From Schmidtea polychroa (taxonomy: Eukaryota), in the NCBI GenBank assembly GCA_044892525.1, contig CM097885.1, forward strand, positions 14,944,001-15,008,000: a DNA stretch of 64,000 nucleotides, in the 5' to 3' direction. Shown one piece after another: positions 1 through 64,000 of this stretch. The notes under the pieces are model-generated. The model had not been told where the DNA came from. It saw only the letters and a program-made list of their open reading frames with translations, and made no database searches. Numbering within the stretch: the stretch's first letter is position 1; each line of letters begins with the position of its first letter. The translations under genes and the position numbers were made by a program.

Positions 1-155
1 CTATCTACTCCTAGTGTATCCGACAAAATATTTTGTCCCCCTATGGGTAATGCTCACAAGGGTACTGGTCACGCTCAACAAATCAACAAATCAACAAAAC
101 ATACATTTATTTAAACAATAAAATAATGTAAAATTAACAAAGGTAAACTAAATAT
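1..155. repeat. Inner portion of left terminal inverted repeat
   Basis: Reverse complement of 17360-17514 with 2 mismatches seen; includes the 16-bp palindrome GACAAAATATTTTGTC. Confidence 0.95.
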
Positions 156-783
156 ATATAGTATGATATTCATTAATCAGTGTTGAACAGGCTTGACACT
201 TGCGAACATTCTTCTCATGACACTTAGAACAAACAATTACGTGACCACACGGTAAATACAAAACCGAAACTCGATTTTCTTTACAAATTGAACAAGTTAA
301 ATATCTTTTCTTAACATCTTTCAATTTTTTCGTTAGCTTATTTTCAATCAAATCGGCTTTCGCTATCCATTCATAAATCAATCTACTATATCCAGGTTTC
401 AACCTTAAAAACATACAACTCCAAAAGTATTCATTCAGTGAATCGTTGTTTACTGCTATTTTTTCTAAGTACATTAAATAACAAGATAACTTTAAAATGG
501 ATTTCTCATAATTAAATAAATCAAACAAATATTCAATAGAGGAATGTTTGAAAATTTTTAAAATATTTATGAGTTGCTTATCACTGTAAGTATCATGATT
601 ATTTATAAAATCTTCAAGTGTATTGTTAAAAAATGTCAATGAAATTTCAGAATAGGCTGGACTTAATTTTTCCTTATTTCTAGTAGGACTTCCTTGCTAT
701 AAATGACATATAAAAAAAAATTGCCAAAATAATAAAGTTACCAAATGTGTTACACATTCATCGGTTTTATTTGTATAAATCAT
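148..783 (-). CDS. C-terminal RING-HC (IAP/MDM2-type) E3 ligase-like protein, about 196 aa, 2 exons (742-783, 148-696)
   Basis: CSICKENRVSVLYLPCGHVIVCSKC...CQAC at the extreme C-terminus. A 45-bp GT-AG intron (697-741) joins ATG 783 in frame. No BIR domain recognisable. Confidence 0.8.
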
Positions 784-923
784 TATTAAAAACTAAATTA
801 CTTTTGTTTTTTTTTACATTTATAAAAATTGTGATAACCAATCAAAATAGAGCTTTCAAAATGTAACCATCAAATGTATAACAATAATAAGCATGACTAG
901 TACCCTTTGCAACCTGTTTTAAG

Positions 924-1136
<213 letters not shown>

Positions 1137-1141
1137 TTCAT

Positions 1142-1303
1142 TGATATAGCTGCATGCTCACTGCAGACTATATATAAAAATACTGATATAGCTGCATGCT
1201 CACTGCAGACTATATATAAAAATACTGATATAGCTGCATGCTCACTGCAGACTATATATAAAAAAACTGTTATAGCTGCATGCTCACTGCAGACTATATA
1301 AAA
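1142..1303. repeat. 4 x 42-bp tandem repeat with dyad core TAGCTGCATGCTCACTGCAGACTA
   Basis: Units start at 1142, 1184, 1226 and 1268. Confidence 0.95.
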
Positions 1304-1528
1304 ATCACCATTAAATATAAAAAATTATAATAAAACACCAAATACTTAAAAAATTAAAAAAAAATCTGATTAAAAATTTTATTGAATATGTATATATAAA
1401 TACAAGTTTTATACAATATACAGGTTTTTGTACAAGTTTTTAAATAAAAGTTTCTATACAATTTTTTTTATAAATCATGAAATCACTATACAAGTTTTTA
1501 TAAATCAAAAATATAAAGTTTTTTCTAT

Positions 1529-4500
1529 TTAAATTTGATCTTCGTCCCATTCGCTGTCGTCAAAACTGGGACTTGGAGCTGCACTGAATTCCTCATCATA
1601 TTCGCTTAATTCGTCAACTCCTAAATAGTGCCCAAATGCGTAACTTAAGTTCTTCCCTAGCCACGCGCGCTTATCATCATTATTACTTAGGGCAATTTTC
1701 GAATTTTTAAAAGTAAAAAGTTGGTGATTTCTAGTACCTATTCTAGTCTGCGGTACAGAAATCACCTGATTTGAATGAAAGCAATTTAGATATGATTCGT
1801 GATTTATTGATGTCCCTGGTAATTTAACCCCTTTCGCTTTTACTGTTTCCTTACTACCTAAAAGACTATAACATTTAGGGCGTAAGAAAACCCATTCGGA
1901 ATAACCTAATCCCTTGCTCTCATCTTTAAACTTCCCGATGACAGAGTCAAGGTTCCTATTATATAAGGGGTGTGTTGGATCGTAATTTGACGTATCCAAT
2001 AAATTATCAGAGATCATCTGAGGTAATAGAGTTGTTAATTTTAAATTTTTAATTTCCAAAAAGAAACTGTCGGTATCACCGGCAATAATATTAATTATAC
2101 ATTTATATTGGCGTCTGTACTTCTCCAAATCAATATATTGGAGCTGGTACATCCGCAGTTTAGACAGATCTAGTACTGTTTGACCAATGTAGCTAGGTCT
2201 GTCTAAACAAATCACATCTTTTTCTAAATGTGCCGCAATCAGATCGTTATCGATTCTTATGGACTTTCTGAAAGTCGGCTTTGAGGAGTATACTATCATC
2301 TTTTCGGATGAATTACACAACCTCAAATTCATTCTTTTTTTCAAATTTTCAACCGATTTACCGTAAAGAGAGTTATTATACAATTTAAACAAGTCCCTAT
2401 ATATCTCGCTAGTAGACTGAGATCGTAAAGTGGTGTTGGTGTCTATGTAGGATTTAAAGATAGGTCCTTGTTTAAACTTTATACACCTATGAATATTTAC
2501 AACAACCGCACCTAATTCTATATACAATTTGAGAAGCCTCCAATGAAGAACATAGTTCCTCTTTGGCCAATGCGTAAGCATAAGCTTCTCAACTTTTGAA
2601 TTAGGTGGGCACAACTTTTCCGGCGCAAGCGGAAAATCATTCAAAAAGTCATGCACACATTCCGGAATATCGATATCGACCTCCATAGTATACCCATATG
2701 GAAGGTTATCAATATCCGTGTTCATACATTCAAGTAAAACATCATTCAAGTTATTATTCACCCAAGAAAAATCACCATACGGAAGATTTTGGCTAAGAGC
2801 CCAACCATACAGATTATTTATATCAATGTACAATAATTCTGTATCATCTGAAGTAGCCGTGTAATGTTTGTTAACAAATGTTAACCCACCCCGGATACCT
2901 CCCTCATAGAAATTATACATTTCCATGTCCTGCAGAAGTTCTATTGGTTCCGTTAATGTCATAAGCGCTGAGGCCCATGACATACCGGGAATCCCGTAGA
3001 AATTAAGAGGATCCAGACCTTTGTAAGCAATTGCCTTACCGCGGAATTGCTGAAAATAATCTGCGAGGAGGTATACGTCCAATTTTAGGTAGATTAACAT
3101 ATAATCTAACAAATTATTACAGTTATGCTGACTCCAAATTAGTTGAGCCTCAGCGTACTGATCTTCCGTAACATCAGACCAAATAGGAGGTAATTCTAAA
3201 GTCGATTCAAGAACATCTAAAGAAGTAGCGAAATTATATGGAAAGATACCTTTAGAGTGAATCATCGACCCTTGAAAGACAGACGAAGTTAACGGAAAAG
3301 TAGTTAAGGTTTTCACAGCTTTTGCTAAAGAACAATTAACAAATTGCATGCTGTCAATAAAACGAACAGGCAATTTGTTAATATATGCAATTAAAGATAT
3401 AAATTTTTCTGTAGAGGTAGGTATAATATTAAGTTCCCAAAGGGGAAAATCACTGAGACCATGTTTTAAAATATGGTGGAGGTCATAGCCTCGTAAATTA
3501 TGAAAGACAACAGGTAACAATTTATTAATCCTGCGAGAAACATTGCATTTCCTACATGCCGCTCCGACATATCTACCTGTAAAATGACAATGATCTCTCA
3601 CAGGATTAATAATAGATTTTTTACACAAATAACAAATAGTGGAAGATCGAAAGGCACGCTCCTGAGCAAAAGACAAAGTAGACATACCTTTACGACCTTT
3701 AAGATCATAATATGGCAGGACAATTGTGACAGCAATTTCCTCCACTTTCCTCAAAAAATCCAAAATACAATTAGGTCCAAAAAAATAATAATAAAATTTT
3801 GTGTTTGTATAATTATTAATTAATAAAAGACCTGCTGATATGGGTAAATGTATTTGATGATATGTTTCATGTTCTGGTAAAACCGATTCAAAATCGGCAT
3901 AAATTACGAAGGGAGGTGTAACTGTTTTTGCGTAATCTGTGAATAATAAATCCTTATTTTTAGGAAGTGTATACAAGGTTGTGCCAGTCTGATTTTTACA
4001 GCATAGAGCAACATGCTGATCGAAAGCATTCTTATATCTAAAGCCATTTAAACAATGTGGGCACCAGTTACACCTTATTTGAACGTTAACATTTTCATTT
4101 AAATGGCAATTCATTAATTTGTCCAAGTCTGTCACGGCCGTATAATGATATTTATCTTTATTACTCAAAAGTAATAAATAAATTGGCCTACCATCTATAA
4201 CCTTGGAGCGATGTATGATATTAAGATGAGGGTGGTGAGCTACATAATCCTGAGAAATATCACTATCAGTACTGGCTGGATTATACGAAAGAACGTTTAT
4301 GCTTAAATTTAAATCACGATTTTTCCTTTCAAATTTAGGAATGTTACATAGCCTCATCGGGCAATCGGTGTCTTCGTCATAATTTAATAGAGGTAAAAAT
4401 TCTATATATTTGGCGGCTCTTTGGTGATTACGACCTATTTCTTCTCTTTTTAAAAGTGCAAGAATGCTATATAAGAAACACTTATGGTCGTTGTTTTTAA

Positions 4501-5645
4501 CGTTAATTATTGCATGTTTTAATTTTAAAGCCGATGGGGTTTTTATATAGCTATGTCCGGATAATCTACTAACGGGTGCGTATTTCGTTAAAATAAAATC
4601 TATCTCTAAAATATTCACTACTCGCCACCCGCTTCCTAAATAGGTGAATTGCTCAATCTTTTCATTTAATTTGCTCACCCCCTCGTTTATAAAATTTGCT
4701 GAAAAAACTTGCGCATTGTTTGAAAAATAATTATCCCGGATCTCCCCATCTTTTTCAAATTTAATTAAAATTGTAAATTGGATTTTTACATTGCCCATCT
4801 TTTCTATTTCCTCTATTAATCTTTCTTCAATTTTTGATGTTAGGGCTATTTTAACCAGGTTTTCATTTCTTATATTAAATTTTAAAGTTTTACGTGATCC
4901 ATTCAAATCGGATTCAACAACTGGTTCAAACAAAGAGCCGCCTATTTGAAATATGTTGAAAGACGTTGAAGCTACACATTCATCATTGATGACTATCACT
5001 TCTTGTTGTGTAATGGGTGCTTGTTGTGTAATGGGTGCTTGTTGTGTAATGGGTGCGTTGCTGATGACTATCACTTCAGGTCGCGATAATTTATTAGGAA
5101 TGTAACTTTTAATTAAACCAGCAGGTCTTTTAATAGAATCTTTTTTAATATTTATAATATCTTTTTTAATAATATTTATAGTATCTTTTTTAATAATAAT
5201 AGCATCTTTTTTAATAGAATCTGTTTTTTCTTTTATAATATTTTTTTTAATATTTTTTAAATCTTTTTTAATATCTTTTTTTAAATCTTTTTTAATAATA
5301 TTTTTTGGTAAATTTTTTGATAAATTTTTTTGTAATTTTTTATTTATTTTTTTAAATAAAACATTTTTTGATATCGAAAATTGCCCTAAGTGACTATGAT
5401 GTTTATTAAAAAATTCCCTATATTTTATTTTTTCGCTCGTTACGCATTTGGGGCATATAAAAAAGTTGAGCGAATTAAACGTCTTTTTGTAGTACTTTTT
5501 CATTGTGCGATGACATTTATCGCTATGTCCATTTGCAGCTTGACAATAATTTGGGTATAGTCTACCTGTTAAATAATAAAATTAAAGTTTTTTCTTTTTT
5601 TTCTAATTGTTATTAATTGTTACATCTATAAGGATTTATCATCAT
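1529..5645 (-). CDS. polB: Protein-primed family B DNA polymerase (pPolB); probable 22-nt first exon 5624-5645
   Basis: Exo motifs YADFES and FHNLRGYD; KGIFPY, YIDINNLYG, KLYNNSLYGK, GDTDS, LRPKCY. OTU-like DHKCFLYS...HY segment, C2H2 finger and EndoVII-like CYLC..RDHCH..C..CN. The frame is open to an acceptor at 5566, and intron 5566-5623 gives the N-terminus MMINPYRCRLYPNYC. Confidence 0.96.
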
Positions 5646-5788
5646 TTGTTATTTAATTCAAATGAACTATATAACAAATGATGATAAATCTTTATAGAAA
5701 ATAGGTTAATAGAGAATATTAGAGAGATTTTAGTATATGGGTCAGATTATTATATGTTAAATATTAGACGAGTAAGATTATTATTATT

Positions 5789-5869
5789 AAAGAGAAGTAG
5801 CTGCATGCTCACTGCAGACTACTATATAGCTACATGCTTACTGTAGACTACATTAGAAGGGTCAGATTA

Positions 5870-5941
<72 letters not shown>

Positions 5942-6020
5942 AGAGAAGTAGCTGCATGCTCACTGCAGACTACTATGTAGCTACATGCTTACTGTAGACT
6001 ACATTAGAAGGGTCAGATTA

Positions 6021-6078
<58 letters not shown>

Positions 6079-6164
6079 TTATAAAAGAGAAGTAGCTGCA
6101 TGTTCACTGCAGACTACTATATAGCTACATGCTTACTGTAGACTATAGTAGAAGGGTCAGATTA

Positions 6165-6236
<72 letters not shown>

Positions 6237-6315
6237 AGAGAAGTAGCTGCATGCTCACTGCAGACTACTATGTAGCTACATGCTTACTGTAGACTACATT
6301 AGAAGGGTCAGATTA

Positions 6316-6378
<63 letters not shown>

Positions 6379-6379
6379 G

Positions 6380-6456
<77 letters not shown>
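5789..6456. repeat. 4 x ~80-bp conserved units separated by variable (ATT)n spacers
   Basis: Units AAAGAGAAGTAGCTGCATGC...GGGTCAGATTAT start near 5789, 5940, 6085 and 6235. Confidence 0.93.
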
Positions 6457-6457
<1 letters not shown>

Positions 6458-6559
6458 TTAACTATTGTAGATGCACATTGCAAACTACAAGGATTTTATA
6501 ACTATAATTTTGTAATAACTTTTTAAATATTTTCATAATAATTTCAAAAACATAGTATT

Positions 6560-7030
6560 TACTTCATAAATCATTTTCTTCATAATTTTCGTCATAAGTT
6601 TCATCATAATTTTAGTCATAAAGTATTTTCATCATAAATTTTCGTCATTATTTCATCATAATTTTGGTCATAAATCATAAAGCATTTTCATTATAATTTT
6701 GGTCATAAATCATAAAGCATTTTCATTATAATTTTGGTCATAAAGCATTTTCATCATAATTTTGGTCATAAATCATAAAGCATTTTCATCATAATTTTGG
6801 TCATAAATCATAATAAATCATTTTCATCATAATAATTCATTTTCATCATAATTTTGGTCATAAAGCATTTTCATCATAAATTTTGGTCATAAATCATTTT
6901 CATCATAATTTTGGTCATAAAGCATTTTCATCATAAATTTTCTTCATAATCATTTTCTTCATAAATCATTTTTTCATCATAATTTTTTGGCATATTTTCA
7001 TCATAAAATCATTTTCTTCAACAGTTTCAT
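6560..7030. repeat. Degenerate minisatellite (CATTTTCATCATAATTTTGGTCATAAAG-like units)
   Basis: Irregular tandem units; no sustained reading frame. Confidence 0.85.
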
Positions 7031-7122
7031 TATAATTTTTATCCAAATATTTAAAATATTTTTTATCAAAATGTTTTTTTTATGAAAATATTTAAAAAGT
7101 TGTTACGAAATTTTAATAAATT

Positions 7123-8000
7123 TTAATATAAAAAATATAAAAATAAATGAATCTTACATTTCGATTCCATATCGGAATCAGAGTCCTCCTCATTAGAAGC
7201 GATGTCATTCATTTCGTCCATATTAGAATCAGAGTCCTCCTCATTAGAAGCGATGTCATTCATTTCGTCCATATTAGAACTATTATCGGAATCATCATCT
7301 TCAGCAATTTCATAATCTTCGGCATCAATGTCAACATTGAAAACATTTGAATTTGAATTTGAACATTTGAAAACATTTGAAACATTTTCTAAAATGAAAA
7401 ATTAATTTAATAAAGTGAAAAATAATAAAATTTACTTTTTTCTTCGAAAACCTTGTTTTGCCCAACATTCTTAACTGGGGCATCAATAAATATCAAATCC
7501 TCATCGGCATTAATTTCTTCGTCTTCGCTAATAGTAATAATACTAGGTTCTAAATGCAAAAATTAATTTAATAAAATTTAAAATTATAAATTTACCGATG
7601 ATATTTTCCGTATTTAAAATCGATTCGGCATTAATTTCTTCATCGTCGTCGCTAATAGTAATAATACTAGGTTCTAAATGCAAAAATTAATTTAATAAAA
7701 ATTAAAATTATAAATTTACCGATGATATTTTCCGTATTTAAAATCGATTCGGCATTAATTTCTTCATCGCCGTCGCTAATAGTAATAATACTAGGTTCTA
7801 AATGCAAAAATTAATTTAATAAAAATTAAAATTATAAATTTACCAAAGATATTTTCTACATTTAAAAGCGAATCGTTTTCGGTAACCTCATACCAGTCGA
7901 ATGGTTCTAAATAAAATAGAATAAAATATAATAAAATAGAAAAAAATAAATTACCATTCGTCAAAAGACCTCTCAATACTCGATTCTTGTTGCTTTCCAT
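7123..8000 (-). CDS. Six-exon acidic protein (about 214 aa) with tandem SUMO-interacting-motif-like repeats
   Basis: Exons 7955-8000, 7844-7906, 7720-7797, 7596-7673, 7436-7549, 7123-7388. Five 46-48 bp GT-AG introns, all phase 1, give an uninterrupted frame with 3x EPSIITIS(D/E)xxEE. The 3' end is uncertain (possible further donor at 7157). Confidence 0.8.
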
Positions 8001-8517
8001 TTTGGTTTTTTTTTCGAATTGATTGTGAAATAGATTTTCAAAATTTTAAAATAATTGTGACAAATTTTAGATTTGTCAATGTTTATAAAGAGAATGAATA
8101 TTTTCCTGTCCCAGCCAATGAGAATATAGACACACACACATATACATTGAATATTTTACTCTCTCAACCAATCACACGCATGCATGTATGTAATGTAAAT
8201 CAGTCAGAATTACATGTGACTGCCTTTGTTAGTCATGCCTTTGTTAACTTGCACTGTGCATGCCTCAGGCAAAGGTAGTCTTTATGTTACAAATAATAAT
8301 ATTTATTAGAATAATAATAAAATTAATTAAAAATAATAATATTTTTCACAATAATAATAATATTAATAATAATATTAATAATAATAATATTAATAATAAT
8401 AATAATAATACTATTAATAATAATATTAATAATAATAATATTAATAATATTAATAATAACACAACAACAAAGGAAAGGATACATTTATTAAACATCAAAT
8501 TTATTAAACATTTTTCT

Positions 8518-8904
8518 TTAAACATCAAATTTTTTGTACAATAACCAAGCTAAACAATGTTGACCGCATGTTTGGGTCAAAGGATTTTGAAACATAGTTT
8601 TATTATACACAATAGGTTTTCCCATTGTTTGTAGTTTTGATATCAACAAAGCTGGGTAATAGAAACCCATAGGATCGAACACGAATATATTACCAGGTTT
8701 CACATATATAGCTATCCAATGTTCTCCACCAAGATGAGACGATTGAGTATTGACGATTATTGCTTGATTATTGCTCAAATATGGAATTTTATCAAGAGGA
8801 AAAACTCCAACAAATTCATTTCCCAATATCTGTTTTCCGATTTTATTGACCTGAACAGAACTATTTAAATAAATCCAGAGTATAAAAAAAACAACTTACT
8901 CCAT
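8518..8904 (-). CDS. Adenain-like (C5) virion maturation cysteine protease, 2 exons
   Basis: IIVNT...GEHW...FDPMG...Q...CGQHC catalytic motifs. A 39-bp intron (8861-8899, donor GTAAGT) supplies the ATG: MDSVQVNKIGKQILGNEFVGVFP. Confidence 0.92.
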
Positions 8905-8931
8905 GATAACTTTTTGTGTTTCTGTATACAT

Positions 8932-10152
8932 TTATACCAACACGGTTCTATTTGCAGTAATTTGAACTTCATTTTCAAATACTCCATATATTATAACATG
9001 TACTGGTTCTGTAATGGCTCTTGCAAACTTTATATCCAGTCGTAAATTCCCGTTTTGTGGTAATTGACTTTGATTTAAATCAAAATCAGGGGCTAAAACA
9101 AATGTAAAAAATGGGTATTTGCTTTTAAAATCTTCTAGTGTTATTCCGCAATTCAAATTTTTATCTAAATAACCCAGATTTCTAACAATACTCTGCATAT
9201 ATGTCGCGCAGTAATTGTCATTCTCGAAATCTTGAATATATGTTTCTCTATAATCAGTATTTTTCGACAAAGTCAATGATGTAACACCAAAGTTTTTGAA
9301 AATTGAGCTGGACGCAGTGTATGATCCATTATATTGTGCTTCACTTTGAAATGTTATCAGAATAAAATTAGGCATTCTTCTGTCACCAAATATTTGTTCT
9401 TTATAGAATGATGAAGCACCTTTAGCAATAGCAAATTGTACAATTTCCTTTGTTTTTAAGGGATAAATTGCATGTTTTGAATTAAGACCCAATTGATGAC
9501 CAGCTAATACAGAGGGGTCTACTCGAACTCTTCTCACCAATAATTTTGCATCAACTAATTGACATATTGGTGTAGTAGTTGCACTAGTAAGAGATAATGC
9601 AGAATCAGACCTTTTCAGTCTAATATGTACATTAACCCCCGGTAGTAAATATTTCGGTTGATCCATAAAATCAAGTTGTAACGATGAGCACATGGTGAAA
9701 ACCTTTGAGCCTTTTACCCACTTTTTTCTTTCATCATCACTGCCATAACCCATAGGAGTAAGACATGTATTTTTAGTATCGGAATTGTAATTTAAAATAG
9801 TTTCTATTAATGCCTTGTGAATGAATGTATTATTTCCGCCCTCAATCTTGATATTATTAAATCCCAACACTGCATCTTTAAAAAGAGTATGAAACAGGAA
9901 ATTGTTCGATATTACATCTGCATTGGCATCCAAAACTTTTCTATCTTTATCTACAACCTTAATCTGAACAGTCAATAAAGTATCATTCAAATCTAAATAT
10001 TCGGTTTGCTAACCATTAATATAAAACTCGATATCATTTCTACTATCGGTAATTGAATTCATAGGAAAAACTTCCTCAAATGCCCCAAATTCTATTACAG
10101 CCTGGGGCGACGGTCTATCAAATATACATAATTCGGATTTACCACAAATCAT
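8932..10152 (-). pseudogene. Polinton major capsid protein (double jelly-roll) with one in-frame stop at 10009-10011
   Basis: ATG 10152 (ATGA overlap with upstream stop) reads MICGKSELCIFDRPSPQAVIE...IEFYING*QTEYLDLNDT. Family motifs LDFMDQPKYLLPGV and GNLRLDIKF follow. Confidence 0.87.
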
Positions 10153-10517
10153 TTTGCAAATATAGTTCCATGTCCTTTCATTCGTTTGTTTATACGTGAT
10201 ATTCCATGTCTTTTACGTTTTGGAGCATGAGCTGGAGCTGGAGCTGGAGCTGGTTTTTGAAACATACCTGCAACCCCGGGTAAAACTTTCCCTAATTCTG
10301 CTAAAGCATTTGTTTTTAGAGATGGTAATATTTTCTGTTCATTCATAATAACATCTTTTGCAGTTTTCATACCAAAACTACCAATACGTTTAAGAATAGG
10401 CAATGCAAATCTACCTATTGTTCTCAACCATCCTGATCCGTACTGTTTACCAATAAAATATGGTAAATCACCACCAGATTGGCCACTATACATACTAATA
10501 ATATCAGAATTAGCCAT
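10149..10517 (-). CDS. Small basic Polinton virion protein (QxGxG plus amphipathic helix; core or membrane-lytic type)
   Basis: QSGG..PYF.GKQYGSGWLRTIGRFALPILK with a basic C-terminus; sits between mCP and MCP with coupled stop/start. Confidence 0.75.
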   Translation of the reverse strand: MANSDIISMYSGQSGGDLPYFIGKQYGSGWLRTIGRFALPILKRIGSFGMKTAKDVIMNEQKILPSLKTNALAELGKVLPGVAGMFQKPAPAPAPAHAPKRKRHGISRINKRMKGHGTIFAK

Positions 10518-11568
10518 TTATTTTACGAAAATGTAATGTCAAATGAGTTTTTGAGCCTTTTGGAAATTCGATTAATTGACCAGAATCATCTCTTATATTT
10601 ATTTCTATATTGTTTATACAAGATGTTGAAACAGGTAAATACATGGGATTTTCTACATTGATTTGTACAACTTCATCTTGATCATGTTTTTCAATCCATA
10701 TAGATTTCATTAAAGGAACACTAGAATCGCCAACAATAACTGGTTCCACGATATTACTGTAAATGAACATTTGCTGATGATGTTTAAGGATTTTCGGTTT
10801 GTTTGTTCCTTCACAAATTTGTTCATTTTGTGTACATACTGGTTTAGTCAATCCTAATGTTTTTGTCAAATTTGAGTCAAATTTAACTTGACTAAGATTA
10901 GAATTTATACTAAATCTAAATACTTTATCTTTTTGAAGCTCAAAAATATCGCTACAATTGTCACCTAAATAAGTTTGTAATTGTTCGAGGTCTGTAATAT
11001 ATAAATTATCTTTAAAAGTATATGCATGCTCTGTTATTTCAATGTATGACAGCTTAAATTTGAATTCCACTAAATTATTAGTTTTCGGAAGTGTAGAGAT
11101 ATTTATTTTGACTGTATCATTAAATACATTACGTAAATCAGTAAATCCAAGACGTTTAGCATCAGCCACTGTAGAAAATATAATTTCGAATGGCTTATTC
11201 AAGCAATTCATGTATAAATATTGACCATCATCATAAATTATAGGTTTCCTTGATTTCGATGAACTCGTCAAGTTATAATTATCTTTATCAATAAGAACAT
11301 TAATATATTCCGTTACTGCTACTTTCTTATTATATTCAATAACGGATTTGCTATAGATTGGGAATAAATTGTATACAAATGTAAAATCCAACAGAGCAAC
11401 TTCCCAGTCATTATCCAAATAGATAGGGTTTTGGAGTTCGATGATGAATTTGCTTGCTTGATTTTCTGGATGAATTAATGGACAACTATTGCTCGGCAAA
11501 ATAGTATAAAAATTCACTTTACTATGTCTTTTGCTGATATCCATGACGGGTTTTGATAACCATGCCAT
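10510..11568 (-). CDS. Minor capsid (penton-like) protein
   Basis: FYTILPSNS...F...L.NPIYL..DWEVAL at the N-terminus and FIYSNIVEPVIVGDS..PL...YLPV...I.I.IRD..G..I.F...T.LTLHFR at the C-terminus. Exact start codon uncertain. Confidence 0.87.
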   Translation of the reverse strand: MAWLSKPVMDISKRHSKVNFYTILPSNSCPLIHPENQASKFIIELQNPIYLDNDWEVALLDFTFVYNLFPIYSKSVIEYNKKVAVTEYINVLIDKDNYNLTSSSKSRKPIIYDDGQYLYMNCLNKPFEIIFSTVADAKRLGFTDLRNVFNDTVKINISTLPKTNNLVEFKFKLSYIEITEHAYTFKDNLYITDLEQLQTYLGDNCSDIFELQKDKVFRFSINSNLSQVKFDSNLTKTLGLTKPVCTQNEQICEGTNKPKILKHHQQMFIYSNIVEPVIVGDSSVPLMKSIWIEKHDQDEVVQINVENPMYLPVSTSCINNIEINIRDDSGQLIEFPKGSKTHLTLHFRKING

Positions 11569-12146
11569 TTGACATAGTATTGTTTATCCTTACCGACCTT
11601 TTTAGTTTTCAATATTTTTTGAATTCTAAATACTTTTGGGGGAGGAATGACTTGTAATTCCTGCTCATAAAATTTCCCCTGTAAAATATTATTATCATTG
11701 TCTTTGATGACATACATTACAGGATTCTGTTTAGTATTTATTTTTGAAATTACAAAGACTTCATCACTCCAATTTGTATCAAAATTTTTAATAAATGGTG
11801 ATGCACTAATTTTACTAATTCTAACATGGTCACCGACTTTATATTTAGGTTTTGCAATTTTTACAGATTTCTTAGAAGTCAATGATGTTTTTGATGTAAT
11901 ATCAACCGGTCTCAATCCATTCAGTCCTCGATGTGATGAATGATTATAACTTGTTATTATTTTCGGTAAAGCATTTACCCATTTTTTATTACCTTGATGC
12001 ACGAACAATTTCTTTAATCGATCTCTCAATGTTCGATTAAATCTTTCAACATGGGCAGCTTTGTATTGAGAATGTACCGAGTAGTGATTTATTTTCAGTT
12101 TATCGAGGATTTGCTTAACTTTACTATTGTAGAATTCTTTACCTAA

Positions 12147-12238
<92 letters not shown>

Positions 12239-12626
12239 CTAAATCTGTTTGCAAGTTATTAGGATGTCCGTCTTTAAATAAAATATTAATTGCCTTGGAC
12301 ATTTCTTCTGCAGATTTTGCCTTGACCGGTATTGCTCGTGCAAACCTGCTGTATACATTAATACATGTTAAAATATATTTATTCCCATTGTTAATTTTCG
12401 AATATGGTATCATCTCCATCAAATCCATTTGCCATAAATCGTCAATACCAAATGTTTTATACGCTCTTGTTGGAAATCTTTTCCGCATTGGTTTGTTCAA
12501 ACTGTACGCAAGCTGATCTGATAACCACTTCTGGGTTTCTTTTTTCGAATTCGGAACTCTTTTGTTTAATTTTGCCACTCCACCGAAACCGGCTTCGTCT
12601 TCTGGGTTCGTCCAAATCTTCTCCAT
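11514..12626 (-). CDS. Retroviral-type (rve) integrase with C-terminal chromodomain; 96-bp microsatellite intron 12143-12238
   Basis: DDE motifs WQMDL, QTDLG/KEFYN (restored by splicing) and VERFNRTL; chromo-like YYVKWHGY..SW. Confidence 0.94.
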
Positions 12627-12684
12627 TACAACAAGAAGATTTAAAATTAAATTTAATGTCGGGCAATGAAGGATTAGCACCCAT
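12457..12684 (-). CDS. Putative small N-myristoylated protein overlapping the integrase 5' end
   Basis: 75-aa ORF starting just after the upstream stop at 12688; MGANPS, CC and a basic cluster. Confidence 0.35.
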   Translation of the reverse strand: MGANPSLPDIKFNFKSSCCNGEDLDEPRRRSRFRWSGKIKQKSSEFEKRNPEVVIRSACVQFEQTNAEKISNKSV

Positions 12685-12687
12685 TGT

Positions 12688-13221
12688 TTATGATTGATTT
12701 CCTACAACTCCACCTAATAATGATAATGCCAGAGGTATTAATGCGCCAATAAATCCACCTTGTTGTTTATATATAATTTTTCTCATTTGCTTACGATTTT
12801 TATTATTTACTAAAGATAACAATGGTTTCCTATGTTTGCTCAATAAATGCTTTTTTGATTTACTGATTTTAATTTTGCCTTTGACTACTTTAAGTATAAT
12901 ATTGAGTAAATCATCGACAACAAAATTTGGGAATGATTGCAATATATTCATTCTTTTCATACTCGGGGCCTTTAACAATGCATTAAAAAATGGAAAACTG
13001 CGATGATTTTTAATTACTTTTTTACCGGCTTTACGGGTTTTACGGGTTTCACGTTTAGGTTTAGGATTTTTCGAAATAAGATTCATTGCAGAGAAATTTC
13101 CAGTTACAAGTTTTTTAGATGGTGTATAACTAGTTGTTGGTGGAACTTTTGGAACTTTAATACTCTTTTTAATACTTTTTCTTAATTTCCTAATATTTTT
13201 CACCCTTGCTTTTAGAAACAT
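12688..13221 (-). CDS. Very basic Polinton core-like protein with C-terminal QxGGF plus hydrophobic tail
   Basis: Lys/Arg rich; ends KQQGGFIGALIPLALSLLGGV. Confidence 0.78.
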   Translation of the reverse strand: MFLKARVKNIRKLRKSIKKSIKVPKVPPTTSYTPSKKLVTGNFSAMNLISKNPKPKRETRKTRKAGKKVIKNHRSFPFFNALLKAPSMKRMNILQSFPNFVVDDLLNIILKVVKGKIKISKSKKHLLSKHRKPLLSLVNNKNRKQMRKIIYKQQGGFIGALIPLALSLLGGVVGNQS

Positions 13222-13239
13222 TATTATTCATAGAGGTTT

Positions 13240-13866
13240 TCAACTTTGTTTATAAACCATGGCACCTTTTGGGTTGAAAATATCTGTTTTTACTCGTAAA
13301 TCATCGGGACATTGTTGTGTGAAATCAAGAAATATATATCCATGAGGTATTTTTCTAGCATCTTGAAATGCACTGATAAGAAAATTACGATTGTTAGGGT
13401 ATGCTTGACGTGCAAGAAAATCAATCACTGTTGCATCTCTAGGATTCTTGAAAATGACTAAATACTGTACATTTAAATTACGTGTTCGATGTGCCCCACC
13501 TTGATGAAATAGATTTTGAGTTATGAAAATAACTGTTACACCGACATGTCTGCTGATCTTTGTAAATAAATTATTAAAATCTTTTTCTTTATTAGCTTCT
13601 TGATACAAATCATCGATAATAATGACATCACCTTTCTTTAATCGGCTGGACCAGTTTTTATCGAATACCTTTACTATTTTCATGTTTTTTAATTTACAGA
13701 AACTTGATTGAGTTAATCCATGTTCTTCATCAGCACCCCTATGCCAATAAATCCTGTTGAATTTTGATTTGAATAAATTTGATTTTAGTAATTTACAAAC
13801 AAATAATGTTTTTCCACTACCACTCGGACCAACGATTTGGTATACTGCATCATTTCTTAATTCCAT
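13240..13866 (-). CDS. A32/FtsK-HerA type genome packaging ATPase
   Basis: Walker A GPSGSGKT, Walker B IIIDDL, SRH...FITQNLF, FKNPRD. Confidence 0.95.
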   Translation of the reverse strand: MELRNDAVYQIVGPSGSGKTLFVCKLLKSNLFKSKFNRIYWHRGADEEHGLTQSSFCKLKNMKIVKVFDKNWSSRLKKGDVIIIDDLYQEANKEKDFNNLFTKISRHVGVTVIFITQNLFHQGGAHRTRNLNVQYLVIFKNPRDATVIDFLARQAYPNNRNFLISAFQDARKIPHGYIFLDFTQQCPDDLRVKTDIFNPKGAMVYKQS

Positions 13867-13965
13867 TTCAAAGATTTTATAAATGGATATTTGTTTATAT
13901 TCGATGATTTAATGAACTCATGCTCAATTTGTATATAAAGACTAATTTTCATAAATGATTTAATA

Positions 13966-14403
13966 ATGTTAGCAAATATAAATTATCGAGGAAATTTTGA
14001 TGTATCGAATATGAGGTTCCCACCAGGGAAACCTCAGCAAATTATCGATAGAAGCGGGAAATATCCGATAATATTTTTCAAGACTGGTAAATGCCGAATC
14101 ATGGGATGTAAGAAACCTTTGGATATTAATAAATTACAATATCGAATAAATAATATTAAAATCCAATCAATTACCGTTACTATGGATATGGGACATAGTA
14201 TCAATCTATATAACATGTCGAAAAAATGTGATTGTATGTTTGAACCGGAATTGTTTCCGGCACTAAGACTAATAAAATATAACCCTATATGTGTCAACGT
14301 GTTTGCTAGTGGAAAGGTTGTCATGTTGGGGTTGAGAAATTTGGAGTATAGAGAATTTGTTGACAATGTTCGAAATGAGATAATTTCATTGGTCGATTTT
14401 TAA
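13966..14403 (+). CDS. TATA-binding protein (TBP)-like protein
   Basis: Two TBP repeats: IFFKTGKCRIMG and INL...FEPELFPAL...VNVFASGKVVMLG. Confidence 0.88.
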   Translation: MLANINYRGNFDVSNMRFPPGKPQQIIDRSGKYPIIFFKTGKCRIMGCKKPLDINKLQYRINNIKIQSITVTMDMGHSINLYNMSKKCDCMFEPELFPALRLIKYNPICVNVFASGKVVMLGLRNLEYREFVDNVRNEIISLVDF

Positions 14404-14473
14404 TTGGTTAATTTCTAATTGGTTATTGATTGATTTAAACAAACGGTTTTTTGTTTAGAATTCATTTTTCACT

Positions 14474-14891
14474 ATGTACAAAATACCAAGCTCTGCAACC
14501 CTCATGAAGGATATTGACGATTCCGGTAAATTTAAAATTTTTATTTTCACATTATTTACTATTTATTATTTTAGAAAAATATATCAAAGTTATGATCAAT
14601 AGAATAAAATATTATTATCCGCAAATCAATGAAATTATCAAGGATAGAGAAGCAGAAATAATTCCGGACCTCATTTTCTACAAAACACAAATTAGAATAA
14701 TGGAGGTATTTCACCAGTTTCTGTGGGATTTAAAGATAAACAGAAGCATCAAACAAATGGAGCCAGAGTACCAGTGCATCATCGGATGCTCATGCTGTGC
14801 CGATCGATATCGGCGATATGTCGAATGGGAGTTAGTGAAAACTCTGCGAAGGTTTCACTACTCCCGGATTGTAGATCTTGGATATGAATAA
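14474..14891 (+). CDS. Hypothetical protein, 2 exons (14474-14525, 14575-14891)
   Basis: A 49-bp GT-AG intron (14526-14574) joins MYKIPSSATLMKDIDDS to EKYIKV...; Cys cluster CIIGCSCC; AATAAA overlaps the stop. Confidence 0.65.
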
Positions 14892-15295
14892 ATGTATTTT
14901 TGTATCTGTTGTGTTTTTATATTTGAAATAGTAATAAATAATAGTAATAAATAATAATATTAATAATAATAGAAATAATAATAGTAATAATAGAAATATG
15001 AATAGTAATAATAATAGAAATAATAGTAAAAAAACATTAATAATAATAATGAAACACATTATTAATAAATCTGTAAATAGAACATATAACAAAACATGTA
15101 ATAATTAAAACATTAATAATAAAACACATAAATAATAAATCTGTAAATAGAACATATAACAAAACATGTGACAATGCAACATCAATGCATTTTGAATGCA
15201 ATTTTAAACAAAGACATGCTGTAATCTGATTGGTTGATAGACATGAGTCAAAGGTATAAAAACCCTGTAACATTTCAATTTATTCATTATTCACG

Positions 15296-15706
15296 ATGAC
15301 CAAGAAAATTTCAAGCACCGAAAAACCAAAAGAAATGGTACAACCAGTTCAAATGTTCCACAACTACAAAATGTATTTTTTGAAAGAAGAAATCAATATG
15401 AAATTGGTTGCACCAGTCAAGCTAATTCCAACTAAATTCGAATTCTTATCCGGCACGCTTTCAATGATTGATGTCAAAACTATTGATGATGTTTTTAAAC
15501 GGATAGATTCGAATCTATCGTGTAATCAACATGCATGGTTCAACAATAGATATGCAAGATTTTATGATGCTTTTGATGAAATCAGTTTCAAAGAAAATGA
15601 AAATTGGTATATAACAATAGCAATCCAGGGATATAAAGTTGATAATAATGATGTATATTCTCCTATTTGGAAAATTATGTCTGCTAGACTTTCACAAATA
15701 TTTTAA
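15296..15706 (+). CDS. Hypothetical protein, possibly an OB-fold ssDNA-binding protein
   Basis: Own CCAAT/TATA promoter and AATAAA. C-terminal ITIAIQGY..YSPIWKI..ARL resembles viral SSB strands (impression only). Confidence 0.55.
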   Translation: MTKKISSTEKPKEMVQPVQMFHNYKMYFLKEEINMKLVAPVKLIPTKFEFLSGTLSMIDVKTIDDVFKRIDSNLSCNQHAWFNNRYARFYDAFDEISFKENENWYITIAIQGYKVDNNDVYSPIWKIMSARLSQIF

Positions 15707-15832
15707 TGTTATATTTAATAAATGTATTAGTCAGATTTGTTTTTCTCTTTATTAATTGCAACATAAATGCAAATGACCTGCAAATTTAACAAAGAAAATC
15801 TATAAACAAAATTATAATATAGTTTTAAAGTG

Positions 15833-16218
15833 ATGAAAATGACTGCAGAAAAAGGTTAACATGATTAATTAATTACCGAATTATTTATTATTTAGAATTT
15901 TTAATCAACTTTTTGTTGGAAAAGTTAGCAGAAATATCTGGTGTGAAAATGGAGGATATATTATCTATTACAAATGCCTTAAATATCGGCTGGTTAGTTG
16001 AGAGTCAAGATACAGGATTTGATGATGAGGAAGAAACTCAAGAAATTGATGAGGAAGAAACACAAGAGGAAATGTATGAACCTATAGAGGAACCTATAGA
16101 GGAACCTATAGAGGAACCTAAAGATGAATCTAAAGATAATATTACGAATGATTGTATTGATCATGTCGTTGAAAATATAATGAAATGTGGAGATGACGAC
16201 TGCGAATGTGTTAATTAA
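15833..16218 (+). CDS. Small acidic protein with EEPI repeats, 2 exons (intron 15855-15895)
   Basis: A 41-bp intron joins MKMTAEK to EFLINFLLEKLAE in frame. Confidence 0.6.
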
Positions 16219-16286
16219 TAAATCTTAGTGTTTGTAAATTTATTTAAAATTTTATTTAAAAATCAAACAAAATAACTATATAAATT

Positions 16287-16801
16287 TTATTTAAAAAAAC
16301 GACATAAAACATATAAAATAGCAACACCTGTTGCAAGTTTTAAATAGTTTTTAAATTGGATTTTTTGCTGATCTAATTCTTTTGCATTTCTGGCGAGTCG
16401 ATTCAGCACGCCCCATCCGCCATTGGCTTCAATCCATGGCTGAAACTTTGACTTGATTATCTAGAAAATATATATTAATAAAATATAGATTATAAAAGTA
16501 TTACTTCTTGAGACCACTGATAATAGTGCTCGGAATCCAATAGGCTTTTTTCAATTATTATCTTCATATAAGCGAACCCTACTAATATTCGGGTCCACTT
16601 CATCTCCTCGTCGCATAAGCAATTAAATATTCTATTAAAATAGAATTTCTTTGTTTCGAGGGAATCGGAATTGAGGACGTCCTCATAATCAATGTGATTA
16701 CCTTCTATAATCTTTTCGGTCCGATCGACCAGGAAAATTAGGCTTTCCATAATATTCCTGTTGATGAGTTCTCTTAACATATTTTCCATTAAATTAGACA
16801 T
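16287..16801 (-). CDS. Bcl-2 family protein (156 aa), 2 exons (16505-16801, 16287-16460)
   Basis: BH1-like DEEMKWTRILVGFAY. After a 44-bp intron: BH2 PWIEANGGW and tail anchor YLKLATGVAILYVLCRFFK*. Confidence 0.87.
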
Positions 16802-17359
16802 TTTTACAATATTTTAAAATATGATGTTTTATTTATACTAATACCGGATGATTTTGATTGGTTGATAGACTATAAATGTAAAAGAAAGGTTTTGATTTGA
16901 TACACCATGAAAACTATATTCATATTGCTAATTATTATAACGAGTGTGTGCTCACACAATACAACAATAACAGTGGAGTCTTTTAATAAATCAATATGTG
17001 TTTGTCCGAATACAGCCAAGTTGATGGATATTTTATATATTCTCGACAAACCAAAATGGTCAAAGCATCCAGGAAAAAGAATATCTCAAAGATTGGAGAA
17101 TTTAGAAAACAGTTATGAACTATCATTTGAATATATACAAAATATAAAATTTGAATTGATTGATCATATTAAGGTTTTCAATAACTCTATTGTTGAAAAT
17201 AAAATGAATATGAAAATAATTGATAAGAAGCATGATTATTTGTTAAAAAAGATTGAATTATTATTAAGAGAAATTCAAACAATCAAAGGATCAATAGAAT
17301 CTCTGAAAATCAATTCAACGTTACCAATTTCTAACAATATTGCTGCGAATAGTACATCA

Positions 17360-18683
<1,324 letters not shown>

Positions 18684-20349
18684 TCAATGAGATTTTGGAC
18701 ATTTTTTTATACATGTTTTGAGTGGAAAATGAAAACATTTCAACTTTTCTTACTAATTACAACACTATGACAGTAATTAATACTTCTCTTGAGTCAAATG
18801 TTTTATGGAAAGAAAATAAGACGGCCTTTTATAGCACTACAGAAAAAGGTTTTGCAAAATAAGGTAATTTTTGATAGGTTAACTAATTCAACATCACGGT
18901 TGATCACTTCAAATGTGTCTTATCAAAGCATGGAAAAAGTCATTCAAGTTTTATTCAAATAATATTTTCCTCGAATTTAATTGAATATTTTAGGAAAGGT
19001 AACTCAAATTTGAAATTGAGATAATATATCACTGAATCTATTAAAAATAATTTTTTTATTCCTACTGAGATGGGTTTAACTTTGAAAATATTTCCAATTT
19101 TTTCTTCTACAAAGAACAATTATTACACAATTAAAAATTCAAACATTTAGCTATTATTAACAAGGTTGCTTAATTTCTTAAATAAATATCTTACCTTTAT
19201 ATTTATACTTCAGAAATTCTAAAAATTATTTTAAAAATTATTAAATCAAAAGCATGAAAATAAATTACTAAACAAATTAACAATTACTATTGAAATTTTT
19301 ATTACATTAAAAAATTAACTTAAAATAAATTAAATAAGAATAAATAGCGCAATTGATAGGCATTCATTTAATGTCATCTTGGCCCTTACTTCTCAATGTT
19401 TATGTATTAAAAAATGCCAAAGTGCAATTGATAATGGCTAATTGGACATTAAATAAAATCCAGTCAGTTGCGCTTTATGTTAATTTTAATATTAACGGTA
19501 AATTTTAATGTTAAATTATATGTAATTAAATGCTATATTTTCTTTTTTATTTAATATAAAAGTAGATGGATGGAGCACCGCAAGATCAGGTCTCCGCTGG
19601 ATCACATACCCCCTCCTCCTCCCCCCGAAAAAATTTTTTTTTAAATAAAAGGTCAAGGTCATATTATTATTTTTAAAAATATTATTATTGATCTAGCGGA
19701 GTCCTACATTTTGGCACCCCAAATGTTATTGTTCCCATCATTTTATTTCATTGATCGATAGCTCATATTGAAGCTTGGTGCAAGACCCTTCGAATGAGTT
19801 ATGGATGTCACCATTACCATTATTATTAGTAAGGTTATCAACAATTGAGGACCAGCATCTTTTCAAAGGTAAATTATTATTTTTCAAAATATTATTAGTG
19901 ATCTAGCGGAGTCCTACATTTTGGAACCCCAATGACTCATCCGATTACTCATCATATTTTTATAACAAAGACAATGACTCATCAATGTAATATTATTATT
20001 TTCCAAAATATTATTAATGATCTGGCGGAGTCCAACATTTTGAGACCCCAAACGTTAATGTTCCCTTTATCCGATTTTATTGAACAATAGCTCGTCTTAA
20101 ACCCGACTGCAAGACCCTTTGAATGAGCTATAGATATAATCATTAACATTATTATTGATAAAGATATTAACGCCCTCGTGAAAGATATTATTATCATTAT
20201 TATTACAAAAAAACAAAACAAAACTTAAAAATAAAATTTTCTATGTAATCACTTCTTATAACTATTACATTTAGTTTTTATCTCCCATTAAACTTAAAAT
20301 TAAGGAAACGAAGCCCAAAAATCTAGTTAGGGTGCGAAAATAAATTCTG

Positions 20350-20624
20350 GTTTGTCGTACTATACCGAGGTACGTTGGTTATCCTGCTCCAAGGTTCTCA
20401 AACAATTTTGGGATTTGAAAGACGAAATATGTCAGTTTTTAACATCAAAAAAATAAGACATCGCCTTGTTTTCTAATACAGTGAGGTGGCAAGATTTATC
20501 TTTTATGGTTGATATAACGAAACACTTATCCGATTTAAATTTGAAACTGCAAGGAAAGAATCAAATCATTACAAACATGTGTGACCAAGTAAATGCATTC
20601 ATATGTTTCCCCATTTTCTTCAAA

Positions 20625-20663
<39 letters not shown>

Positions 20664-20827
20664 AGAAAAAATGTTTTTTAGTTTTGTTGAGTTTTTAATT
20701 AAATAAATATTAACGTCTATGTTTCAGACTCCACATGTTCTGAAAAACAATTATTTATGTTGCGGCCCGCCGGCTCATGACACTAGTCTAATGCGGCCCG
20801 CATGCCAGTTTGAGTTTGAAACCCCTG
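20350..20827 (+). pseudogene. hAT (GTF2IRD2/SPIN-like) transposase fragment and right end inside the mini-Polinton
   Basis: YYTEVRWLS and MVDITKHLSDLNLKLQGK; end GCGGCCCG...GTTTGAAACCCCTG. Confidence 0.8.
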
Positions 20828-20949
20828 CTGTAAATTATAAAAAATGTCTAATGATGAAAATAGTAATGAAAACTATAACGATTTTTCGAAAATAAAAATT
20901 ATCTACATTATAAAATAGAACACCAAAATAAATGTTTTTAAAAGATTTA

Positions 20950-21300
20950 TTAATCGTTTAATAAAACATCGTCGTTATCGACGTCATTATCAATATTTAC
21001 ATCATTATTTACATCAGAATAAATATTGTCATCAGAATCACAAAAGCTCGGGCTCATTCCGCCAAAAAGAGAACCAACTTCAAATCTTCTGTTCTGTGAT
21101 TCATCCCAATCATCATCATCAAAGCTCGGGATCATTCCGCCAAAAAGAGGACCAATTTCAGATACATGGTCAACATCTGGAACGTCGACTCCTAAAAAAT
21201 GTCCATATGCGAGACTGGTATTAGGACCCACCCATAGCCGCTTGTCATCGTTGTTCGACAAGGCTATTTTACTATTCTTAAAAGTAAAGAGCTGGTGATT
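20950..21300 (-). pseudogene. pPolB C-terminal fragment
   Basis: HQLFTFKNSKIALSNNDDKRLW....LAYGHFLG is nearly identical to the tail of the 1529 PolB. Confidence 0.9.
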
Positions 21301-22347
21301 GACCTTGACCTTTTATTTTTAAAAAAAATTTTCCCGGGGAGAGGGGGAGGGGTATGTGATCCAGCGGAGTCCTGATCTTGCGGTGCCCCATCCATCTACT
21401 TATAAATATTTTTTAGATATTATGATAAATTTATAAATTTATTTTTAATATGGAGAAAAACTTCATATTTCTCTTAAAACGCCTTGTTTCATCATAAATT
21501 TAGGATAGAACTTTTTAATGTGATGATAGTAATTTCTTAAATTACTCTAAACTATTTTTTTGAGTTTTACATTATTTATAAGCATATTGCAGAAAATCTA
21601 TTATTAAACTCATTTTGCAAAATTCATGAGCTGAGATAACTTTAATCCTTTCTACATTTTTAATTTTACTAAATATAATTTAGGTGGAGTTTAAAAATGG
21701 GTTAGCATCATAGATATCCTCAAATGTATTCATATTTAATAATTTTAAAATTTGAAATTTGAAGTTTATTAAATTAATGTCCATTTGTGTGTAATTTTTA
21801 TTATGTAGATTTACTGAACAGTGCTTGTGTGTGTAGGTATTTATTTTTCTTCCAGCAGTGACTTTTCTATACATCTATAGTGTTAGCCATAATTTAATGT
21901 CATGGATTTTATTAAATGCCACTTTTGGCTATGACATATATACATTTATAATATGGAGGTTTTATTTATATTATTAATCTTTAAATCAATGTCCATTTAG
22001 ACATCTTCAATTGGCCTCTGGTGTATTGCTTAATGTGTTTGTGTGTTTTGAGGGTGTGTCATATTTTGTGTGTGTTTTTTATGTTTATTTACGTGCCCTC
22101 CCTTTGTGTTCTACGACGAATTTTCTTATTATTTGGTGTGTGCTTGAATGTGTCGGTATTATCGGAATTACCAAGTTTGGCTGAAATCGAACAGTTTTTG
22201 TGATTACGAATATTAATATATTATAATAATACTTATAAGCACTCGAGTATTTTCTTATTACCTGTGTTCTAGTTTCTAAAGAAATTATACTATGTTAGTA
22301 AATTCATTAAGGTCACTGAAGCAATCTTTGCTTAGGGATGTCATAAC

Positions 22348-24807
22348 TATAGTTCCTCTACCGGTAAAAACCTTTACCGTTTACCGGTAAATTGCGCATT
22401 TTTACATTACCGTTTACCGGTAAAAATATTTACTAAATTACCGGTAATACGGTTATTGTGCAAAATAAAAAAATATTATATTTATCCTATAACAATAAAT
22501 ATAAAAACCAGTAAAACTGAATTACTTAAAGAACTGTGCATGTGATTTTGTGATTTTTTATTTAAAATAAATAATATTTCGTAATACATAGAAACAAATT
22601 TTTAGAAACAAAAAATCTCGTAAGTAATATAAGATTTATCTATAACGTTATTGATTTATTATTAAAATAAAATTATATTGAAAAATTAATATTTTTTAAT
22701 AAATAGAATATTGTTTAAATAGAATATGGGTTCTTCAAATGTTTGGGAGCATTTTGAAAAGCGAAAAGACAGTAATAAAGAAGCTATATGCAGATTATGT
22801 AAAAAATCTATTAAATGTGATGGTGGTTCAACAAGTGGAATGATTTCGCACCTTAAACTTGTACATAAAATTTTGATCAAAAAAGCAGCTGATAATGATG
22901 CAGGTCCTAGTACTTCTGCCTCTACATTTAAAAAGGATAAAATATTAATATCCAGTTATTTACAACGTGAAACTTTAGAAGAGATTGTGTCTAGACTAAT
23001 TGCTTTAGATGATTTCTCTTATTATGGCGTCACAAATTCGTCTTTCATTCGGCAAAGTATAAATAAACTAGGACACAAGCTTCCAAAAAATTCAACGGGC
23101 ACGATGGAATTGGTAAAAGTTATTACGAAAAAATAAAAATACAACTTGTAGAACAATTACAGTCCAAAATTTCTATTGGGAAACGATTTTCGCTGTCTGT
23201 AGACGAATGGACAAGCATCAAAAATAGAAGATATTGCAATATTATTTTGTATGATGACAAAGAAAATGACAATCTTGGTTTAGCAAGAATAACTGGAAAA
23301 TGTGATGCAAAAAATATTCAGGCAATAATAAGAAACCGATTAAATGAGTTCAACGTATATTTTGATCATCATATTTTATGTTCAATCAACGATGGTGCAG
23401 CAGTAATGCAAAAATATAATAGAGAAAGTCCAGTTGAACCGGTATTATGCTTAAACCATGCACTACATTTATCAGTAACCAAGTTTTTCTACCAAAAATA
23501 TGTTGATGAAACTGACCAGAGTTCAATTGCAAATGAGAAAGACATTATTTTGGAAGAGGAATATGACAGTGACGCTGACATTGATGATGGTGACTCTGCT
23601 GAACCAGATAACCATATGATAATTGAAAAGATAAACGAGGCAATTGAAAATGATGAATACAGTCATTCAATATTTTTCATTCAATTGCAAGCCTTACGCA
23701 GCGTCATTAAATATTTTCGATTATCGTCATTGAAAAATGATTTTTTGCAAGAGAAGATAAAAATTCGACTTGGCAAAGAACTGGAATTAAAAATAGATAT
23801 AAAGACACGTTGGAATTCCATCGATCCCATGATAGAACGATATTTACAAGTAAAAGAAGAAGTAAAAGAAGCCTTAGAATATTTTAATTCTCTTCATTTG
23901 TTTTCCAGAAAAGACGAAAAATATTTGATAAACATTCAAAAAATTTTAGAGCCAGTTCGGATTGCCGCAGAAGCCTTAGCAAGAAATGATGCTATTTACC
24001 ACGGAAAGTGTAATTGAATTGTTATGTTCAACATTGGAAAAAAATACCGATTCACCAATAACTTCTAACTTCTTAGTTTGTTTGAAAAGAGAAATTGATA
24101 AAAGACGTAATATTAAATTATTGTCTCTTGTACAGTACATACTTCATCCAAAAAATTTAATGAAACGAAATGTTCACTTTGATTACTGTTCAAAGTTATC
24201 GACAGTGGCATTTGGGAAAAAATAATTGAAAGATTATTCAAATCAGATGAGTCAGCAGAATCAGATTCAGAAGATAATGTCGAGACCGACCTTTTAAATA
24301 CTGACTTGAAATCTCAATTTCAAAAAGCTATTTCTACAGCTATGGTTTCCATTTCCAGTAAACCAGTAGGATTATTATCATCAGTCCAGAAAGAGTTTTT
24401 ATTTTTTGAAGTATCCGGGTAAAAAAAGTCATAATCTCACACTTTTGTTCGAAGCTCTGCAAACCGCAAAACCAACATCTACAGACAATGAAAGAACATT
24501 CTCCATAGCGAGCCGAGTTTGCACTAAAATAAGAACTAGGTTATCGGATGAAAATTTGCACATTATCGTTTTCCTTAAATATTTCTTTTTGAAACAAAAT
24601 GTTAACAAAAATAATGAATAATTTAAATTTTTGTATTTAGTTCTTTTCTTGAATGATTTCTTTTATATAATATGTATGAAATAAACATATTGTAATGTTT
24701 TTTTTCAATTAAACCATGATTTTGTTTTAATTTCTGGTAAAATGTTTATTACCGAAATTTACCGGTTTTACCGGTAAAATAAAACATACGGTAATTGAGG
24801 AACAGTA
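22348..24807 (+). mobile_element. hAT transposon, full length, frameshifted BED-finger transposase (22726-24621), 8-bp TSD GTCATAAC
   Basis: VWEHF..C..C BED finger, DEWTS, DGA, CLNHALHL, TRWNS, ERTFS. TIRs TATAGTTCCTC/GAGGAACAGTA, subterminal TTACCG repeats, TSD at 22340-47 and 24808-15. Confidence 0.93.
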
Positions 24808-25528
24808 GTCATAACCCTTAAAAGCTGATTGTTGGGAGTTTATTGTTGGACACACAAGGACAAGAGGAGTTAGAACTATTTCAATAAAATTAGATATTGA
24901 ACACTCATAATGATACTATAATGCATGAAGATGAGACCACTTTTTTCTTTTTTTCCTGTGTTTTTAAAAAAGAAAAAAAATATTTTCGTCTCCGTGCATT
25001 ATACGATTCATCATCATTTAAATAATTTATTTTACAATAATAAAAATATAATAAAGTATCTATATAATAACTATTTGACGTATTAAAACAACTCAACAAT
25101 TTGAACGCTTCACTGGTTGCATCATCAGGTCCTCATTTCTCGTCGATACAAATACGAGAAATCCTGATAATTGCAAAGGGAAATTTTTTTGCAAATATTC
25201 TACGCACAAATTTGATTATGAATAAGTAATCAAATTGAAAAAGTAAACCTCTGGGCGAAATCTAATAAATTAAAAGTAACTTTCAAACAAATCTGCTTTG
25301 AAAAAACATTTTTAATTTAGCAATTAAATTTCCCATTGAAAATTTGTAATTTTTTTAAACTATTCGGTTTAGAAAAGGAATATATTATATATTATAAAAT
25401 TATTTTATATTCTGCAATTTTTCTTATTTTGAGAAAAATTAAATTTATTTGCGTTGATTGTACAAATAAAAAAATTATTTTTTATTTATTTAATTTAATT
25501 AACTAATTTTAATTTTTTTTATTTAGTA

Positions 25529-25766
25529 CACCTAATTTTTACGCGAACTTTTTTTACGCGAATTTGATTTAACGCGATTCAAAAAAATTATTTCGTTCTG
25601 TTTTTACGCGATTTGATTTGATTTAACGCGATTAAAAAATATGTTTAATGATATATTTTGCCACTTTTTGTTTTACTAAAATGAATTTTTTGTGATTTTT
25701 TTTTACGCGATTTTTTTACGCGTATTTTCGGGGAACGTATCTATCGCGTAAAAACAGAATTAGGTG
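25529..25766. mobile_element. Tc1/mariner-pogo type MITE (TA TSD)
   Basis: TA|CACCTAATT...AATTAGGTG|TA with internal ACGCG repeats. Confidence 0.8.
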
Positions 25767-25961
25767 TATATTGATTTTATTTTGCTTTTCCTTTCCTTTC
25801 CTTTATTATTAATTTTTATATTTTTCAAAATAATTTTTTAACTTTAAATTATCCAATAATTTATTTTAATATTTATTTATCCGTTTAATATTTTTAAAAT
25901 TCATGAAAATTTTTGATTAGTTTATGATGCAACTTTTATTTTTTTATAATTTTTCTGTTAA

Positions 25962-26183
25962 CCCTTTCATTCGGGAATTAATTTTTCTTTTTGCGTGTGC
26001 TCTTCACAAAATCAACTGAAAAATACTGAAAATGTCACTATTTGGCGCCAAAATTATTAAAATGTACTAGAACAAATTTCAATTTTCTTAAAAAGTACTT
26101 CTCACATTATATTTTCGAAAAGGTACAACAGATATTCAGCAAAAAAACTGTGTACAATATATTGTACACTCCGTATAAAAGGG
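25962..26183. mobile_element. piggyBac-type MITE (TTAA TSD)
   Basis: TTAA|CCCTTT...AAAGGG|TTAA. Confidence 0.75.
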
Positions 26184-26288
26184 TTAATAAAATATAACGT
26201 TTATTTTTTGTTTTTATTAATAAAATCGAATTTTTTTCATATATTCATATATTGTTTTAATGAACATAAACTATATAGTTTATAAATA

Positions 26289-26526
26289 CTCCCTCTGTCC
26301 AAAAATGATAGTCCAGTTTGACTTTAAATCGTAATTTCTTTTATACGTAACAGTGATACTTAAAATGCAGTTTTGTTATTTGTTCAATCAATAAAATAAA
26401 ATTATTTAATGTGTTTTTACTGTAAAAGGTTTTACAAAACCGTTCAATTTTTTATATTCTCTATTGACAATCATTTTGGGAAAAAGGCTAAAATGCAACT
26501 GGACTATCATTTTTGGACAGAGGGAG
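26289..26526. mobile_element. Stowaway-like mariner MITE (TA TSD)
   Basis: Perfect ~29-bp TIR CTCCCTCTGTCCAAAAATGATAGTCCAGT. Confidence 0.88.
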
Positions 26527-27106
26527 TATATAGGTTACAGGCACACATCCTCATAAAACATGTGTTCCTTCCCGGACATTTTATATAGTCATTAAATAAG
26601 TAGGTCATTTACACACATACTATATAGTTTCAATAAATATTCTAACTCAAATTAGATCAAATAAGAAAATACTATATCTGGGATATAAAAACTGGTTGTG
26701 TGTGTATTTGTGTATTTGGGTAATAAATAAGAGATAGTTCAACAACCTTTAAGAATAGAAAATGTTTGCGAAAAATTACGTAGTTCAAATCAAAGTTGAT
26801 TATGGAGAGTTTCTAACACTGTGCTTCAGCGATCAATGGCTCATTTAGATTATTATTATTATTATTATTTGTAAATGATCCCATAGTGACGGATCTCGAA
26901 AATTGATCTGAAATAATAAATAAATGAAAATGAGAAATGCTTGTATGAATTGATCTATTCGATATAGGTCCAAATTCATTAGAAAACGAAATTAAATTTT
27001 CATTTAATTAGAAAAAAGTCAAAAAATATCCGGACAATAATGATGCAGTCTCGTCATATTATTTGTTCAAACTGTTCACGTAATTGGAAATATTTATATA
27101 TTTTTT

Positions 27107-27512
<406 letters not shown>

Positions 27513-28899
27513 TAAAACGAATAAATAATTTTCACATTTATTTTGAACTTAGGACAAAATTTAATCTAATTCTACATTAATGAAATATTATTTCCTATCA
27601 CAAATCAAACATAATTTAATAAACAATAATAAAAATCCCTTAATTAAATTTGATGCATGTAAATATAATTTCTGAATCTCAAATGGCAAATAAATGTTTC
27701 AAAAAAATTACGCCGTTAATTTTAATTAAAACTTTGTTGAATGAGTCCTAAAAAAAGAAATTATAAATTTGTTTGTTTACAAAACAAAATTTTTAATTAA
27801 ATAAATAAACTTAAACTTTTCCTCGGGGTCACGAAGGATATTGTAACTATTAATTCGATATTCTAATTACCAGCAAGTTTTTGCAACTGAAATAATTTGA
27901 TTAATTTAATTAATTAATTAAAATCGTTCATTGTATTTATTAAGTTTTTGATTATGGAAAAACAATGATTAATAATCAAAATGAAAATAAATAAAAGGAA
28001 CAAACAGATAAAAGATGAATAAGAGAGTGGATTTTACTAGTATTTTTAATCTTGATTTCCTTATACTTTATACAATTTTTAAATAGTATGATGTGTCCCC
28101 ATCAGATTTTAATTAACCTCTGACCTCTGGTACATGCGGGTTTTCACCCGGCCGCAATAATTACTTCATAACACCGTGGTGTGGCTATTTGTATCTAGCG
28201 ATGACACAGCTTACTACTTTTAATATTTGTGATGAATGAAGAGCTCAACATTTGTGTTGCATTGAATTAGACATGTAGGAAGGACTTTTGGTGCCTCCAA
28301 AGATCCATCAAAATAATAAACACATGAAGTTCTTTTGGTTGTAATAGGTTTATTTTTTGAAGTCTAACTTCTGGACATTCGTTCTCTCCTAGGATTTCAT
28401 TGTCTTTAGTGTGGAGGTGGCTAATATACAAACTAATGTTCAATGATAGATAATTCAAAATAAACTTGCACCATCTCTTAAATAAGTCGATATTACAACG
28501 AAATAGTGGAAATATTAGTAGGTAGTTACGAGCGCACTGCAGCACGACCATCCTAGGGGTTCCGAGAGGGGGGGGAGGGGTAAAAATTGCTGCAGTGCGC
28601 TCATCATATTTTTTTCAATACAAATAGAGGGACCTATAGAAAAAAGGCCAAGATTTTTCTGACTATAGTGAGAGGTCTCCTTGCTCCTGGGATTTTCAAT
28701 ACAAAATCCGACCATCATTAAAAAGGCCAAGGATAAGCCAGTATTATTTGGCTGGGTCACCTTAGTCTTGGGATTTTCAATACAAAATTCAACTATCACT
28801 AAAAAATAGGCTTACATTTCAACGTTGGAAGGTGGTATCTAATTCCTGTTTTTTGAATTTCGTGTTTATTAGTCGATTTCAATTATTACTTAGATGGTT

Positions 28900-29300
28900 T
28901 TCGGATCTTGGTTATGAATATTTATGTCATGGGTGCAATGCCACATACATTGGAATGACTGTCCGTCATCTCCGTTTTCAAGTTCTTGATCACTATCGAC
29001 TGAAGCAATTGATTAATATTAGTAAACACAATTTTGTGGAAAATTTATTAGAATCTTATTTGATTTCAACTTTTGTGAGTGTTAAAAGTTTTAGAAAATT
29101 TTAAAACTTTTACAATTTTTAAAGTATGAATATAAAAAACAGAATCTTTTAAATTTTTAGCGAAATTAATTTTAAAAAATTAATGAATTAGTTAATTAGT
29201 TTGTTTAAAAAAGAGCAATTTATATTGATTTAGTTTGATTTCAATTCTACCCGAAGATGACAGTGATTCTGTCGAAATATATTGTAGTAAAATATTGGAT
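28900..29300 (+). pseudogene. Penelope-like element 3' fragment (GIY-YIG) ending in a degenerate hammerhead
   Basis: YEYLCHGCNATYIGMTVRHL...H...LLES.LI, followed by the 29247 motif. Confidence 0.75.
29247..29287 (+). ncRNA. Minimal type I hammerhead ribozyme, core-mutated (CCGAAGA)
   Basis: CTAC-CCGAAGA-T-GACAG-TGATT-CTGTC-GAAA-TATA-TT-GTAG. Confidence 0.65.
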
Positions 29301-29763
29301 TTGGTATTTTTTGTTAAAAATGTACATATTTTGCTATGACTTTCTTAAACATTCATATATATTGCAAATTCTTTCTAAATTGACGTAGAAATTAAGTTTT
29401 ATGAATATTTGCAAATTATAATAATAAGAAGAATTTCCAAAATAACTTTGAAAATAACTTTCAAAATATTACTTTCAAAATAATTTTAAAATATTAATAA
29501 TAATAGTAATAATAATAATAATAATAACTCCCGCGCGTGTTACTTTGAAATAATACTTTGAAAGAAAATATTGAAAATTCAAAAAATAATAATAATATTT
29601 ATGCAAAGCATGTGCAATAATTATGTCTTTGTTAATTAAGTAAAATTTAGCGTCAAAATAATTTTTTTAAATATATTTAAATTTTAAAATACCGCAACGT
29701 AATATATTTTGTCTTACCCTTTCATTGATTTAAGTTGGTCAGAATTTAATTTTAATTTTAATT

Positions 29764-30960
<1,197 letters not shown>

Positions 30961-32149
30961 AAACAAGCACTTTAACAATTAAATGTGTAATTTATGTGAA
31001 TAATAAAATATATATTGTGAATAATTTGACTTAATTAATTAAAATGTGTTTTATCATTCATTTGTCCAATTAATTTGAATAATTAGTTTCAAGTAAGAAA
31101 TATTATTTTTGTGTTTATTTTATTTATTTATTCATTTATTTTTTCAATGGAAGTGAGAGAATTAATATGATCAATATCAAGGGGGTGTCAATATTCGACT
31201 ATAATATCGGCCAGTACTCTCCTATGATGTTGGACTTCTCTTTCCAAACCATGCGTATATTCTTCCGACAGGATTTTCATTCAGTGAATCATAAAATAAA
31301 TAACTAAAATTTTCTGGAATTATTTATATTAAATAATCCAAAAAATTTTAAACATTTGAATATCTTTTAATTTTAAATCATTTAATTAGTACATTAAAAC
31401 ACCACTGACCAACGCGTTTAACAGGTTAAAGAAGAATTTTATCAAATCTTGTAATTTTTGGGAAAAAAATTAAAAAATAACTTTTTAATAAAAGATTTTG
31501 TTTTTTTGGAAAAGTTTTTTAATATAGAAAATTTTAGTGAATTTTTTCTTTAAAAAAAAAACAATCGATAATGTTCTCCCTGGAGAAAATTCTGAATCAA
31601 ATAATCCGATGAGTTTTCATTTCGTCTGAAATTTTATAAAGAATTTTCAAATCTAGAAATATTTCTTTTGTGGATTTTTATAAAAATTTGAATAGAAGAG
31701 AATGAATGAAAAATTAATTATCTATTATTATTTATGGGTCACATGAAGTGAAAATGGATGTAATACATTCAAAAGATCTATGGGATTATTGTTAGATCGT
31801 ATTCCCAAGAGGAAAAAGATCTGAAATGCAAATAAATTGTTTCTTATTTTTTCAGTCATTTTATATTTATCTTTTTTTTAACTTCTAAAACTTAATTTAT
31901 TTTTTATACTTTATTTCAATAGACAACTATCAAAAGATATGTTAGCTGATTATAATCAAAATACACAGTTAATTTTATTTATTTGCCTTGAACTATTTCA
32001 AATTTGAGTTCAATTTTTTCCAGGGCTTTCTTTTTTTCCAATTTGCACAGTTCTACTTAAATAATTTTGTTGACAATCCAGGTTTCTCACACTGCTCTGG
32101 TTTCCCATTAGATAATTAATTTTTAATCAATTTTAATTTTCTTTAAATT

Positions 32150-32560
32150 TTTCAGATGGTAGTTTTCCTGTCATCATCAGGTAGAATATAATAACTATAT
32201 AAATTAAGGATTTTTAAACAAATTTATTAACTGTATTAATTATTAATTATATAAAAAACATTTTATTCTTTTTTATTTAATTATTTAATTTATCAACTAC
32301 ATACAATATACAAAATAGTATTTAAAAATTATTTAAAAAACATTTAAAACACAAGTATTCAATGCATTCTGCACATTAATTTTCGGATTCAATGACTTTA
32401 TCAATAACGCCTCACAAATTGCACGTTCCCAATAATTATCGAAATTTTTTAATAAAATTTCAAAATCAGACATTCCTATTTTACTTTTACAGCCCTTATT
32501 GTGATCACTAATGTTGGTCAATGCCTTCGGTCTATAATACTCTCGAGCTTGAATAAAGAG
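32150..32560 (-). pseudogene. Penelope-like GIY-YIG C-terminal fragment with truncated hammerhead
   Basis: DFEIL...RAICEALLIKSLNPKINVQ; downstream ATTCTAC-CTGATGA-TGACAG (32168-32187, minus). Confidence 0.7.
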
Positions 32561-32678
32561 ATGACGGGATGTCTCTCCAATATATGTGACAATACACCCA
32601 TAACAAGTAAATTAATAAACGAGATCGGAACACAATTCCGCCGGAGTTTTCGACTTATTAATAAACATATTGCGTACT

Positions 32679-33117
32679 CATGGGCATCAGCAGGAATTTT
32701 TCCAAGGGTGGGAAAAATATTTATTTTACCAAGTAGACAATTTTTCTAGGGGGATGAGAGTTGAAAAAAGTGCATGTGTATAATAAATATTTGGGGCATA
32801 ATACAAAATAGGACTTTTTTTCGTTTATTTACAAGATAGAACACTTTTTTTTAAAACCAGAACGTCAGTTAATATTGAAAGTTTTTATACAAATAAGATG
32901 ATTTGAAATAAGTGATTTCCAGATATCATTAATAACATTAAAAATTCATGAAGCCTCTTTAAATTAAATTTTTTTATTAATTTTTTTTGTCTTCGGTTTT
33001 TCCAACATTACTTGAGAGTATCTATTAAAATGTGTTTAAATTAATTGAAAAATAGTATGGTTTCGAAAATTCGGGGGGAGGGGGTCCCCCCACGTGCCCC
33101 CCTTGCGGACGCCTATG
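32679..33117. mobile_element. Degenerate hAT-like MITE
   Basis: CATGGGCATCAGCAGG...CCTTGCGGACGCCTATG; flanks TGCGTACT/TGCGTGTT. Confidence 0.55.
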
Positions 33118-33688
33118 TGCGTGTTTTCCATAAATTGGACACAATCCTAAATTCCCTAACTGCTTTTTTATCTTCCCTTTATAATCCTTAAAACCTACTG
33201 ATGTCAGTTTTAATCGTTTTAATTTTTTGTAATTTATTTAAAATTTTTTCAATATTTTCAATATTCAAATAAAATCATGCCTTCCCACTCCAATTTGCAA
33301 ATACATTTCTTAGTTATGATTTAAACTATTTGCAAAATCAACTTATTGAGGCCATGTAATTATCTCAAATAATTATCTACTTATACACTTATTTATATGA
33401 AATTTTAGATATAATGTGAATATATTTATTTAATTAATTACTTATTGAAGGTGATTAACACATTTTATATGAGATCAACTAATTAATACCAAATCTTATC
33501 ATATTTGTATGAGCATTAAAGTTTACTGGTGCTGTAATAATAATATTAAAAACAGTACAGTTGGCATATGTTAATTGATCAATATTTACAGACACACACA
33601 CACCAACTCGTTTTTGATTGGCGGACTAAATTTCAATTGATTAAATTTCAATCGAACAGTTTTAATCTTCATTAGTATATTTAATACA

Positions 33689-34708
33689 ATGAGGATACTA
33701 GGGATCGAATTTGCATCATTTCTCGTTCCACTTGATAGAAGACTACAAACATTTGCTGTTGCTCAATGGTTTTTTAATTGTTTAATAACACCTTTACTTT
33801 GTGTTTTATTGATAATCATCAGTTTGTTCACTCCTGTAATGCCAATAACCATTTTATACTTGTTATGGATTTATTTCATTGACTATAAAACTCCAAAATC
33901 TGGTGGACGAAGATTCAATTATATTAGAAGCTTGAAATTTTGGAATTATTACAGAGATTACTTTCCTATTAGTTTAATTAAAACTGCTGATTTGGATCCG
34001 AAAAATAACTATTTATTTGGATATCATCCTCATGGAATTCTGGTTTGCAGCGCATTTTGTAATTTTTGCACAGAAGCAACAGGTTTCTCTAAATTGTTTC
34101 CGGGAATTCGGCCATCAATGTTAACATTAGTAACGAATTTTTATTTTCCTCTATTGAGGGGTTTACTATTAGCACTCGGTGCTTGTGATGTCAGCCGAGA
34201 GAGTGTTGAATATTTATTGACTAAAAACGGAACAGGAAATGCTGTAGTCATTGTTGTTGGAGGAGCCGAAGAGGCTTTAGATTCCAGACCAGAAATATTC
34301 AAATTGACATTGAAAAATAGAAAAGGATTTGTGAAAATGGCTTTAAAAACCGGAACTCATTTAGTTCCATGTTTTGGATTTCATGAAAACGAAATTTTTA
34401 ACCAATTACCAAATCCAGAAGGATCTTTTTTGAGATCATTACAAGAAAAGGTAAAAAAAATCTTTGGCATATCACCACCTCTATTTTATGGTAGAGGTAT
34501 GTTTAATTACACATTCGGCTTGATGCCTTTTAGAAAACCATTAGCAACTGTTATTGGGAAACCTATACCATTGGAGAAGAATGAAAACCCGTCACAAGAA
34601 TTATTAAATGAAATACATCAACGTTATCTGGATGAATTAACTAATCTTTTCGAGGAAAATAAATTAAAATATGGAATAGGTGAAGATAAACATTTGACAT
34701 TTGTTTAG
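33689..34708 (+). CDS. DGAT2/MOGAT family acyltransferase (intronless CDS, 339 aa)
   Basis: RRLQT, RDYFP, YHPHG, VVGGAEEAL, RKGFVKMAL, GRG...GLMPFR. Confidence 0.95.
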   Translation: MRILGIEFASFLVPLDRRLQTFAVAQWFFNCLITPLLCVLLIIISLFTPVMPITILYLLWIYFIDYKTPKSGGRRFNYIRSLKFWNYYRDYFPISLIKTADLDPKNNYLFGYHPHGILVCSAFCNFCTEATGFSKLFPGIRPSMLTLVTNFYFPLLRGLLLALGACDVSRESVEYLLTKNGTGNAVVIVVGGAEEALDSRPEIFKLTLKNRKGFVKMALKTGTHLVPCFGFHENEIFNQLPNPEGSFLRSLQEKVKKIFGISPPLFYGRGMFNYTFGLMPFRKPLATVIGKPIPLEKNENPSQELLNEIHQRYLDELTNLFEENKLKYGIGEDKHLTFV

Positions 34709-35350
34709 AAATAAAACGGAATTGCAAATATTTATAATCTTATATGGCCAATAGATATTATCAATAATATATTACATGTCTTAAAAGCTTCGTTTCAATT
34801 TAGTTATTTACAATCCAATAATATTTTTGTAAATAAAATTATATTATTTAGATTCAATTGAAATACCAAATATGAACATATTATTTTATATTTTGAAATT
34901 TTATAAATACAAGTTTTAGAATGACTTTTTTATTAAACCTTTTCATATATTCATAATGATTAATAATTTATATAATTTAATTTAACAACTTTCTTATTTA
35001 TAACAAGGTTAGTGTAAGTAGGATAGTAAAACAAGAATTTTCAAATTAAATTTAACAAAATTCAGTGAAAATTGATAACGAAATTTTGCACATTTTGATG
35101 ATTAGATTAAATTTTAATAGTTAATTGATTTATGCTAGTTATGCTAGTTTTGTATTGAATATATTTTTGGAAGTTCATGTTGATTATTTCCTTATCTTTA
35201 ATTAATAATTTTGATGATCTTTTTTATGACTCATTTATGCTTTACAGATATTGAAGAACAGTACTGTCAACATACTTCTAAGGAAAATTCTGGAGAACAG
35301 ACTTCCTGAGTCTAGTGAAGGACACATAAGATTTAATTGTTATAAAGATA

Positions 35351-35542
35351 CCGTATATATACTCGCATATAAGCAGACCCTCCAAATTTGGTTGATTAAA
35401 ATGTCAAAAATAGATGACCCGCGTATAAGCCTATCTATTAAAAATGATATTTTGGTTAATATATAATTTATTTGAAATTATGCAATTAACTACGAATCAT
35501 AAAAGAACCAAATTTACTCGGCCTATACACGAGAATATACGG
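35351..35542. mobile_element. pogo/mariner-type MITE (TA TSD)
   Basis: TA|CCGTATAT...ATATACGG|TA. Confidence 0.75.
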
Positions 35543-35597
35543 TAAGCCCTTCAGGGATCCAAGTTACAGAATATCTATCTACGGTTATGTTACATAC

Positions 35598-35599
<2 letters not shown>

Positions 35600-35696
<97 letters not shown>

Positions 35697-35724
35697 CGAG
35701 ATAGAGATAAAGATAGAGAGAGAG
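35600..35724. repeat. (TA)n(GA)n microsatellite
   Basis: Direct reading. Confidence 0.95.
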
Positions 35725-36301
35725 CAGTGCTTCGTGAGTTTTACTTCGAAAGAAAATCTCGTATAAAACGATACAGGAGTTATCTGACTACCTCTGAAAG
35801 GACAAGAGTACCTCTGGTAATGAGTTACGGGTGAATTTTGGTTAAAGTTTCCAGATCAGAAGACTCGAAATTGTAAATATATTTAAATAAGATAACTCAT
35901 GATTTCTGACCGCATTTGAATTTATATTCACTTATGAAATCAAATACTGCGAGAATTCCTACCTAACAATAGGTATTACTATTTGAAATAAATTACTTTT
36001 TATTGATTTCAAAAACAAAAAACAGGTTTTATTAATTTTAAACATAAAAGGAATAAACGTAAACAGAATAATCAATCGAATGCTCAAAAAATCATTGGCA
36101 TCGACAAGCAGGCAGACAGCCGCACAAAATCAGGCGTGCACACACATTCACGCTCGGTATTATGGCAATTGCATTTTCATAGAAATTAATCAATGAAAAT
36201 CTATAATACGGCTCATTCAAAATTCAAATTTTATGGCATCTATTTCCATTATATCAATAATTTATGAACTTTATTAATGAATATTGCAGATATTTTTGAA
36301 T

Positions 36302-37453
36302 TTATCGAATACTTTTCAAGTATAACCTAAACAAATTCATAATAACGATAAATTTTCCTATAGAAAAATCAATAACATTTTCTTTTCCTTCAAGCGCTTC
36401 AAGCGTAACCAATTTAATATTTCCACAAAGATTATCGCACATTTTCTCAATGTCATCCCATTTGATCCCAGTGAGAAAAACGCAATGTTTACTCCAAATA
36501 TTCGAGTCAAGCCGTATTTCATTCATCAAAAACTTGCTGACACAAAGCGCCGTAGCCGCTATGAAACTGTACGGATAGCCGGCCAATTTGATATCTGTCA
36601 ATGAAATATCAATCAATAAATTTGACATTTCAAAAACGCTTTTGTAATTCGGTATCTGAAATTGGAGAAAAAAATTACTATTCATTCAATAAACCTAGTT
36701 TTCTTTCACCTCTCCAATCAGCACGAAAATCTTGAGAAAAACCCCAGCTGTGTAGATGTTGGTTTCAAAATCGAGAACTTTGAAAATCTCAAACTCAAAA
36801 GCGATGATATCGGTTTTCGGCATCTTTGACTGGATCGCTTTCAAAACCGTGTGAATCGGCGGTATTAATATCTCTTCCATTTTAAATGCAATCAAAGATG
36901 AAGCAATTGCTAATTTGAAAATCGAAACTTGATCCAAAACGCCTTTTCTTATGAAAAATTGATCGAAAATAGCGATAGAGAGTTCAAATGTAATATGTTT
37001 AGCATTGAAACCGGTATGGAACTTCGACATCCATGTAATGATGGAAAAGCGAGCTTCTGCAGTTATTGGGTAGATTGATTTCAAATTCGGTCCAGTGAAA
37101 ATGTTGAGAAATTCAATGTCTTGCAAGGAGTCAATCATTTGACATACGAAATTCATCTCATTGTTCACATGCTTATAATGGGGAGGAATTAGATCCGTAA
37201 TAGATTTGAAACTTAAATCTGAGGAATTTCTTATTTCTTGTTTCTGGTTCAAGAATGCCTCCTTTAATGAGATGATGTTTTCAGGATTTTTAGAGGTAGC
37301 ATAGAGATCAAATAATTTTATTTCAGTAATTAAACGAGGTTTGTAAGGTTTAAACTTCCGTAAATAAAAGTTTAATAGTGAATGTCTTCCACACGATTCA
37401 TAGTCATCCGAAACACCTTTCTTTGTTTTAAAAATTGTTTTGTTCGTAATCAT
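36302..37453 (-). CDS. Divergent cyclin (A/B-like cyclin box), 2 exons, intron 36656-36709
   Basis: ITAEARFSIITWM...TFELSIAIFDQF...LIAFKMEE...FEFEIFKVLDF; exon 2 YPYSFIAATAL; 54-bp GT-AG intron in phase 0. Confidence 0.85.
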
Positions 37454-37970
37454 GTTCAAATTTAAATTTTGATTATTATAACTTCTGTAATGTTGGTATA
37501 TTTAAACAAACATAATTTTGGGTTTGAATTTTATTCTATTAAAACAAATTTCTAAAAACGATATTTATTATTAATTATCAAAATTTACTAATCTTGCCTT
37601 TTTGATTTCTCATATTTTTATTCTTATATATTTTATTTTTGTTTTTGAGAATTTATATATATATATATATATATAATTTGATTGTTAATACTATAAATAT
37701 TAAAAATTCATATTCATACACTTGGCGTATTCATTTTCGCTGGCAGTATACTGCTTAAAGAATTCAATGTAAAGACTCTAGATTTTGTTCAATTAACATA
37801 AACAAGCAAATAAAGATAATTACTGTTTCATAAAAATGAATGCATAAAGTTGATCAATTCTTTTTATTACATTATCGATTATTCTTATACAAAATCTTTG
37901 AAAATATGAGTATTGTTTGCGCAATTTTTAAAAAAGTAGGGAAAAGTAACCTTGAGAAATGTTATATTAA

Positions 37971-38211
37971 CCCTTTCCAGCCCAGTGATTCCAAATGGAA
38001 TCATTAGTTAAAAACTCAGTTTTTTTCTCTCTACTACCAAAACGGTTGGCAGTAACTAGTGAGAACTATAGTAAGATATGTTTTTAACAGTTTTTCTAAG
38101 GGGGCAACAAAAAAATGAAGTAAAATATTTTTATGATAAAATAAGTAGTTTTGGTACCTACTTACTGCATATATTTTTTTTTTGTTTTGAAAAAATTTGG
38201 GCTGGAAAGGG
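37971..38211. mobile_element. piggyBac-type MITE (TTAA TSD)
   Basis: TTAA|CCCTTTCCAGCCCA...TGGGCTGGAAAGGG|TTAA. Confidence 0.88.
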
Positions 38212-39752
38212 TTAAATCAAAGGTGCTAACGAGAGTAGTGGGGATATAATATCTTTCAACTCTGGGAGACTCAAGGACGCATCACTGGTGTTTGCGCTCT
38301 TCGTCCTTGAGTTGAAAGGTATTATATCCCCACTACTTGGGTCACCATTGATTTTTTATTGATTTCTTAGGAAAAATAAATTATTAATTTTTTAGGAAAA
38401 TAACTTATTGAAGAAAATGACATGATTGAGATTCCACACTCGGGTCTCGGGTATTCTTGTGAAAATAAAAATTTTTGACTTGGAATAGGAAAAATACTTG
38501 AGGATTGGGAAAATACTCGGGGAATTCTTGGGAAAATTTTCCGAAATTAATTCTCGGAAAATAATAATTCATGTAAAATAATTTGGGGACTAGGAATAAT
38601 TCTCATACTAGGATATCAATATAAAAATGTCTAGTTTAAAAACAATTAAATGATAATTTAAGCTTTTTGCGGCGAATAATATATTTAATGAAAAAAATTT
38701 CGATTATAAGATAGGATTATTCTTATAATCGAAAATTTTTATTCGCAGCAAAAGGCTCAAATTATCATTTAATTGTTTTTAAATTTAATTAATGCTGCTA
38801 CCAAGTAATCATTACTTTATACTTTTAAAAATGTCTAGTGTAACGAGTAAACTAAAATAATTTAGCTAAATAAACATTTCTAAATAATTCTTTTCTTGAA
38901 TAATTTCAACCAAATCATATCCAATTTGTCAAATCAAATAAAATACATCTTTTATCAAAATAATTTTCCAAAAAAGAAGACTTATAGGATTCTTGTAATA
39001 ACATATCATGATATTCAGAATTTAAATTATATATAATATCCATTCTCTTTAAAGAATCTGGTTTTAAACAATCTTAATAATATTATGAGAACTTTTTCCA
39101 TTTTCAACACTGATTATTTTTTCCATTGAATTTATTAAAAAGAGAGCTTGAAGACTATAAATCAGTAATATATCGATGTTTTTTGATACTTATGAATTTT
39201 CGGCACTGCCTTTTTCAAGTGAATTTTCACTTGAAAAGGCAGTGCCGAAAATTCGTGAGTATCAAAACATCGATATATTACTGATTTATAGTCTTCAAGC
39301 TCTCTTTTTAATAAATCTTAATAATCTTGATGAGTTATTTTTTTGCTCAAACATTTTTTATTCCCTTATTTCTATTTTCTTCGCCTTTCAAACATTTGAG
39401 AGAATTTTGTTAAACTTTAATAATAAGATAATGATTTTAATTTTGGAGTTGATTCAATTTCTTCATAAATATTTTTATAGTCTGGAATTCTATCAATTTT
39501 TTAAAACATTGAATCAGTATCCATAGCATGCATTGAAATTCTATTTCAACAGCAACCAAATCATCAGAAAATTTTACTGCATCTTTAAATGTTGGTTTTG
39601 AGAAAAAAGTTTTTCTTTGTCCTATTTGTTAACAAAGCATTATTTAATAATTTTCAACAACATTACTTTAAATTCATCCTTGTTACTTTTTGCTTCCGCT
39701 CTTTTTTCGATATTATCCAGAATATAATCTCTCGTGACAGGTCCTTGTTTAA

Positions 39753-41416
39753 CACTAGGACGGCCGGAAATATTTTATACCTTGGAAGGCCAAACCGGTC
39801 AATTTGACCGGTGCACATATGCTCCTTATTTTCATGCTGAGATTTCTATGATGCAACTCATTTAGCAATACTTTCTTTGTGCTACTAACACGCTTTCAAA
39901 ATTTAACTATTTTTATTCTAACAGTAGTTAATTTATTAAACTACTTACAACAATGAAATAAAAATATTTGTTTAGCTGACACAAAGCTACACTATTTTAA
40001 ACATTGTCTTCGCGTTTATTCAGACTGGTATGTATGTATACTTCATTTCTTGTTTATAAATATTCTCTTGCTTTTATTCAAAGATAGTGCTTATTAAAAG
40101 TGTAATTAAGCAAGCATTAAGAGTTCTAAGTTTTGAAATTTGGTAAATTAAAAGAATCAAACGAAAAACTTAACGAAATGTCATAAGACAATATCTAATA
40201 ATTGTTATAGAAAATCTTTGAACTTCTTGGGATAACAAACATTATAAAACCGTGTTTTCATTAGAATCCAATAATAAATTTGACGTTTCTTATTTTACTG
40301 ACGGAGTTTTTATCATTATTTTAGAATCAAATATGCCAACTAAAAGAATTGCTGCTCAACGTGCTTTAGGGGGCTCACGATAGAAACGAACGCTGTGGAT
40401 TACGGCTGGGTGATTTTGTAGTCAGGAAACTAATGGAGCCATTTTTCAATAAAGGATACAATGTCTGCACTGACAATTTCTTTACAAGTCTCTCACTAGC
40501 TGAACATCTCCTTGTAAATCGAACAACATTGGTTGGTACTGTAAGATTAAATTCACGCTTTTTATCATCAGCTCACTTGGAGAAAAAGCCTCTTTTTGAA
40601 TCGACTCATTTATCGTGTCAAAACACTGTCACTGTTTCCTATCAAGGCAAAGAAAGTCATTGTCATGTCAACATTCCATTCTACTGCTAGTGTGAGATCT
40701 GACGAAAAGAGAAAGCCTGAAATGATACACTTTTATAACAAAAATAAGACAGCTGTAGATACCATGGATAGCATGTTGCGTTTATACAGCAGTAAAGTCG
40801 CAACAGCAAGATGGCCAGTCGCTACTTTCTATGATTTGCTTGATAAAGCAGCTCTCAACGCTCATGTTATTTTCAAAGATGCTACGGGATCAACTATAAA
40901 AAGAAGGGATTTTATTTTTGAATTAGCTACATCTCTTTGTGAGGAGTTCAAAAGCCGTCGAACAGCAAGTCCCATCTCTGGTGAACTCTGTTCTGAACAA
41001 CCAAAATTAAAGAAGCGAAAAACTTGTTCTGCTCCTCATTGTCATAACAAATCCGGAGCTATATGCCATGTATGTAGTAAAGTTTACTGTGGAAAACATT
41101 CCCAAATGACTGTTAAATGCTTCGGTTGTGTGTAAATTATATTTGGTTTTATATTTTCTAGTATGTAAGATGATTATGTGTGACTTTCTTGTGTGTTTCA
41201 AGATACCGGTCAAATTGACCGGTTCGGCCTTCCATGGGGATGGCCTCATTATCTCAGTCGTGACAAATGCTATAATTGAAGCTTTGATATGCACAACAAG
41301 TTCACTAAAAATGAATAATTGTCACAAAATATGAGACGTTAATTCCTTTTCGTTTTCTCACAAAATAAAAATGAAATTGCTTAACGGTCAAAATGACCGC
41401 TCTGGCCGTCCTAGTG
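39753..41416 (+). mobile_element. piggyBac transposon, internally deleted, frameshifted PGBD-like transposase
   Basis: TTAA|CACTAGGACGGCC...GGCCGTCCTAGTG|TTAA; TDNFFTS, GTVR, KPEMIHFYN..K.AVD.MD, RWP and a Cys-rich C-terminus. Confidence 0.93.
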
Positions 41417-41972
41417 TTAAAAGAAGTTATATTATGAACTTTATCAATTGTCATTCCTTGTTGAACATAAAATTTTAACAATCTATAATGAACAAGATAA
41501 TTATTTGTATCATTTTGATCACAAACTAATTTAGTTACATTACTGGATTGATTATTTCTTTTTTCTCTTTGTCATTCCATCAATTCTTCCGGTAATATTG
41601 TATTTTTTATTGGAGTATATAAAAAAAATATAGATTTTCTTTTAATACTATCGGGATAACCCAAATCTACTTCTAAAAAATATCCTACGTCAGAATTATC
41701 AGGTGTTTTTAATATTTCTTCCAAAGGTTCTTCATTAATAAGCTCCATCCTGCTAAAATAAGCATATGGAAGGTATTATCATTATGTCAGAATATAATGA
41801 GGTTGCCTCAATACATAGAAAATCTGAAGAACCATCAACACATGTCAACAATTTTTCATACTCTTTATCATCTTTAATTTCAAAAATCGGTTTTTTATCA
41901 AGATCATAATTTTTATAAATATAATTTTTAATGGCGTAAAATATTTTTTACGGATGTCTAACATTAAAATAA

Positions 41973-42379
41973 TATAAACATTACAAGCTTTGTGATACCC
42001 AGTGCAAATCTCAATAGTAGACTAGTTTCGAAAAAAAATTATTTTATACCATTACAAGTTAAAAATGCCAAAGGTTTACGGACGCACTTGTAAACAGTTT
42101 CTGTGTATGACGGTGTCTCCAGAGGTGAATATGATTTTTCATACGCCATGTTTACAAGTTTGCAGATATTTTTTCTGTGATTTAGCTAATTTGCAAGTGA
42201 TGTGATTTCCAATCTACCAGGGAAAGTATGCAATAGAGTTGAATCAGCAATATTGTATACTTACCTGGCGCGAAGAGAAATCTTCGCGTCTCCTGAATAG
42301 TACTGATGAGAGCCAAAAGTTCGAAACTAGTCTACTATTGGGATTTGCACTGGGTATCACAAAGCTTGTAATGTTTATA
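41973..42379 (+). mobile_element. Penelope-type pLTR fragment with a 59-bp inverted copy
   Basis: 41973-42031 is inverted to 42321-42379; contains a hammerhead; interrupts the pPolB remnant. Confidence 0.65.
42296..42339 (+). ncRNA. Minimal type I hammerhead ribozyme with intact core
   Basis: AATAGTA-CTGATGA-GAGC-CAAAA-GTTC-GAAA-CTAG-TC-TACTATT; predicted cleavage after C42332. Confidence 0.88.
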
Positions 42380-43040
42380 AAATATAATTTTCATTATAAA
42401 CAGGGACATGTCTATTTATTCCTCTTTCATATTCCTCATGAGATACATTTGACATGTTTAAAATTGAATAAAATCTTTTTATTGGTGGTAATTCTTCTTC
42501 ATTATACCTTTCAAAAGAATCTATAAAATAATATGGATAGCTTCCTTTTTGTAAACACATTTTATAATCTTTCTCTTGAATATTATATTCCTTCATGCCA
42601 TTATTGAGTGTATGAACAAAATCATTTAATGGTAAATTTTTCGATATAGCACTTGATGCAATAAATTTTAAAAAATCAATAAATTTTAAACATCCATATT
42701 CAAAACCTTTATAATTTTCTTTAGCTTTCCCAATAACTTTGAAAGAAATTTTTTCATTCCCTGCTAATTTTTTTATGAAAAACTGAATATCACAACCAAA
42801 TAAATTATGAAATATTACTGGTATGAAATTTGGTTTTTACATTTTATATTACAAGTTTCATGTGCTGCTCCTCTATGCTCACCAGTAAAATGATCATAGC
42901 CTCTTTCTTTTTCATATTGATCATTGAAAAATTTATTACACATCCAACATTTTGTTGCTTTTTAAATTCTAATTGTTTTTCTTCCGACATGTTTAATTTA
43001 TAATCTGTTTTTAGTATTTTAAATAATTTATGTTCTTAAT

Positions 43041-43611
43041 CATGGATGTTTAACCTTTTGCGGCATCTGGGCCACATGTTAAATTTTTTGAAGGCAGTCG
43101 GGCCGCACTTAATAGTTTAGTTTCATTATGAAAATGAAAAATACATTGTATATAATATATTTGCAAAATGCAAAATGTTGAGCATAAGGAAAAAATAATC
43201 GCTAAAAATATATACTAATTGGCTTATATATTAATGGGCTTATGTAAATGTATATATACGAGTAGTACTTATGTAAAAAAAAATTTAATTTTTACATCCC
43301 TATTTTTAATAAAAAAACAAAAAGTCATTTATATAAGATATTTTAGAAAAAATGAACGTCATTTGATAGATTTTCGTTTTTTAAATTCTTATTTATGCCT
43401 CTGCTTATTATAAATATATATAAATATGCTTATATTTACATATAACTAAATGGTAAAAATTTGAAAATTTAAGATAGTATAAAAACAAGCTTTAAAGTAT
43501 TTATTATGAACCAATTATTAAAAATTACCATTAAATTTTATCTGTGAAAAAATAATCACTATTGTTTTAAAATAAACAAAAAAACGGCGGGCCGCCAGTT
43601 GCTCATCTCTG
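43041..43611. mobile_element. Degenerate non-autonomous hAT
   Basis: CATGGATGTTTAAC...GTTGCTCATCTCTG ends, GGGCCG subterminal motifs, flanks TTCTTAAT/TTCTAAAT. Confidence 0.55.
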
Positions 43612-45661
43612 TTCTAAATCAATAATATCTTTAACAAAGCTATCCAAACAATCTTCTCTAAAAAACCGGAAAAATTACTTTTAAAATATAAACAAAATGC
43701 TGATGATATTTGTTAGACCATTGGTATTGTATAAGATTTTTAATTGAAATTAAAAAGTTTTTAAGTAGTTCTAGTAAAGGAATTTTTTGCTTCCTTATCA
43801 TAATATTGATTAAATATTTCTAATATTTTTTCATTTTTTATCAAAATCTTTTGATATTCCTCAACAATTGTTTTTTAATATTTTCAATATTAGAATTGAA
43901 AATTTTAATTGAGAATAGATGCAAGTATTGTGTTTCTATTTTTGCATTTAAGAAAACATCTGTTTTTTCCATCTATACTATTTTGTTTTAATTGTTACTT
44001 TATATTGTATGATTTTATAATGTTTTTACATAATTCTTTAAGGACATCAATCGCTGATCCTCTAATTTCTTTTTTATTCATATTAGTATAATTATTTATT
44101 GATACTGGTGATAACATTTCATCAATTTATCAGTATCAACAATTCTTATTTTATTCATTTTATCTAAAAAATCATCTACTGACTAACTAGAATCAACTAT
44201 TTTATATAATAAATTTTTTAATTTGTATTTGTATTCTTGTTTCAGGTGTTTCTTTACTGTTTTTCTACATCTTTAGAAAATTTTATTTATATTTATTAAA
44301 ATTTACTGATTCATAGTCTTCAAACTTTTTAATAAATACAATGGAAAAGAAATTAGTGGTGAAATTTGAAAAAAAAGTTATAATACTATAATGTCTGACG
44401 CCCATAACCTAATTCGTCACTCCTTCTTTCGTAATCTTAAAATAATTAAACTGAAATCCTATTTATGTTTCCTAAAAAATGTAAAAGGCGTAACATAATA
44501 CTTTTATCTACTGATTCATAGTCTTCAAGCTTTTTAATAAATTAATATTTTCACTTATATTAATTATTATTTAATTAGATTCTTCGATTTCATTTCTCTA
44601 TAAATCTTTTTCTTTTTAGAAGTTAAACCAAAAAAGATTCCTTCGAATTAAAATAAAATAAAACATTGGCTCCTCCAATGTTGAAGCTATTATACCAGAA
44701 ACTATTGGGGCTGTGTCAATTAAAATAACGCCAGAAAATACAACTGTGGAAACTAACAAAATACCTGTAATTGCGAGACAAGCAATTTTTATTCCATTAT
44801 CAGCATTAGTTCATCTGGATTTTATTTTTTTATTCTATCGGAGAATCTTTATTGTCTTGAAAGTTGTCTTGAAAGTTTTTTGTTAATGATGGGTACAATG
44901 GCTTTTTTTTACAAACATAAAAGAATTTTCTCTTCATAAACTTCAGGGCAATTCATTTTTTTAGGAATTTAAACAAGTCTCGATGCCGTGTATTCTCATC
45001 ATTTTTTTTATATGCAAAATCTACATGTGATAAATTCCCTAATTTAATAAACAAAAAATATGAAGGTTATTTTCATACTCAATTTAGTATTTGCAATTAC
45101 ATTCAGAAAAGTATAGTAAATTTAGTTAGAAATACACTGCTATTTACGGAACAGATTAAAAGAAACATTGGGTGGCTAAAGCCTTTTAAACGAGGAGGGA
45201 TATAAGTATATATTTAAAAATTAAATATTAACTTTCAAAAATTTAGAAGAATGACCTTTTTTTGACCCTTTGAAGGTTAGAGACACACCATATAGCTTTG
45301 AGGGTACGGCCATTGGATAGAGCTCTTCAATACCTTGCGAATGATACCCTTAAAGACCTTTGAAATTTAAATTCGAAATTTTTTGAAATGAGTCACCCGA
45401 TGAGGCATACTGATGAGTCATACCGATGAGCCATCAAAAAATTTTAAACATTTCTTAGAGTGGTATGTGTTTTTTCAATTACACCCCCCAATGATGTCTT
45501 TGTTTAACGATGAGTCATGGGGCACACTTCCTTCTACTATTGATCCTTTTGATATTCTTATTCGGTGATATTTTCTAATATTGCTTACAATTCTATCGCT
45601 GTTTCTAAAATCATTTGACTTGTAAGAAAACAATTTAGGAATATTGCTTTAAACTGTATAC

Positions 45662-45958
45662 CAGTGCTTCTCATCATGTTATGTTCTATATCCCCAGAAA
45701 TAGAGTTTTAAAGTCAAATTGCACTAGTTTTTGAATTAATTAACAAATTATTTTACAAGCTCTTACTTAAAAATTTCAATTTTGCTTATAGATCTTGGCT
45801 AGAACTATATCTTCAGTGTTAAGAAATTGTTTCTATCATAATATACATAAAATACGACGTATATACTTGAGAAAAATTATGATTTATCAAATTTGAAAAA
45901 TCCATTAATTTCGAAATTGCCCCAACTGGAGCCCTAGGGGCCCAGATGAGAAGCACTG
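45662..45958. mobile_element. hAT MITE, 8-bp TSD CTGTATAC
   Basis: CAGTGCTTCTCATC...GATGAGAAGCACTG. Confidence 0.9.
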
Positions 45959-46597
45959 CTGTATACTATGTCTCCATTATATTCAAATTTTACGATTGAT
46001 TAAGTATTCAATATATTAATTTATTTAGCAAACAAATCATTCAGAAAGAGATGTGATCATCAGACCTTGAAATAACCTTAGTCCTAAAATGATTAAATAA
46101 AATGAATATGCATTTATTGGAAGAGGACTTTTATGTTTTTACAAATACGAAAGTATTAAACTATTTAACCCCCAACCCTCTTTTTTGAATTTTATTATTC
46201 ATTTTTAAAACAGAATGCAATTTATTAATTTCATGTCATCATTATAACACAAAACTTTCAAGTACTCGAAATGCATCATTATAATATTATAGTACATATT
46301 AAATAATTTATTTAAAATTTTTTATTTGTCTAAAATTAACTTAATATGTGATATATCTATTTTCAATTAAACCAAATCTATTATTAATTTTTATTAAAGA
46401 GACCTTGAAATATAATAATTATAATTTCTAATTTAATAGTATTTTATTTTAATTTAATTATTTCAATTAATTGTTTATTACTTGCAGAATAAAATTATTA
46501 ATAATTTAAATTATAATTAAAACAAAATTCTATTAAATGAACAATTGACATTATTAAAATTCAAGGTAGCACTAATAGATGAAGCTCTATATTAACG

Positions 46598-46650
<53 letters not shown>

Positions 46651-46818
46651 GATTATTATTATTATTGAATTATTTATAAATGACTTTAATGAAAAAATTT
46701 TGTCATGTTAAAAAAATTTAAACATTTTAAAAATATTTTCATTTAAATATATTAAATCAAAAAGAGTAAATACTTTATAATATGAAAGACATGTTAAACT
46801 GAAATACACGGGAAACAA

Positions 46819-47365
46819 TCACTGATTTAATATGTCAATGTATGGAGAACTGGTAAATGAAAACAACATCCTTCGTACTGCTTTTGTATCGCTTTGTAAT
46901 TCCGCATTAAACACTTTACCGCCGACACTTATAAAGTCTCTCACTGTGACCGGAAAAGGAAGAGGCCTGGTGAGACGCATCAACCATTCTGAATTATAAC
47001 GGATCAAACTAAAAGTAAAAATTATTATGGAAATATAAAATTTTGTATTTTACTCGGCATTAAAGATTCTAGTTGGTTCATTTGAACCACATTCATTTGA
47101 CATTCTGATTCCTATTTCAGTTTCTGGGTTTTCAGTGGTAACAATGACGGCCGTATGAAACTTTCCCTTTAACAATCCACACTTTGATCTAATTTGATAA
47201 ACTGTTACATATTTCACCTGAAGATTCAAAGGATTATTTGGATCATCACTTGTTAATCCAACAACCAATTTCAATAATAGTACAGTAAATAACAATTGAA
47301 TAGCTATTATAATTTAAACCAGATTTTATAAGTATTCAAAAATTAACAGACTTACTTTGCGCCAT
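46819..47365 (-). CDS. Host small secreted protein of unknown function, 3 exons (47356-47365, 47054-47303, 46819-47008)
   Basis: 52- and 45-bp GT-AG introns preserve the frame; signal peptide MAQTIQLLFTVLLLKLVVG. Confidence 0.7.
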
Positions 47366-47836
47366 GTCGTGATTTTTCGATTTTTCAAATTTTATAATGA
47401 AGATCAAAGTAATATCAGGCTTTTATACTGCCGGCAAATCAAGTACAGTAATTGAAATTTGACCATTTCAATATTTCGTTAAAATTACATTAAAAAACTA
47501 GTCGTTCTGTCTGGTCAAGGTGTCGTAGTATTAAAAACTGATTATCGAGGTACCTAGTTCACTTCATTGATTGTCTGGAAATAATACTTAGTCTAAATGC
47601 AAGTTAAATGCTATTTTTAAATTAAATCTTTATTCAATAAAAGTTATTATAAAAATTAAGTTGTAATTCAATTATTTTCTTAAAATACTAAATAATTTTC
47701 TAATTTACGTAGTTGTTTAAACAGATGAAATATTAAGAATTTTAAGAGCGTCATTTATTTTCGCATTCGAGACTAAAGTTTTTACTCTAGATTCAAAATT
47801 TTAATTTTAATGACCCTTATTTTAAAGTAAATTATT

Positions 47837-50800
47837 ATGCAAAGAACTAAAATTTTAAACGCAGTTGTGAATAAGTAATGTGTTGAATAATCTAATATGT
47901 TGAACATGTTGTTTTAAGATTAAAGCATTTCAGTTTAACAAATAATGAAGCTTTCGAATATGAAGCTGTGAATGAAAACATATTAACATACAAGCAAGGA
48001 AGTGAGGAACGTATGAAATTAGAAAATACTTTATCTGAATACACCAATAAAACTGTTGAAGTACCTATTTGTATTGGAGATGAAGAAATTAAAAGTGATC
48101 AAATTCTGCATCAAACATATGTAAGTGGAATTATCTGTTTAATGATGAAGATTATTTATTTTTACTTTAATTGTTTAATAAAGTTTTTATATTTTATGTT
48201 TATTATAATAATATTTTTGATAAGCCTTTATTGTGAACGGCGTCAAAGCATTACAATAACTTCGTTTTAATTTCTTATAATATATGTCACTTTGAAGTAG
48301 GAAATTTATGGTAAAATGATGGTAGTTTTAAAACATCTTCCAGTTAATTTCCGGATTGTTATTGTGATTTTGCTTATTTTCATTCATTATATAAATGATT
48401 ATATAAAGTGTTAATATTTTACTCATTAAAGATTTTCGTTTTTTCAATATTTGCCTTTTATTGACAATAAAATTGCACATTAAAAGCCATAGAATGTGCA
48501 GTGGTGTTTGTGACCAAGGCTTTTATTTTATATTTACTCAAATTTTGTTTCAGCCATTCGATCACCATAAAACTTTGGCAAGTTTTTTTTATTCCGATGA
48601 AAAGATCCTGAATAAAGCAATTAAAACATCTCTTGAAGCTCGAGACAAATGGGATAAAACTCCTTTGAAAGAGAGAGCTAAAATATTTCTTAAGGCCGCT
48701 GATTTGATAAGTTCCACTTATAGGCCACATTTGGTAGCTACAACAATGCTCGGACAAGTTGGAGTTCTGTTTTTATTTAGTGGTTTGTTTAGCTGTTTAG
48801 GGAAAAACAATTTTCCAAGCTGAAATCGATGCGGTAGCAGAATTAGCGGACTTCTTACGATTCAACACTCAAGCGGCAGCTGTGAGAACTTCTTTATATT
48901 ATATCTAATATACAATCACTTGATACTTAGTTAATACCCCATTTTCCCCTAAACGATAAAATAATAGATTTAATAAAAATTTTAACTCATAAAGCGTTAC
49001 TTTTTAAAACCTTCCAAAATATTTAAAACTTACTGAATATTAATTAAAATAAAAATTAATTAGAAATCAATATAAAGATTTTAAATTTAAAGGTTTTTAA
49101 ATATATAGCATTAATTCATAATAAAATAATTAGTAAGCGATATATGAAGCCTTTACTGTAAGTTTCAAGTTTATGAAAAAAAACGTTAAGAAAGAAAACA
49201 GATAGCAAATGGAAAACTGGCAGACATGCTAATCACAACGGATATACAAACTAAAAATATCAATGAGAAATTTTAACCGCCATTCTCAATGATATTTCAG
49301 CTAGTGAAAGGTTTATCAACTAGTTCTAGCACCTCTGGATATATTAGCTATGATTTTTATGGATTATCTTGAGCGGCAAATAATTGGCTACTACACAAGA
49401 TATATAGATGATATTTTTATCATCAAGAAAATGAAGAAATGTATCACATATTCAACAGAGCGTATCAATATATGAAATTCGAAATTGCATATCCGGAAGA
49501 AGATTAATCTCTCAAACTGCTGGATCTGAAAATTAAAATTAATATAGACACTCCAAAATACGGATTCTACCAGAAATATTTACCACTAAAATCAGCACTT
49601 TAGTACTTACAGAAAGCAAACGTTTTTATTTGACCTACTTCATCCAGCAGTGGCCTGTTTTTAAAATCAATTTAATATATTAAAAGACTCTAAAAAAATT
49701 TCGTAGCTTAAAAATGGCGAAAAATAACTTGGAAAAATTTATGAAAAACATTGAAAATTATGAAAAATTTATTTGACCTACATAAGGAAACTAGAAATTA
49801 AAAAAAAATCTTAACCCGGGAGCAGCGCCTGATCCATCGGTGGGGATTCCATCTACTTATACAAATCAAAAAGCCGAGAATTCTAAAATAAAAATCCTAA
49901 AATTAGCATTCAAACTATTTTTTAGGTCGATCGAAAAGAAATATTTCATAGTCGAAAATTCTCTTTTTTTATTTAAACTATAAACCTGTAGCAAATGCTT
50001 ATTATATCATTTATTGATTATTTGATTTTTAAATTTAATTTAGAATTAATAATATAATTCTAAAGTGATAAATTAAGCCTTTCGCTGCGAATAATGTATT
50101 TAATGAAAAGATTTTCGACTATAATATAGTCCTTGTCAATCTCCTGGAATTTAGCATTCTTCCCAAACTTACATCGCTATCTTTCTTTTATTTCCTTTTT
50201 CTTCTCATTGGTTAAAAATATAATATAATGATATACTTTCTTTTTCTGAATTTTTAAAAATTTTATTTAAAATTCAAATTGAAACCCCAACCAGAATTTA
50301 AATATTTTAATAAATGTTTCAATTTTGATTTTTATTCCTATCTTTTGAATGCATATTTTTATATATTATTAGTTATTCTCAAGGTCAATGACAACAGATC
50401 AAATTGATGATTTCATTGATTTCTTCTCTAGTGTTGATTGTTGGCCGTCTGTTTATAATAAGAATTGCTTCTTTGAATCTGACATTTTTTTGGATGTTTC
50501 CATTAGCTACGATTTCGATTGAAATATTTTTTCTTTCCTTCATTGGTTGTTTTATTGTCATCGCAAACTCTGCTCAATCGATGCCTTCGTGAGTTGGAAC
50601 TTCGAATATGTATATAGGTAATGCAATATAAAGTTTAGCTCCATTAGATCCATTCAGAATGACATTGAATCCATTGCAGAAATCATCTTTGCCTTGATTG
50701 TAAAAGTTAAACACCTTTCATCGTATAAATTCCTAATTGAAAACGACCGGACAGTTCCAGTTTTATCACAAACATAGAAATTCATCTTTAGATAATGGAT

Positions 50801-53800
50801 CAACTATCCGCTTAAAGTCAATAATTTCTGAACCTTCAACTGATTTGAATTTATTAAACTTCATTTGATCAAGATTTAATTTCCATACGATTACATAACC
50901 ACAAGGAATGAGTTAGTTTCGTTGATGATTAATTTCGTTATTGAATCTGAATGTCCATATAATATATCAATTGGTTTGCATTCTTCTAAACTCCATACAA
51001 TTATAGTATCATTCATTCCACCAGTGAAGGCAACTCTCGATTTATTGTCCCAAACTACTGACAAAACAACATTCAAATGACCACTCAAAACTAATTCGCC
51101 ATATTCATAAATCCATACCATTTTCCATCTCGAAATAATCAACGAAAACGAATTTAAATCTTTTATTTTCAAAACAAAACACAAAATTTTAAAAAATCAC
51201 CTTTTAAAACAACTTCTCGAAATTCCAAATAACTTGACATAAAAATCCAAAAATTTGACAGCCAAATAAATATCAAAAACCGATAATAAATTCCAAAATT
51301 CGATATCAACTCGACAATTAATAACTCGAATCACCAATTTTCCGAGTCTGTGTGCGCGTACAAATTAATCCAATTTCAATGCAAAAAACACAGACGCGAC
51401 ACTTCAACTCGTGATTCACCACTTGGTTGACATTGTTGGATATGTCTGTATACCGAGGATTTTCCACTAGGATCAAGATATTCTTTAACTCTTTGGTGCA
51501 AGGTAATGAGTGTACATCCAATGTATATTTCCTTGCATACATTGCACGTGATGCAATAGGCTATGTTTTTTCTAAAGCACATATCTTTCGGTGTCTGGCA
51601 GTTTTCCATTGTGCTTAATAATTTCTACAAAGAAAAATAGGAATTGCAACAGAAAGATAAATAATTTTATTAGAAAAAGAAATCCAATGATTTTATTAAT
51701 ATTATAAGAAATTTTTACATATTTCACCACTGATTTCTTTTCCATTGATATTGTATTTATTAAAAAGCTTGACTATGAATCAGTAAATATATCGATGTTT
51801 TTGATATTCACGAATTTTCAGCACTGCCTTTTTCCAATGAATTTTATTATATCCAAATTTACAAATTGAGTTGTTAGCCCTTAATATAACTTTGATAATT
51901 CACTATATAAATCAGCTGACTTACATAATTATATATTTTACATTTTATTTAAAATCTACATTAAATTATAATCGTTAAGGACATCGGTCCTCTTGCCTGC
52001 GCTTCATTAGGATTTATGTATTTATTAGACAATTTTATATGTTTATATATTATAATTTAATATAAATGTTATTATATATTTTTATATCTTGTATATACAC
52101 TAATATCTCGTTTTGTGACGTTTCTGTTTGCAACTCAAATAAATGACAGTAAAATTCCAATTACAGTGTTTTTATTAATTTTTGATTTTTAGAAAAAAAT
52201 GAAAGTTTTGTTTTTTTTGTTATTTAAATAATTCTTGAATTTAGCGAAAACATGGTGACAAATAGCTTTTTATGAAGCGAGATTAATGAAATGTGGATAA
52301 ATTCAACAATTTTAACGAAATCGTAATTTTATTTATGACATGCGATTAAGATTCATATTTTAATTAAAATTATAATGATGATTTGATTGGTCTACATATT
52401 GAACTGATATATAAAGAAGATCCAAATGAAACTCTTGGGCCAAAAGTATTGAACTCAAAACAAATAGATAACCCCATTTCCAAAAAAGAAGCATGAAAGT
52501 TTCTCAATCAATAATTAATGATAAAGTTACGAAAAATGATAACAATCCAACAAACGTTAGAAACAGATTTGCAGCTATAAGCGTTTGCGGTTGCGTCATC
52601 GTCCGAGACTGCAATAGCGTTAGATTCTGAATCTTGATAATTAATGTTTATGCATAAAGTTCTTTGAATTTTATCGAATCTTATCGATAAACAAATTGAA
52701 TTTTGCATTTTCAAGAATTGTTACGTTTTAATTTTCTATTTTAATAAATAAACTTATTAATTACTCGTAGTTACAAACTCAGGAAACAATATAATTATTA
52801 TGCCGTTCCGCATATTGGTAAAGATCGTAAAGGTGCCAAATCGAAAACCACTATGTGAACACTATCCAAACAAAGAAAAACAATAGAAATACAATAATAA
52901 CATTTCTCAAGTTAATTTTAAACAATTACATAATATTTTACATGCATAAATATATAGATTTAAAACTTAAAACATTAAAACCATATAATTTACTTTTCGT
53001 AACCACCCTAACAACATGTTTCTCACAATAACCAGTGACTTATATTAAAAAATTGCCGTAATTTTCCTAGAAGGATTGTCATACATATTATTTTTCTCAC
53101 ATTCAGCTATTCTACATTTAATATAAAAACCTTTGCAAATGTTGTGAGTATATTAGATGAAAACCCTTTAATAACTCAAAATGAAATGTTCGAAGTATTT
53201 AAAATCTATTTTTACATATTTTCATAGGTTATCAATTACCATTTCAGTTATAATAGTAGTTAATTGTTCTAATAAAGCTAGGTCCACATTACTTTATTCA
53301 TCACACTTGCTTTACCTTTTCTATTTAATTATTTGTTGTAATAAATCTACTTTTCGCGTATATGGACTACATTCCATAGAACTTTCTATGTTTATGCCGC
53401 AAAATTTTCCTTGAAATTGAAATAAAGCAATTATGTATTACTTCGGACTTCAAGAAATTTATTGACAACATTTTAAACTAGTACCATTTTTAGAAGGTTA
53501 CAAAAAATTTTACTATCACTAATATTCATTATTCAATAATGATAATCAAAACCTCCCACAATTGAATTTGGCGACAAATAATCTCTAAACAATAACTTAG
53601 TTATCTGAATTGTTTATAATAAAGCCCTGTAATACTGCTAATCAGTAATATAAAAGCTTCCAAACAATCATTAACTTTATTCATATTTAACGTGTAATTT
53701 ACTGAATTAAAAAATAATTACCAACATTTTTTATGCCGATTCAACAATCACGCAAAACCCAAAATACAAAACAACTATTAATCCGTTAAAACAAAATTCC

Positions 53801-56800
53801 TGTGTTTTTAAACTTGTTTTAACATTGGGGATTAGATCACTTTTATTGGCATATTTACTGACATTTCAATATTTTATTTTTACTGAACGATCAGACACAT
53901 CAAGAAAAATTTTGAAAAACATTCGAAAATAGTTCCATTATTAAAGTGCTGCCTAAATTTGTACTACAACTAGTAAAGATTCCAGAACAAATCATCTAAT
54001 GGACTGTTTACTCATGGTACGTTCAGCTGATGATGGTTCGTCATAAATAAATTAATAATATATCTATAAAGATTTTAATTTTATTTTGTTCCTTTCAATC
54101 ACTTCAAAGCTGCATTTTTTTACGCTTTTCGCCGTAGTTGTCTGCACTCTTTATCATAGTCTAATTGTAATATCTGTCCGTATTGTATCTTTATCATTTT
54201 CTTTCACTGCTTTCCCATAAACTTCCTCCTCAAGTGGTGTTTCTTGAGCCGGGTAGCATGTTGTTTTGAAACGAGTGTTAATTCATTTTCATTTCACCGT
54301 CTCGCTTGGCCGATTGTTGGATTCGGAAGAACGAATATAATATCTCAGCGCAATTCTGCATTTGTCACACAATTTACATCTTAGTTATTATTAATAATAA
54401 TTAGCAAGCATTATTGACTAATTATGTTATTAATAAAATCTGATTAGGTCGTTTGGGATAAACTTTTATAATATATTTATTTACTATTTTAACCCTACAC
54501 TGCATATTGTATCACTGGTGATACACAATTATCTTATTAGAATAAAAACTGTCTCGCTCTTGTTCTCGGTAAATGTTCTCTCATATTACATTGTATTGGC
54601 TATATTTGCAATATAATACCCGTAATGTAATTCTCAATAGTTTTGTATTACCAAATCAATTTTTAAAACGTCTTACAGTTTAAGTGAAAGTGTACAAAGT
54701 ACTTAGACAACAATATAAAAAGTCATGCAGTGTAGGGTTAATAATATGGAGATAAACAGTCTATTAGATGCACAGGCCATTAGATGCACAGTCTACTAGG
54801 TGTACAGTTCACTAGCTGTACGGACCGCTAGAGGCACAATCCGTTAGATATGCAGTTCTTTAGATGTACAGTACACTAGTTCTATAGTCCGATAGATGTA
54901 CAGTTCACTGAATAAACAATCCACTAGATATACAATTCACTAGCTGTACAATTACTGAATATACAGGTCGGCCATAATTCCTTTAGATGTACAATACACT
55001 AGTTCTATAGTCCACTAGATGTACAGTTCCCTGAATAAGCAATCCACTAGATATATACAATTCACTAGTTGTACAGTCCACTAGATTTACAGTCTGCTGG
55101 ATGAATCGTCCATGGACTTTTTGACCACTCATTACTACTAGTTAAAAGCAGTAGCTAATTTTCTTTCTAGTGCAGATAAATTATATTTTATTTAAAAAGT
55201 TTAGCTGGATATTTTGAAAGATTTACTTATTATTTTTTTACTTTTATTTATAATTTATCTATATTTGTATTTATTTTATTTTTTATTGTATAGTGGTTAT
55301 TTTATAAATATTTAACCTTCAGTCTGTGTATTTGGAGTAAAGTAGACTCCTGTAGTTTTGATATGTTAGACGATGCTTCTGGTTAAATTTTTCATATTAT
55401 ATATTTTAAATTAACTTGCAAATTTTGAATAAAGTAAGTATTTTTTATGAATTAATAAAAATAATAAAAACTATTTTTAAAAATAAATCTTACAAAATAT
55501 ATGAAAGATATGAGATCAAGCTGGCCCTGTAAACAGACCTATGCAGTGGGTGGAGATTAATAATCTTTATGTAAGGAATTGTCAATCACTTATTATACAC
55601 TAATTCTTAGTAAAATCATACTTATGATAAATAATAATAATTTTAAATCTTTAAGAGCTTATTTCATTAAATATATGTAATAATCACAAATTGATTACCA
55701 GCTTAATGGCGCTTTTTATGATGTTGATTATTCTGTAAATATGTAATTGATAACATTGATAAAATAATAAATTTGCATTATTCGTTATCATATAATACTA
55801 ATATTTCAGAGTTCTGTTCTTTCTATCCAAACAGTTTATCATCATTATTTGTAAGGGCAAAACTTTACGACTGTTAGTTAGTGAGGCATTTTAGGTATTT
55901 CTTATTCATGGTAACAATCATGTCAAGAGTGGTATCCTAGGGCTGTATCCTTCATATTACTACTTCCGTTTTTGTTGCAGTTGTATTACCTAATTAGTTA
56001 TAGTGTTTTGGTAAAAAAAAATATACGTTCCTTCTCAATAAATTATCTTTCTTTGAATTTTCTCCTGGATTCTCTTGATTTCTTCGGATTTAATTTTCGG
56101 GTTCGATATTATAATTACCTAATAGACTCAGTCAGTTCAAAAACTAAGATAATTTTGAAATTTCGGTTTTGATCTCACATTTGGTTCTTTGACTGTAACA
56201 GTAGATTTACAGATATCAAATTTTCGCAAGGCCTTGAAGATTTTTTGCAATTTACTTTCCATAAGCAGATGTCCTTCTAATTTAATTTCATTATTTCATC
56301 TTTCTTCCATCTTCAATTTATTCAATTCTAATAATTGTAACTGTTAAACATTGAATATGGAAGCTAAGGGGTAAAACTAATTTTTCATATTGTGCATTTT
56401 TCTTTCAGCACTTGTTTTAAATCAGTATATATACCAGGCATGCTCAACTTGTATTGATCTGAGGGCCGGTTGTTAATTTTGGGATGTTGTCAAGGGCCGG
56501 GACAAACTTAAGGATAGTTTCAATAAAATTTACATTTAAATAAAACGTATTAAAGTCTAAATTCTAAAGTTAAATATTAGACATATAGAGTATAAACTTA
56601 GAATTACTATTCTTTTAAATTTCAAGATGTTTACTTTACTTTTGCATATGAAAATATTGAATTATTTAGTAAATCTGGTTTTACAGAATACTACCATACA
56701 TCTAAAATTCTAAAACATGAATCATCGCCACCCGTCACTCTAGTGTGACATTTGACACTTTTTGTCGTGACACAGTTCTGAAATGTTTGCCTTAATATTT

Positions 56801-59436
56801 GATGTTGCCACACGAAGTTGATTTGAAAGATTTTCATCAGTCAGCCTGGACCTGTTTTTGCTTTTAGTGAGTTTCATTTTTGAAAAAAACTGTTCGCGTA
56901 TATAGGTGCTAGGAAAAAGTGATACCATTTTAAGCGCATGAAATCGAATTGATGGAAATGTTGCAGGGGAAACATAAAGTTTGTAAAATTGAATCAAAGA
57001 TATTTCGTGATGTTTTCTTTGCAGGTCACTGTTGCACTGAAGTTCAATCAGTTCCATTTGAACTGAGTCTGGTGCAGCCTCTGCATTAAAATTGAATGGA
57101 TCTGAAAATAATTTGAAATCATGTTCATGAGCTGTGAAATCTGAAAATCTTGTGCTGAACTCTGTTCTCAGAATTGAAATTTGTTCAGTATACTTCTTAA
57201 TTTTCTCCAAATCTTCATTAGTTTTTCTGCATCCAGTCGACTTGGAAAATACACTGTGTCACCTTTCGAAAACTGAAATTCCCATAGTTTGAGTTTGTCT
57301 TGAAATGCTTTCACATGATCATAAAGATTGTTTACTAGTTGATTTTTACCTTGTAATGCTGCATTAAGATTATTCCAATGAGTTGTGATGTCAACCAAAA
57401 AAGCATCAATCGAACTAGCATCCAATAACTCCATAACAAACTTTTCCTTCATTTCCATGAAAACCAAAATTTCTTGACGAAGATTGTAGAATCGCTGCTG
57501 AAGCTTTCCTCTACTGAGCCAGCGAGCCTCACTGTAGTAAATGACATCACAGTATTCTACCTCAAGGTCTGCAAGAAATTCTTTAAATTGCCTGTGATTT
57601 AATCCACGTGCTCTGATAAAATTGACAGTTTTAACAACAACTGACATCACATGGTCCATCTTCAACTGCTTCGCACATAAATTTTCCTTATGTATAATGC
57701 AGTGTGATGCAATAAGTTCTGTATTATTTGGGATTTGTTCAGCTCTGTCTGGAACAAACCAATAAGCCCATTCTTTTCCCCAACCATTGCAGGAGCTCCA
57801 TCTGTTGTAGTCCCAGTTAGTTTTAAAAGACCAAGATTATTTTCTTGCAAAGCGTCTTTAACTTCATCAAAAATATCTTCTCCAGTTGTTGTCCCCTTCA
57901 TATTATCTAATTTTAGCAATTCTTCTGTAATGTTGAAATCACTGTCAACTCCACGAACAAAAATAGCTAATTGTGCAGTGTCTGTCATGTCAGTGCTCTC
58001 ATCCAAACAAATTGAATATCACTTTGAATATCACTTTTGTAAATAATGTTTGCTGTCTTGAGAGTGCTGCTGTGAGGTTCTGAATTTTATCCTTTCTCGG
58101 CTGGCCATTAAGCTCTTCAAATTTTTCTGCATGCTGAGTCTGGTAATGCCGCTTTACATTAAATTCTTTTCTAACAGCAACAGTTTGTTGACAGATTAAG
58201 CATAATAACATATTCTTAGATTCAACAAAAAAATATTCTGGAGTCCACCGTTCATTAAATAAACGGAATTCACTGTCTACTTTCCTCTTTTTTATTGAGT
58301 TCATTCTTAGTGGTTGTAAATTTTATTAATTAATACTGAATACTTGATAACAATAGTACAATGTAATTTAATTTTTAATCAAGATAGAACATGATTTTAA
58401 CAATGAAGCCAATACCTCATACAAAAATAACCAGACAAGAAACATTGATTGGCTGCTTGCATACAGTTACAGAAAACCTACATGACATTGTGGCTCATAT
58501 TAATCACTAATTGTAGGACTGTAGTTAAACATAAGGGGTAGTATTTGGCCCACATCAAATACTTACTATAGATACACTGCTGCAGAACAGTTGGCAAGCA
58601 AATACAAACCAGGTGTGATTTTGATGGCTTGACTAATCACAGCAAGACTTTTAATGATAATATTCTTGTTTGTCAACGAAGGGTCTGTTTACTGACTATT
58701 CATTCTAGCTGCCAAAGGGCCGGGTACGGCCCACGGGCCGTAAGTTGAGCATGCCTGATATATACCATTTCAATATTGAACCTGCCATAAGCAAATAATT
58801 TTGACATAATATCCGCGTGACATTTTTTGTGGTTGAATATAACTACACCAATGCGTAATTTACTCAAATTATGTGTCAGATTTGTATCATGGTTTTTGTT
58901 GATAGAACGGGTGTATTTCGTTTTAGACTGTATGTACCTAGCAAGTATGTGTGCACTCATCGGGCAGTGTACACAGTTTCCTGCTTATAGCAGAATGAAT
59001 TTGGAAATTATGTATTACTGACAAATTATAAACAAACTATCAAGTTAGATTTTGTTATAGTTTATCATCTTATAGCTTCACTTAGCATTATATAGTCATT
59101 TACTAAAAGAAAATAACCACTTGATTAAACTAATTCTAAAGCTGAGCTGAAAATTGAAATATTTTATTATTAATTAGCAAGTTACAAAGTACAAACCGAT
59201 AAGTCCAACTGGAGTTATTAATGAAGTCGTTTGGAGAGGAATGGAGGTATTTCCAATAAATAATTTCCCGGTCATTCTTTTACGAAATTTTTTATCCAGG
59301 GATTTTGGGCTGCAATAACTCCGTTTAATTTTACTGCCATCGGGGGCAATCTTGCAGCCAGCCCAGCTCTTATGGGAAACTCGGTTTTGTGGAAACCTAC
59401 TGATTCCTCTATTTTATCCAATTATACAATTTACAA
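47837..59436 (+). CDS. ALDH4A1: Delta-1-pyrroline-5-carboxylate dehydrogenase, 5' exons 47837-47874, 47919-48120, 48554-48757, 48801-48881, 59178-59246, 59300-59436; continues beyond window
   Basis: NE.IL.Y..GS.ER, ERAKIFLKAADL, TMLGQ|GKTIFQAEIDA.AELADFLRFN, RGME|GFWAAITPFNFTAIGGNL...MGNSVLWKP; canonical splice sites. Confidence 0.93.
49140..49600 (+). pseudogene. Penelope-like reverse transcriptase remnant
   Basis: RYIDDIFI at about 49399-49422 followed by LLDLKI. Confidence 0.6.
50891..51130 (-). pseudogene. WD40-repeat gene fragment within the ALDH4A1 intron
   Basis: LSGHLNVVLSVVWD...FTGGMNDTIIVWSL...LYGHSDSITKL. Confidence 0.65.
51318..51615 (-). pseudogene. Penelope-like GIY-YIG endonuclease fragment
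   Basis: NIAYCITCNVCKEIYIGCT..LHQRVKEY...SSVYRH. Confidence 0.8.
54493..54737. mobile_element. piggyBac-type MITE (TTAA TSD)
   Basis: TTAA|CCCTACACTGCAT...ATGCAGTGTAGGG|TTAA. Confidence 0.88.
54757..55105. repeat. Degenerate 16-bp minisatellite (CAGTCCACTAGATGTA)
   Basis: Direct reading. Confidence 0.85.
56435..58757 (-). mobile_element. hAT transposon (GTF2IRD2/SPIN-like), frameshifted transposase, 8-bp TSD ATATATAC
   Basis: TIR CAGGCATGCTCAACTT; DESTD..AQL, TTDGAPAM, YYSEARWLSRG, STY..EQFFSKM. Confidence 0.94.
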
Positions 59437-60499
59437 GTGAGAAAATCTTTATTGGAATTTATTTCAATTATAACCAATAATAACGAGATTAATTAAAATT
59501 AAACATTTGTATTCATTATTGCTTTCCCTGCAACCAGAACATTTCCCATTCACAATAATATCAATCAACTATCCTTGGTAACATTTATCTTCGCCATTAT
59601 TTCTTCTACATTATAAATGTTTAATGTTTTCATATTTATTTATTCTTGGGATTTGAAATTATTATAAACGTTGTATCAAATTCAATATGCAACACAATGT
59701 GACATGGGTAGAAGTTAATTTTAAACAATGTTATAAATTATATTTGATTTTAAATTATGCGTTATATTGAACTTAATGATAATCTATGTTCATAAGCAAT
59801 GGATTCCTGGTAACAATATCAATTAAATGCAACTATCTTCACTTTTCAAAAAACATTTATAAACTCACTTCAACTACTTCATTGTATTTCATTGAAGGGT
59901 TTTCTTATAATTACGAAGCAAACTTGCAGAACGAGCTAATCCTGGATACTCTAAACTAATTACCATTAGTTCCATGATCACAAGATTATTACTAAGATTT
60001 ATAGATTGGTGTCAAATGGGATGGCATTCTAGAGGAAATTGAATTATTAGAAACAATGTAATATGATACACGAACTCAAAAAAGATCGATTTTACTTGAA
60101 TTCATTGACATGGGAAAAGAGTTTGATTCTATCAGTCACAAATCTGGAAAGAATATCGCCTAGAAATTTTATTTCGCAGTTTTCCCATCAACGTTTAACG
60201 CTGCAGGCTGGAAAACTTTAACGATTGCCAATTTATCTTCATCAGTAATATCATTGTTAGAATCAACATCATTCTTAATGTTAGTGCTACATAATTATCT
60301 CTATTTCTTTGTAAAAGATGCGAAAGTTGTCGGTCTTAAAATAGTGTGCAATCGGAGTGGTTCTTTGATATGGTACAGAATCAACATAATTAAACAAATG
60401 GAATCTGTGGGAAAAAAAAGGTGCCAGATTTAAATCTTAAGTTCTCAGTTGAATTAAAATCTTTCCTTCAATAACTAATTCCTTTACAATTGAGTTTTT

Positions 60500-61500
60500 T
60501 TACAAGAATTGTTCAAAGATACAGATTTCTCTGCGTCACACGCCCCTTGTGTCATTGTCCTTTTAACTGTTCGGTGGACTCTCCCCACGATACTATTTCC
60601 CGAATGTCTATAGACATTTCAGTAAATCATCTTTATACATAACAGTTCAATACAATACAATGCACAGCCTTCTTATTTCGTCGGAGTGTACCGTTTTACT
60701 ATTGTCAAAGAGTGTTTCGAACAGTACACTATGCTCGAAAAATATTGATTGAAGTTGTTCAAGAACTTCTATTTCATTCTCTGATTTCAGCTTTCGCCTG
60801 ATTGAAAATATACTCGATCCACAATCGATTAGATTCAAGAAAATTGAGTTTCTATTATTAGTTCTATCCGCTACTAGTCTCCGCCAAACTTCCTATACAT
60901 TAAAATACCCATTTGTCCATTTAATTGTCGATGGATCGACACGTTTATATGTTTGACACTGTTCAACGATTTCCTTGACTGTGTTTTGAGACGGATGCCT
61001 TTATCCTTCTCGCTGAAAACAATGTCCGGTTTACACCAAAATGATCAGTATGGCAACTTTGTAGTAAATCCAATTTTTCATCAATCCTGCTTGCACTAGA
61101 CGCGGTCATTACGTTAGATTCGGAACTATTACATTTGTTTTTTAGTTGTGGCAACCATGGATTAGGCAGTCTTGTCATCTCATCTGTCTTATTTGATTCC
61201 ATCGGCACTAACTCCACGGTGACTTTTATGTCGTATTCGTTTATTCGACGAACCAATAATTTGGAAAACCCTTGACCTTTGGCCTCAAATCGTCGTTGAG
61301 TATCACATTCAACCAGCAATACATTAAAACCCTATCTATTTTGTGTACAGTAGTTTGCAAATTCAAACCGATTTTAACTCTATTTACTTCTGCCTATTAT
61401 AACTCTATTAACTCTTGGTTTACGCAGTCATGTAGCTTGTTAAACACGTATTGTTCCAATTTCCACGAATACTCCGATCGTGAGACTCCTTGCATCACGC
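60500..61500 (-). pseudogene. LTR-retrotransposon pol remnant (RNase H end and integrase zinc-binding region)
   Basis: N.TDEMTRLP...CHTDHFGVNRTL. Confidence 0.5.
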
Positions 61501-61799
61501 CATACATTTCCTGACTAAGTTTTTATTTCGTTTTATTTTCCTACTACCGGATCTTGTTTCTGTACTTTTTCTGTGATCTCTCCAATTGCGGCTATTATTA
61601 TTGTATTCACTTCTTGATCTCATCATCTATAGCCACAAAGTCGTTTCACAAATGAACAAGCCGGTATCAACCAGTGTGTAACAGGAAAATGTTCGATCAT
61701 TTGTCCAGTCCATGAAAACAGTCATCACTTGGTGACAATCGTCTGGATATCATCAACTTGATTATTTCGATTTCAAATCAGTTTTCTACGTTTCTTAAC

Positions 61800-63540
61800 A
61801 AATTTTAATCCAAGACCTTCAAACACCATCAATAAGTTCTGGATCATTTGTCCTCGATAAAAACTTTCGCAGGTGTTTGACGACGGACTCTGTAGCTTTG
61901 CTGATGCCTGTATTCACTAACAAAACATATTTCAATACGGTCGTCATGATTTTCGGCTTGACGTTAAGACCAAATTCGAGTCTTGTGGGAGCAAATGTTT
62001 AATCCTTGAAAGTAACAACTTGGAAAGTTCATAACGATGCGTCATCTCGTATTTGTAAATATACTAATTTTAAATCAACGACAACAATATTTTCAACATA
62101 TCTCCGCCATTTCTTATTTTTTCTAACATACATCTGCTTGCGCATTGTAACTTGAAACGTATTCGTTGATTTTTTGATAGTTTAAGACTGGTTTCACTTT
62201 TGTTGAATTACCGCCATTAAAGAAAACATCGCCTTCAAGTCGCCTCTATAAGGCTGCAACCATCCATTGTTGGTCCAACCTTCCACAGCCTCATTAAATT
62301 CATTATTGTACTGATGTATAGAAATCATCAGCGCCTCTGGGGCGTACTAGATCCAATTCAAATTCACAACTCATACCCTTCCAAGAAATTCTTGTCATCA
62401 ACGTAACTAACGGAATTCTTCTTGACTACATCAGTCCATGTTCATTTGCTTTGATATCCACACCTAACCACTCAGTCAAATAGTAGATTTCTTGTCGCAA
62501 TATATTCAGTCCCCAGTTCCACTTTGGTTCCTCGCACAATCACATCCATTCTTAACAGATTTTTACTTCCCGGAGCGATGTTAGGTGTAACTTAAGCATT
62601 TAAATTAATTTCATTACCCAGGACGTTCATCGATACATCTCTCACACAGCAAGTCAACTTATCACACCAACCAGCTTTATATTTCTTCTGACTCTGGAAC
62701 TGTAGTAACCTTCCATCATAGTTTACAAGCACACCTTATCCAAAGTGCTCGTTTACTCATGCCATCAACTTGAAATAATTTTATTGGCACTCGAAAATCC
62801 GGTCGTGCAGTTGGATCTACCATATTATTTTCAAAATGAGTTTACAATTTCTTGCGTAATGGTCAGGATTGCCACTCTTATGGCATTTGAAATGCGTGCA
62901 TTGAGATCTTACACGACCATCTTTACCACATCCGTATCTTTTCACGTGACTGCTGGGAGTGGCACAGGCATGGTTCGTTGAGTCCAATTCATAAGATGTT
63001 CACGGAAACTTCGTCCTGCGTAATAGTTGTGACAAAGGAATTGAAAGAGCACCAGGCCTGCTAGGTCTTGTGGTAGAATACTTACAAAAAATAATCTTAA
63101 CAAGTTATCTGGTTTTTTCCCAACGATTTCGATCAACGCTCTGAGAATCCCCAAATGCACACGCAGATTTTTATTTAAATGCCACTAAAATTTCTTTAAT
63201 TTAGCTCCTGATATCCATGGCATTTTACCAAATGTTTTTTCCAATGTTAAGAGCACATCTTCTAATGAAATATTATTCCCCAAACTTTTCCCAACATATA
63301 GAATATTCATTTCCAGGTGCACTAATGATAGAATCGCCAAGACTTTTGTTTCTCCAAACAATCTAGTAGCTTTTGTGTTTTCCTTGATAAATTCCCTGAC
63401 ATTCGCTTCATCATCCCCGCTTCAGCAATTACCAAGAAGCTGTATCAACTTTAACCCATTACCTCCCACTGTACTCACATGGGTATACTTGTTAAAGTCG
63501 TGATTTCATGTTTTTATGATGATTATCCTGGAAGTAGTGA
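61800..63540 (-). pseudogene. Non-LTR retrotransposon RT remnant
   Basis: SYVDD motif at about 62394-62408 (minus); elevated GC; broken frames. Confidence 0.5.
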
Positions 63541-64000
63541 CCCATTTCAACAATAGTCTAGGAAGAAATTCAATATGGCGGCAACGCAATGATAACCATC
63601 ATTAATTTCAGTTTGTTTTGTTCATAATAAATAACGATTAAAAGTAATTTTTACGTGTAGTTTTCTTTTGAGCGTTAATGGGTTAAAGGCCGCGATAGCT
63701 TGTGATTTTCCATTAAACTGAACAATAATGTTTATTAAAAGTACAATATTTTTTGAAAACTTCCTTTTTCTTAAGCCCAATTGTTTCAAAAGCATTCATA
63801 TGCAACAATTACAGAATAAATTTAGAATTTTAATGAACGATAACATTTGTTCCCTTTGTTAGTGAGAAATTTCCATTTCAGTCTTTATAAAAGAATATTT
63901 TAGCTTTATTTGTGATTATCCTTTTCGGTTTTTATTTTTTAATGAGAATTTCATTTGACTTTTTTAGTTAGAATTTTTAATAAAGGCTTTTTAAAACGAG

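Follow-up and report, generated by a model that had tools for sequence, protein, structure and literature searches.

An acidic region with several motifs resembling SUMO-interacting motifs (SIMs) appears to be encoded by a run of short leader exons at 7158–8000 of the window (the whole 64,000-nucleotide stretch of Schmidtea polychroa DNA analysed here), on the minus strand within a Maverick/Polinton. The reading we favour, to which we give a probability of about 0.55, is that these exons are spliced via a 1.6-kb intron onto the protein-primed DNA polymerase of the element, pPolB, as a tail that would likely bind SUMO chains. Mavericks are usually annotated as sets of intronless ORFs, so a multi-exon pPolB leader of this kind would be missed by ORF calling, and the real replication protein would be longer than annotated.

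The element and its leader exons

The element occupies positions 1–18683 of the window, with no strand assigned, and continues 1.1 kb beyond the left window edge for a total of ~19.8 kb. It has ~1.3-kb TIRs, a 6-bp target-site duplication and the Maverick/Polinton core genes, namely pPolB, an rve integrase, an A32-type ATPase and an adenovirus-type C5 protease. Pox_A32 and Peptidase_C5 were matched in Pfam, as was rve below the cut-off (E 1.2e-5), and pPolB was identified from its relatives, adintovirus PolB included. The integrase carries a chromodomain, and the gene content also includes a RING protein and a TBP-like protein (13966–14403, plus strand; PF00352, E 1.3e-15), the latter present too in one of the related families described below (family X). 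Two ORFs (8932–10008 and 10510–11568) had no match in Pfam, and they are labelled double jelly-roll major and minor capsid proteins by position only. The AT-rich host genome comprises 781 Mb, with four chromosome-scale contigs, and has introns of ~46 nt. The element family is large, the pPolB 5′ region being matched at 89–100% in 150 of 150 scored candidates.

In size, TIRs, AGT-type termini, target-site duplication (6 bp) and core genes the element resembles vertebrate Mavericks, of which intact elements are reported as intronless in the accessible text (Barreat and Katzourakis 2021, PMC8097293), whereas here short spliceosomal-type introns are predicted in the leader, pPolB, RING, protease and integrase regions. 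The apparent intron of the integrase gene (12147–12240, minus strand) is almost all (ATT)n microsatellite, with TTAG|GTA repeated at its flanks; in the window copy its frame is kept by chance, and it reads as poly-Ile.

The leader, like all features of pPolB described below, lies on the minus strand. Its promoter-like region (8082–8172) has ATTGG, a CCAAT box, at 8172 and 8119 and TATAAA at 8087, a layout found upstream of the leader, RING and other element genes; the TATA-bearing anchor is present in most copies. Exon 1 (7955–8000) begins with the ATG at 8000 and comprises 15 codons, including an LxxLL motif (LRGLL), before a phase-1 donor. Exon 2 (7844–7906; 63 nt), the most conserved, encodes the acidic-aromatic PFDWYEV. 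SIM-like motifs follow in exons 3 (7720–7797; IITISDGDEE) and 4 (7596–7673; IITISDDDEE), of 78 nt each, and in exon 5 (7436–7549; IITISEDEE and DEDLIFID), while exon 6 (7158–7388), in which a 51-bp stretch is duplicated, encodes an acidic tail containing FNVDID and ends at the phase-1 donor T|GTAAG (7157). The introns between them (48, 46, 46, 46 and 47 nt) are GT–AG and phase 1 throughout. All 66 exon-1 ends that were parsed retain the LxxLL, its x positions varying, and exon 2 has a conserved acidic W-[YF]-x-V; both suggest binding sites other than SUMO.

Leader exons were parsed with no frame imposed, which succeeded for 100 of 106 loci, and 86 of the 100 parsed copies had stop-free leaders. 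Internal exons were a multiple of three in 404 of 415 cases (39 distinct such lengths), as against 79 of 315 introns. Because the exons keep frame while the introns vary freely, we regard short-intron splicing and coding constraint of the leader, strongly supported by the DNA alone, as nearly certain, and the same figures uphold the proposal in the initial annotation that spliced exon–intron units were duplicated. Donors of the short introns are of the GTAAAT type in 313 of 315, weaker than the GTAAG of the last donor. A tree of 31 promoter–exon 2 stretches left 12 of 27 branches open, and no argument here draws on it. In a few loci (L040, L137, L054–L055) the leader has internal deletions and the pPolB 5′ end is kept.

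A search for intron-less genomic copies gave 0 matches to the leader–pPolB and exon 1–exon 2 junction patterns. Contig runs were compared with a one-unit copy, over a stretch that ended short of the pPolB acceptor: two of them (X2, X5) look like DNA, and two that we guessed to be RNA (X1, X6) cover introns and promoter too, with no GT–AG intron among the six joints listed. At thin cover, the start of one X1 loose end (4 contigs) coincides exactly with the donor predicted for the homologue of exon 5, and beyond the last leader donor the depth of X1 is zero.

Duplication units and SIM-like motifs

TRF resolved a 124-bp unit repeated 3.0 times at 7504–7875 (minus strand) and a 51-bp unit repeated 2.4 times at 7157–7279. 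The longer units, 105–116 of 124 nt identical, each hold 46 nt of intron and 78 exonic nt. The initial annotation had described them as a tandemly repeated 78-nt exon plus 46-nt intron in phase 1; tandem repetition and phase are as described, but the unit boundaries are out of register with the exon, the unit consisting of the 3′ part of exon 2, the intron and the 5′ part of exon 5. The 78-nt exons 3 and 4 are therefore hybrids, and one-unit copies are without them. Since 124 bp is not a multiple of three, frame is kept only once the 46 nt are removed. A duplicated acidic tail, also noted earlier, does correspond to the 51-bp repeat, but among the window-type copies listed it occurs in the window's own copy only.

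Exon copy number does vary across element copies, with 1, 2, 3 or 5 units. Among intact copies, IITIS occurs once in 7, twice in 13 and three times in 8; an additional copy contains five units. Sister lineages have no IITIS and carry DDDVVF[LI]G-type motifs instead, 1–6 times, multiplied by duplication of a whole exon plus intron (99+42 nt), by other exon–intron units or by within-exon repeats; in some lineages VNVLSEDE is repeated up to eight times. At least five differently bounded duplications carry the SIM-like core and some tail duplications do not, and duplication of exons 1–2 was seen in none.

The motifs first pointed out, PSIITISDGDEE, PSIITISDDDEE, PSIITISEDEE, DEDLIFIDA and VFNVDID, are all present in the leader translation. 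Host proteins with several SIMs include RNF4 and those with DAXX/PML-type phospho-SIMs. A SIM is described as a hydrophobic core with acidic or Ser flanks (PMC12751080, accessible text), which the leader motifs match. The DEDLIFID of the window aligns with the family-wide DDDVVF[LI]G, and this in turn agrees nearly letter for letter with EDDDVVFI, given as the first SIM of ZMYM5 (PMC3493543, accessible text). The likeness to ZMYM5/ZMYM2 as described there extends from the hydrophobic core and acidic/Ser flanks to the tandem arrangement and the acidic low-complexity region. Unlike such host proteins, the leader lies in a mobile element, is polymorphic in copy number by exon–intron duplication, is likely attached to a DNA polymerase and has no RING in the chain.

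SIM-like motifs number 4 in the 203 leader codons compared with 7 in the 3,526 codons of 11 other element ORFs, and 4 compared with 1.15 in shuffles (P = 0.012, for a pattern written after the motifs had been seen); the same post hoc pattern gave P = 0.064 in a one-unit copy. Each intact copy has 2–10 such motifs, again by the post hoc pattern, with several hydrophobic cores and adjacent acidic or Ser residues. We consider it fairly likely that the leader binds SUMO, as these motifs predict.

An alignment search with the SIM exons for homologues gave one weak match only (E 2.0), to a 104-aa NCBI protein on a 7.8-kb contig (P0150) with four DD[VD]V[IF]F[IV]-type motifs, likely convergent with the leader motif. 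A search of viral contigs for homologues returned nothing, and one of the ESM Atlas was uninformative (best 0.79). Host SUMO was not recovered from the genome, the matches examined being ubiquitin, NEDD8-like or other ubiquitin-like ORFs. Ubiquitin-like domain matches number at least 150 genome-wide, many within 500–1400-codon open frames of repeated elements.

The proposed junction between leader and pPolB

In the window family the last leader donor is GTAAG in 104 of 106 loci, with T at −1 in all. No stop is conserved before or after it. The protein end first placed at 7123 is the stop met on reading through the donor at 7157, and this read-through spans 10–52 aa in a frame that varies among copies, so that 7123 was rejected as a conserved C-terminus. 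The long intron that we propose (5566–7157) has 1592 nt in the window and 888–1792 nt in 84 copies, and includes a satellite, (AAT)n runs and an array of palindromic motifs. Sense AATAAA is absent from it in the window copy and depleted in the interval generally, with none in 58 and one in 26 of the 84 copies (0.31 compared with 3.87 in shuffles, the copies not being independent). The satellite (6564–6988) was considered as coding sequence and rejected, its units not being multiples of three and all frames having stops. Arrays of a near-palindromic ~24-bp motif lie beside (AAT)n both here, upstream of pPolB (5777–6490, 8 copies), and at the RING gene (1142–1304, 4 copies); the motif, likely regulatory, has 0–14 copies per element and is common to two of the families described below (Z and W).

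The pPolB main exon (1529–5565; 1344 codons) opens at a phase-1 acceptor, AG|GT (5566), in frame with the leader donor at 7157. The codon formed at the junction would be a Cys, matching in alignment the first Cys that relatives conserve in their N-terminal domain, and the first Met within the main exon comes at codon 19–21 (codon 21 in the window), beyond three more conserved Cys/His residues. The predicted fused protein would have 203+1+1344 = 1,548 residues, in the order leader, Cys/His domain, linker, TP, vOTU and polymerase. The Cys/His domain (5318–5563) is likely metal-binding, its first Cys being the splice-junction codon, and has no Pfam match. It occurs in 29 database relatives, often repeated 2–3 times, many of which start at a Met one to four residues ahead. 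A structure model of it (pLDDT 82) found no fold match above Z 2.7, which does not imply a novel fold. Two of the relatives (P0139, P0145) have C2H2-like fingers and SIM-like motifs upstream. Further along, a model of pPolB residues 200–520 (pLDDT 91.9) shows a Y-family little-finger fold, the terminal-protein-like domain (4580–4900; 4IR1, Z 8.4, rmsd 2.3, 90 aligned), and then an OTU fold, the vOTU-like protease domain (4118–4543; OTU matches at Z 5–7), with a Cys and a His invariant in 64 sequences. These Z scores are middling (8.4 and 5–7), yet they agree with the published TP–vOTU assignment, in which the 4IR1 match had already been reported (Krupovic et al. 2024, PMC11071308, accessible text).

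The same pairing of a T|GT donor with an AG|G acceptor is kept in five other families (Y, Z, V, W and X), whose polymerases are 38–56% identical to that of the window; three of the five are without a canonical alternative start, and the junction Cys is kept across all six families. In family Y (56% identical) a promoter and three short phase-1 exons ending in T|GTAAG precede a donor–acceptor gap of 204–206 nt in 12 of 12 polymerase copies, with no ATG mini-exon in the three checked. The SIM leader of family Z (50–54%) is clearly homologous and combines the two motif types within a single exon; the donor is present in 15 of 19 loci, and a proximal ATG exon in none of 19. The pair is present in 4 of 4 copies of family V (38%), in 3 of 4 of family X and in 2 of 2 of family W, whose acceptor, AG|GC, likewise yields a Cys codon and which has a possible proximal exon. 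In one set of 30 loci, four (L294, L295, L296, L306) gave no last donor. Leaders in Y and V have no clear SIM. At many family Y loci (L269–L273) the pPolB genes form inverted pairs, 4–8 kb apart, that diverge from a short central region. We consider it likely, on this comparative conservation of donor and acceptor, that in at least one isoform the leader exons are spliced onto pPolB; no spliced transcript of the candidate leader was seen.

SIM-like motifs also occur within the N-terminal region of pPolB itself, in family X (a tandem EIIVIMDSEEE), in family V (EIIVISDDDDE), in three database proteins (P0008/11/12) and in the pPolB of the window. Five of 22 close relatives have them (13 motifs compared with 3.5 expected, 11 of them from three related proteins), as does only 1 of 53 distant relatives. 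The SIM leader was found in none of 26 metagenome loci examined, out of 75 that were mostly too short upstream; metagenomic relatives start at a Met just ahead of the Cys, and several have their own TATA. When pPolB residues 1–330 were compared with proteins of 739–2352 aa, 0 of 7128 candidates matched.

The best-surviving rival holds that the leader yields a stand-alone poly-SIM protein of ~210 aa only, through intron retention or a tiny terminal exon, which would soak up SUMO chains or compete with SUMO-dependent silencing, while pPolB starts separately. In 82 of 84 window-family copies pPolB has an alternative proximal first exon (5624–5645; an ATG and 7 codons, with a phase-1 T|GTAAC donor, a 58-nt intron that ranges over 55–61 nt among copies, and a TATA-like site at 5696). 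Given this exon, the TATA-like site and the motif array, the window family can probably initiate pPolB independently of the leader. Terminal exons of 3–8 codons would result from several conserved AGs in the interval. In family Z a read-through stop is conserved in 14 of 15 copies and followed by 2–6 AATAAA, and family X has 11 AATAAA; a short form is thus plausible there. Planarian Polintons are described as silenced by piRNA/PIWI and H3K9me3 (PMC8532177), and in flies piRNA silencing is described as requiring SUMO (10.1101/533091), as far as the accessible parts of both reports go. Against this reading, the window family has no conserved stop, families Y and Z conserve Cys/His codons ahead of the first Met without another ATG-bearing exon, and the junction Cys is kept in six families. 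We therefore think it unlikely, and the stand-alone protein that the initial annotation took for the main product is disfavoured, since in all likelihood the exons run on into pPolB, as the in-frame donor and acceptor of several families indicate.

Possible roles and further rivals

If the leader is indeed joined to pPolB, cleavage between TP and vOTU, hypothesised for Polinton polymerases (PMC11071308, accessible text), would keep the SIM tail joined to the terminal protein that is fixed to the DNA ends. There, with an avidity that may be tuned by copy number, it could direct the genome, during replication or integration, to SUMO-rich chromatin or repair sites, or alternatively buffer SUMO-dependent silencing locally; nuclear DNA viruses are described as replicating beside SUMO-rich bodies (PMC7077188, accessible text). 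A polymerase without the leader, starting at the proximal exon, may be made as well, as may a short unspliced SIM protein. More tentatively, and as a possibility that we hold less probable than the fusion itself, a clade of animal Mavericks may bear a poly-SUMO-binding tail at the TP end of the polymerase, its valency evolving by exon–intron duplication. After vOTU cleavage this tail would stay covalently on both genome ends and guide replication or integration by way of host SUMO, and leaderless and free-SIM forms would arise from alternative first exons and intron retention.

The window pPolB shares the TP–vOTU–EXO–PALM plan of Polintons, with a little-finger TP, an OTU-like fold with Cys/His, the standard gene set, TIRs and a 6-bp target-site duplication; it differs in that TP is preceded by an additional Cys/His domain and likely also by an acidic SIM-like leader of several exons, a leader of which the accessible text of that study makes no mention (Krupovic et al. 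2024, PMC11071308). Among the openly accessible papers searched, we found none that links Polintons with SIMs or spliced leaders. Should the more tentative scenario above hold, it would amount to a novel route by which a self-synthesising element engages silencing and repair based on SUMO. In young, multi-copy lineages SIM-like motifs have been multiplied repeatedly and independently, which suggests an arms race over the contact with SUMO, and the natural series of 1–6 motifs offers a direct test of whether a transposon-virus tunes SUMO avidity and of how Maverick genomes choose replication or insertion sites.

A second rival, improbable in our judgement, takes the leader for an acidic hub or activation domain, of a kind we presume to be E1A-like, with its LxxLL, its acidic-aromatic exon 2 and a W-x-x-V that we take to be possibly LIR-like; its repeats would bind a partner other than SUMO or be tolerated slippage in a disordered linker. 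Conservation within the leader is highest at the LxxLL and in the PFDW-type exon 2, and simple repeats and non-SIM duplications are frequent in these elements. Yet the differently bounded duplications noted above carry the SIM-like core, exons 1–2 were not seen duplicated, and the family-wide motif is nearly identical to the ZMYM5 SIM.

The last rival, which appeared in the initial annotation, pairs the SIM protein with the RING protein of the element as a split SUMO-targeted ubiquitin ligase (STUbL). In heterodimeric STUbLs of the Slx5–Slx8 type a SIM subunit binds a RING subunit. Both genes lie within the element, and one source treats ICP0 as a potential STUbL that carries SIMs (PMC12751080, accessible text). 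HSV-1 ICP0 and VZV ORF61 likewise offer a parallel of nuclear DNA viruses engaging SUMO through SIMs, as predicted for this virus-like element, with the difference that their SIMs are fused to a RING ligase, whereas the leader described here is in frame with pPolB and RING is encoded by a gene of its own (PMC12751080 and PMC7077188, accessible text; see also PMC3161977). The RING gene (148–783, minus strand) has its own ATTGG/TATA promoter, a first exon of 14 codons ending in phase 0 (742–783), an intron (697–741) and a second exon (148–696), and its product matches zf-C3HC4_3 (Pfam, E 5.7e-10). With this promoter and a phase-0 acceptor facing the phase-1 leader donor, a SIM–RING fusion was rejected: in each of 30 copies the splice would break the frame and meet a stop after four further codons, so SIMs and RING do not share a polypeptide. 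As the RING protein has no SIM-like motif and pPolB suits the leader better as an in-frame partner, we give the split ligase very little chance, and no result points to a partnership in trans. The RING is 95–100% identical among the 150 matches listed, and at C1:8.68–8.73 Mb its exon forms a tandem array with a ~1-kb period and more than 40 units among the matches listed.

Follow-up and report, generated by a model that had tools for sequence, protein, structure and literature searches.

The accessible text of PMC8097293 describes the core genes of intact vertebrate Mavericks as intronless, and the accessible part of 10.1101/2022.07.12.499685 reports introns of a nematode Maverick in cargo genes only. 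Integrase-type transposases of Ginger1 elements are interrupted by 1 to 4 introns (PMC2836005, available part). For the third intron (IVS3) of the P element, the available portion of PMC7776569 reports retention that depends on tissue and on piRNAs, a silencer located in an exon, and a repressor product.

Recently gained introns have been described in Daphnia, where neointrons average 77.7 bp and 78% AT, 33 carry junction repeats of 4-12 bp, and stop-free introns of 3n length are rare, stops being present in 25 of 27 neointrons of such length (PMC4202315, accessible part). Introns are known to be gained at AGGT sites and through the repair of breaks, and the mechanisms have been reviewed; the accessible text of that review gives a junction repeat for 25% of gained and 26% of old Drosophila introns (PMC3443670). 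Because these frequencies are alike and the repeat is partly splice consensus, finding such a repeat says little about how an intron arose. Introners can recruit both splice sites from a target-site duplication, and their definition filters out low-complexity families (PMC9860276, PMC11957031, available parts); they also occur inside Maverick-like elements of dinoflagellates (PMC11957031, available part). A literature search, whose coverage lacks most subscription papers and supplements, returned no title concerned with introns, microsatellite ones included, of Maverick integrases, although such a case may be published; the accessible parts of PMC10748475, PMC8502044 and PMC11296320 hold nothing relevant on Maverick integrase introns.

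The element and its integrase gene

The DNA analyzed here, referred to as the window, is a 64-kb stretch from Schmidtea polychroa, and a Maverick/Polinton element occupies approximately positions 1-17,530 of it (Table 1). As in animal Mavericks/Polintons (adintoviruses), terminal inverted repeats enclose an rve integrase with a chromodomain, an A32-like ATPase (Pox_A32), an adenovirus-type protease (Peptidase_C5), a double jelly-roll capsid protein and a large polymerase-like open reading frame (ORF). A RING protein is also encoded within the element. The host genome is AT-rich, with a GC content of 20-36% per 2 kb across the window.

Table 1. Features of the Maverick/Polinton element in the window
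Feature	Position	Strand	Details
Left terminal inverted repeat	1..155	.	Cut by the window start
1,324-aa ORF, putative protein-primed DNA polymerase B	1529..5503	-	Open throughout
Accessory gene	7389..8000	-	Five 46-48-nt candidate introns, phase 1: 7954-7907, 7843-7798, 7719-7674, 7595-7550, 7435-7389
Adenovirus-type protease gene	8518..8904	-	Peptidase_C5, E 3e-6
Candidate protease intron	8861..8899	-	39 nt, phase 2, GTAAGT..AG, directly 3' of the start codon; common to related elements
Major capsid protein, double jelly-roll-like	8932..10130	-	5' end approximate; premature in-frame stop at 10009-10011
352-aa ORF, putative minor capsid protein	10510..11568	-	Assignment suggested by position; relatives in 38 loci
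Integrase exon 2	11514..12142	-	Catalytic Glu E194 (read-through numbering); weak C-terminal chromodomain match
3' copy of 8-nt direct repeat	12140..12147	-	Provides AG/GT acceptor
Candidate integrase intron	12143..12238	-	96 nt, phase 1, GT..AG, (ATT)30 interior; 32 additional codons if retained
5' copy of 8-nt direct repeat	12236..12243	-	Provides AG/GT donor
Integrase exon 1	12239..12626	-	129 codons + 1 nt; catalytic Asp68 and Asp128 (12245-12243)
A32-like packaging ATPase	13240..13866	-	Pox_A32, E 1.2e-6
TBP-like gene	13966..14403	+	Pfam TBP, E 1.3e-15; matched also in 5 related loci
Candidate intron of another accessory gene	14526..14574	+	49 nt, phase 1
Right terminal inverted repeat	17360..17514	.	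98.7% identical to the left copy; at least 155 nt long

The Pfam rve match of the integrase (E 1.2e-5) lies under the curated cut-off. D68, D128 and E194 are invariant in an alignment of 79 integrase sequences, a structure model of the relative P0002 matches foamy-virus integrase (E 1.1e-14), and, via P0002, Asp128 can be aligned to the TD motif in retroviral integrases of known structure. Both exons are open in the window copy and retain the invariant alignment columns. Look-alikes of the capsid protein were found at 0.97, with PF21738 on 24-65% of their members. The premature capsid stop is missing from approximately 99-100% of the aligned contig depth in 4 of 4 sequencing runs; since it is private or rare among aligned copies, the window copy is decaying.

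We take the 1,324-aa ORF to be a DNA polymerase B from B-family-like motifs, judged by eye; Pfam and PDB sequence searches with this ORF gave no polymerase match and only a weak endonuclease-VII match. The gene is flanked (5777-6457 and 926-1304) by ATT arrays that alternate with or abut tandem units of 151 nt and 42 nt, with one short motif in common, possibly a regulatory or replication element. The terminal repeat has a second, degenerate copy (79-81%) at 29925-30000, within 29765-30309 and beside a long TAA array; the short tandem repeats next to it belong to the same family as those at 17435-18555, after the right end of the element. Outside the element, the window contains a BED-finger transposase remnant (22726-24017), a diacylglycerol acyltransferase (33641-34708), a cyclin whose two ORFs are separated by an intron-like gap (36302-37501) and a DDE_Tnp_1_7 transposase fragment (40551-41135).

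The repeat segment and its read-through product

The initial annotation had described a 96-bp GT..AG segment of (ATT)n beside the second catalytic Asp, whose retention would keep the frame and insert about 30 Ile. Both descriptions were borne out. The segment begins in the second codon past Asp128; on the minus strand, it starts with GT and ends with TTTTAG, with AG preceding and GT following it. It is composed of 63 T, 31 A and 2 G (66% T) and lacks C, and a perfect triplet array of 91 nt (30.3 copies, 12147-12237) lies within it. A 370-aa ORF (12626-11514) runs through the segment without a stop, adding 30 Ile and Leu-Gly. The candidate splice boundaries are exact and consistent with the frame.

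The segment is bounded by an 8-nt direct repeat, which the initial annotation does not mention, and GT..AG is obtained in only 1 of the 9 equivalent registers of this repeat. With the AGGT of the Leu-Gly codons duplicated, both splice dinucleotides derive from it. If 8 nt of the integrase exons were duplicated at random, the duplicate would include AGGT by chance at 5 of 381 and 10 of 622 positions (1.3-1.6%). An ATT repeat by itself is unsurprising because the window is rich in long ATT arrays, with 18 array pieces of at least 8 units. Only the integrase one is flanked by GT and AG at its two ends and by a direct repeat of the 8-nt type (1 of 18).

The donor of the segment, GTATTA, is unlike the other donors in the element (GTAAAT, GTAATT and GTAAGT). 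The repeat supplies a branch-like A every 3 nt, and a full branch-point consensus is absent from the segment. Its RNA is predicted to be U-rich and unstructured (folding z +3.38). A group I/II intron or an intein was ruled out, as the segment is 96 nt of pure repeat without structure, and a frameshift device was ruled out by its 3n length. A bacterial promoter scan, irrelevant here, was at chance level.

In the read-through protein, hydropathy over 19 residues reaches 4.5, compared to a maximum of 0.94 in the relative P0002. An AlphaFold model of this form has a confident core (mean pLDDT 85.5), with the insert looped out at pLDDT 49-54. A block of 30 Ile beside a metal-binding Asp would most likely inactivate the integrase.

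Occurrence among copies and relatives, and other candidate introns

The element or part of it was found in 20 of 23 listed sequencing runs, from 7 studies; none of the 23 is recorded as RNA. Contigs of four runs were aligned to 8500-12161, a stretch that ends inside the tract, so that skipping from exon to exon is not visible in these alignments. The runs yielded 41,117, 7,991, 449 and 53 aligned contigs, most of them less than 99% alike; the family is thus abundant and variable. No loose ends at 12147 were seen among 23 of 1,795 rows, a result that carries no weight.

Run X13 contained two contigs of 181 nt with identical ends (11976-12156), differing from the window at 1 and 11 positions. 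Both extend 9 letters beyond the direct repeat, into the tract. A tract-free copy would mismatch at 8 of these 9 letters, and therefore the first contig holds the start of the tract. The equal ends point to an assembly bubble in which the last 30 letters are common to both; the depth arithmetic of the bin neighboring this bubble was reproduced (27.1). The tract is so carried by two variants approximately 6% apart, the second by way of the presumed bubble. At the acceptor, neither of these contigs is spliced. This would argue against efficient splicing only in an RNA run, and RNA is a guess for X13, which may be DNA. One contig of run X1 continues past 12161 with an interrupted tract.

Sequence searches found only two near-identical proteins, P0125 and P0122. 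Over exon 1, each agrees with the window copy in 129 of 130 residues, and each departs from the integrase sequence exactly at the segment site (a sample of two). P0125 continues into an interrupted, Ile-rich tail of 17 residues and then a stop; this tail has no match in the window apart from ATT arrays. Read from the protein, the P0125 segment would be 56 nt, which is not 3n, if its stop codon is the acceptor; as only the protein is being read, the tail may also belong to a chimeric or deleted contig. In P0122, an ENA protein of 144 aa, exon 1 is followed immediately by the final 14 residues (window 12239 to about 11559). There is no AG at this landing point in the window, and a DNA deletion from the tract edge, an odd splice or a gene model could each produce the join. 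No near-identical protein with an unbroken motif emerged from the sequence searches; a search for near-identical exon-2 fragments gave 11 matches, none near-identical, and an 18-nt junction pattern matched 6 loci in viral contigs, none of which encodes an integrase.

As far as these copies indicate, the segment is common to sister copies, being neither a one-off nor private to the window copy. The initial annotation had named copies lacking the segment as evidence that would count against it; wherever this could be checked (the X13 and X1 contigs and P0125), the segment, or in P0125 an apparent version of it, was present. Its description of the intron as microsatellite-expanded fits only in part, as the 8-nt repeat points to an insertion with target duplication, and the sister seems to have a shorter, interrupted version. 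The statement that slippage never shifts the frame holds for the window copy, where frame keeping needs no selection because the unit is a triplet and ATT contains no stop on this strand; given the stop 17 codons into the tail of P0125, frame keeping does not seem to extend to the whole family.

The motif at this site is unbroken in 118 of 120 related proteins (the best 120 of 1,058); of the two exceptions, one begins just past the motif and the other gave no motif match. It is also unbroken in 81 of 81 related loci, a count biased by one of the two metagenome search patterns being the unbroken motif itself; however, 22 of the 81 do not fit that pattern, having been found by other means. AGGT is present at the insertion site in 9 of the 81. 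By these comparisons, the integrase segment is a derived insertion.

Among 149 distant relatives of exon 1, the motif was present in 105, and 10 fail to continue as usual. Five of six discontinuous relatives that were checked are NCBI records of Trichonephila clavipes (P0177, P0183, P0194, P0216 and P0262), and the sixth is an ENA protein. The five records, which belong to a Maverick family unrelated to this one, leave the integrase at the same catalytic-Asp codons and jump to different downstream genes; they are probably computer gene predictions that score the site as a splice donor, and are not counted as RNA evidence.

Intron-like segments also occur elsewhere in the element. The 39-nt segment at the protease start codon recurs, with differing interiors, in 5 of the 10 related loci that have a protease match (L015, L016, L020, L026 and L027), two of which are near-identical and one of which, L015, has a less certain acceptor; the integrases of these loci have no intron. 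Length variants in the aligned runs fall within the same protease segment (8884). In the two accessory genes, six segments of 46-49 nt link stop-free exon chains, and all are phase 1, as is the integrase segment. The last 12 nt of the one on the plus strand are also the last 12 nt of the integrase segment. Three of the five candidate introns of the other, acidic accessory gene are copies of one 124-nt exon-plus-intron unit, which is present three times at 7504-7875 (minus strand) with phase 1 kept in each. A strict intron motif was observed 6 times, compared to a mean of 1.07 and a maximum of 4 in 200 shuffles, although the motif was chosen after the introns had been seen and tandem copies account for 3 of the 6. 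A loose intron scan was at chance (11 observed, 1-11 in 20 shuffles). A further candidate intron of 58 nt was noted just 5' of the polymerase ORF (5566-5623, minus strand). Overall, this Maverick lineage appears to use the host spliceosome, and the protease seems to be a second core gene with a need for splicing.

Origin, alternatives and comparison with known systems

With rather more confidence than doubt, we read the integrase segment as a recently gained, constitutively spliced intron that arose from AGGT-site duplication and ATT filler and is common to copies of the family. In this proposal, the Leu-Gly codons that follow the second catalytic Asp contained AGGT in the ancestral integrase. 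Repair of a staggered break at AGGT would have duplicated 8 nt and inserted ATT-rich filler, for which the ATT arrays that are plentiful in the element and the genome were probably the template. With AG/GT placed at both ends by the duplication, the host spliceosome could excise the segment exactly, and the family would keep spreading while the interior drifts in length and purity as an ordinary microsatellite. Removal by the host would mean that integrase production depends on host splicing, as that of the lineage's protease apparently already did, and splicing dependence of the integrase is likely. The retained form would be a failed product and not a second state. Splicing, the mode of repair and the absence of regulation are what we infer here; the geometry of the 8-nt repeat, the derived state, the diverged copies and the other intron-like segments are observed and, together with the intact exons, the acceptor end shared with an accessory-gene segment and the unstructured, U-rich RNA, argue for the intron reading. 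Against it stand the differing donor, the stop-free 3n length and, if they are RNA, the unspliced X13 contigs.

Those same unspliced contigs, the weak donor and the stop-free 3n length speak for the main rival, a disabling insertion, in which the tract, un- or barely spliced, killed an ancestral integrase, GT..AG is a by-product of the AGGT site, and the descendants are non-autonomous and use the integrase of tract-free copies. The private capsid stop of the window copy fits this account, as does P0122, which drops nearly all of exon 2 from exactly the tract edge, as if from a fragile site. However, it requires the 1.3-1.6% coincidence, the searches found no near-identical unbroken protein while both near-identical proteins leave at the site (a sample of two), and both exons are intact in the window copy; we regard it as unlikely. 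Rather unlikely, though still worth weighing, is a different origin, which would still allow splicing: the segment could be the bare (TAA)n tail of a heavily 5'-truncated non-LTR retroelement on the plus strand, with the 8-nt repeat as its target-site duplication, or an older short intron overrun by a microsatellite. A tail with an 8-nt duplication is the classic shape of non-LTR retroelement insertions, which counts in its favor, and the 56-nt segment that P0125 would have if its stop is the acceptor is near the 39-49 nt of the other introns. Against this origin, no source retroelement was identified in the window, and none of the 17 other ATT array pieces there has both splice-like ends and the duplication. 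Long perfect triplet arrays are error-prone in assemblies, and the exact count of 30 units may be off; an assembly artefact, or a one-off expansion private to the window copy, is nevertheless barely credible, as independent contigs show the 3' junction and an independent protein shows the 5' one.

The initial annotation had gone further and proposed a length-tunable switch between integration and episomal replication. A regulated switch resembling that of the P element, with retention set by tissue, small RNAs or tract length and gating integration while the other genes are still expressed, has a precedent in the third P-element intron, whose regulated retention gates a transposon (PMC7776569, available part). 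Being next to the catalytic Asp, the segment would very likely inactivate the enzyme if retained, in line with the modeled loop-out from a confident core, and a weak donor could be modulated. We nonetheless consider such a switch improbable. The length-tunable version in particular is unsupported: none of the observations ties the length of the tract to splicing or to an episomal state. Frame keeping, the basis of the proposal, follows from the triplet and seems absent from the sister P0125 with its stop; the 30-Ile block also speaks against a length-tunable form; all 81 related loci manage without the segment; and a copy whose capsid gene contains a stop is ill suited to running its own viral cycle. 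It is similarly a long shot that microsatellite filler and an 8-nt duplication made an intron in the active site that spread in a high-copy family and whose weak donor lets host splicing decide on integration, with replication and capsid genes still expressed.

Maverick core genes are generally treated as intronless, and surveys would thus score this integrase as broken or as bearing poly-Ile. If the segment is spliced, the family would hold many copies of one young intron with ends from an 8-nt duplication and a pure microsatellite interior, a natural series for the minimal sequence of an intron, for microsatellite filler as a founder of introns and for the tolerance of stop-free 3n length. 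Some Maverick lineages would then rely on the host spliceosome for core functions, which would open a route for host control. If it is unspliced, the segment merely marks a non-autonomous subfamily.

Of the described systems, introners differ in forming a dispersed family, whereas here 1 of 18 ATT array pieces, counted in the window only, has splice-like ends. The segment resembles the third intron of the P element, as described in the available part of its source, in that retention would block the transposition enzyme; tissue- and piRNA-dependent retention, the silencer and the repressor are features described for IVS3 only. Ginger1 elements also have interrupted integrase-type genes, but the element class is another one, and a microsatellite intron is not mentioned in the accessible part of PMC2836005. 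Like Daphnia neointrons, the segment is short, very AT-rich and bounded by GT..AG, has a junction repeat in the 4-12-bp range and could be excised exactly. Unlike them, it has a pure microsatellite interior, is stop-free at 3n (2 of 27 in Daphnia), lies in the active-site codons of a mobile element, and is spliced only by prediction. Compared to the vertebrate and nematode Mavericks described previously, the element in the window has intron-like segments in two core genes, integrase and protease.

Follow-up and report, generated by a model that had tools for sequence, protein, structure and literature searches.

The Polinton in the window (the whole stretch of 64,000 nucleotides that was analyzed) encodes a shortened homologue of the TATA-binding protein (TBP), and its structural genes are preceded by the sense-strand box YATAAACA. 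Sequence features together with a structure model make it probable that the element TBP is made early, recognizes YATAAACA and brings host TFIIB together with RNA polymerase II (Pol II) to the structural (late) genes, where the label "late" was derived from gene function only. The preliminary description had named two roles for the protein, a private late-transcription factor and a dominant competitor of host TBP. The first is the best-supported reading and is backed by the box; the second received little support and leaves the box unexplained.

The element has a size of 19,816 bp, with its left end 1.13 kb before the window and its right end at 18683 (Table 1). Terminal inverted repeats, 5'-AG...CT-3' ends, a 6-bp duplication and a size within 15–25 kb are as expected for a Polinton/Maverick. 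The same is true for the gene set, which comprises pPolB, a retroviral-type integrase, an A32 ATPase, an adenoviral protease and a double-jelly-roll capsid, the capsid fold being based on an orthologue and the polymerase on motifs and sister lineages. At least 150 near-identical copies of the element are present in the genome, as the top 150 matches to the TBP homologue in the genome were 99–100% identical. None of these 150 has a stop in the TBP frame, which is partly expected because they are the top-scoring matches and intactness was thereby selected for.

Table 1. Features of the element and of its surroundings (positions refer to the window unless stated otherwise)
Feature	Position	Strand	Remarks
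Left terminal inverted repeat	from 1.13 kb before the window to 155
Presumed protein-primed B-family DNA polymerase	1529..5503	-	polymerase motifs in the translation
Adenovirus-type cysteine protease frame	8518..8895	-	Pfam Peptidase_C5, E 3e-6
Double-jelly-roll major capsid gene	8932..10152	-	orthologue fold
TATAAACA box	10187..10194	-	41 nt upstream of major capsid start
Candidate minor capsid protein	10510..11568	-	conserved in 14 related loci
TATAAACA box	10611..10618	-	100 nt upstream of ORF 10149-10517
Retroviral-type integrase with chromodomain	11514..12626	-	Pfam rve and Chromo
GATAAACA box	11581..11588	-	upstream of candidate minor capsid gene
Small ORF, 75 aa, start MGANPSLP	12457-12684	-	overlaps integrase start; conserved in L070
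Box pair, 5' A at 12770 and at 12691	12685..12771	-	upstream of ORF 12457-12684 and integrase
Basic protein	12688..13221	-	conserved in relatives
A32-type packaging ATPase, 208 aa	13240..13866	-	Pfam Pox_A32, E 1.2e-6
TATAAACA box	13247..13254	-	32 nt upstream of basic-protein ORF, within ATPase coding end
TATAAACA box	13892..13899	-	32 nt upstream of ATPase start; 29/30 copies
TATATAAAG canonical TATA box	13932..13940	+	34 nt upstream of TBP start; in 30/30 copies examined
Shortened TBP homologue, 145 aa	13966..14403	+	C-lobe complete, N-lobe without helices H1/H2
Conserved ORF, 136 aa	15296..15706	+	CCAAT and canonical TATA upstream
Right terminal inverted repeat, ~1.3 kb	17360..18683		final letters TCTACT
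Target-site duplication TCAATG, 6 bp	18684..18689	+	same 6-mer just ahead of left end
Non-element features of the window	22726-24017, 33689-37453, 40665-41135, 56740-58304		Pfam
Host TFIIB-like ORFs	G000:C1:23.85-24.19 Mb and C3:38.2-39.1 Mb (L129:3182-4087, L130:3572-4477)

Several gene assignments need a comment. The major capsid gene of the window copy occupies two frames, with the break near 10009; the fold of a double-jelly-roll capsid protein was recognized in a natural orthologue (L040), with an E value of 2e-15. The integrase of the window copy contains an (ATT)n tract that is translated as poly-Ile. PF03175 was matched by the polymerases of sister lineages, the Pfam search yielded no PF03175 match for the window polymerase itself, and we take the motifs of its ORF to be those of a protein-primed B-family DNA polymerase. 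The candidate minor capsid protein is our assumption from its position and an N-terminal motif, and the basic protein might be a DNA-condensing core protein. Gly-2 of the small 75-aa ORF could presumably be myristoylated. The conserved ORF at 15296 is a direct neighbour of the TBP gene in 21/81 related loci. It found no family assignment in Pfam or Atlas, a comparison with the N-terminal portion of P0244, a fused protein, revealed no real similarity, and we presume that it is possibly a single-stranded-DNA-binding protein.

Further genes were observed in passing. Within the element, a RING-finger ORF is present at 148-474 on the minus strand (Pfam zf-C3HC4_3, E 6e-10), and a 103-aa ORF at 16490-16801 (minus strand), which is conserved in other Polinton lineages of the same genome, has a weak Bcl-2 match below the cut-off (E 0.05). 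In a related TBP-bearing Polinton, L101, genes of the KilA-N/DUF3627 type and for a parvovirus-type phospholipase A2-like protein were found (7142-8002 and 9086-9487). Outside the element, the window contains remnants of BED-finger and hAT/IS4-type transposons, cyclin exons and a diacylglycerol acyltransferase gene that consists of a single ORF.

The 145-aa protein belongs to the TBP superfamily, but it is not a canonical TBP. An element-encoded TBP homologue had been proposed from its motifs, which are indeed present (F38-KTGKCRIMG47, F92-EPELFPAL100 and F113-ASGKVVMLG122), and the proposal was borne out by the Pfam match, the fold and the Polinton context. PF00352 was matched with an E value of 1.3e-15 and 57.4 bits against a cut-off of 22.9, in one stretch covering residues 63–125. 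All 35 PDB sequence matches contain TBP, and an Atlas look-up led to TBP clusters. The structure predicted from 96 homologues is a saddle with a mean pLDDT of 96. It superposes on residues 66–240 of yeast TBP with all 145 residues (Z 13.3, rmsd 2.4 Å) and on yeast, human, plant and archaeal TBPs with Z 11–13 and about 2.4 Å over 140–145 residues; the best unrelated fold reached Z 6.6. Lack of the TBP fold, which had been named as a refutation, was looked for and not found.

Both TBP repeats had been claimed. The C-terminal repeat is complete, and the N-terminal repeat was recognized by the fold and by a profile comparison of the N-half with the C-half (probability 88%, E 3e-6), but it is devoid of helices H1 and H2. 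The model contains no helix of at least four residues before residue 81 and none in the N-lobe, which agrees with the deletions against cellular TBP in the alignment. Canonical TBPs have H1 and H2 in both lobes and a basic patch on the N-lobe H2, and the element protein differs from them in this respect.

The TBP gene and the structural genes of this element are preceded by different promoter words. The TATATAAAG sequence before the TBP gene looks like a host-type (early) promoter, and ORFs 15296, 16801 and 16907 are preceded by CCAAT and TATA-like words. Along the 5.4 kb of the structural block, the box occurs eight times on one strand and once on the other, and where it falls within coding sequence it is retained in more than one reading frame; the upstream region of the window protease contains no box. 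The TBP gene had been described as transcribed divergently from the ATPase-to-protease block. This is correct for gene orientation, because its start is 99 nt from the ATPase ATG (13866, minus strand), and actual transcription is assumed. Contigs of four runs were compared with positions 7500-16200 and cover the TBP gene, and they do not allow RNA origin, strand, level or start to be distinguished. De-repression of Polintons has been reported for a planarian after smedwi-2 knockdown (PMC8532177). ATAAACA was also seen at 5400-5406 (minus strand), within the polymerase ORF and some 100 nt from its 5' end. Three other lineages have it at a comparable position, and there the first segment forms a block of its own; splicing of the polymerase gene or an internal start is conceivable.

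The occurrence of the box in related elements was quantified by counting ATAAAC on the sense strand, 110–5 nt before the projected start, in de-duplicated TBP-bearing loci. It was found for the ATPase in 29/29, the basic protein in 24/24, the major capsid in 15/15 and the minor-capsid candidate in 15/16 cases, i.e., in 83 of the 84 upstream regions of these four best genes, with 0–1 antisense occurrences per gene (0–2 per gene over the structural-block genes). The ORF-10149 type had it in 11/13, the protease in 8/13 and the integrase in 12/21 regions, and its frequent absence from the latter two counts against the late-factor reading. For six genes pooled, the box was present in 106 of 118 regions, compared to 10.8 in dinucleotide shuffles, and it was the top 6-mer de novo; no single-base variant of ATAAAC exceeded 18/84. 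The 86 boxes of the four best genes include 55 copies of TATAAACA and 14 of CATAAACA, and the distance to the ATG ranges from 15 to 110 nt, a spread that also counts against the late-factor reading.

The upstream regions of the TBP genes had ATAAAC in 5/65 cases in sense and 9 in antisense orientation. A canonical TATA was found in 29/65, and the initiator-like word TCAKT in 49/65 versus 17/84 for the four best box genes. A further word, TGTTTWA, occurs in 27/65 of these regions, clustered 50–64 nt before the ATG (e.g., L074, L077, L079, L092 and L094) and often where a canonical TATA is missing; it is possibly a second early element.

Polinton-like contigs without a detected TBP homologue had ATAAAC in 0 of 15 scanned windows, which is a weak control because the four contigs, taken from three assemblies, are partial and three have a GC content of 0.51–0.56. 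One of the four, L151, has ATAAAC upstream of two other ORFs, at distances of 33 and 38 nt. A fifth, TBP-bearing contig of similar GC content had ATAAAC in 3/3 windows of the same scan. TBP-less Polintons were sought in the genome with PF03175; the lineages that were returned also carry TBP, and therefore a same-host control is lacking. Viral contigs were scanned with the ATPase of the window, with one alignment each of ATPases and of capsids, and with the capsid of an element that lacks TBP. These scans yielded no Polinton loci, and neither did a phage collection. As the TBP-bearing loci are related by descent, the box counts are not independent events, and the co-occurrence of TBP and box may reflect shared ancestry; no TBP-less member was found within the lineage.

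Could the box be read by a host factor, i.e., TBP, a TBP paralogue or a forkhead protein, with the element TBP in a separate or helper role? We regard this as unlikely, at roughly one chance in five. The forkhead consensus RYAAAYA includes ATAAACA, and a forkhead site should be allowed in both orientations and as GTAAAC or ATAAAT. However, the box orientation is strictly sense, and GTAAAC was found in only 3/84 and ATAAAT in 13/84 regions compared to 83/84 for ATAAAC. The host has several divergent TBP paralogues, and ATAAAC is frequent in host DNA (66 in 45 kb, 36 on the plus and 30 on the minus strand), so that the box alone cannot give specificity; selectivity would also have to come from elsewhere, e.g., from open or replicated element DNA. 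According to the title of PDB 1qn3, TBP has been crystallized on a C(-25) TATA variant, and Hoogsteen pairing is reported in PMC4402545. Nevertheless, a promoter read by host TBP should drift to canonical TATA, like that of the TBP gene itself, and the box was missing where TBP was not found.

The DNA face of the element TBP is conserved in a form of its own. Yeast DNA-contact positions were taken from Table 1 of PMC12529657 and mapped via PDB matches and structural and profile alignments. Three equivalents of intercalating Phe residues are kept, i.e., F116 as F38 (95/96 homologues), F190 as F97 (96/96) and F207 as F113 (96/96), as are P191, L189 and N69 (N4 in the structural register). The F99 equivalent is lost, its place being taken by K22 or the invariant P23, with a register uncertain by one. 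Replacements are near-invariant among the 96 aligned homologues: V122 by R44 (95), T124 by M46 (96), N159 by S68 (92), V161 by T70 (89), L205 by N111 (96) and V71 by N6 (91); T215 is replaced by L121. The assignments of N4 and N6 are less sure because the structural and the profile alignment place the first strand in registers that differ by four residues. Conservation was similar in the 137 rows of a wider search. Instead of the four intercalating Phe and the Asn/Thr/Val/Leu face of a canonical TBP, the family thus has three of the four Phe and several polar replacements. A face that is conserved and yet unlike that of TBP suggests DNA binding with changed specificity. The position equivalent to Leu114 is still aliphatic (I36), and host TBP can bind the C(-25) variant, so that there is no simple steric reason for a preference for C.

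At the sequence level, the C-lobe acidic pair that binds TFIIB in canonical TBPs is kept (E93 in 93/96 and E95 in 95/96 homologues). According to PMC7221094, this pair is the TFIIB contact and is variable in viruses with their own TFIIB, and the contact patch for TFIIA, TAF1, Brf and Mot1 lies mostly on the N-lobe H2. A profile search found no TFIIB gene in the element or in 80 related, mostly partial loci (best E 0.17), and Pfam found no RNA polymerase among the annotated ORFs of the element.

The following sequence of events would unite these results. The TBP gene and some of its neighbours, with canonical TATA, CCAAT and Inr-like elements, would be expressed first by host TFIID. The structural genes would await the new protein behind sense-strand YATAAACA, a variant of the TATA box in which position 7 is C. 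With its saddle fold, three of four Phe and a near-invariant polar DNA face, the homologue could bind and bend the box, and with the acidic pair kept and no TFIIB gene in the element, it would load host TFIIB and Pol II. As the N-lobe helices with the TFIIA/TAF1/Mot1/Brf patch are missing in the model, it might act outside TFIID and escape eviction by Mot1/BTAF1.

The same surfaces could also serve a decoy, which would damp host transcription by titrating host TFIIB (or Brf1) or by binding to host promoters. Kept TFIIB-contact residues, lost regulatory surfaces and the loss of one intercalating Phe would fit such a role, but it leaves the near-invariant non-canonical DNA-face residues and the element-wide box unexplained, and the element persists at no fewer than 150 copies in the host genome. 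We consider a decoy improbable, with odds below one in ten. Still less credit, about one chance in twenty, is given to the idea that binding of the protein to element DNA serves replication, integration or packaging rather than transcription and that the box is the site for this: repetition of the box along the structural block, eight to one by strand over 5.4 kb, is in line with it, but the sites follow gene starts in orientation and distance, and the TFIIB-contact glutamates would not need keeping.

The TBP gene is an established component of this lineage. The protein has 109 homologues with 37–97% identity, and a profile search yielded 62 cluster representatives at E 1e-30 or better. A Polinton core gene accompanies the homologue in 37/80 metagenome loci and in 18/21 of those with a length of at least 4 kb. 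The place of the gene varies: it can be next to the ATPase, in one orientation or the other, or it can follow the protease or the polymerase. A survey of other Polintons had been suggested and was performed: all lineages fetched from the genome carry the TBP gene (37–96% identity in one set), and eight further genome regions turned out to be seven Polintons with TBP and one host TBP paralogue. The statement that TBP is not a core Polinton gene is true of Polintons in general. Within a wide lineage, however, the gene is a constant feature, as every examined genome lineage and 18/21 metagenome loci show.

The dN/dS value is 0.18 to the nearest intact lineage and 0.15–0.39 over other unsaturated pairs of open-frame genes; a broken TBP copy compared with its nearest lineage gave 0.87. 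The tree check covered short and cellular-type TBPs, and it placed the short TBPs apart from 13 cellular-type rows (support 99/98 with 63 rows and 100/100 with 25 rows), within the limits set by long branches and shared deletions. In AU tests on 25 rows chosen by hand, a clade of the window protein with host TBPs was rejected (p 1e-75), and a clade of all short TBPs with host TBPs had a p value of 0.16, so that an ancient origin near animal TBP paralogues is not rejected. A recently captured, decaying host TBP copy, the other refutation named in advance, was tested for by dN/dS and the AU test and can practically be dismissed: the p value of 0.16 is compatible with an ancient origin from an animal TBP paralogue, but identity to cellular TBP is about 24%, the clade with host TBPs is rejected, dN/dS is low, 109 homologues exist, and the 150 best genome matches are stop-free, albeit selected for intactness by score. 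L032, the sole viral-contig match to the TBP alignment (26% identity), was rejected as a relative; it groups with cellular TBPs and is a full-length TBP on an unrelated large virus-like contig.

The host itself has a canonical TBP and several divergent TBP/TRF-like paralogues (L113–L120). It is probably a flatworm, as flukes and tapeworms supply the nearest named relatives of a TFIIB with 92% identity to a host exon. In its genome, TFIIB-like ORFs that are intronless and full-length (about 301 aa, zinc ribbon plus TFIIB repeat) gave at least 13 matches, several of them in tandem, 7.9 kb apart. They keep the TBP-contact Arg, and the following Thr is Leu.

In its widest form, the proposal reads that a wide lineage of animal Polintons has a one-protein late switch, a stripped-down TBP with specificity rewritten to YATAAACA that uses host TFIIB-Pol II beyond TFIID, TFIIA and Mot1; we give this version an even chance. 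Polintons would then be small virus-like elements with their own late-gene switch, and a self-encoded early/late programme would imply a virion cycle without helper virus. The matter bears on the timing of Polinton capsid-gene expression and the need for a helper, and as it involves one small protein and an 8-bp element, the timing question is directly testable: a late factor would prefer TATAAACA over TATAAAAG or scrambled DNA. It also bears on TBP evolution, since TBP could shed half of its regulatory surface and change its DNA code, yet keep the TFIIB link. Such a natural altered-specificity TBP-promoter pair would offer an orthogonal promoter tool.

A literature search in openly accessible texts found no description of this Polinton TBP family or its box. 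A likeness lies in Starrett et al. 2021 (PMC8502044), where the legend of Fig. 5 labels as "TBP" a gene of MELD viruses that have an adintovirus-like PolB, and thus a TBP-like gene in a Polinton-type element. The legend gives no family, structure, function or promoter for the MELD TBP, and it does not tell whether the family is the same.

With cellular TBP (PF00352; PDB 1ytb, 1cdw and 2z8u), the element protein shares the full-length two-lobed saddle (Z 12–13), the C-lobe EPELFP stirrup and the equivalents of F116, F190, P191 and F207. Cellular TBP has about 180 aa, whereas the Polinton protein has 145 aa and lacks the N-lobe H1 and H2 and the F99 equivalent.

Most Nucleocytoviricota and mirusviruses have their own RNA polymerase. 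Their TBPs are likewise virus-encoded TBP folds (BFVD matches of E 2e-8 and weaker, 7–20% identity), and in PMC7221094 the N-lobe regulatory patch of viral TBPs is also described as not conserved. The same paper states that these viruses mostly encode TFIIB, whereas the Polinton has no TFIIB gene, and that viral C-lobe acidic residues are about 40% conserved, compared to 97–99% for E93/E95. An orthogonal TBP-TFIIB pair of the giant-virus type, with the cognate TFIIB in the same genome, is thus not what the element encodes.

A functional parallel is KSHV ORF24 (PMC12529657). It too is a viral TBP fold with polar replacements at the V122, V161 and L205 equivalents, and it reads a non-canonical late box and uses host Pol II, which provides the analogy for a late factor. 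ORF24 differs in being a 752-aa multi-domain protein that is part of a viral complex of several proteins and makes direct contact with Pol II. It is predicted to be incompatible with TFIIB, whereas the Polinton protein keeps the TFIIB-contact residues. It is a bare core of 145 aa without the N-terminal Pol II-binding domain and the C-terminal DNA-binding extension of the herpesvirus vTBPs (ORF24/UL87/BcRF1). Taken together, the best reading is that the Polinton TBP would work like the late-gene TBP mimics of beta- and gammaherpesviruses, from outside their family.

What the first reader, a model, noticed from the sequence alone, without database searches (positions are those of the whole stretch)
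16287..16801. Cryptic two-exon viral Bcl-2 homologue
Seen: exon 1 has a BH1-like KWTRILVGFAY (canonical NWGRIVAFF). Removing the 44-bp intron adds PWIEANGGW (canonical BH2 WIxxNGGW) and a hydrophobic tail ending RFFK, typical of a mitochondrial anchor. The ORF track shows only the truncated first exon. Established: adenoviruses (E1B-19K), herpesviruses and poxviruses use vBcl-2 to block apoptosis. Inference: this Polinton behaves like a true virus that manipulates cell death.
Basis: partly seen in the sequence, partly recalled or inferred. Interest (0 to 1): 0.85.

Follow-up and report, generated by a model that had tools for sequence, protein, structure and literature searches.

The report
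Host-derived spliced Bcl-2 in planarian Polinton
A virus-like jumping element in a flatworm genome carries a small, well-conserved two-exon copy of one of its host's own Bcl-2 cell-death regulators, probably to keep the cell alive while the element copies itself, a kind of cargo already noted for this class of elements but never tested.

Summary
Exon 1 (16801-16505) and exon 2 (16460-16287) align without gaps to residues 37-126 and 127-181 of a Schmidtea mediterranea Bcl2-like protein. The 44-nt GT-AG intron lies exactly between them. Both splice sites are kept in 59 of 59 sampled family copies, and both exons are under purifying selection in the predicted frame. The gene sits in a complete 19.8-kb, high-copy Polinton. 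Sister families carry the same intron, or an intronless version that folds like Bcl-xL. The closest cellular relative is one single-copy host gene, probably the orthologue of pro-survival bcl2-1, not the Burro retrotransposon Bcl-2. Not shown: splicing in RNA, anti-apoptotic activity, virions. BH1 is non-canonical (W-T-R), inherited from the host gene. Bcl2 cargo in adintoviruses/Polintons is already in print (PMC8502044). The traceable donor and the element-specific intron are the new parts. This scan reported the same gene earlier in another copy in this genome (e1-7879924).

The parts
16505..16801 (-). Bcl-2 gene exon 1, 99 codons: helix 1 (BH4-like), short loop, degenerate BH3-position helix, BH1 (KWTR), start of helix 6
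   Evidence: P0003 residues 37-126, no gaps; purifying selection; Atlas: Bcl-2 clusters, score 0.92, recognition below threshold
16461..16504 (-). 44-nt phase-0 GT-AG intron, at a site not used by the host donor gene
   Evidence: GT and AG in 59 of 59 rows, length 42-52 nt; same site in families C, D, E, F, 38-54 nt
16287..16460 (-). Bcl-2 gene exon 2, 57 codons plus stop: end of helix 6, BH2 (WIEANGGW), linker, hydrophobic tail anchor with basic end
   Evidence: P0003 residues 127-181, no gaps; selection only in this frame; best 17-residue hydropathy 1.71; host 1.39
16831..16837 (-). TATAAAT box 36 nt before the start codon, with a CCAAT motif further upstream
   Evidence: box at 33-37 nt in 7 of 7 family-A representatives and at 43-53 nt in 3 of 3 of families C, D, E; absent in family B and the host gene; 0.065 of 46-nt windows of the element hold such a motif
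1..18683 (.). Polinton/Maverick carrying the gene; begins 1133 nt before the window, 19,816 bp in all; ends AGTAGA..TCTACT, 6-bp target duplication TCAATG, terminal inverted repeats of about 1.3 kb
1529..5503 (-). Protein-primed PolB with endonuclease-VII-like insert
   Evidence: EndoVII only; 58-61% identical to the family-B PolB, which hits PF03175 at E 5.9e-34; polymerase motifs visible
8518..8931 (-). Adenovirus-type cysteine protease, with a 39-nt candidate intron starting at 8899
   Evidence: (PF00770, E 3e-06)
8932..10152 (-). Putative major capsid protein (named by position and size only); this copy is broken by an in-frame stop at 10011-10009
   Evidence: no database hit
10510..11568 (-). 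Putative minor capsid (penton) protein, named by position only
   Evidence: no informative hit
11514..12626 (-). Retroviral-type integrase with chromodomain; the poly-Ile stretch is a 96-nt GT-AG intron starting at 12238
   Evidence: 80, 82, 117, 144 nt in four other copies; absent in family B
13240..13866 (-). A32-like packaging ATPase
   Evidence: PF04665, E 1.2e-06
13966..14403 (+). TBP-like protein, found near the Bcl-2 gene in families A and B
   Evidence: (PF00352, E 1.3e-15)

Best explanation
A functional Bcl-2-family gene that is fixed cargo of a group of planarian Polintons. SHOWN: exon structure by homology, conservation of both splice sites, purifying selection on both exons, Bcl-2 fold of an intronless sister protein, closest cellular relative. 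INFERRED history: an ancestral Polinton took a copy of the host bcl2-like gene that lacked the ancient intron at the BH2 'GGW' (probably a spliced-mRNA copy). The helix1-helix2 loop was shortened by 11-15 residues. The lineage leading to families A, C, D, E, F gained a new short intron in helix 6; family B has none. INFERRED mechanism: host RNA polymerase II transcribes it from a TATA promoter, the host spliceosome removes the intron, and the tail anchors the 156-aa protein in the mitochondrial or ER membrane. There it supplements the host pro-survival Bcl-2 by holding Bak-type or BH3 proteins in check, so the cell survives the DNA ends and integration damage of element replication. Confidence: spliced, functional Bcl-2-fold gene about 0.93; host bcl2-like donor about 0.9; pro-survival role about 0.6.
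For: Gap-free, abutting alignment to P0003. GT and AG in 59 of 59 rows (58 places) while intron length takes all three values modulo 3. dN/dS 0.08-0.35 in the 46 rows with pS of 0.12 or more (rows not independent). Exon 2 is selected only in the predicted frame in 9 of 9 representative copies (p 3.5e-4 to 7.8e-3; other frames p 0.30 or more). A profile of the family finds Bcl-xL at E 1.7e-10 over both exons. The intronless family-B protein folds at pLDDT 90 and matches Bcl-xL and Hydra Bcl-2-4 at Z 16.2, rmsd 1.8-2.1 over 120 residues. All 12 Polinton rows score 59-84 bits against the host gene or P0003 and at most 24 bits against six other Bcl-2 loci of this genome or Burro. The host gene is single-copy, has the GGW intron (about 3 kb), and no Polinton gene was found in about 10 kb upstream or 25 kb downstream. 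That intron is ancestral in animal Bcl-2 genes (PMC8998228), which sets the direction host to element. Planarian bcl2-1 RNAi causes systemic cell death and lysis (PMC6970515, PMC4993586). No canonical BH3: Val at the Bcl-xL Gly94 position. Short helix1-helix2 loop as in herpesvirus v-Bcl-2 (PMC1238745).
Against: No RNA evidence of splicing or expression was obtained. No spliced product was found in protein databases; the hits are unspliced gene calls. The model of a close copy read through its intron was poor (pLDDT 55; best Foldseek E 0.026, TM 0.31), and the window's own product was not folded. BH1 lacks the conserved Gly in all rows, and family B has Lys or the unnamed relative P0009 Gln in place of the Arg, so the BH3-binding groove may not work in the usual way (PMC8998228, PMC1238745). 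That P0003 (ACW83059.1) is bcl2-1 is my inference by recall and elimination (it is not Bok-1, Bok-2 or Bcl2-3); no paper I could open links the accession to the name. Tree support for the Polinton-plus-host group is moderate (93/96, 74/95, 83/95). One capture versus several is unresolved (AU p 0.43 and 0.45).
Confidence: 0.6

Rival explanations
1. Real and selected, but its job is not blocking mitochondrial apoptosis: it binds Beclin or innate-immune adaptors, or acts on ER membranes, as several poxvirus and herpesvirus Bcl-2-fold proteins do.
For: Non-canonical BH1 and loss of the Arg in family B; 23-45% identity between families; poxvirus A46, A52, B14, A49 share the fold at Z 7-8.5 (their signalling roles are recalled).
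Against: Tail anchor kept in families A, C, D; best structural matches are pro-survival proteins; the host donor has the same BH1 change.
Confidence: 0.22
2. A decoy or pro-death protein: it antagonises the host pro-survival protein or permeabilises membranes late in replication to release particles.
For: The top Foldseek hit of the poor read-through model was a Bax dimer (E 0.026). An earlier scan note ties a TATAAAC box to late genes (e1-7879962, unchecked); this gene has a similar TATAAAT box.
Against: No Gly-Asp BH3 motif; it groups with the bcl2-like gene and not with the Bok or other loci; more than 150 copies are tolerated in the genome.
Confidence: 0.1
3. The intron is not removed: the gene is a split relic or makes only the 103-aa exon-1 product.
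For: No RNA evidence; databases hold only the truncated form.
Against: Exon 2 under selection in one frame; splice sites fixed while length varies; the read-through tail differs in length and sequence between subfamilies; the donor GT is lost only in two decayed copies, L052 and L056.
Confidence: 0.04
4. Reverse direction: the host bcl2-like gene was domesticated from a Polinton.
For: In the best tree the outgroup joins inside the Polinton rows, so the host gene is formally nested among them (support 46-56).
Against: The host gene has the ancestral GGW intron shared with the other host paralogues; monophyly of the Polinton rows is not rejected (p 0.43); long outgroup branches.
Confidence: 0.04

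Closest known systems
Schmidtea mediterranea Bcl2-like protein (UniRef C9WPR4, ACW83059.1; probably bcl2-1) and its orthologue in this genome (L020/L039, 89-90% identical)
   Same: Colinear over the whole core and tail, same W-[ST]-R BH1, same helix-6/BH2 register.
   Different: 25% identity; loop 15 residues shorter; no GGW intron, a different intron instead; more than 150 copies inside mobile elements.
Adintovirus/Polinton Bcl2 accessory genes (Starrett et al., PMC8502044)
   Same: Bcl2 homologue as accessory cargo of an animal Polinton, next to PolB, integrase, ATPase, protease; IAP homologues also listed.
   Different: There it is one sentence and three map labels, with no flatworm named in the text or readable supplement, no donor, no intron and no selection test. 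Homology between those genes and this one was not tested.
Burro (GYPSM1) LTR retrotransposon BCL2-like domain of planarians (PMC6431247)
   Same: Another giant planarian mobile element with apoptosis-related cargo.
   Different: A domain inside a polyprotein; 16-22% identity and at most 17 bits to the Polinton proteins; a separate acquisition.
Viral Bcl-2 proteins (gammaherpesvirus M11/KSHV Bcl-2/BHRF1, ASFV A179L, adenovirus E1B-19K, iridovirus Bcl-2)
   Same: Fold (Z 11.7-14.0 for the family-B model), small size, short helix1-helix2 loop (PMC1238745).
   Different: No sign of common viral ancestry (best BFVD E 3.7e-3); activity untested; spliced.
Nematode Maverick cargo genes (wasp, krma; bioRxiv 10.1101/2022.07.12.499685)
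   Same: Intron-containing cargo near a terminal repeat.
   Different: There the core genes are intronless and the cargo is exchangeable. Here the intron is not the donor's, the cargo is stable across families, and core genes (integrase, probably protease) also have introns.

Membership tests
Bcl-2 family (PF00452) | Pfam model over the gathering cut-off | tested here: met
   Sister copies 32.6-34.5 bits across both exons and family B 32.5 bits, cut-off 31.4. The window's exons singly are below cut-off (14.5 and 12.3 bits).
Bcl-2 family (PF00452) | Helical bundle around a central hydrophobic helix 5 | tested here: met
   Met for the intronless family-B protein (pLDDT 90, Z 16.2). For family A only by alignment; its own model was low-confidence.
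Bcl-2 family (PF00452) | BH2 motif and C-terminal membrane anchor | tested here: met
   (sequence features; localisation not tested)
Pro-survival Bcl-2 / v-Bcl-2 | Canonical BH1 NWGR | tested here: not met
   KWTR; the Arg is kept in families A, C, D, E, F, the Gly in none of them; the host gene has RWSR.
Pro-survival Bcl-2 / v-Bcl-2 | Binds BH3 peptides and blocks Bak/Bax killing | not testable with these tools
   No assay; no complex prediction was run.
Pro-apoptotic Bax/Bak/Bok | BH3 motif L-x-x-x-G-D | tested here: not met
   L-x-x-x-V-D at the aligned position; groups apart from the Bok loci.
Polinton/Maverick | Terminal inverted repeats, AG..CT ends, 6-bp target duplication | tested here: met
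Polinton/Maverick | pPolB, integrase, A32 ATPase, adenovirus-type protease | tested here: met
   (PolB through the family-B homologue)
Polintovirus/adintovirus | Double jelly-roll major and single jelly-roll minor capsid proteins | tested here: inconclusive
   ORFs of fitting size and place, conserved (76-77% to family B), but no hit and no fold was run.
Polintovirus/adintovirus | Forms infectious particles | not testable with these tools
   No data.

The most novel reading that the evidence does not exclude
Planarian Polintons captured the host's essential survival gene bcl2-1, trimmed its regulatory loop as herpesviruses did, and have kept it under selection across at least six families. With the separately acquired Bcl-2 and BIR domains of Burro retrotransposons, this would mean that apoptosis is a main defence against mobile elements in planarian stem-cell lineages, and that two unrelated giant elements converged on disarming it. 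Planarian RNAi makes this the first Polinton anti-death gene that is easy to test in a whole animal.
Probability: 0.35. Interest if true: 0.72.

Novelty: new variant of a known kind. Interest (0 to 1): 0.45.

Why it matters
Polinton accessory genes are mostly untested labels on genome maps. Here the donor gene, the direction of capture, an element-specific intron and the selection on both exons can all be read from one genome, in an animal group where loss of the likely donor is lethal and RNAi works. It gives a direct way to ask whether Polintons manipulate host cell death. It also shows that these Polintons hold spliceosomal introns in accessory and core genes, unlike intact vertebrate Mavericks (PMC8097293), so ORF-based annotation truncates their genes.

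Tried and rejected
RNA evidence: the run search listed 14 runs, 9 holding part of the stretch, none on record as RNA (no RNA holder listed, no evidence either way). No reads could be laid, so splicing in RNA stays open. Search for an intronless family-A copy in the genome with a profile was not possible for this genome; none was apparent among the 150 scored matches of the host-gene search, which is a weak test. Relatives in viral and metagenome contigs: none confirmed. Representative-protein search: 5 hits; P0010 is a chance match to a mollusc repeat protein, one hit had no sequence, P0009 and P0011 are unnamed relatives of the host gene. Read-through model of a close copy: too poor to use. 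Burro as donor: rejected. Inheritance from adenovirus E1B-19K or other viral Bcl-2: no support. Alternative splice pairs: seven other frame-keeping pairs would delete conserved residues. Trees: Burro, L021 and L023 were left out, and P0011 as well, as long or short rows; single versus repeated capture unresolved. Capsid identity: no hit in Pfam, PHROGs, PDB sequences or viral contigs. Pellettieri 2010 and Bender 2012 are not held. Literature searches for a planarian Polinton Bcl-2 (term search in PMC11410931, no occurrences) found none. The library lacks most subscription papers and Repbase reports. Starrett Fig. S1 (slides) and Table S1 could not be read and may bear on novelty. No complex prediction was run.

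Full report
OBSERVATION. On the minus strand an ATG at 16801 opens 99 codons, followed by a 44-nt AT-rich GT..AG stretch (16504-16461) and a second frame of 57 codons to a stop at 16287. Unspliced, the ORF ends after 103 codons. Pfam PF00452 is the only family that either exon hits, weakly and on consecutive parts of the model. The ESM Atlas also returns Bcl-2 clusters for exon 1, as a lead only (score 0.92, recognition under threshold).

SETTING. The window lies in a 781-Mb genome. A host Bcl-2 gene is 89% identical to a Schmidtea mediterranea protein, two other loci are about 91% identical to its Bok-1 and Bok-2, and Burro-like long ORFs are present. I infer a planarian close to that species. 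The gene lies about 0.55 kb inside the right terminal repeat of a Polinton of 19,816 bp that starts 1133 nt before the window and ends at 18683, with AGTAGA..TCTACT ends and a TCAATG target duplication. It encodes PolB, protease, integrase, A32 ATPase, a TBP-like protein, a RING protein and two putative capsid proteins. The capsid names rest on position only (no hit). The putative major capsid gene of this copy has an in-frame stop; 105 of 114 scored matches have a 426-codon open frame at 99% identity or more, so the family expanded recently. Each Bcl-2 exon has at least 150 matches (91-100% and 95-100% identity; only 150 of 2386 and 1878 candidates scored).

THE INTRON IS REAL BY COMPARATIVE EVIDENCE. 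(a) Exon 1 aligns without gaps to residues 37-126 of P0003 (UniRef C9WPR4, ACW83059.1) and exon 2 to residues 127-181 (alignment). (b) I examined 59 rows, 58 distinct places, of family A: 31 picked from the plus-strand matches down the ranking, 7 given by that call, and 21 more divergent ones. The sample is biased to well-preserved copies. All 59 have GT and AG at this site. Length is 44 nt in 45 rows and 42, 43, 45, 47, 48, 51 or 52 nt in 14. Both exons are open in 48 rows, 9 are broken and 2 undetermined (the script failed after printing the table, counts are mine from it). (c) dN/dS against the window is 0.08-0.35 in the 46 rows with pS of at least 0.12; the 13 near-identical rows are uninformative (0.5-1.0 or undefined). 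Rows are related, not independent. In 9 of 9 representatives exon 2 shows excess synonymous change in the predicted frame only. The intron itself is often better kept than synonymous sites (identity 0.95-1.00 at pS 0.35-0.49 in L111, L113, L117). (d) Families C, D, E and F, 29-45% identical at the protein level, have a 38-54-nt phase-0 intron at the same place. Two decayed copies, L052 and L056, have lost the GT. Their loci are mostly fragmentary; C lies upstream of a PolB and D near Polinton fragments, while for E and F a Polinton context was not established. (e) Family B carries an intronless version in elements with TBP-like, PolB, protease, putative capsid and integrase genes. No RNA evidence was obtained.

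FOLD. A profile of the family finds Bcl-xL at E 1.7e-10 over both exons (the profile includes host rows). The family-B protein folds at pLDDT 90 (its alignment included host paralogues) and matches Bcl-xL (Foldseek E 5e-5, TM 0.70; Z 16.2, rmsd 2.1, 120 residues). The best viral match is an iridovirus Bcl-2 at E 3.7e-3. A close family-A copy read through its intron gave a poor model whose top hits were still Bax and Bcl-xL.

ORIGIN. All 12 Polinton rows score far better against one host gene (L020/L039) and P0003 than against six other Bcl-2 loci or the Burro domain. That host gene is single-copy, has no Polinton genes in the flanks examined, and is split by an intron of about 3 kb at GGW. PMC8998228 (section 6 read) describes this intron as conserved from sponges to mouse. 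The Polinton genes lack it, so the simplest history is host to element through an intron-less copy, then gain of a new intron in one lineage. This is inference. Trees put Polinton rows and the host gene on one side with moderate support and cannot tell one capture from several. Polinton families differ from each other far more than the two host orthologues do (23-45% against 90%): either an old capture or fast evolution.

MECHANISM. A TATA box is kept upstream in families A, C, D, E, and the tail is as hydrophobic as the host's. The BH3 position lacks the Gly-Asp motif, which argues against a Bax/Bak-type killer. The helix1-helix2 loop is 11-15 residues shorter than in the host; herpesvirus v-Bcl-2 proteins lack this loop and so escape caspase and kinase control (PMC1238745, passages). 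Planarian bcl2-1 is required for survival (PMC6970515 and PMC4993586, passages citing Pellettieri 2010; the original paper was not held). That P0003 is bcl2-1 is my recall plus elimination. Polintons are de-silenced during normal planarian cell differentiation and repressed by SMEDWI-2 (PMC8532177, passages), which gives a setting where a survival factor would pay. Against: the BH1 Gly is absent and the Arg is not universal in the clade, changes known to alter BH3 binding. I put the pro-survival role at 0.6.

COMPARISON WITH WHAT IS KNOWN. PMC8502044 (passages, supplement search and the text of Fig. S2) already reports Bcl2 and IAP homologues in adintoviruses, so Bcl-2 cargo is a known kind. 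PMC6431247 (section 7 read) reports BCL2-like and BIR domains in planarian Burro elements, so such cargo does not prove a viral life cycle. Intact vertebrate Mavericks are intronless (PMC8097293, passages); nematode Mavericks have intronless core genes and intron-bearing cargo (bioRxiv 10.1101/2022.07.12.499685, passages). Here the integrase has an intron of variable length (96, 80, 82, 117, 144 nt in five family-A copies; none in one family-B copy). PMC7586133 and PMC3566077 (passages) and PMC11463336 (supplement search) did not settle the accession. I found no paper on a planarian Polinton Bcl-2. The scan's own notes hold the same gene from another copy in this genome (e1-7879924); I saw that note after reaching this reading, and it is not independent support.

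VERDICT. Observation confirmed; interpretation partly supported. It is a member of the Bcl-2 family and probably works like a viral Bcl-2, but membership among proven pro-survival v-Bcl-2 proteins is not shown. New variant of a known kind; interest 0.45.

Noticed in passing
window 151-696 (-): ORF with a C-terminal C3HC4 RING (PF13920, E 1.5e-09) at the left end of the element; no BIR domain found, so an IAP link is only a lead. An 88% copy lies in L126.
   Followed up: partly
window 13966-14403 (+): TBP-like gene; stays near the Bcl-2 gene and the 136-aa ORF in families A and B although gene order differs. Already noted as e1-7879962.
   Followed up: partly
window 12238-12143 (-) and 8899-8861 (-): Introns in core genes: a 96-nt ATT-repeat intron in the integrase that mimics poly-Ile, and a 39-nt candidate in the protease.
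   Followed up: partly
window 7100-8050 (-): Run of 46-48-nt GT-AG candidate introns between short acidic exons, three of them in 124-nt tandem units; an unannotated multi-exon gene or a PolB leader (compare e1-7879951).
   Followed up: no
window 16907-17404 (+): 165-aa ORF with an N-terminal hydrophobic segment, a coiled-coil-like middle and a hydrophobic end, running into the right terminal repeat, divergent from the Bcl-2 gene; 84-95% conserved in other copies; no convincing family hit. Could be a surface protein.
   Followed up: partly
L009-L015 (G000:C4:89.9-90.8 Mb): At least seven near-identical Bcl-2 genes with canonical NWGR and no intron at GGW, clustered on one contig; no Polinton genes within about 10 kb of one copy. 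Possibly an amplified retrocopy.
   Followed up: partly
L043, L067, L052: Fold-back arrangements: two inverted Bcl-2-containing arms 6-8 kb apart around rearranged Polinton core fragments.
   Followed up: no
L053:4826-4745 (-): A family-D copy with a tandem duplication of the BH2-containing segment of exon 2 in frame.
   Followed up: no
window 5633-6524, 1100-1304, 6526-7050, 17853-18532: Several tandem repeat arrays inside the element: 151-nt units with ATT tracts, 42-nt units, an AT-rich 35-nt array, and GACCTTGA-rich repeats in the terminal repeats.
   Followed up: no
window 22726-24017, 30316-30573, 33689-34708, 36302-37453, 40433-41135, 56740-58304: Outside the element: BED-finger transposon remnant, a second PolB fragment, an intronless DGAT2-like gene, a cyclin-like gene, a piggyBac-type remnant and further transposase-like fragments (the last and the PolB fragment named from the translation only).
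   Followed up: no
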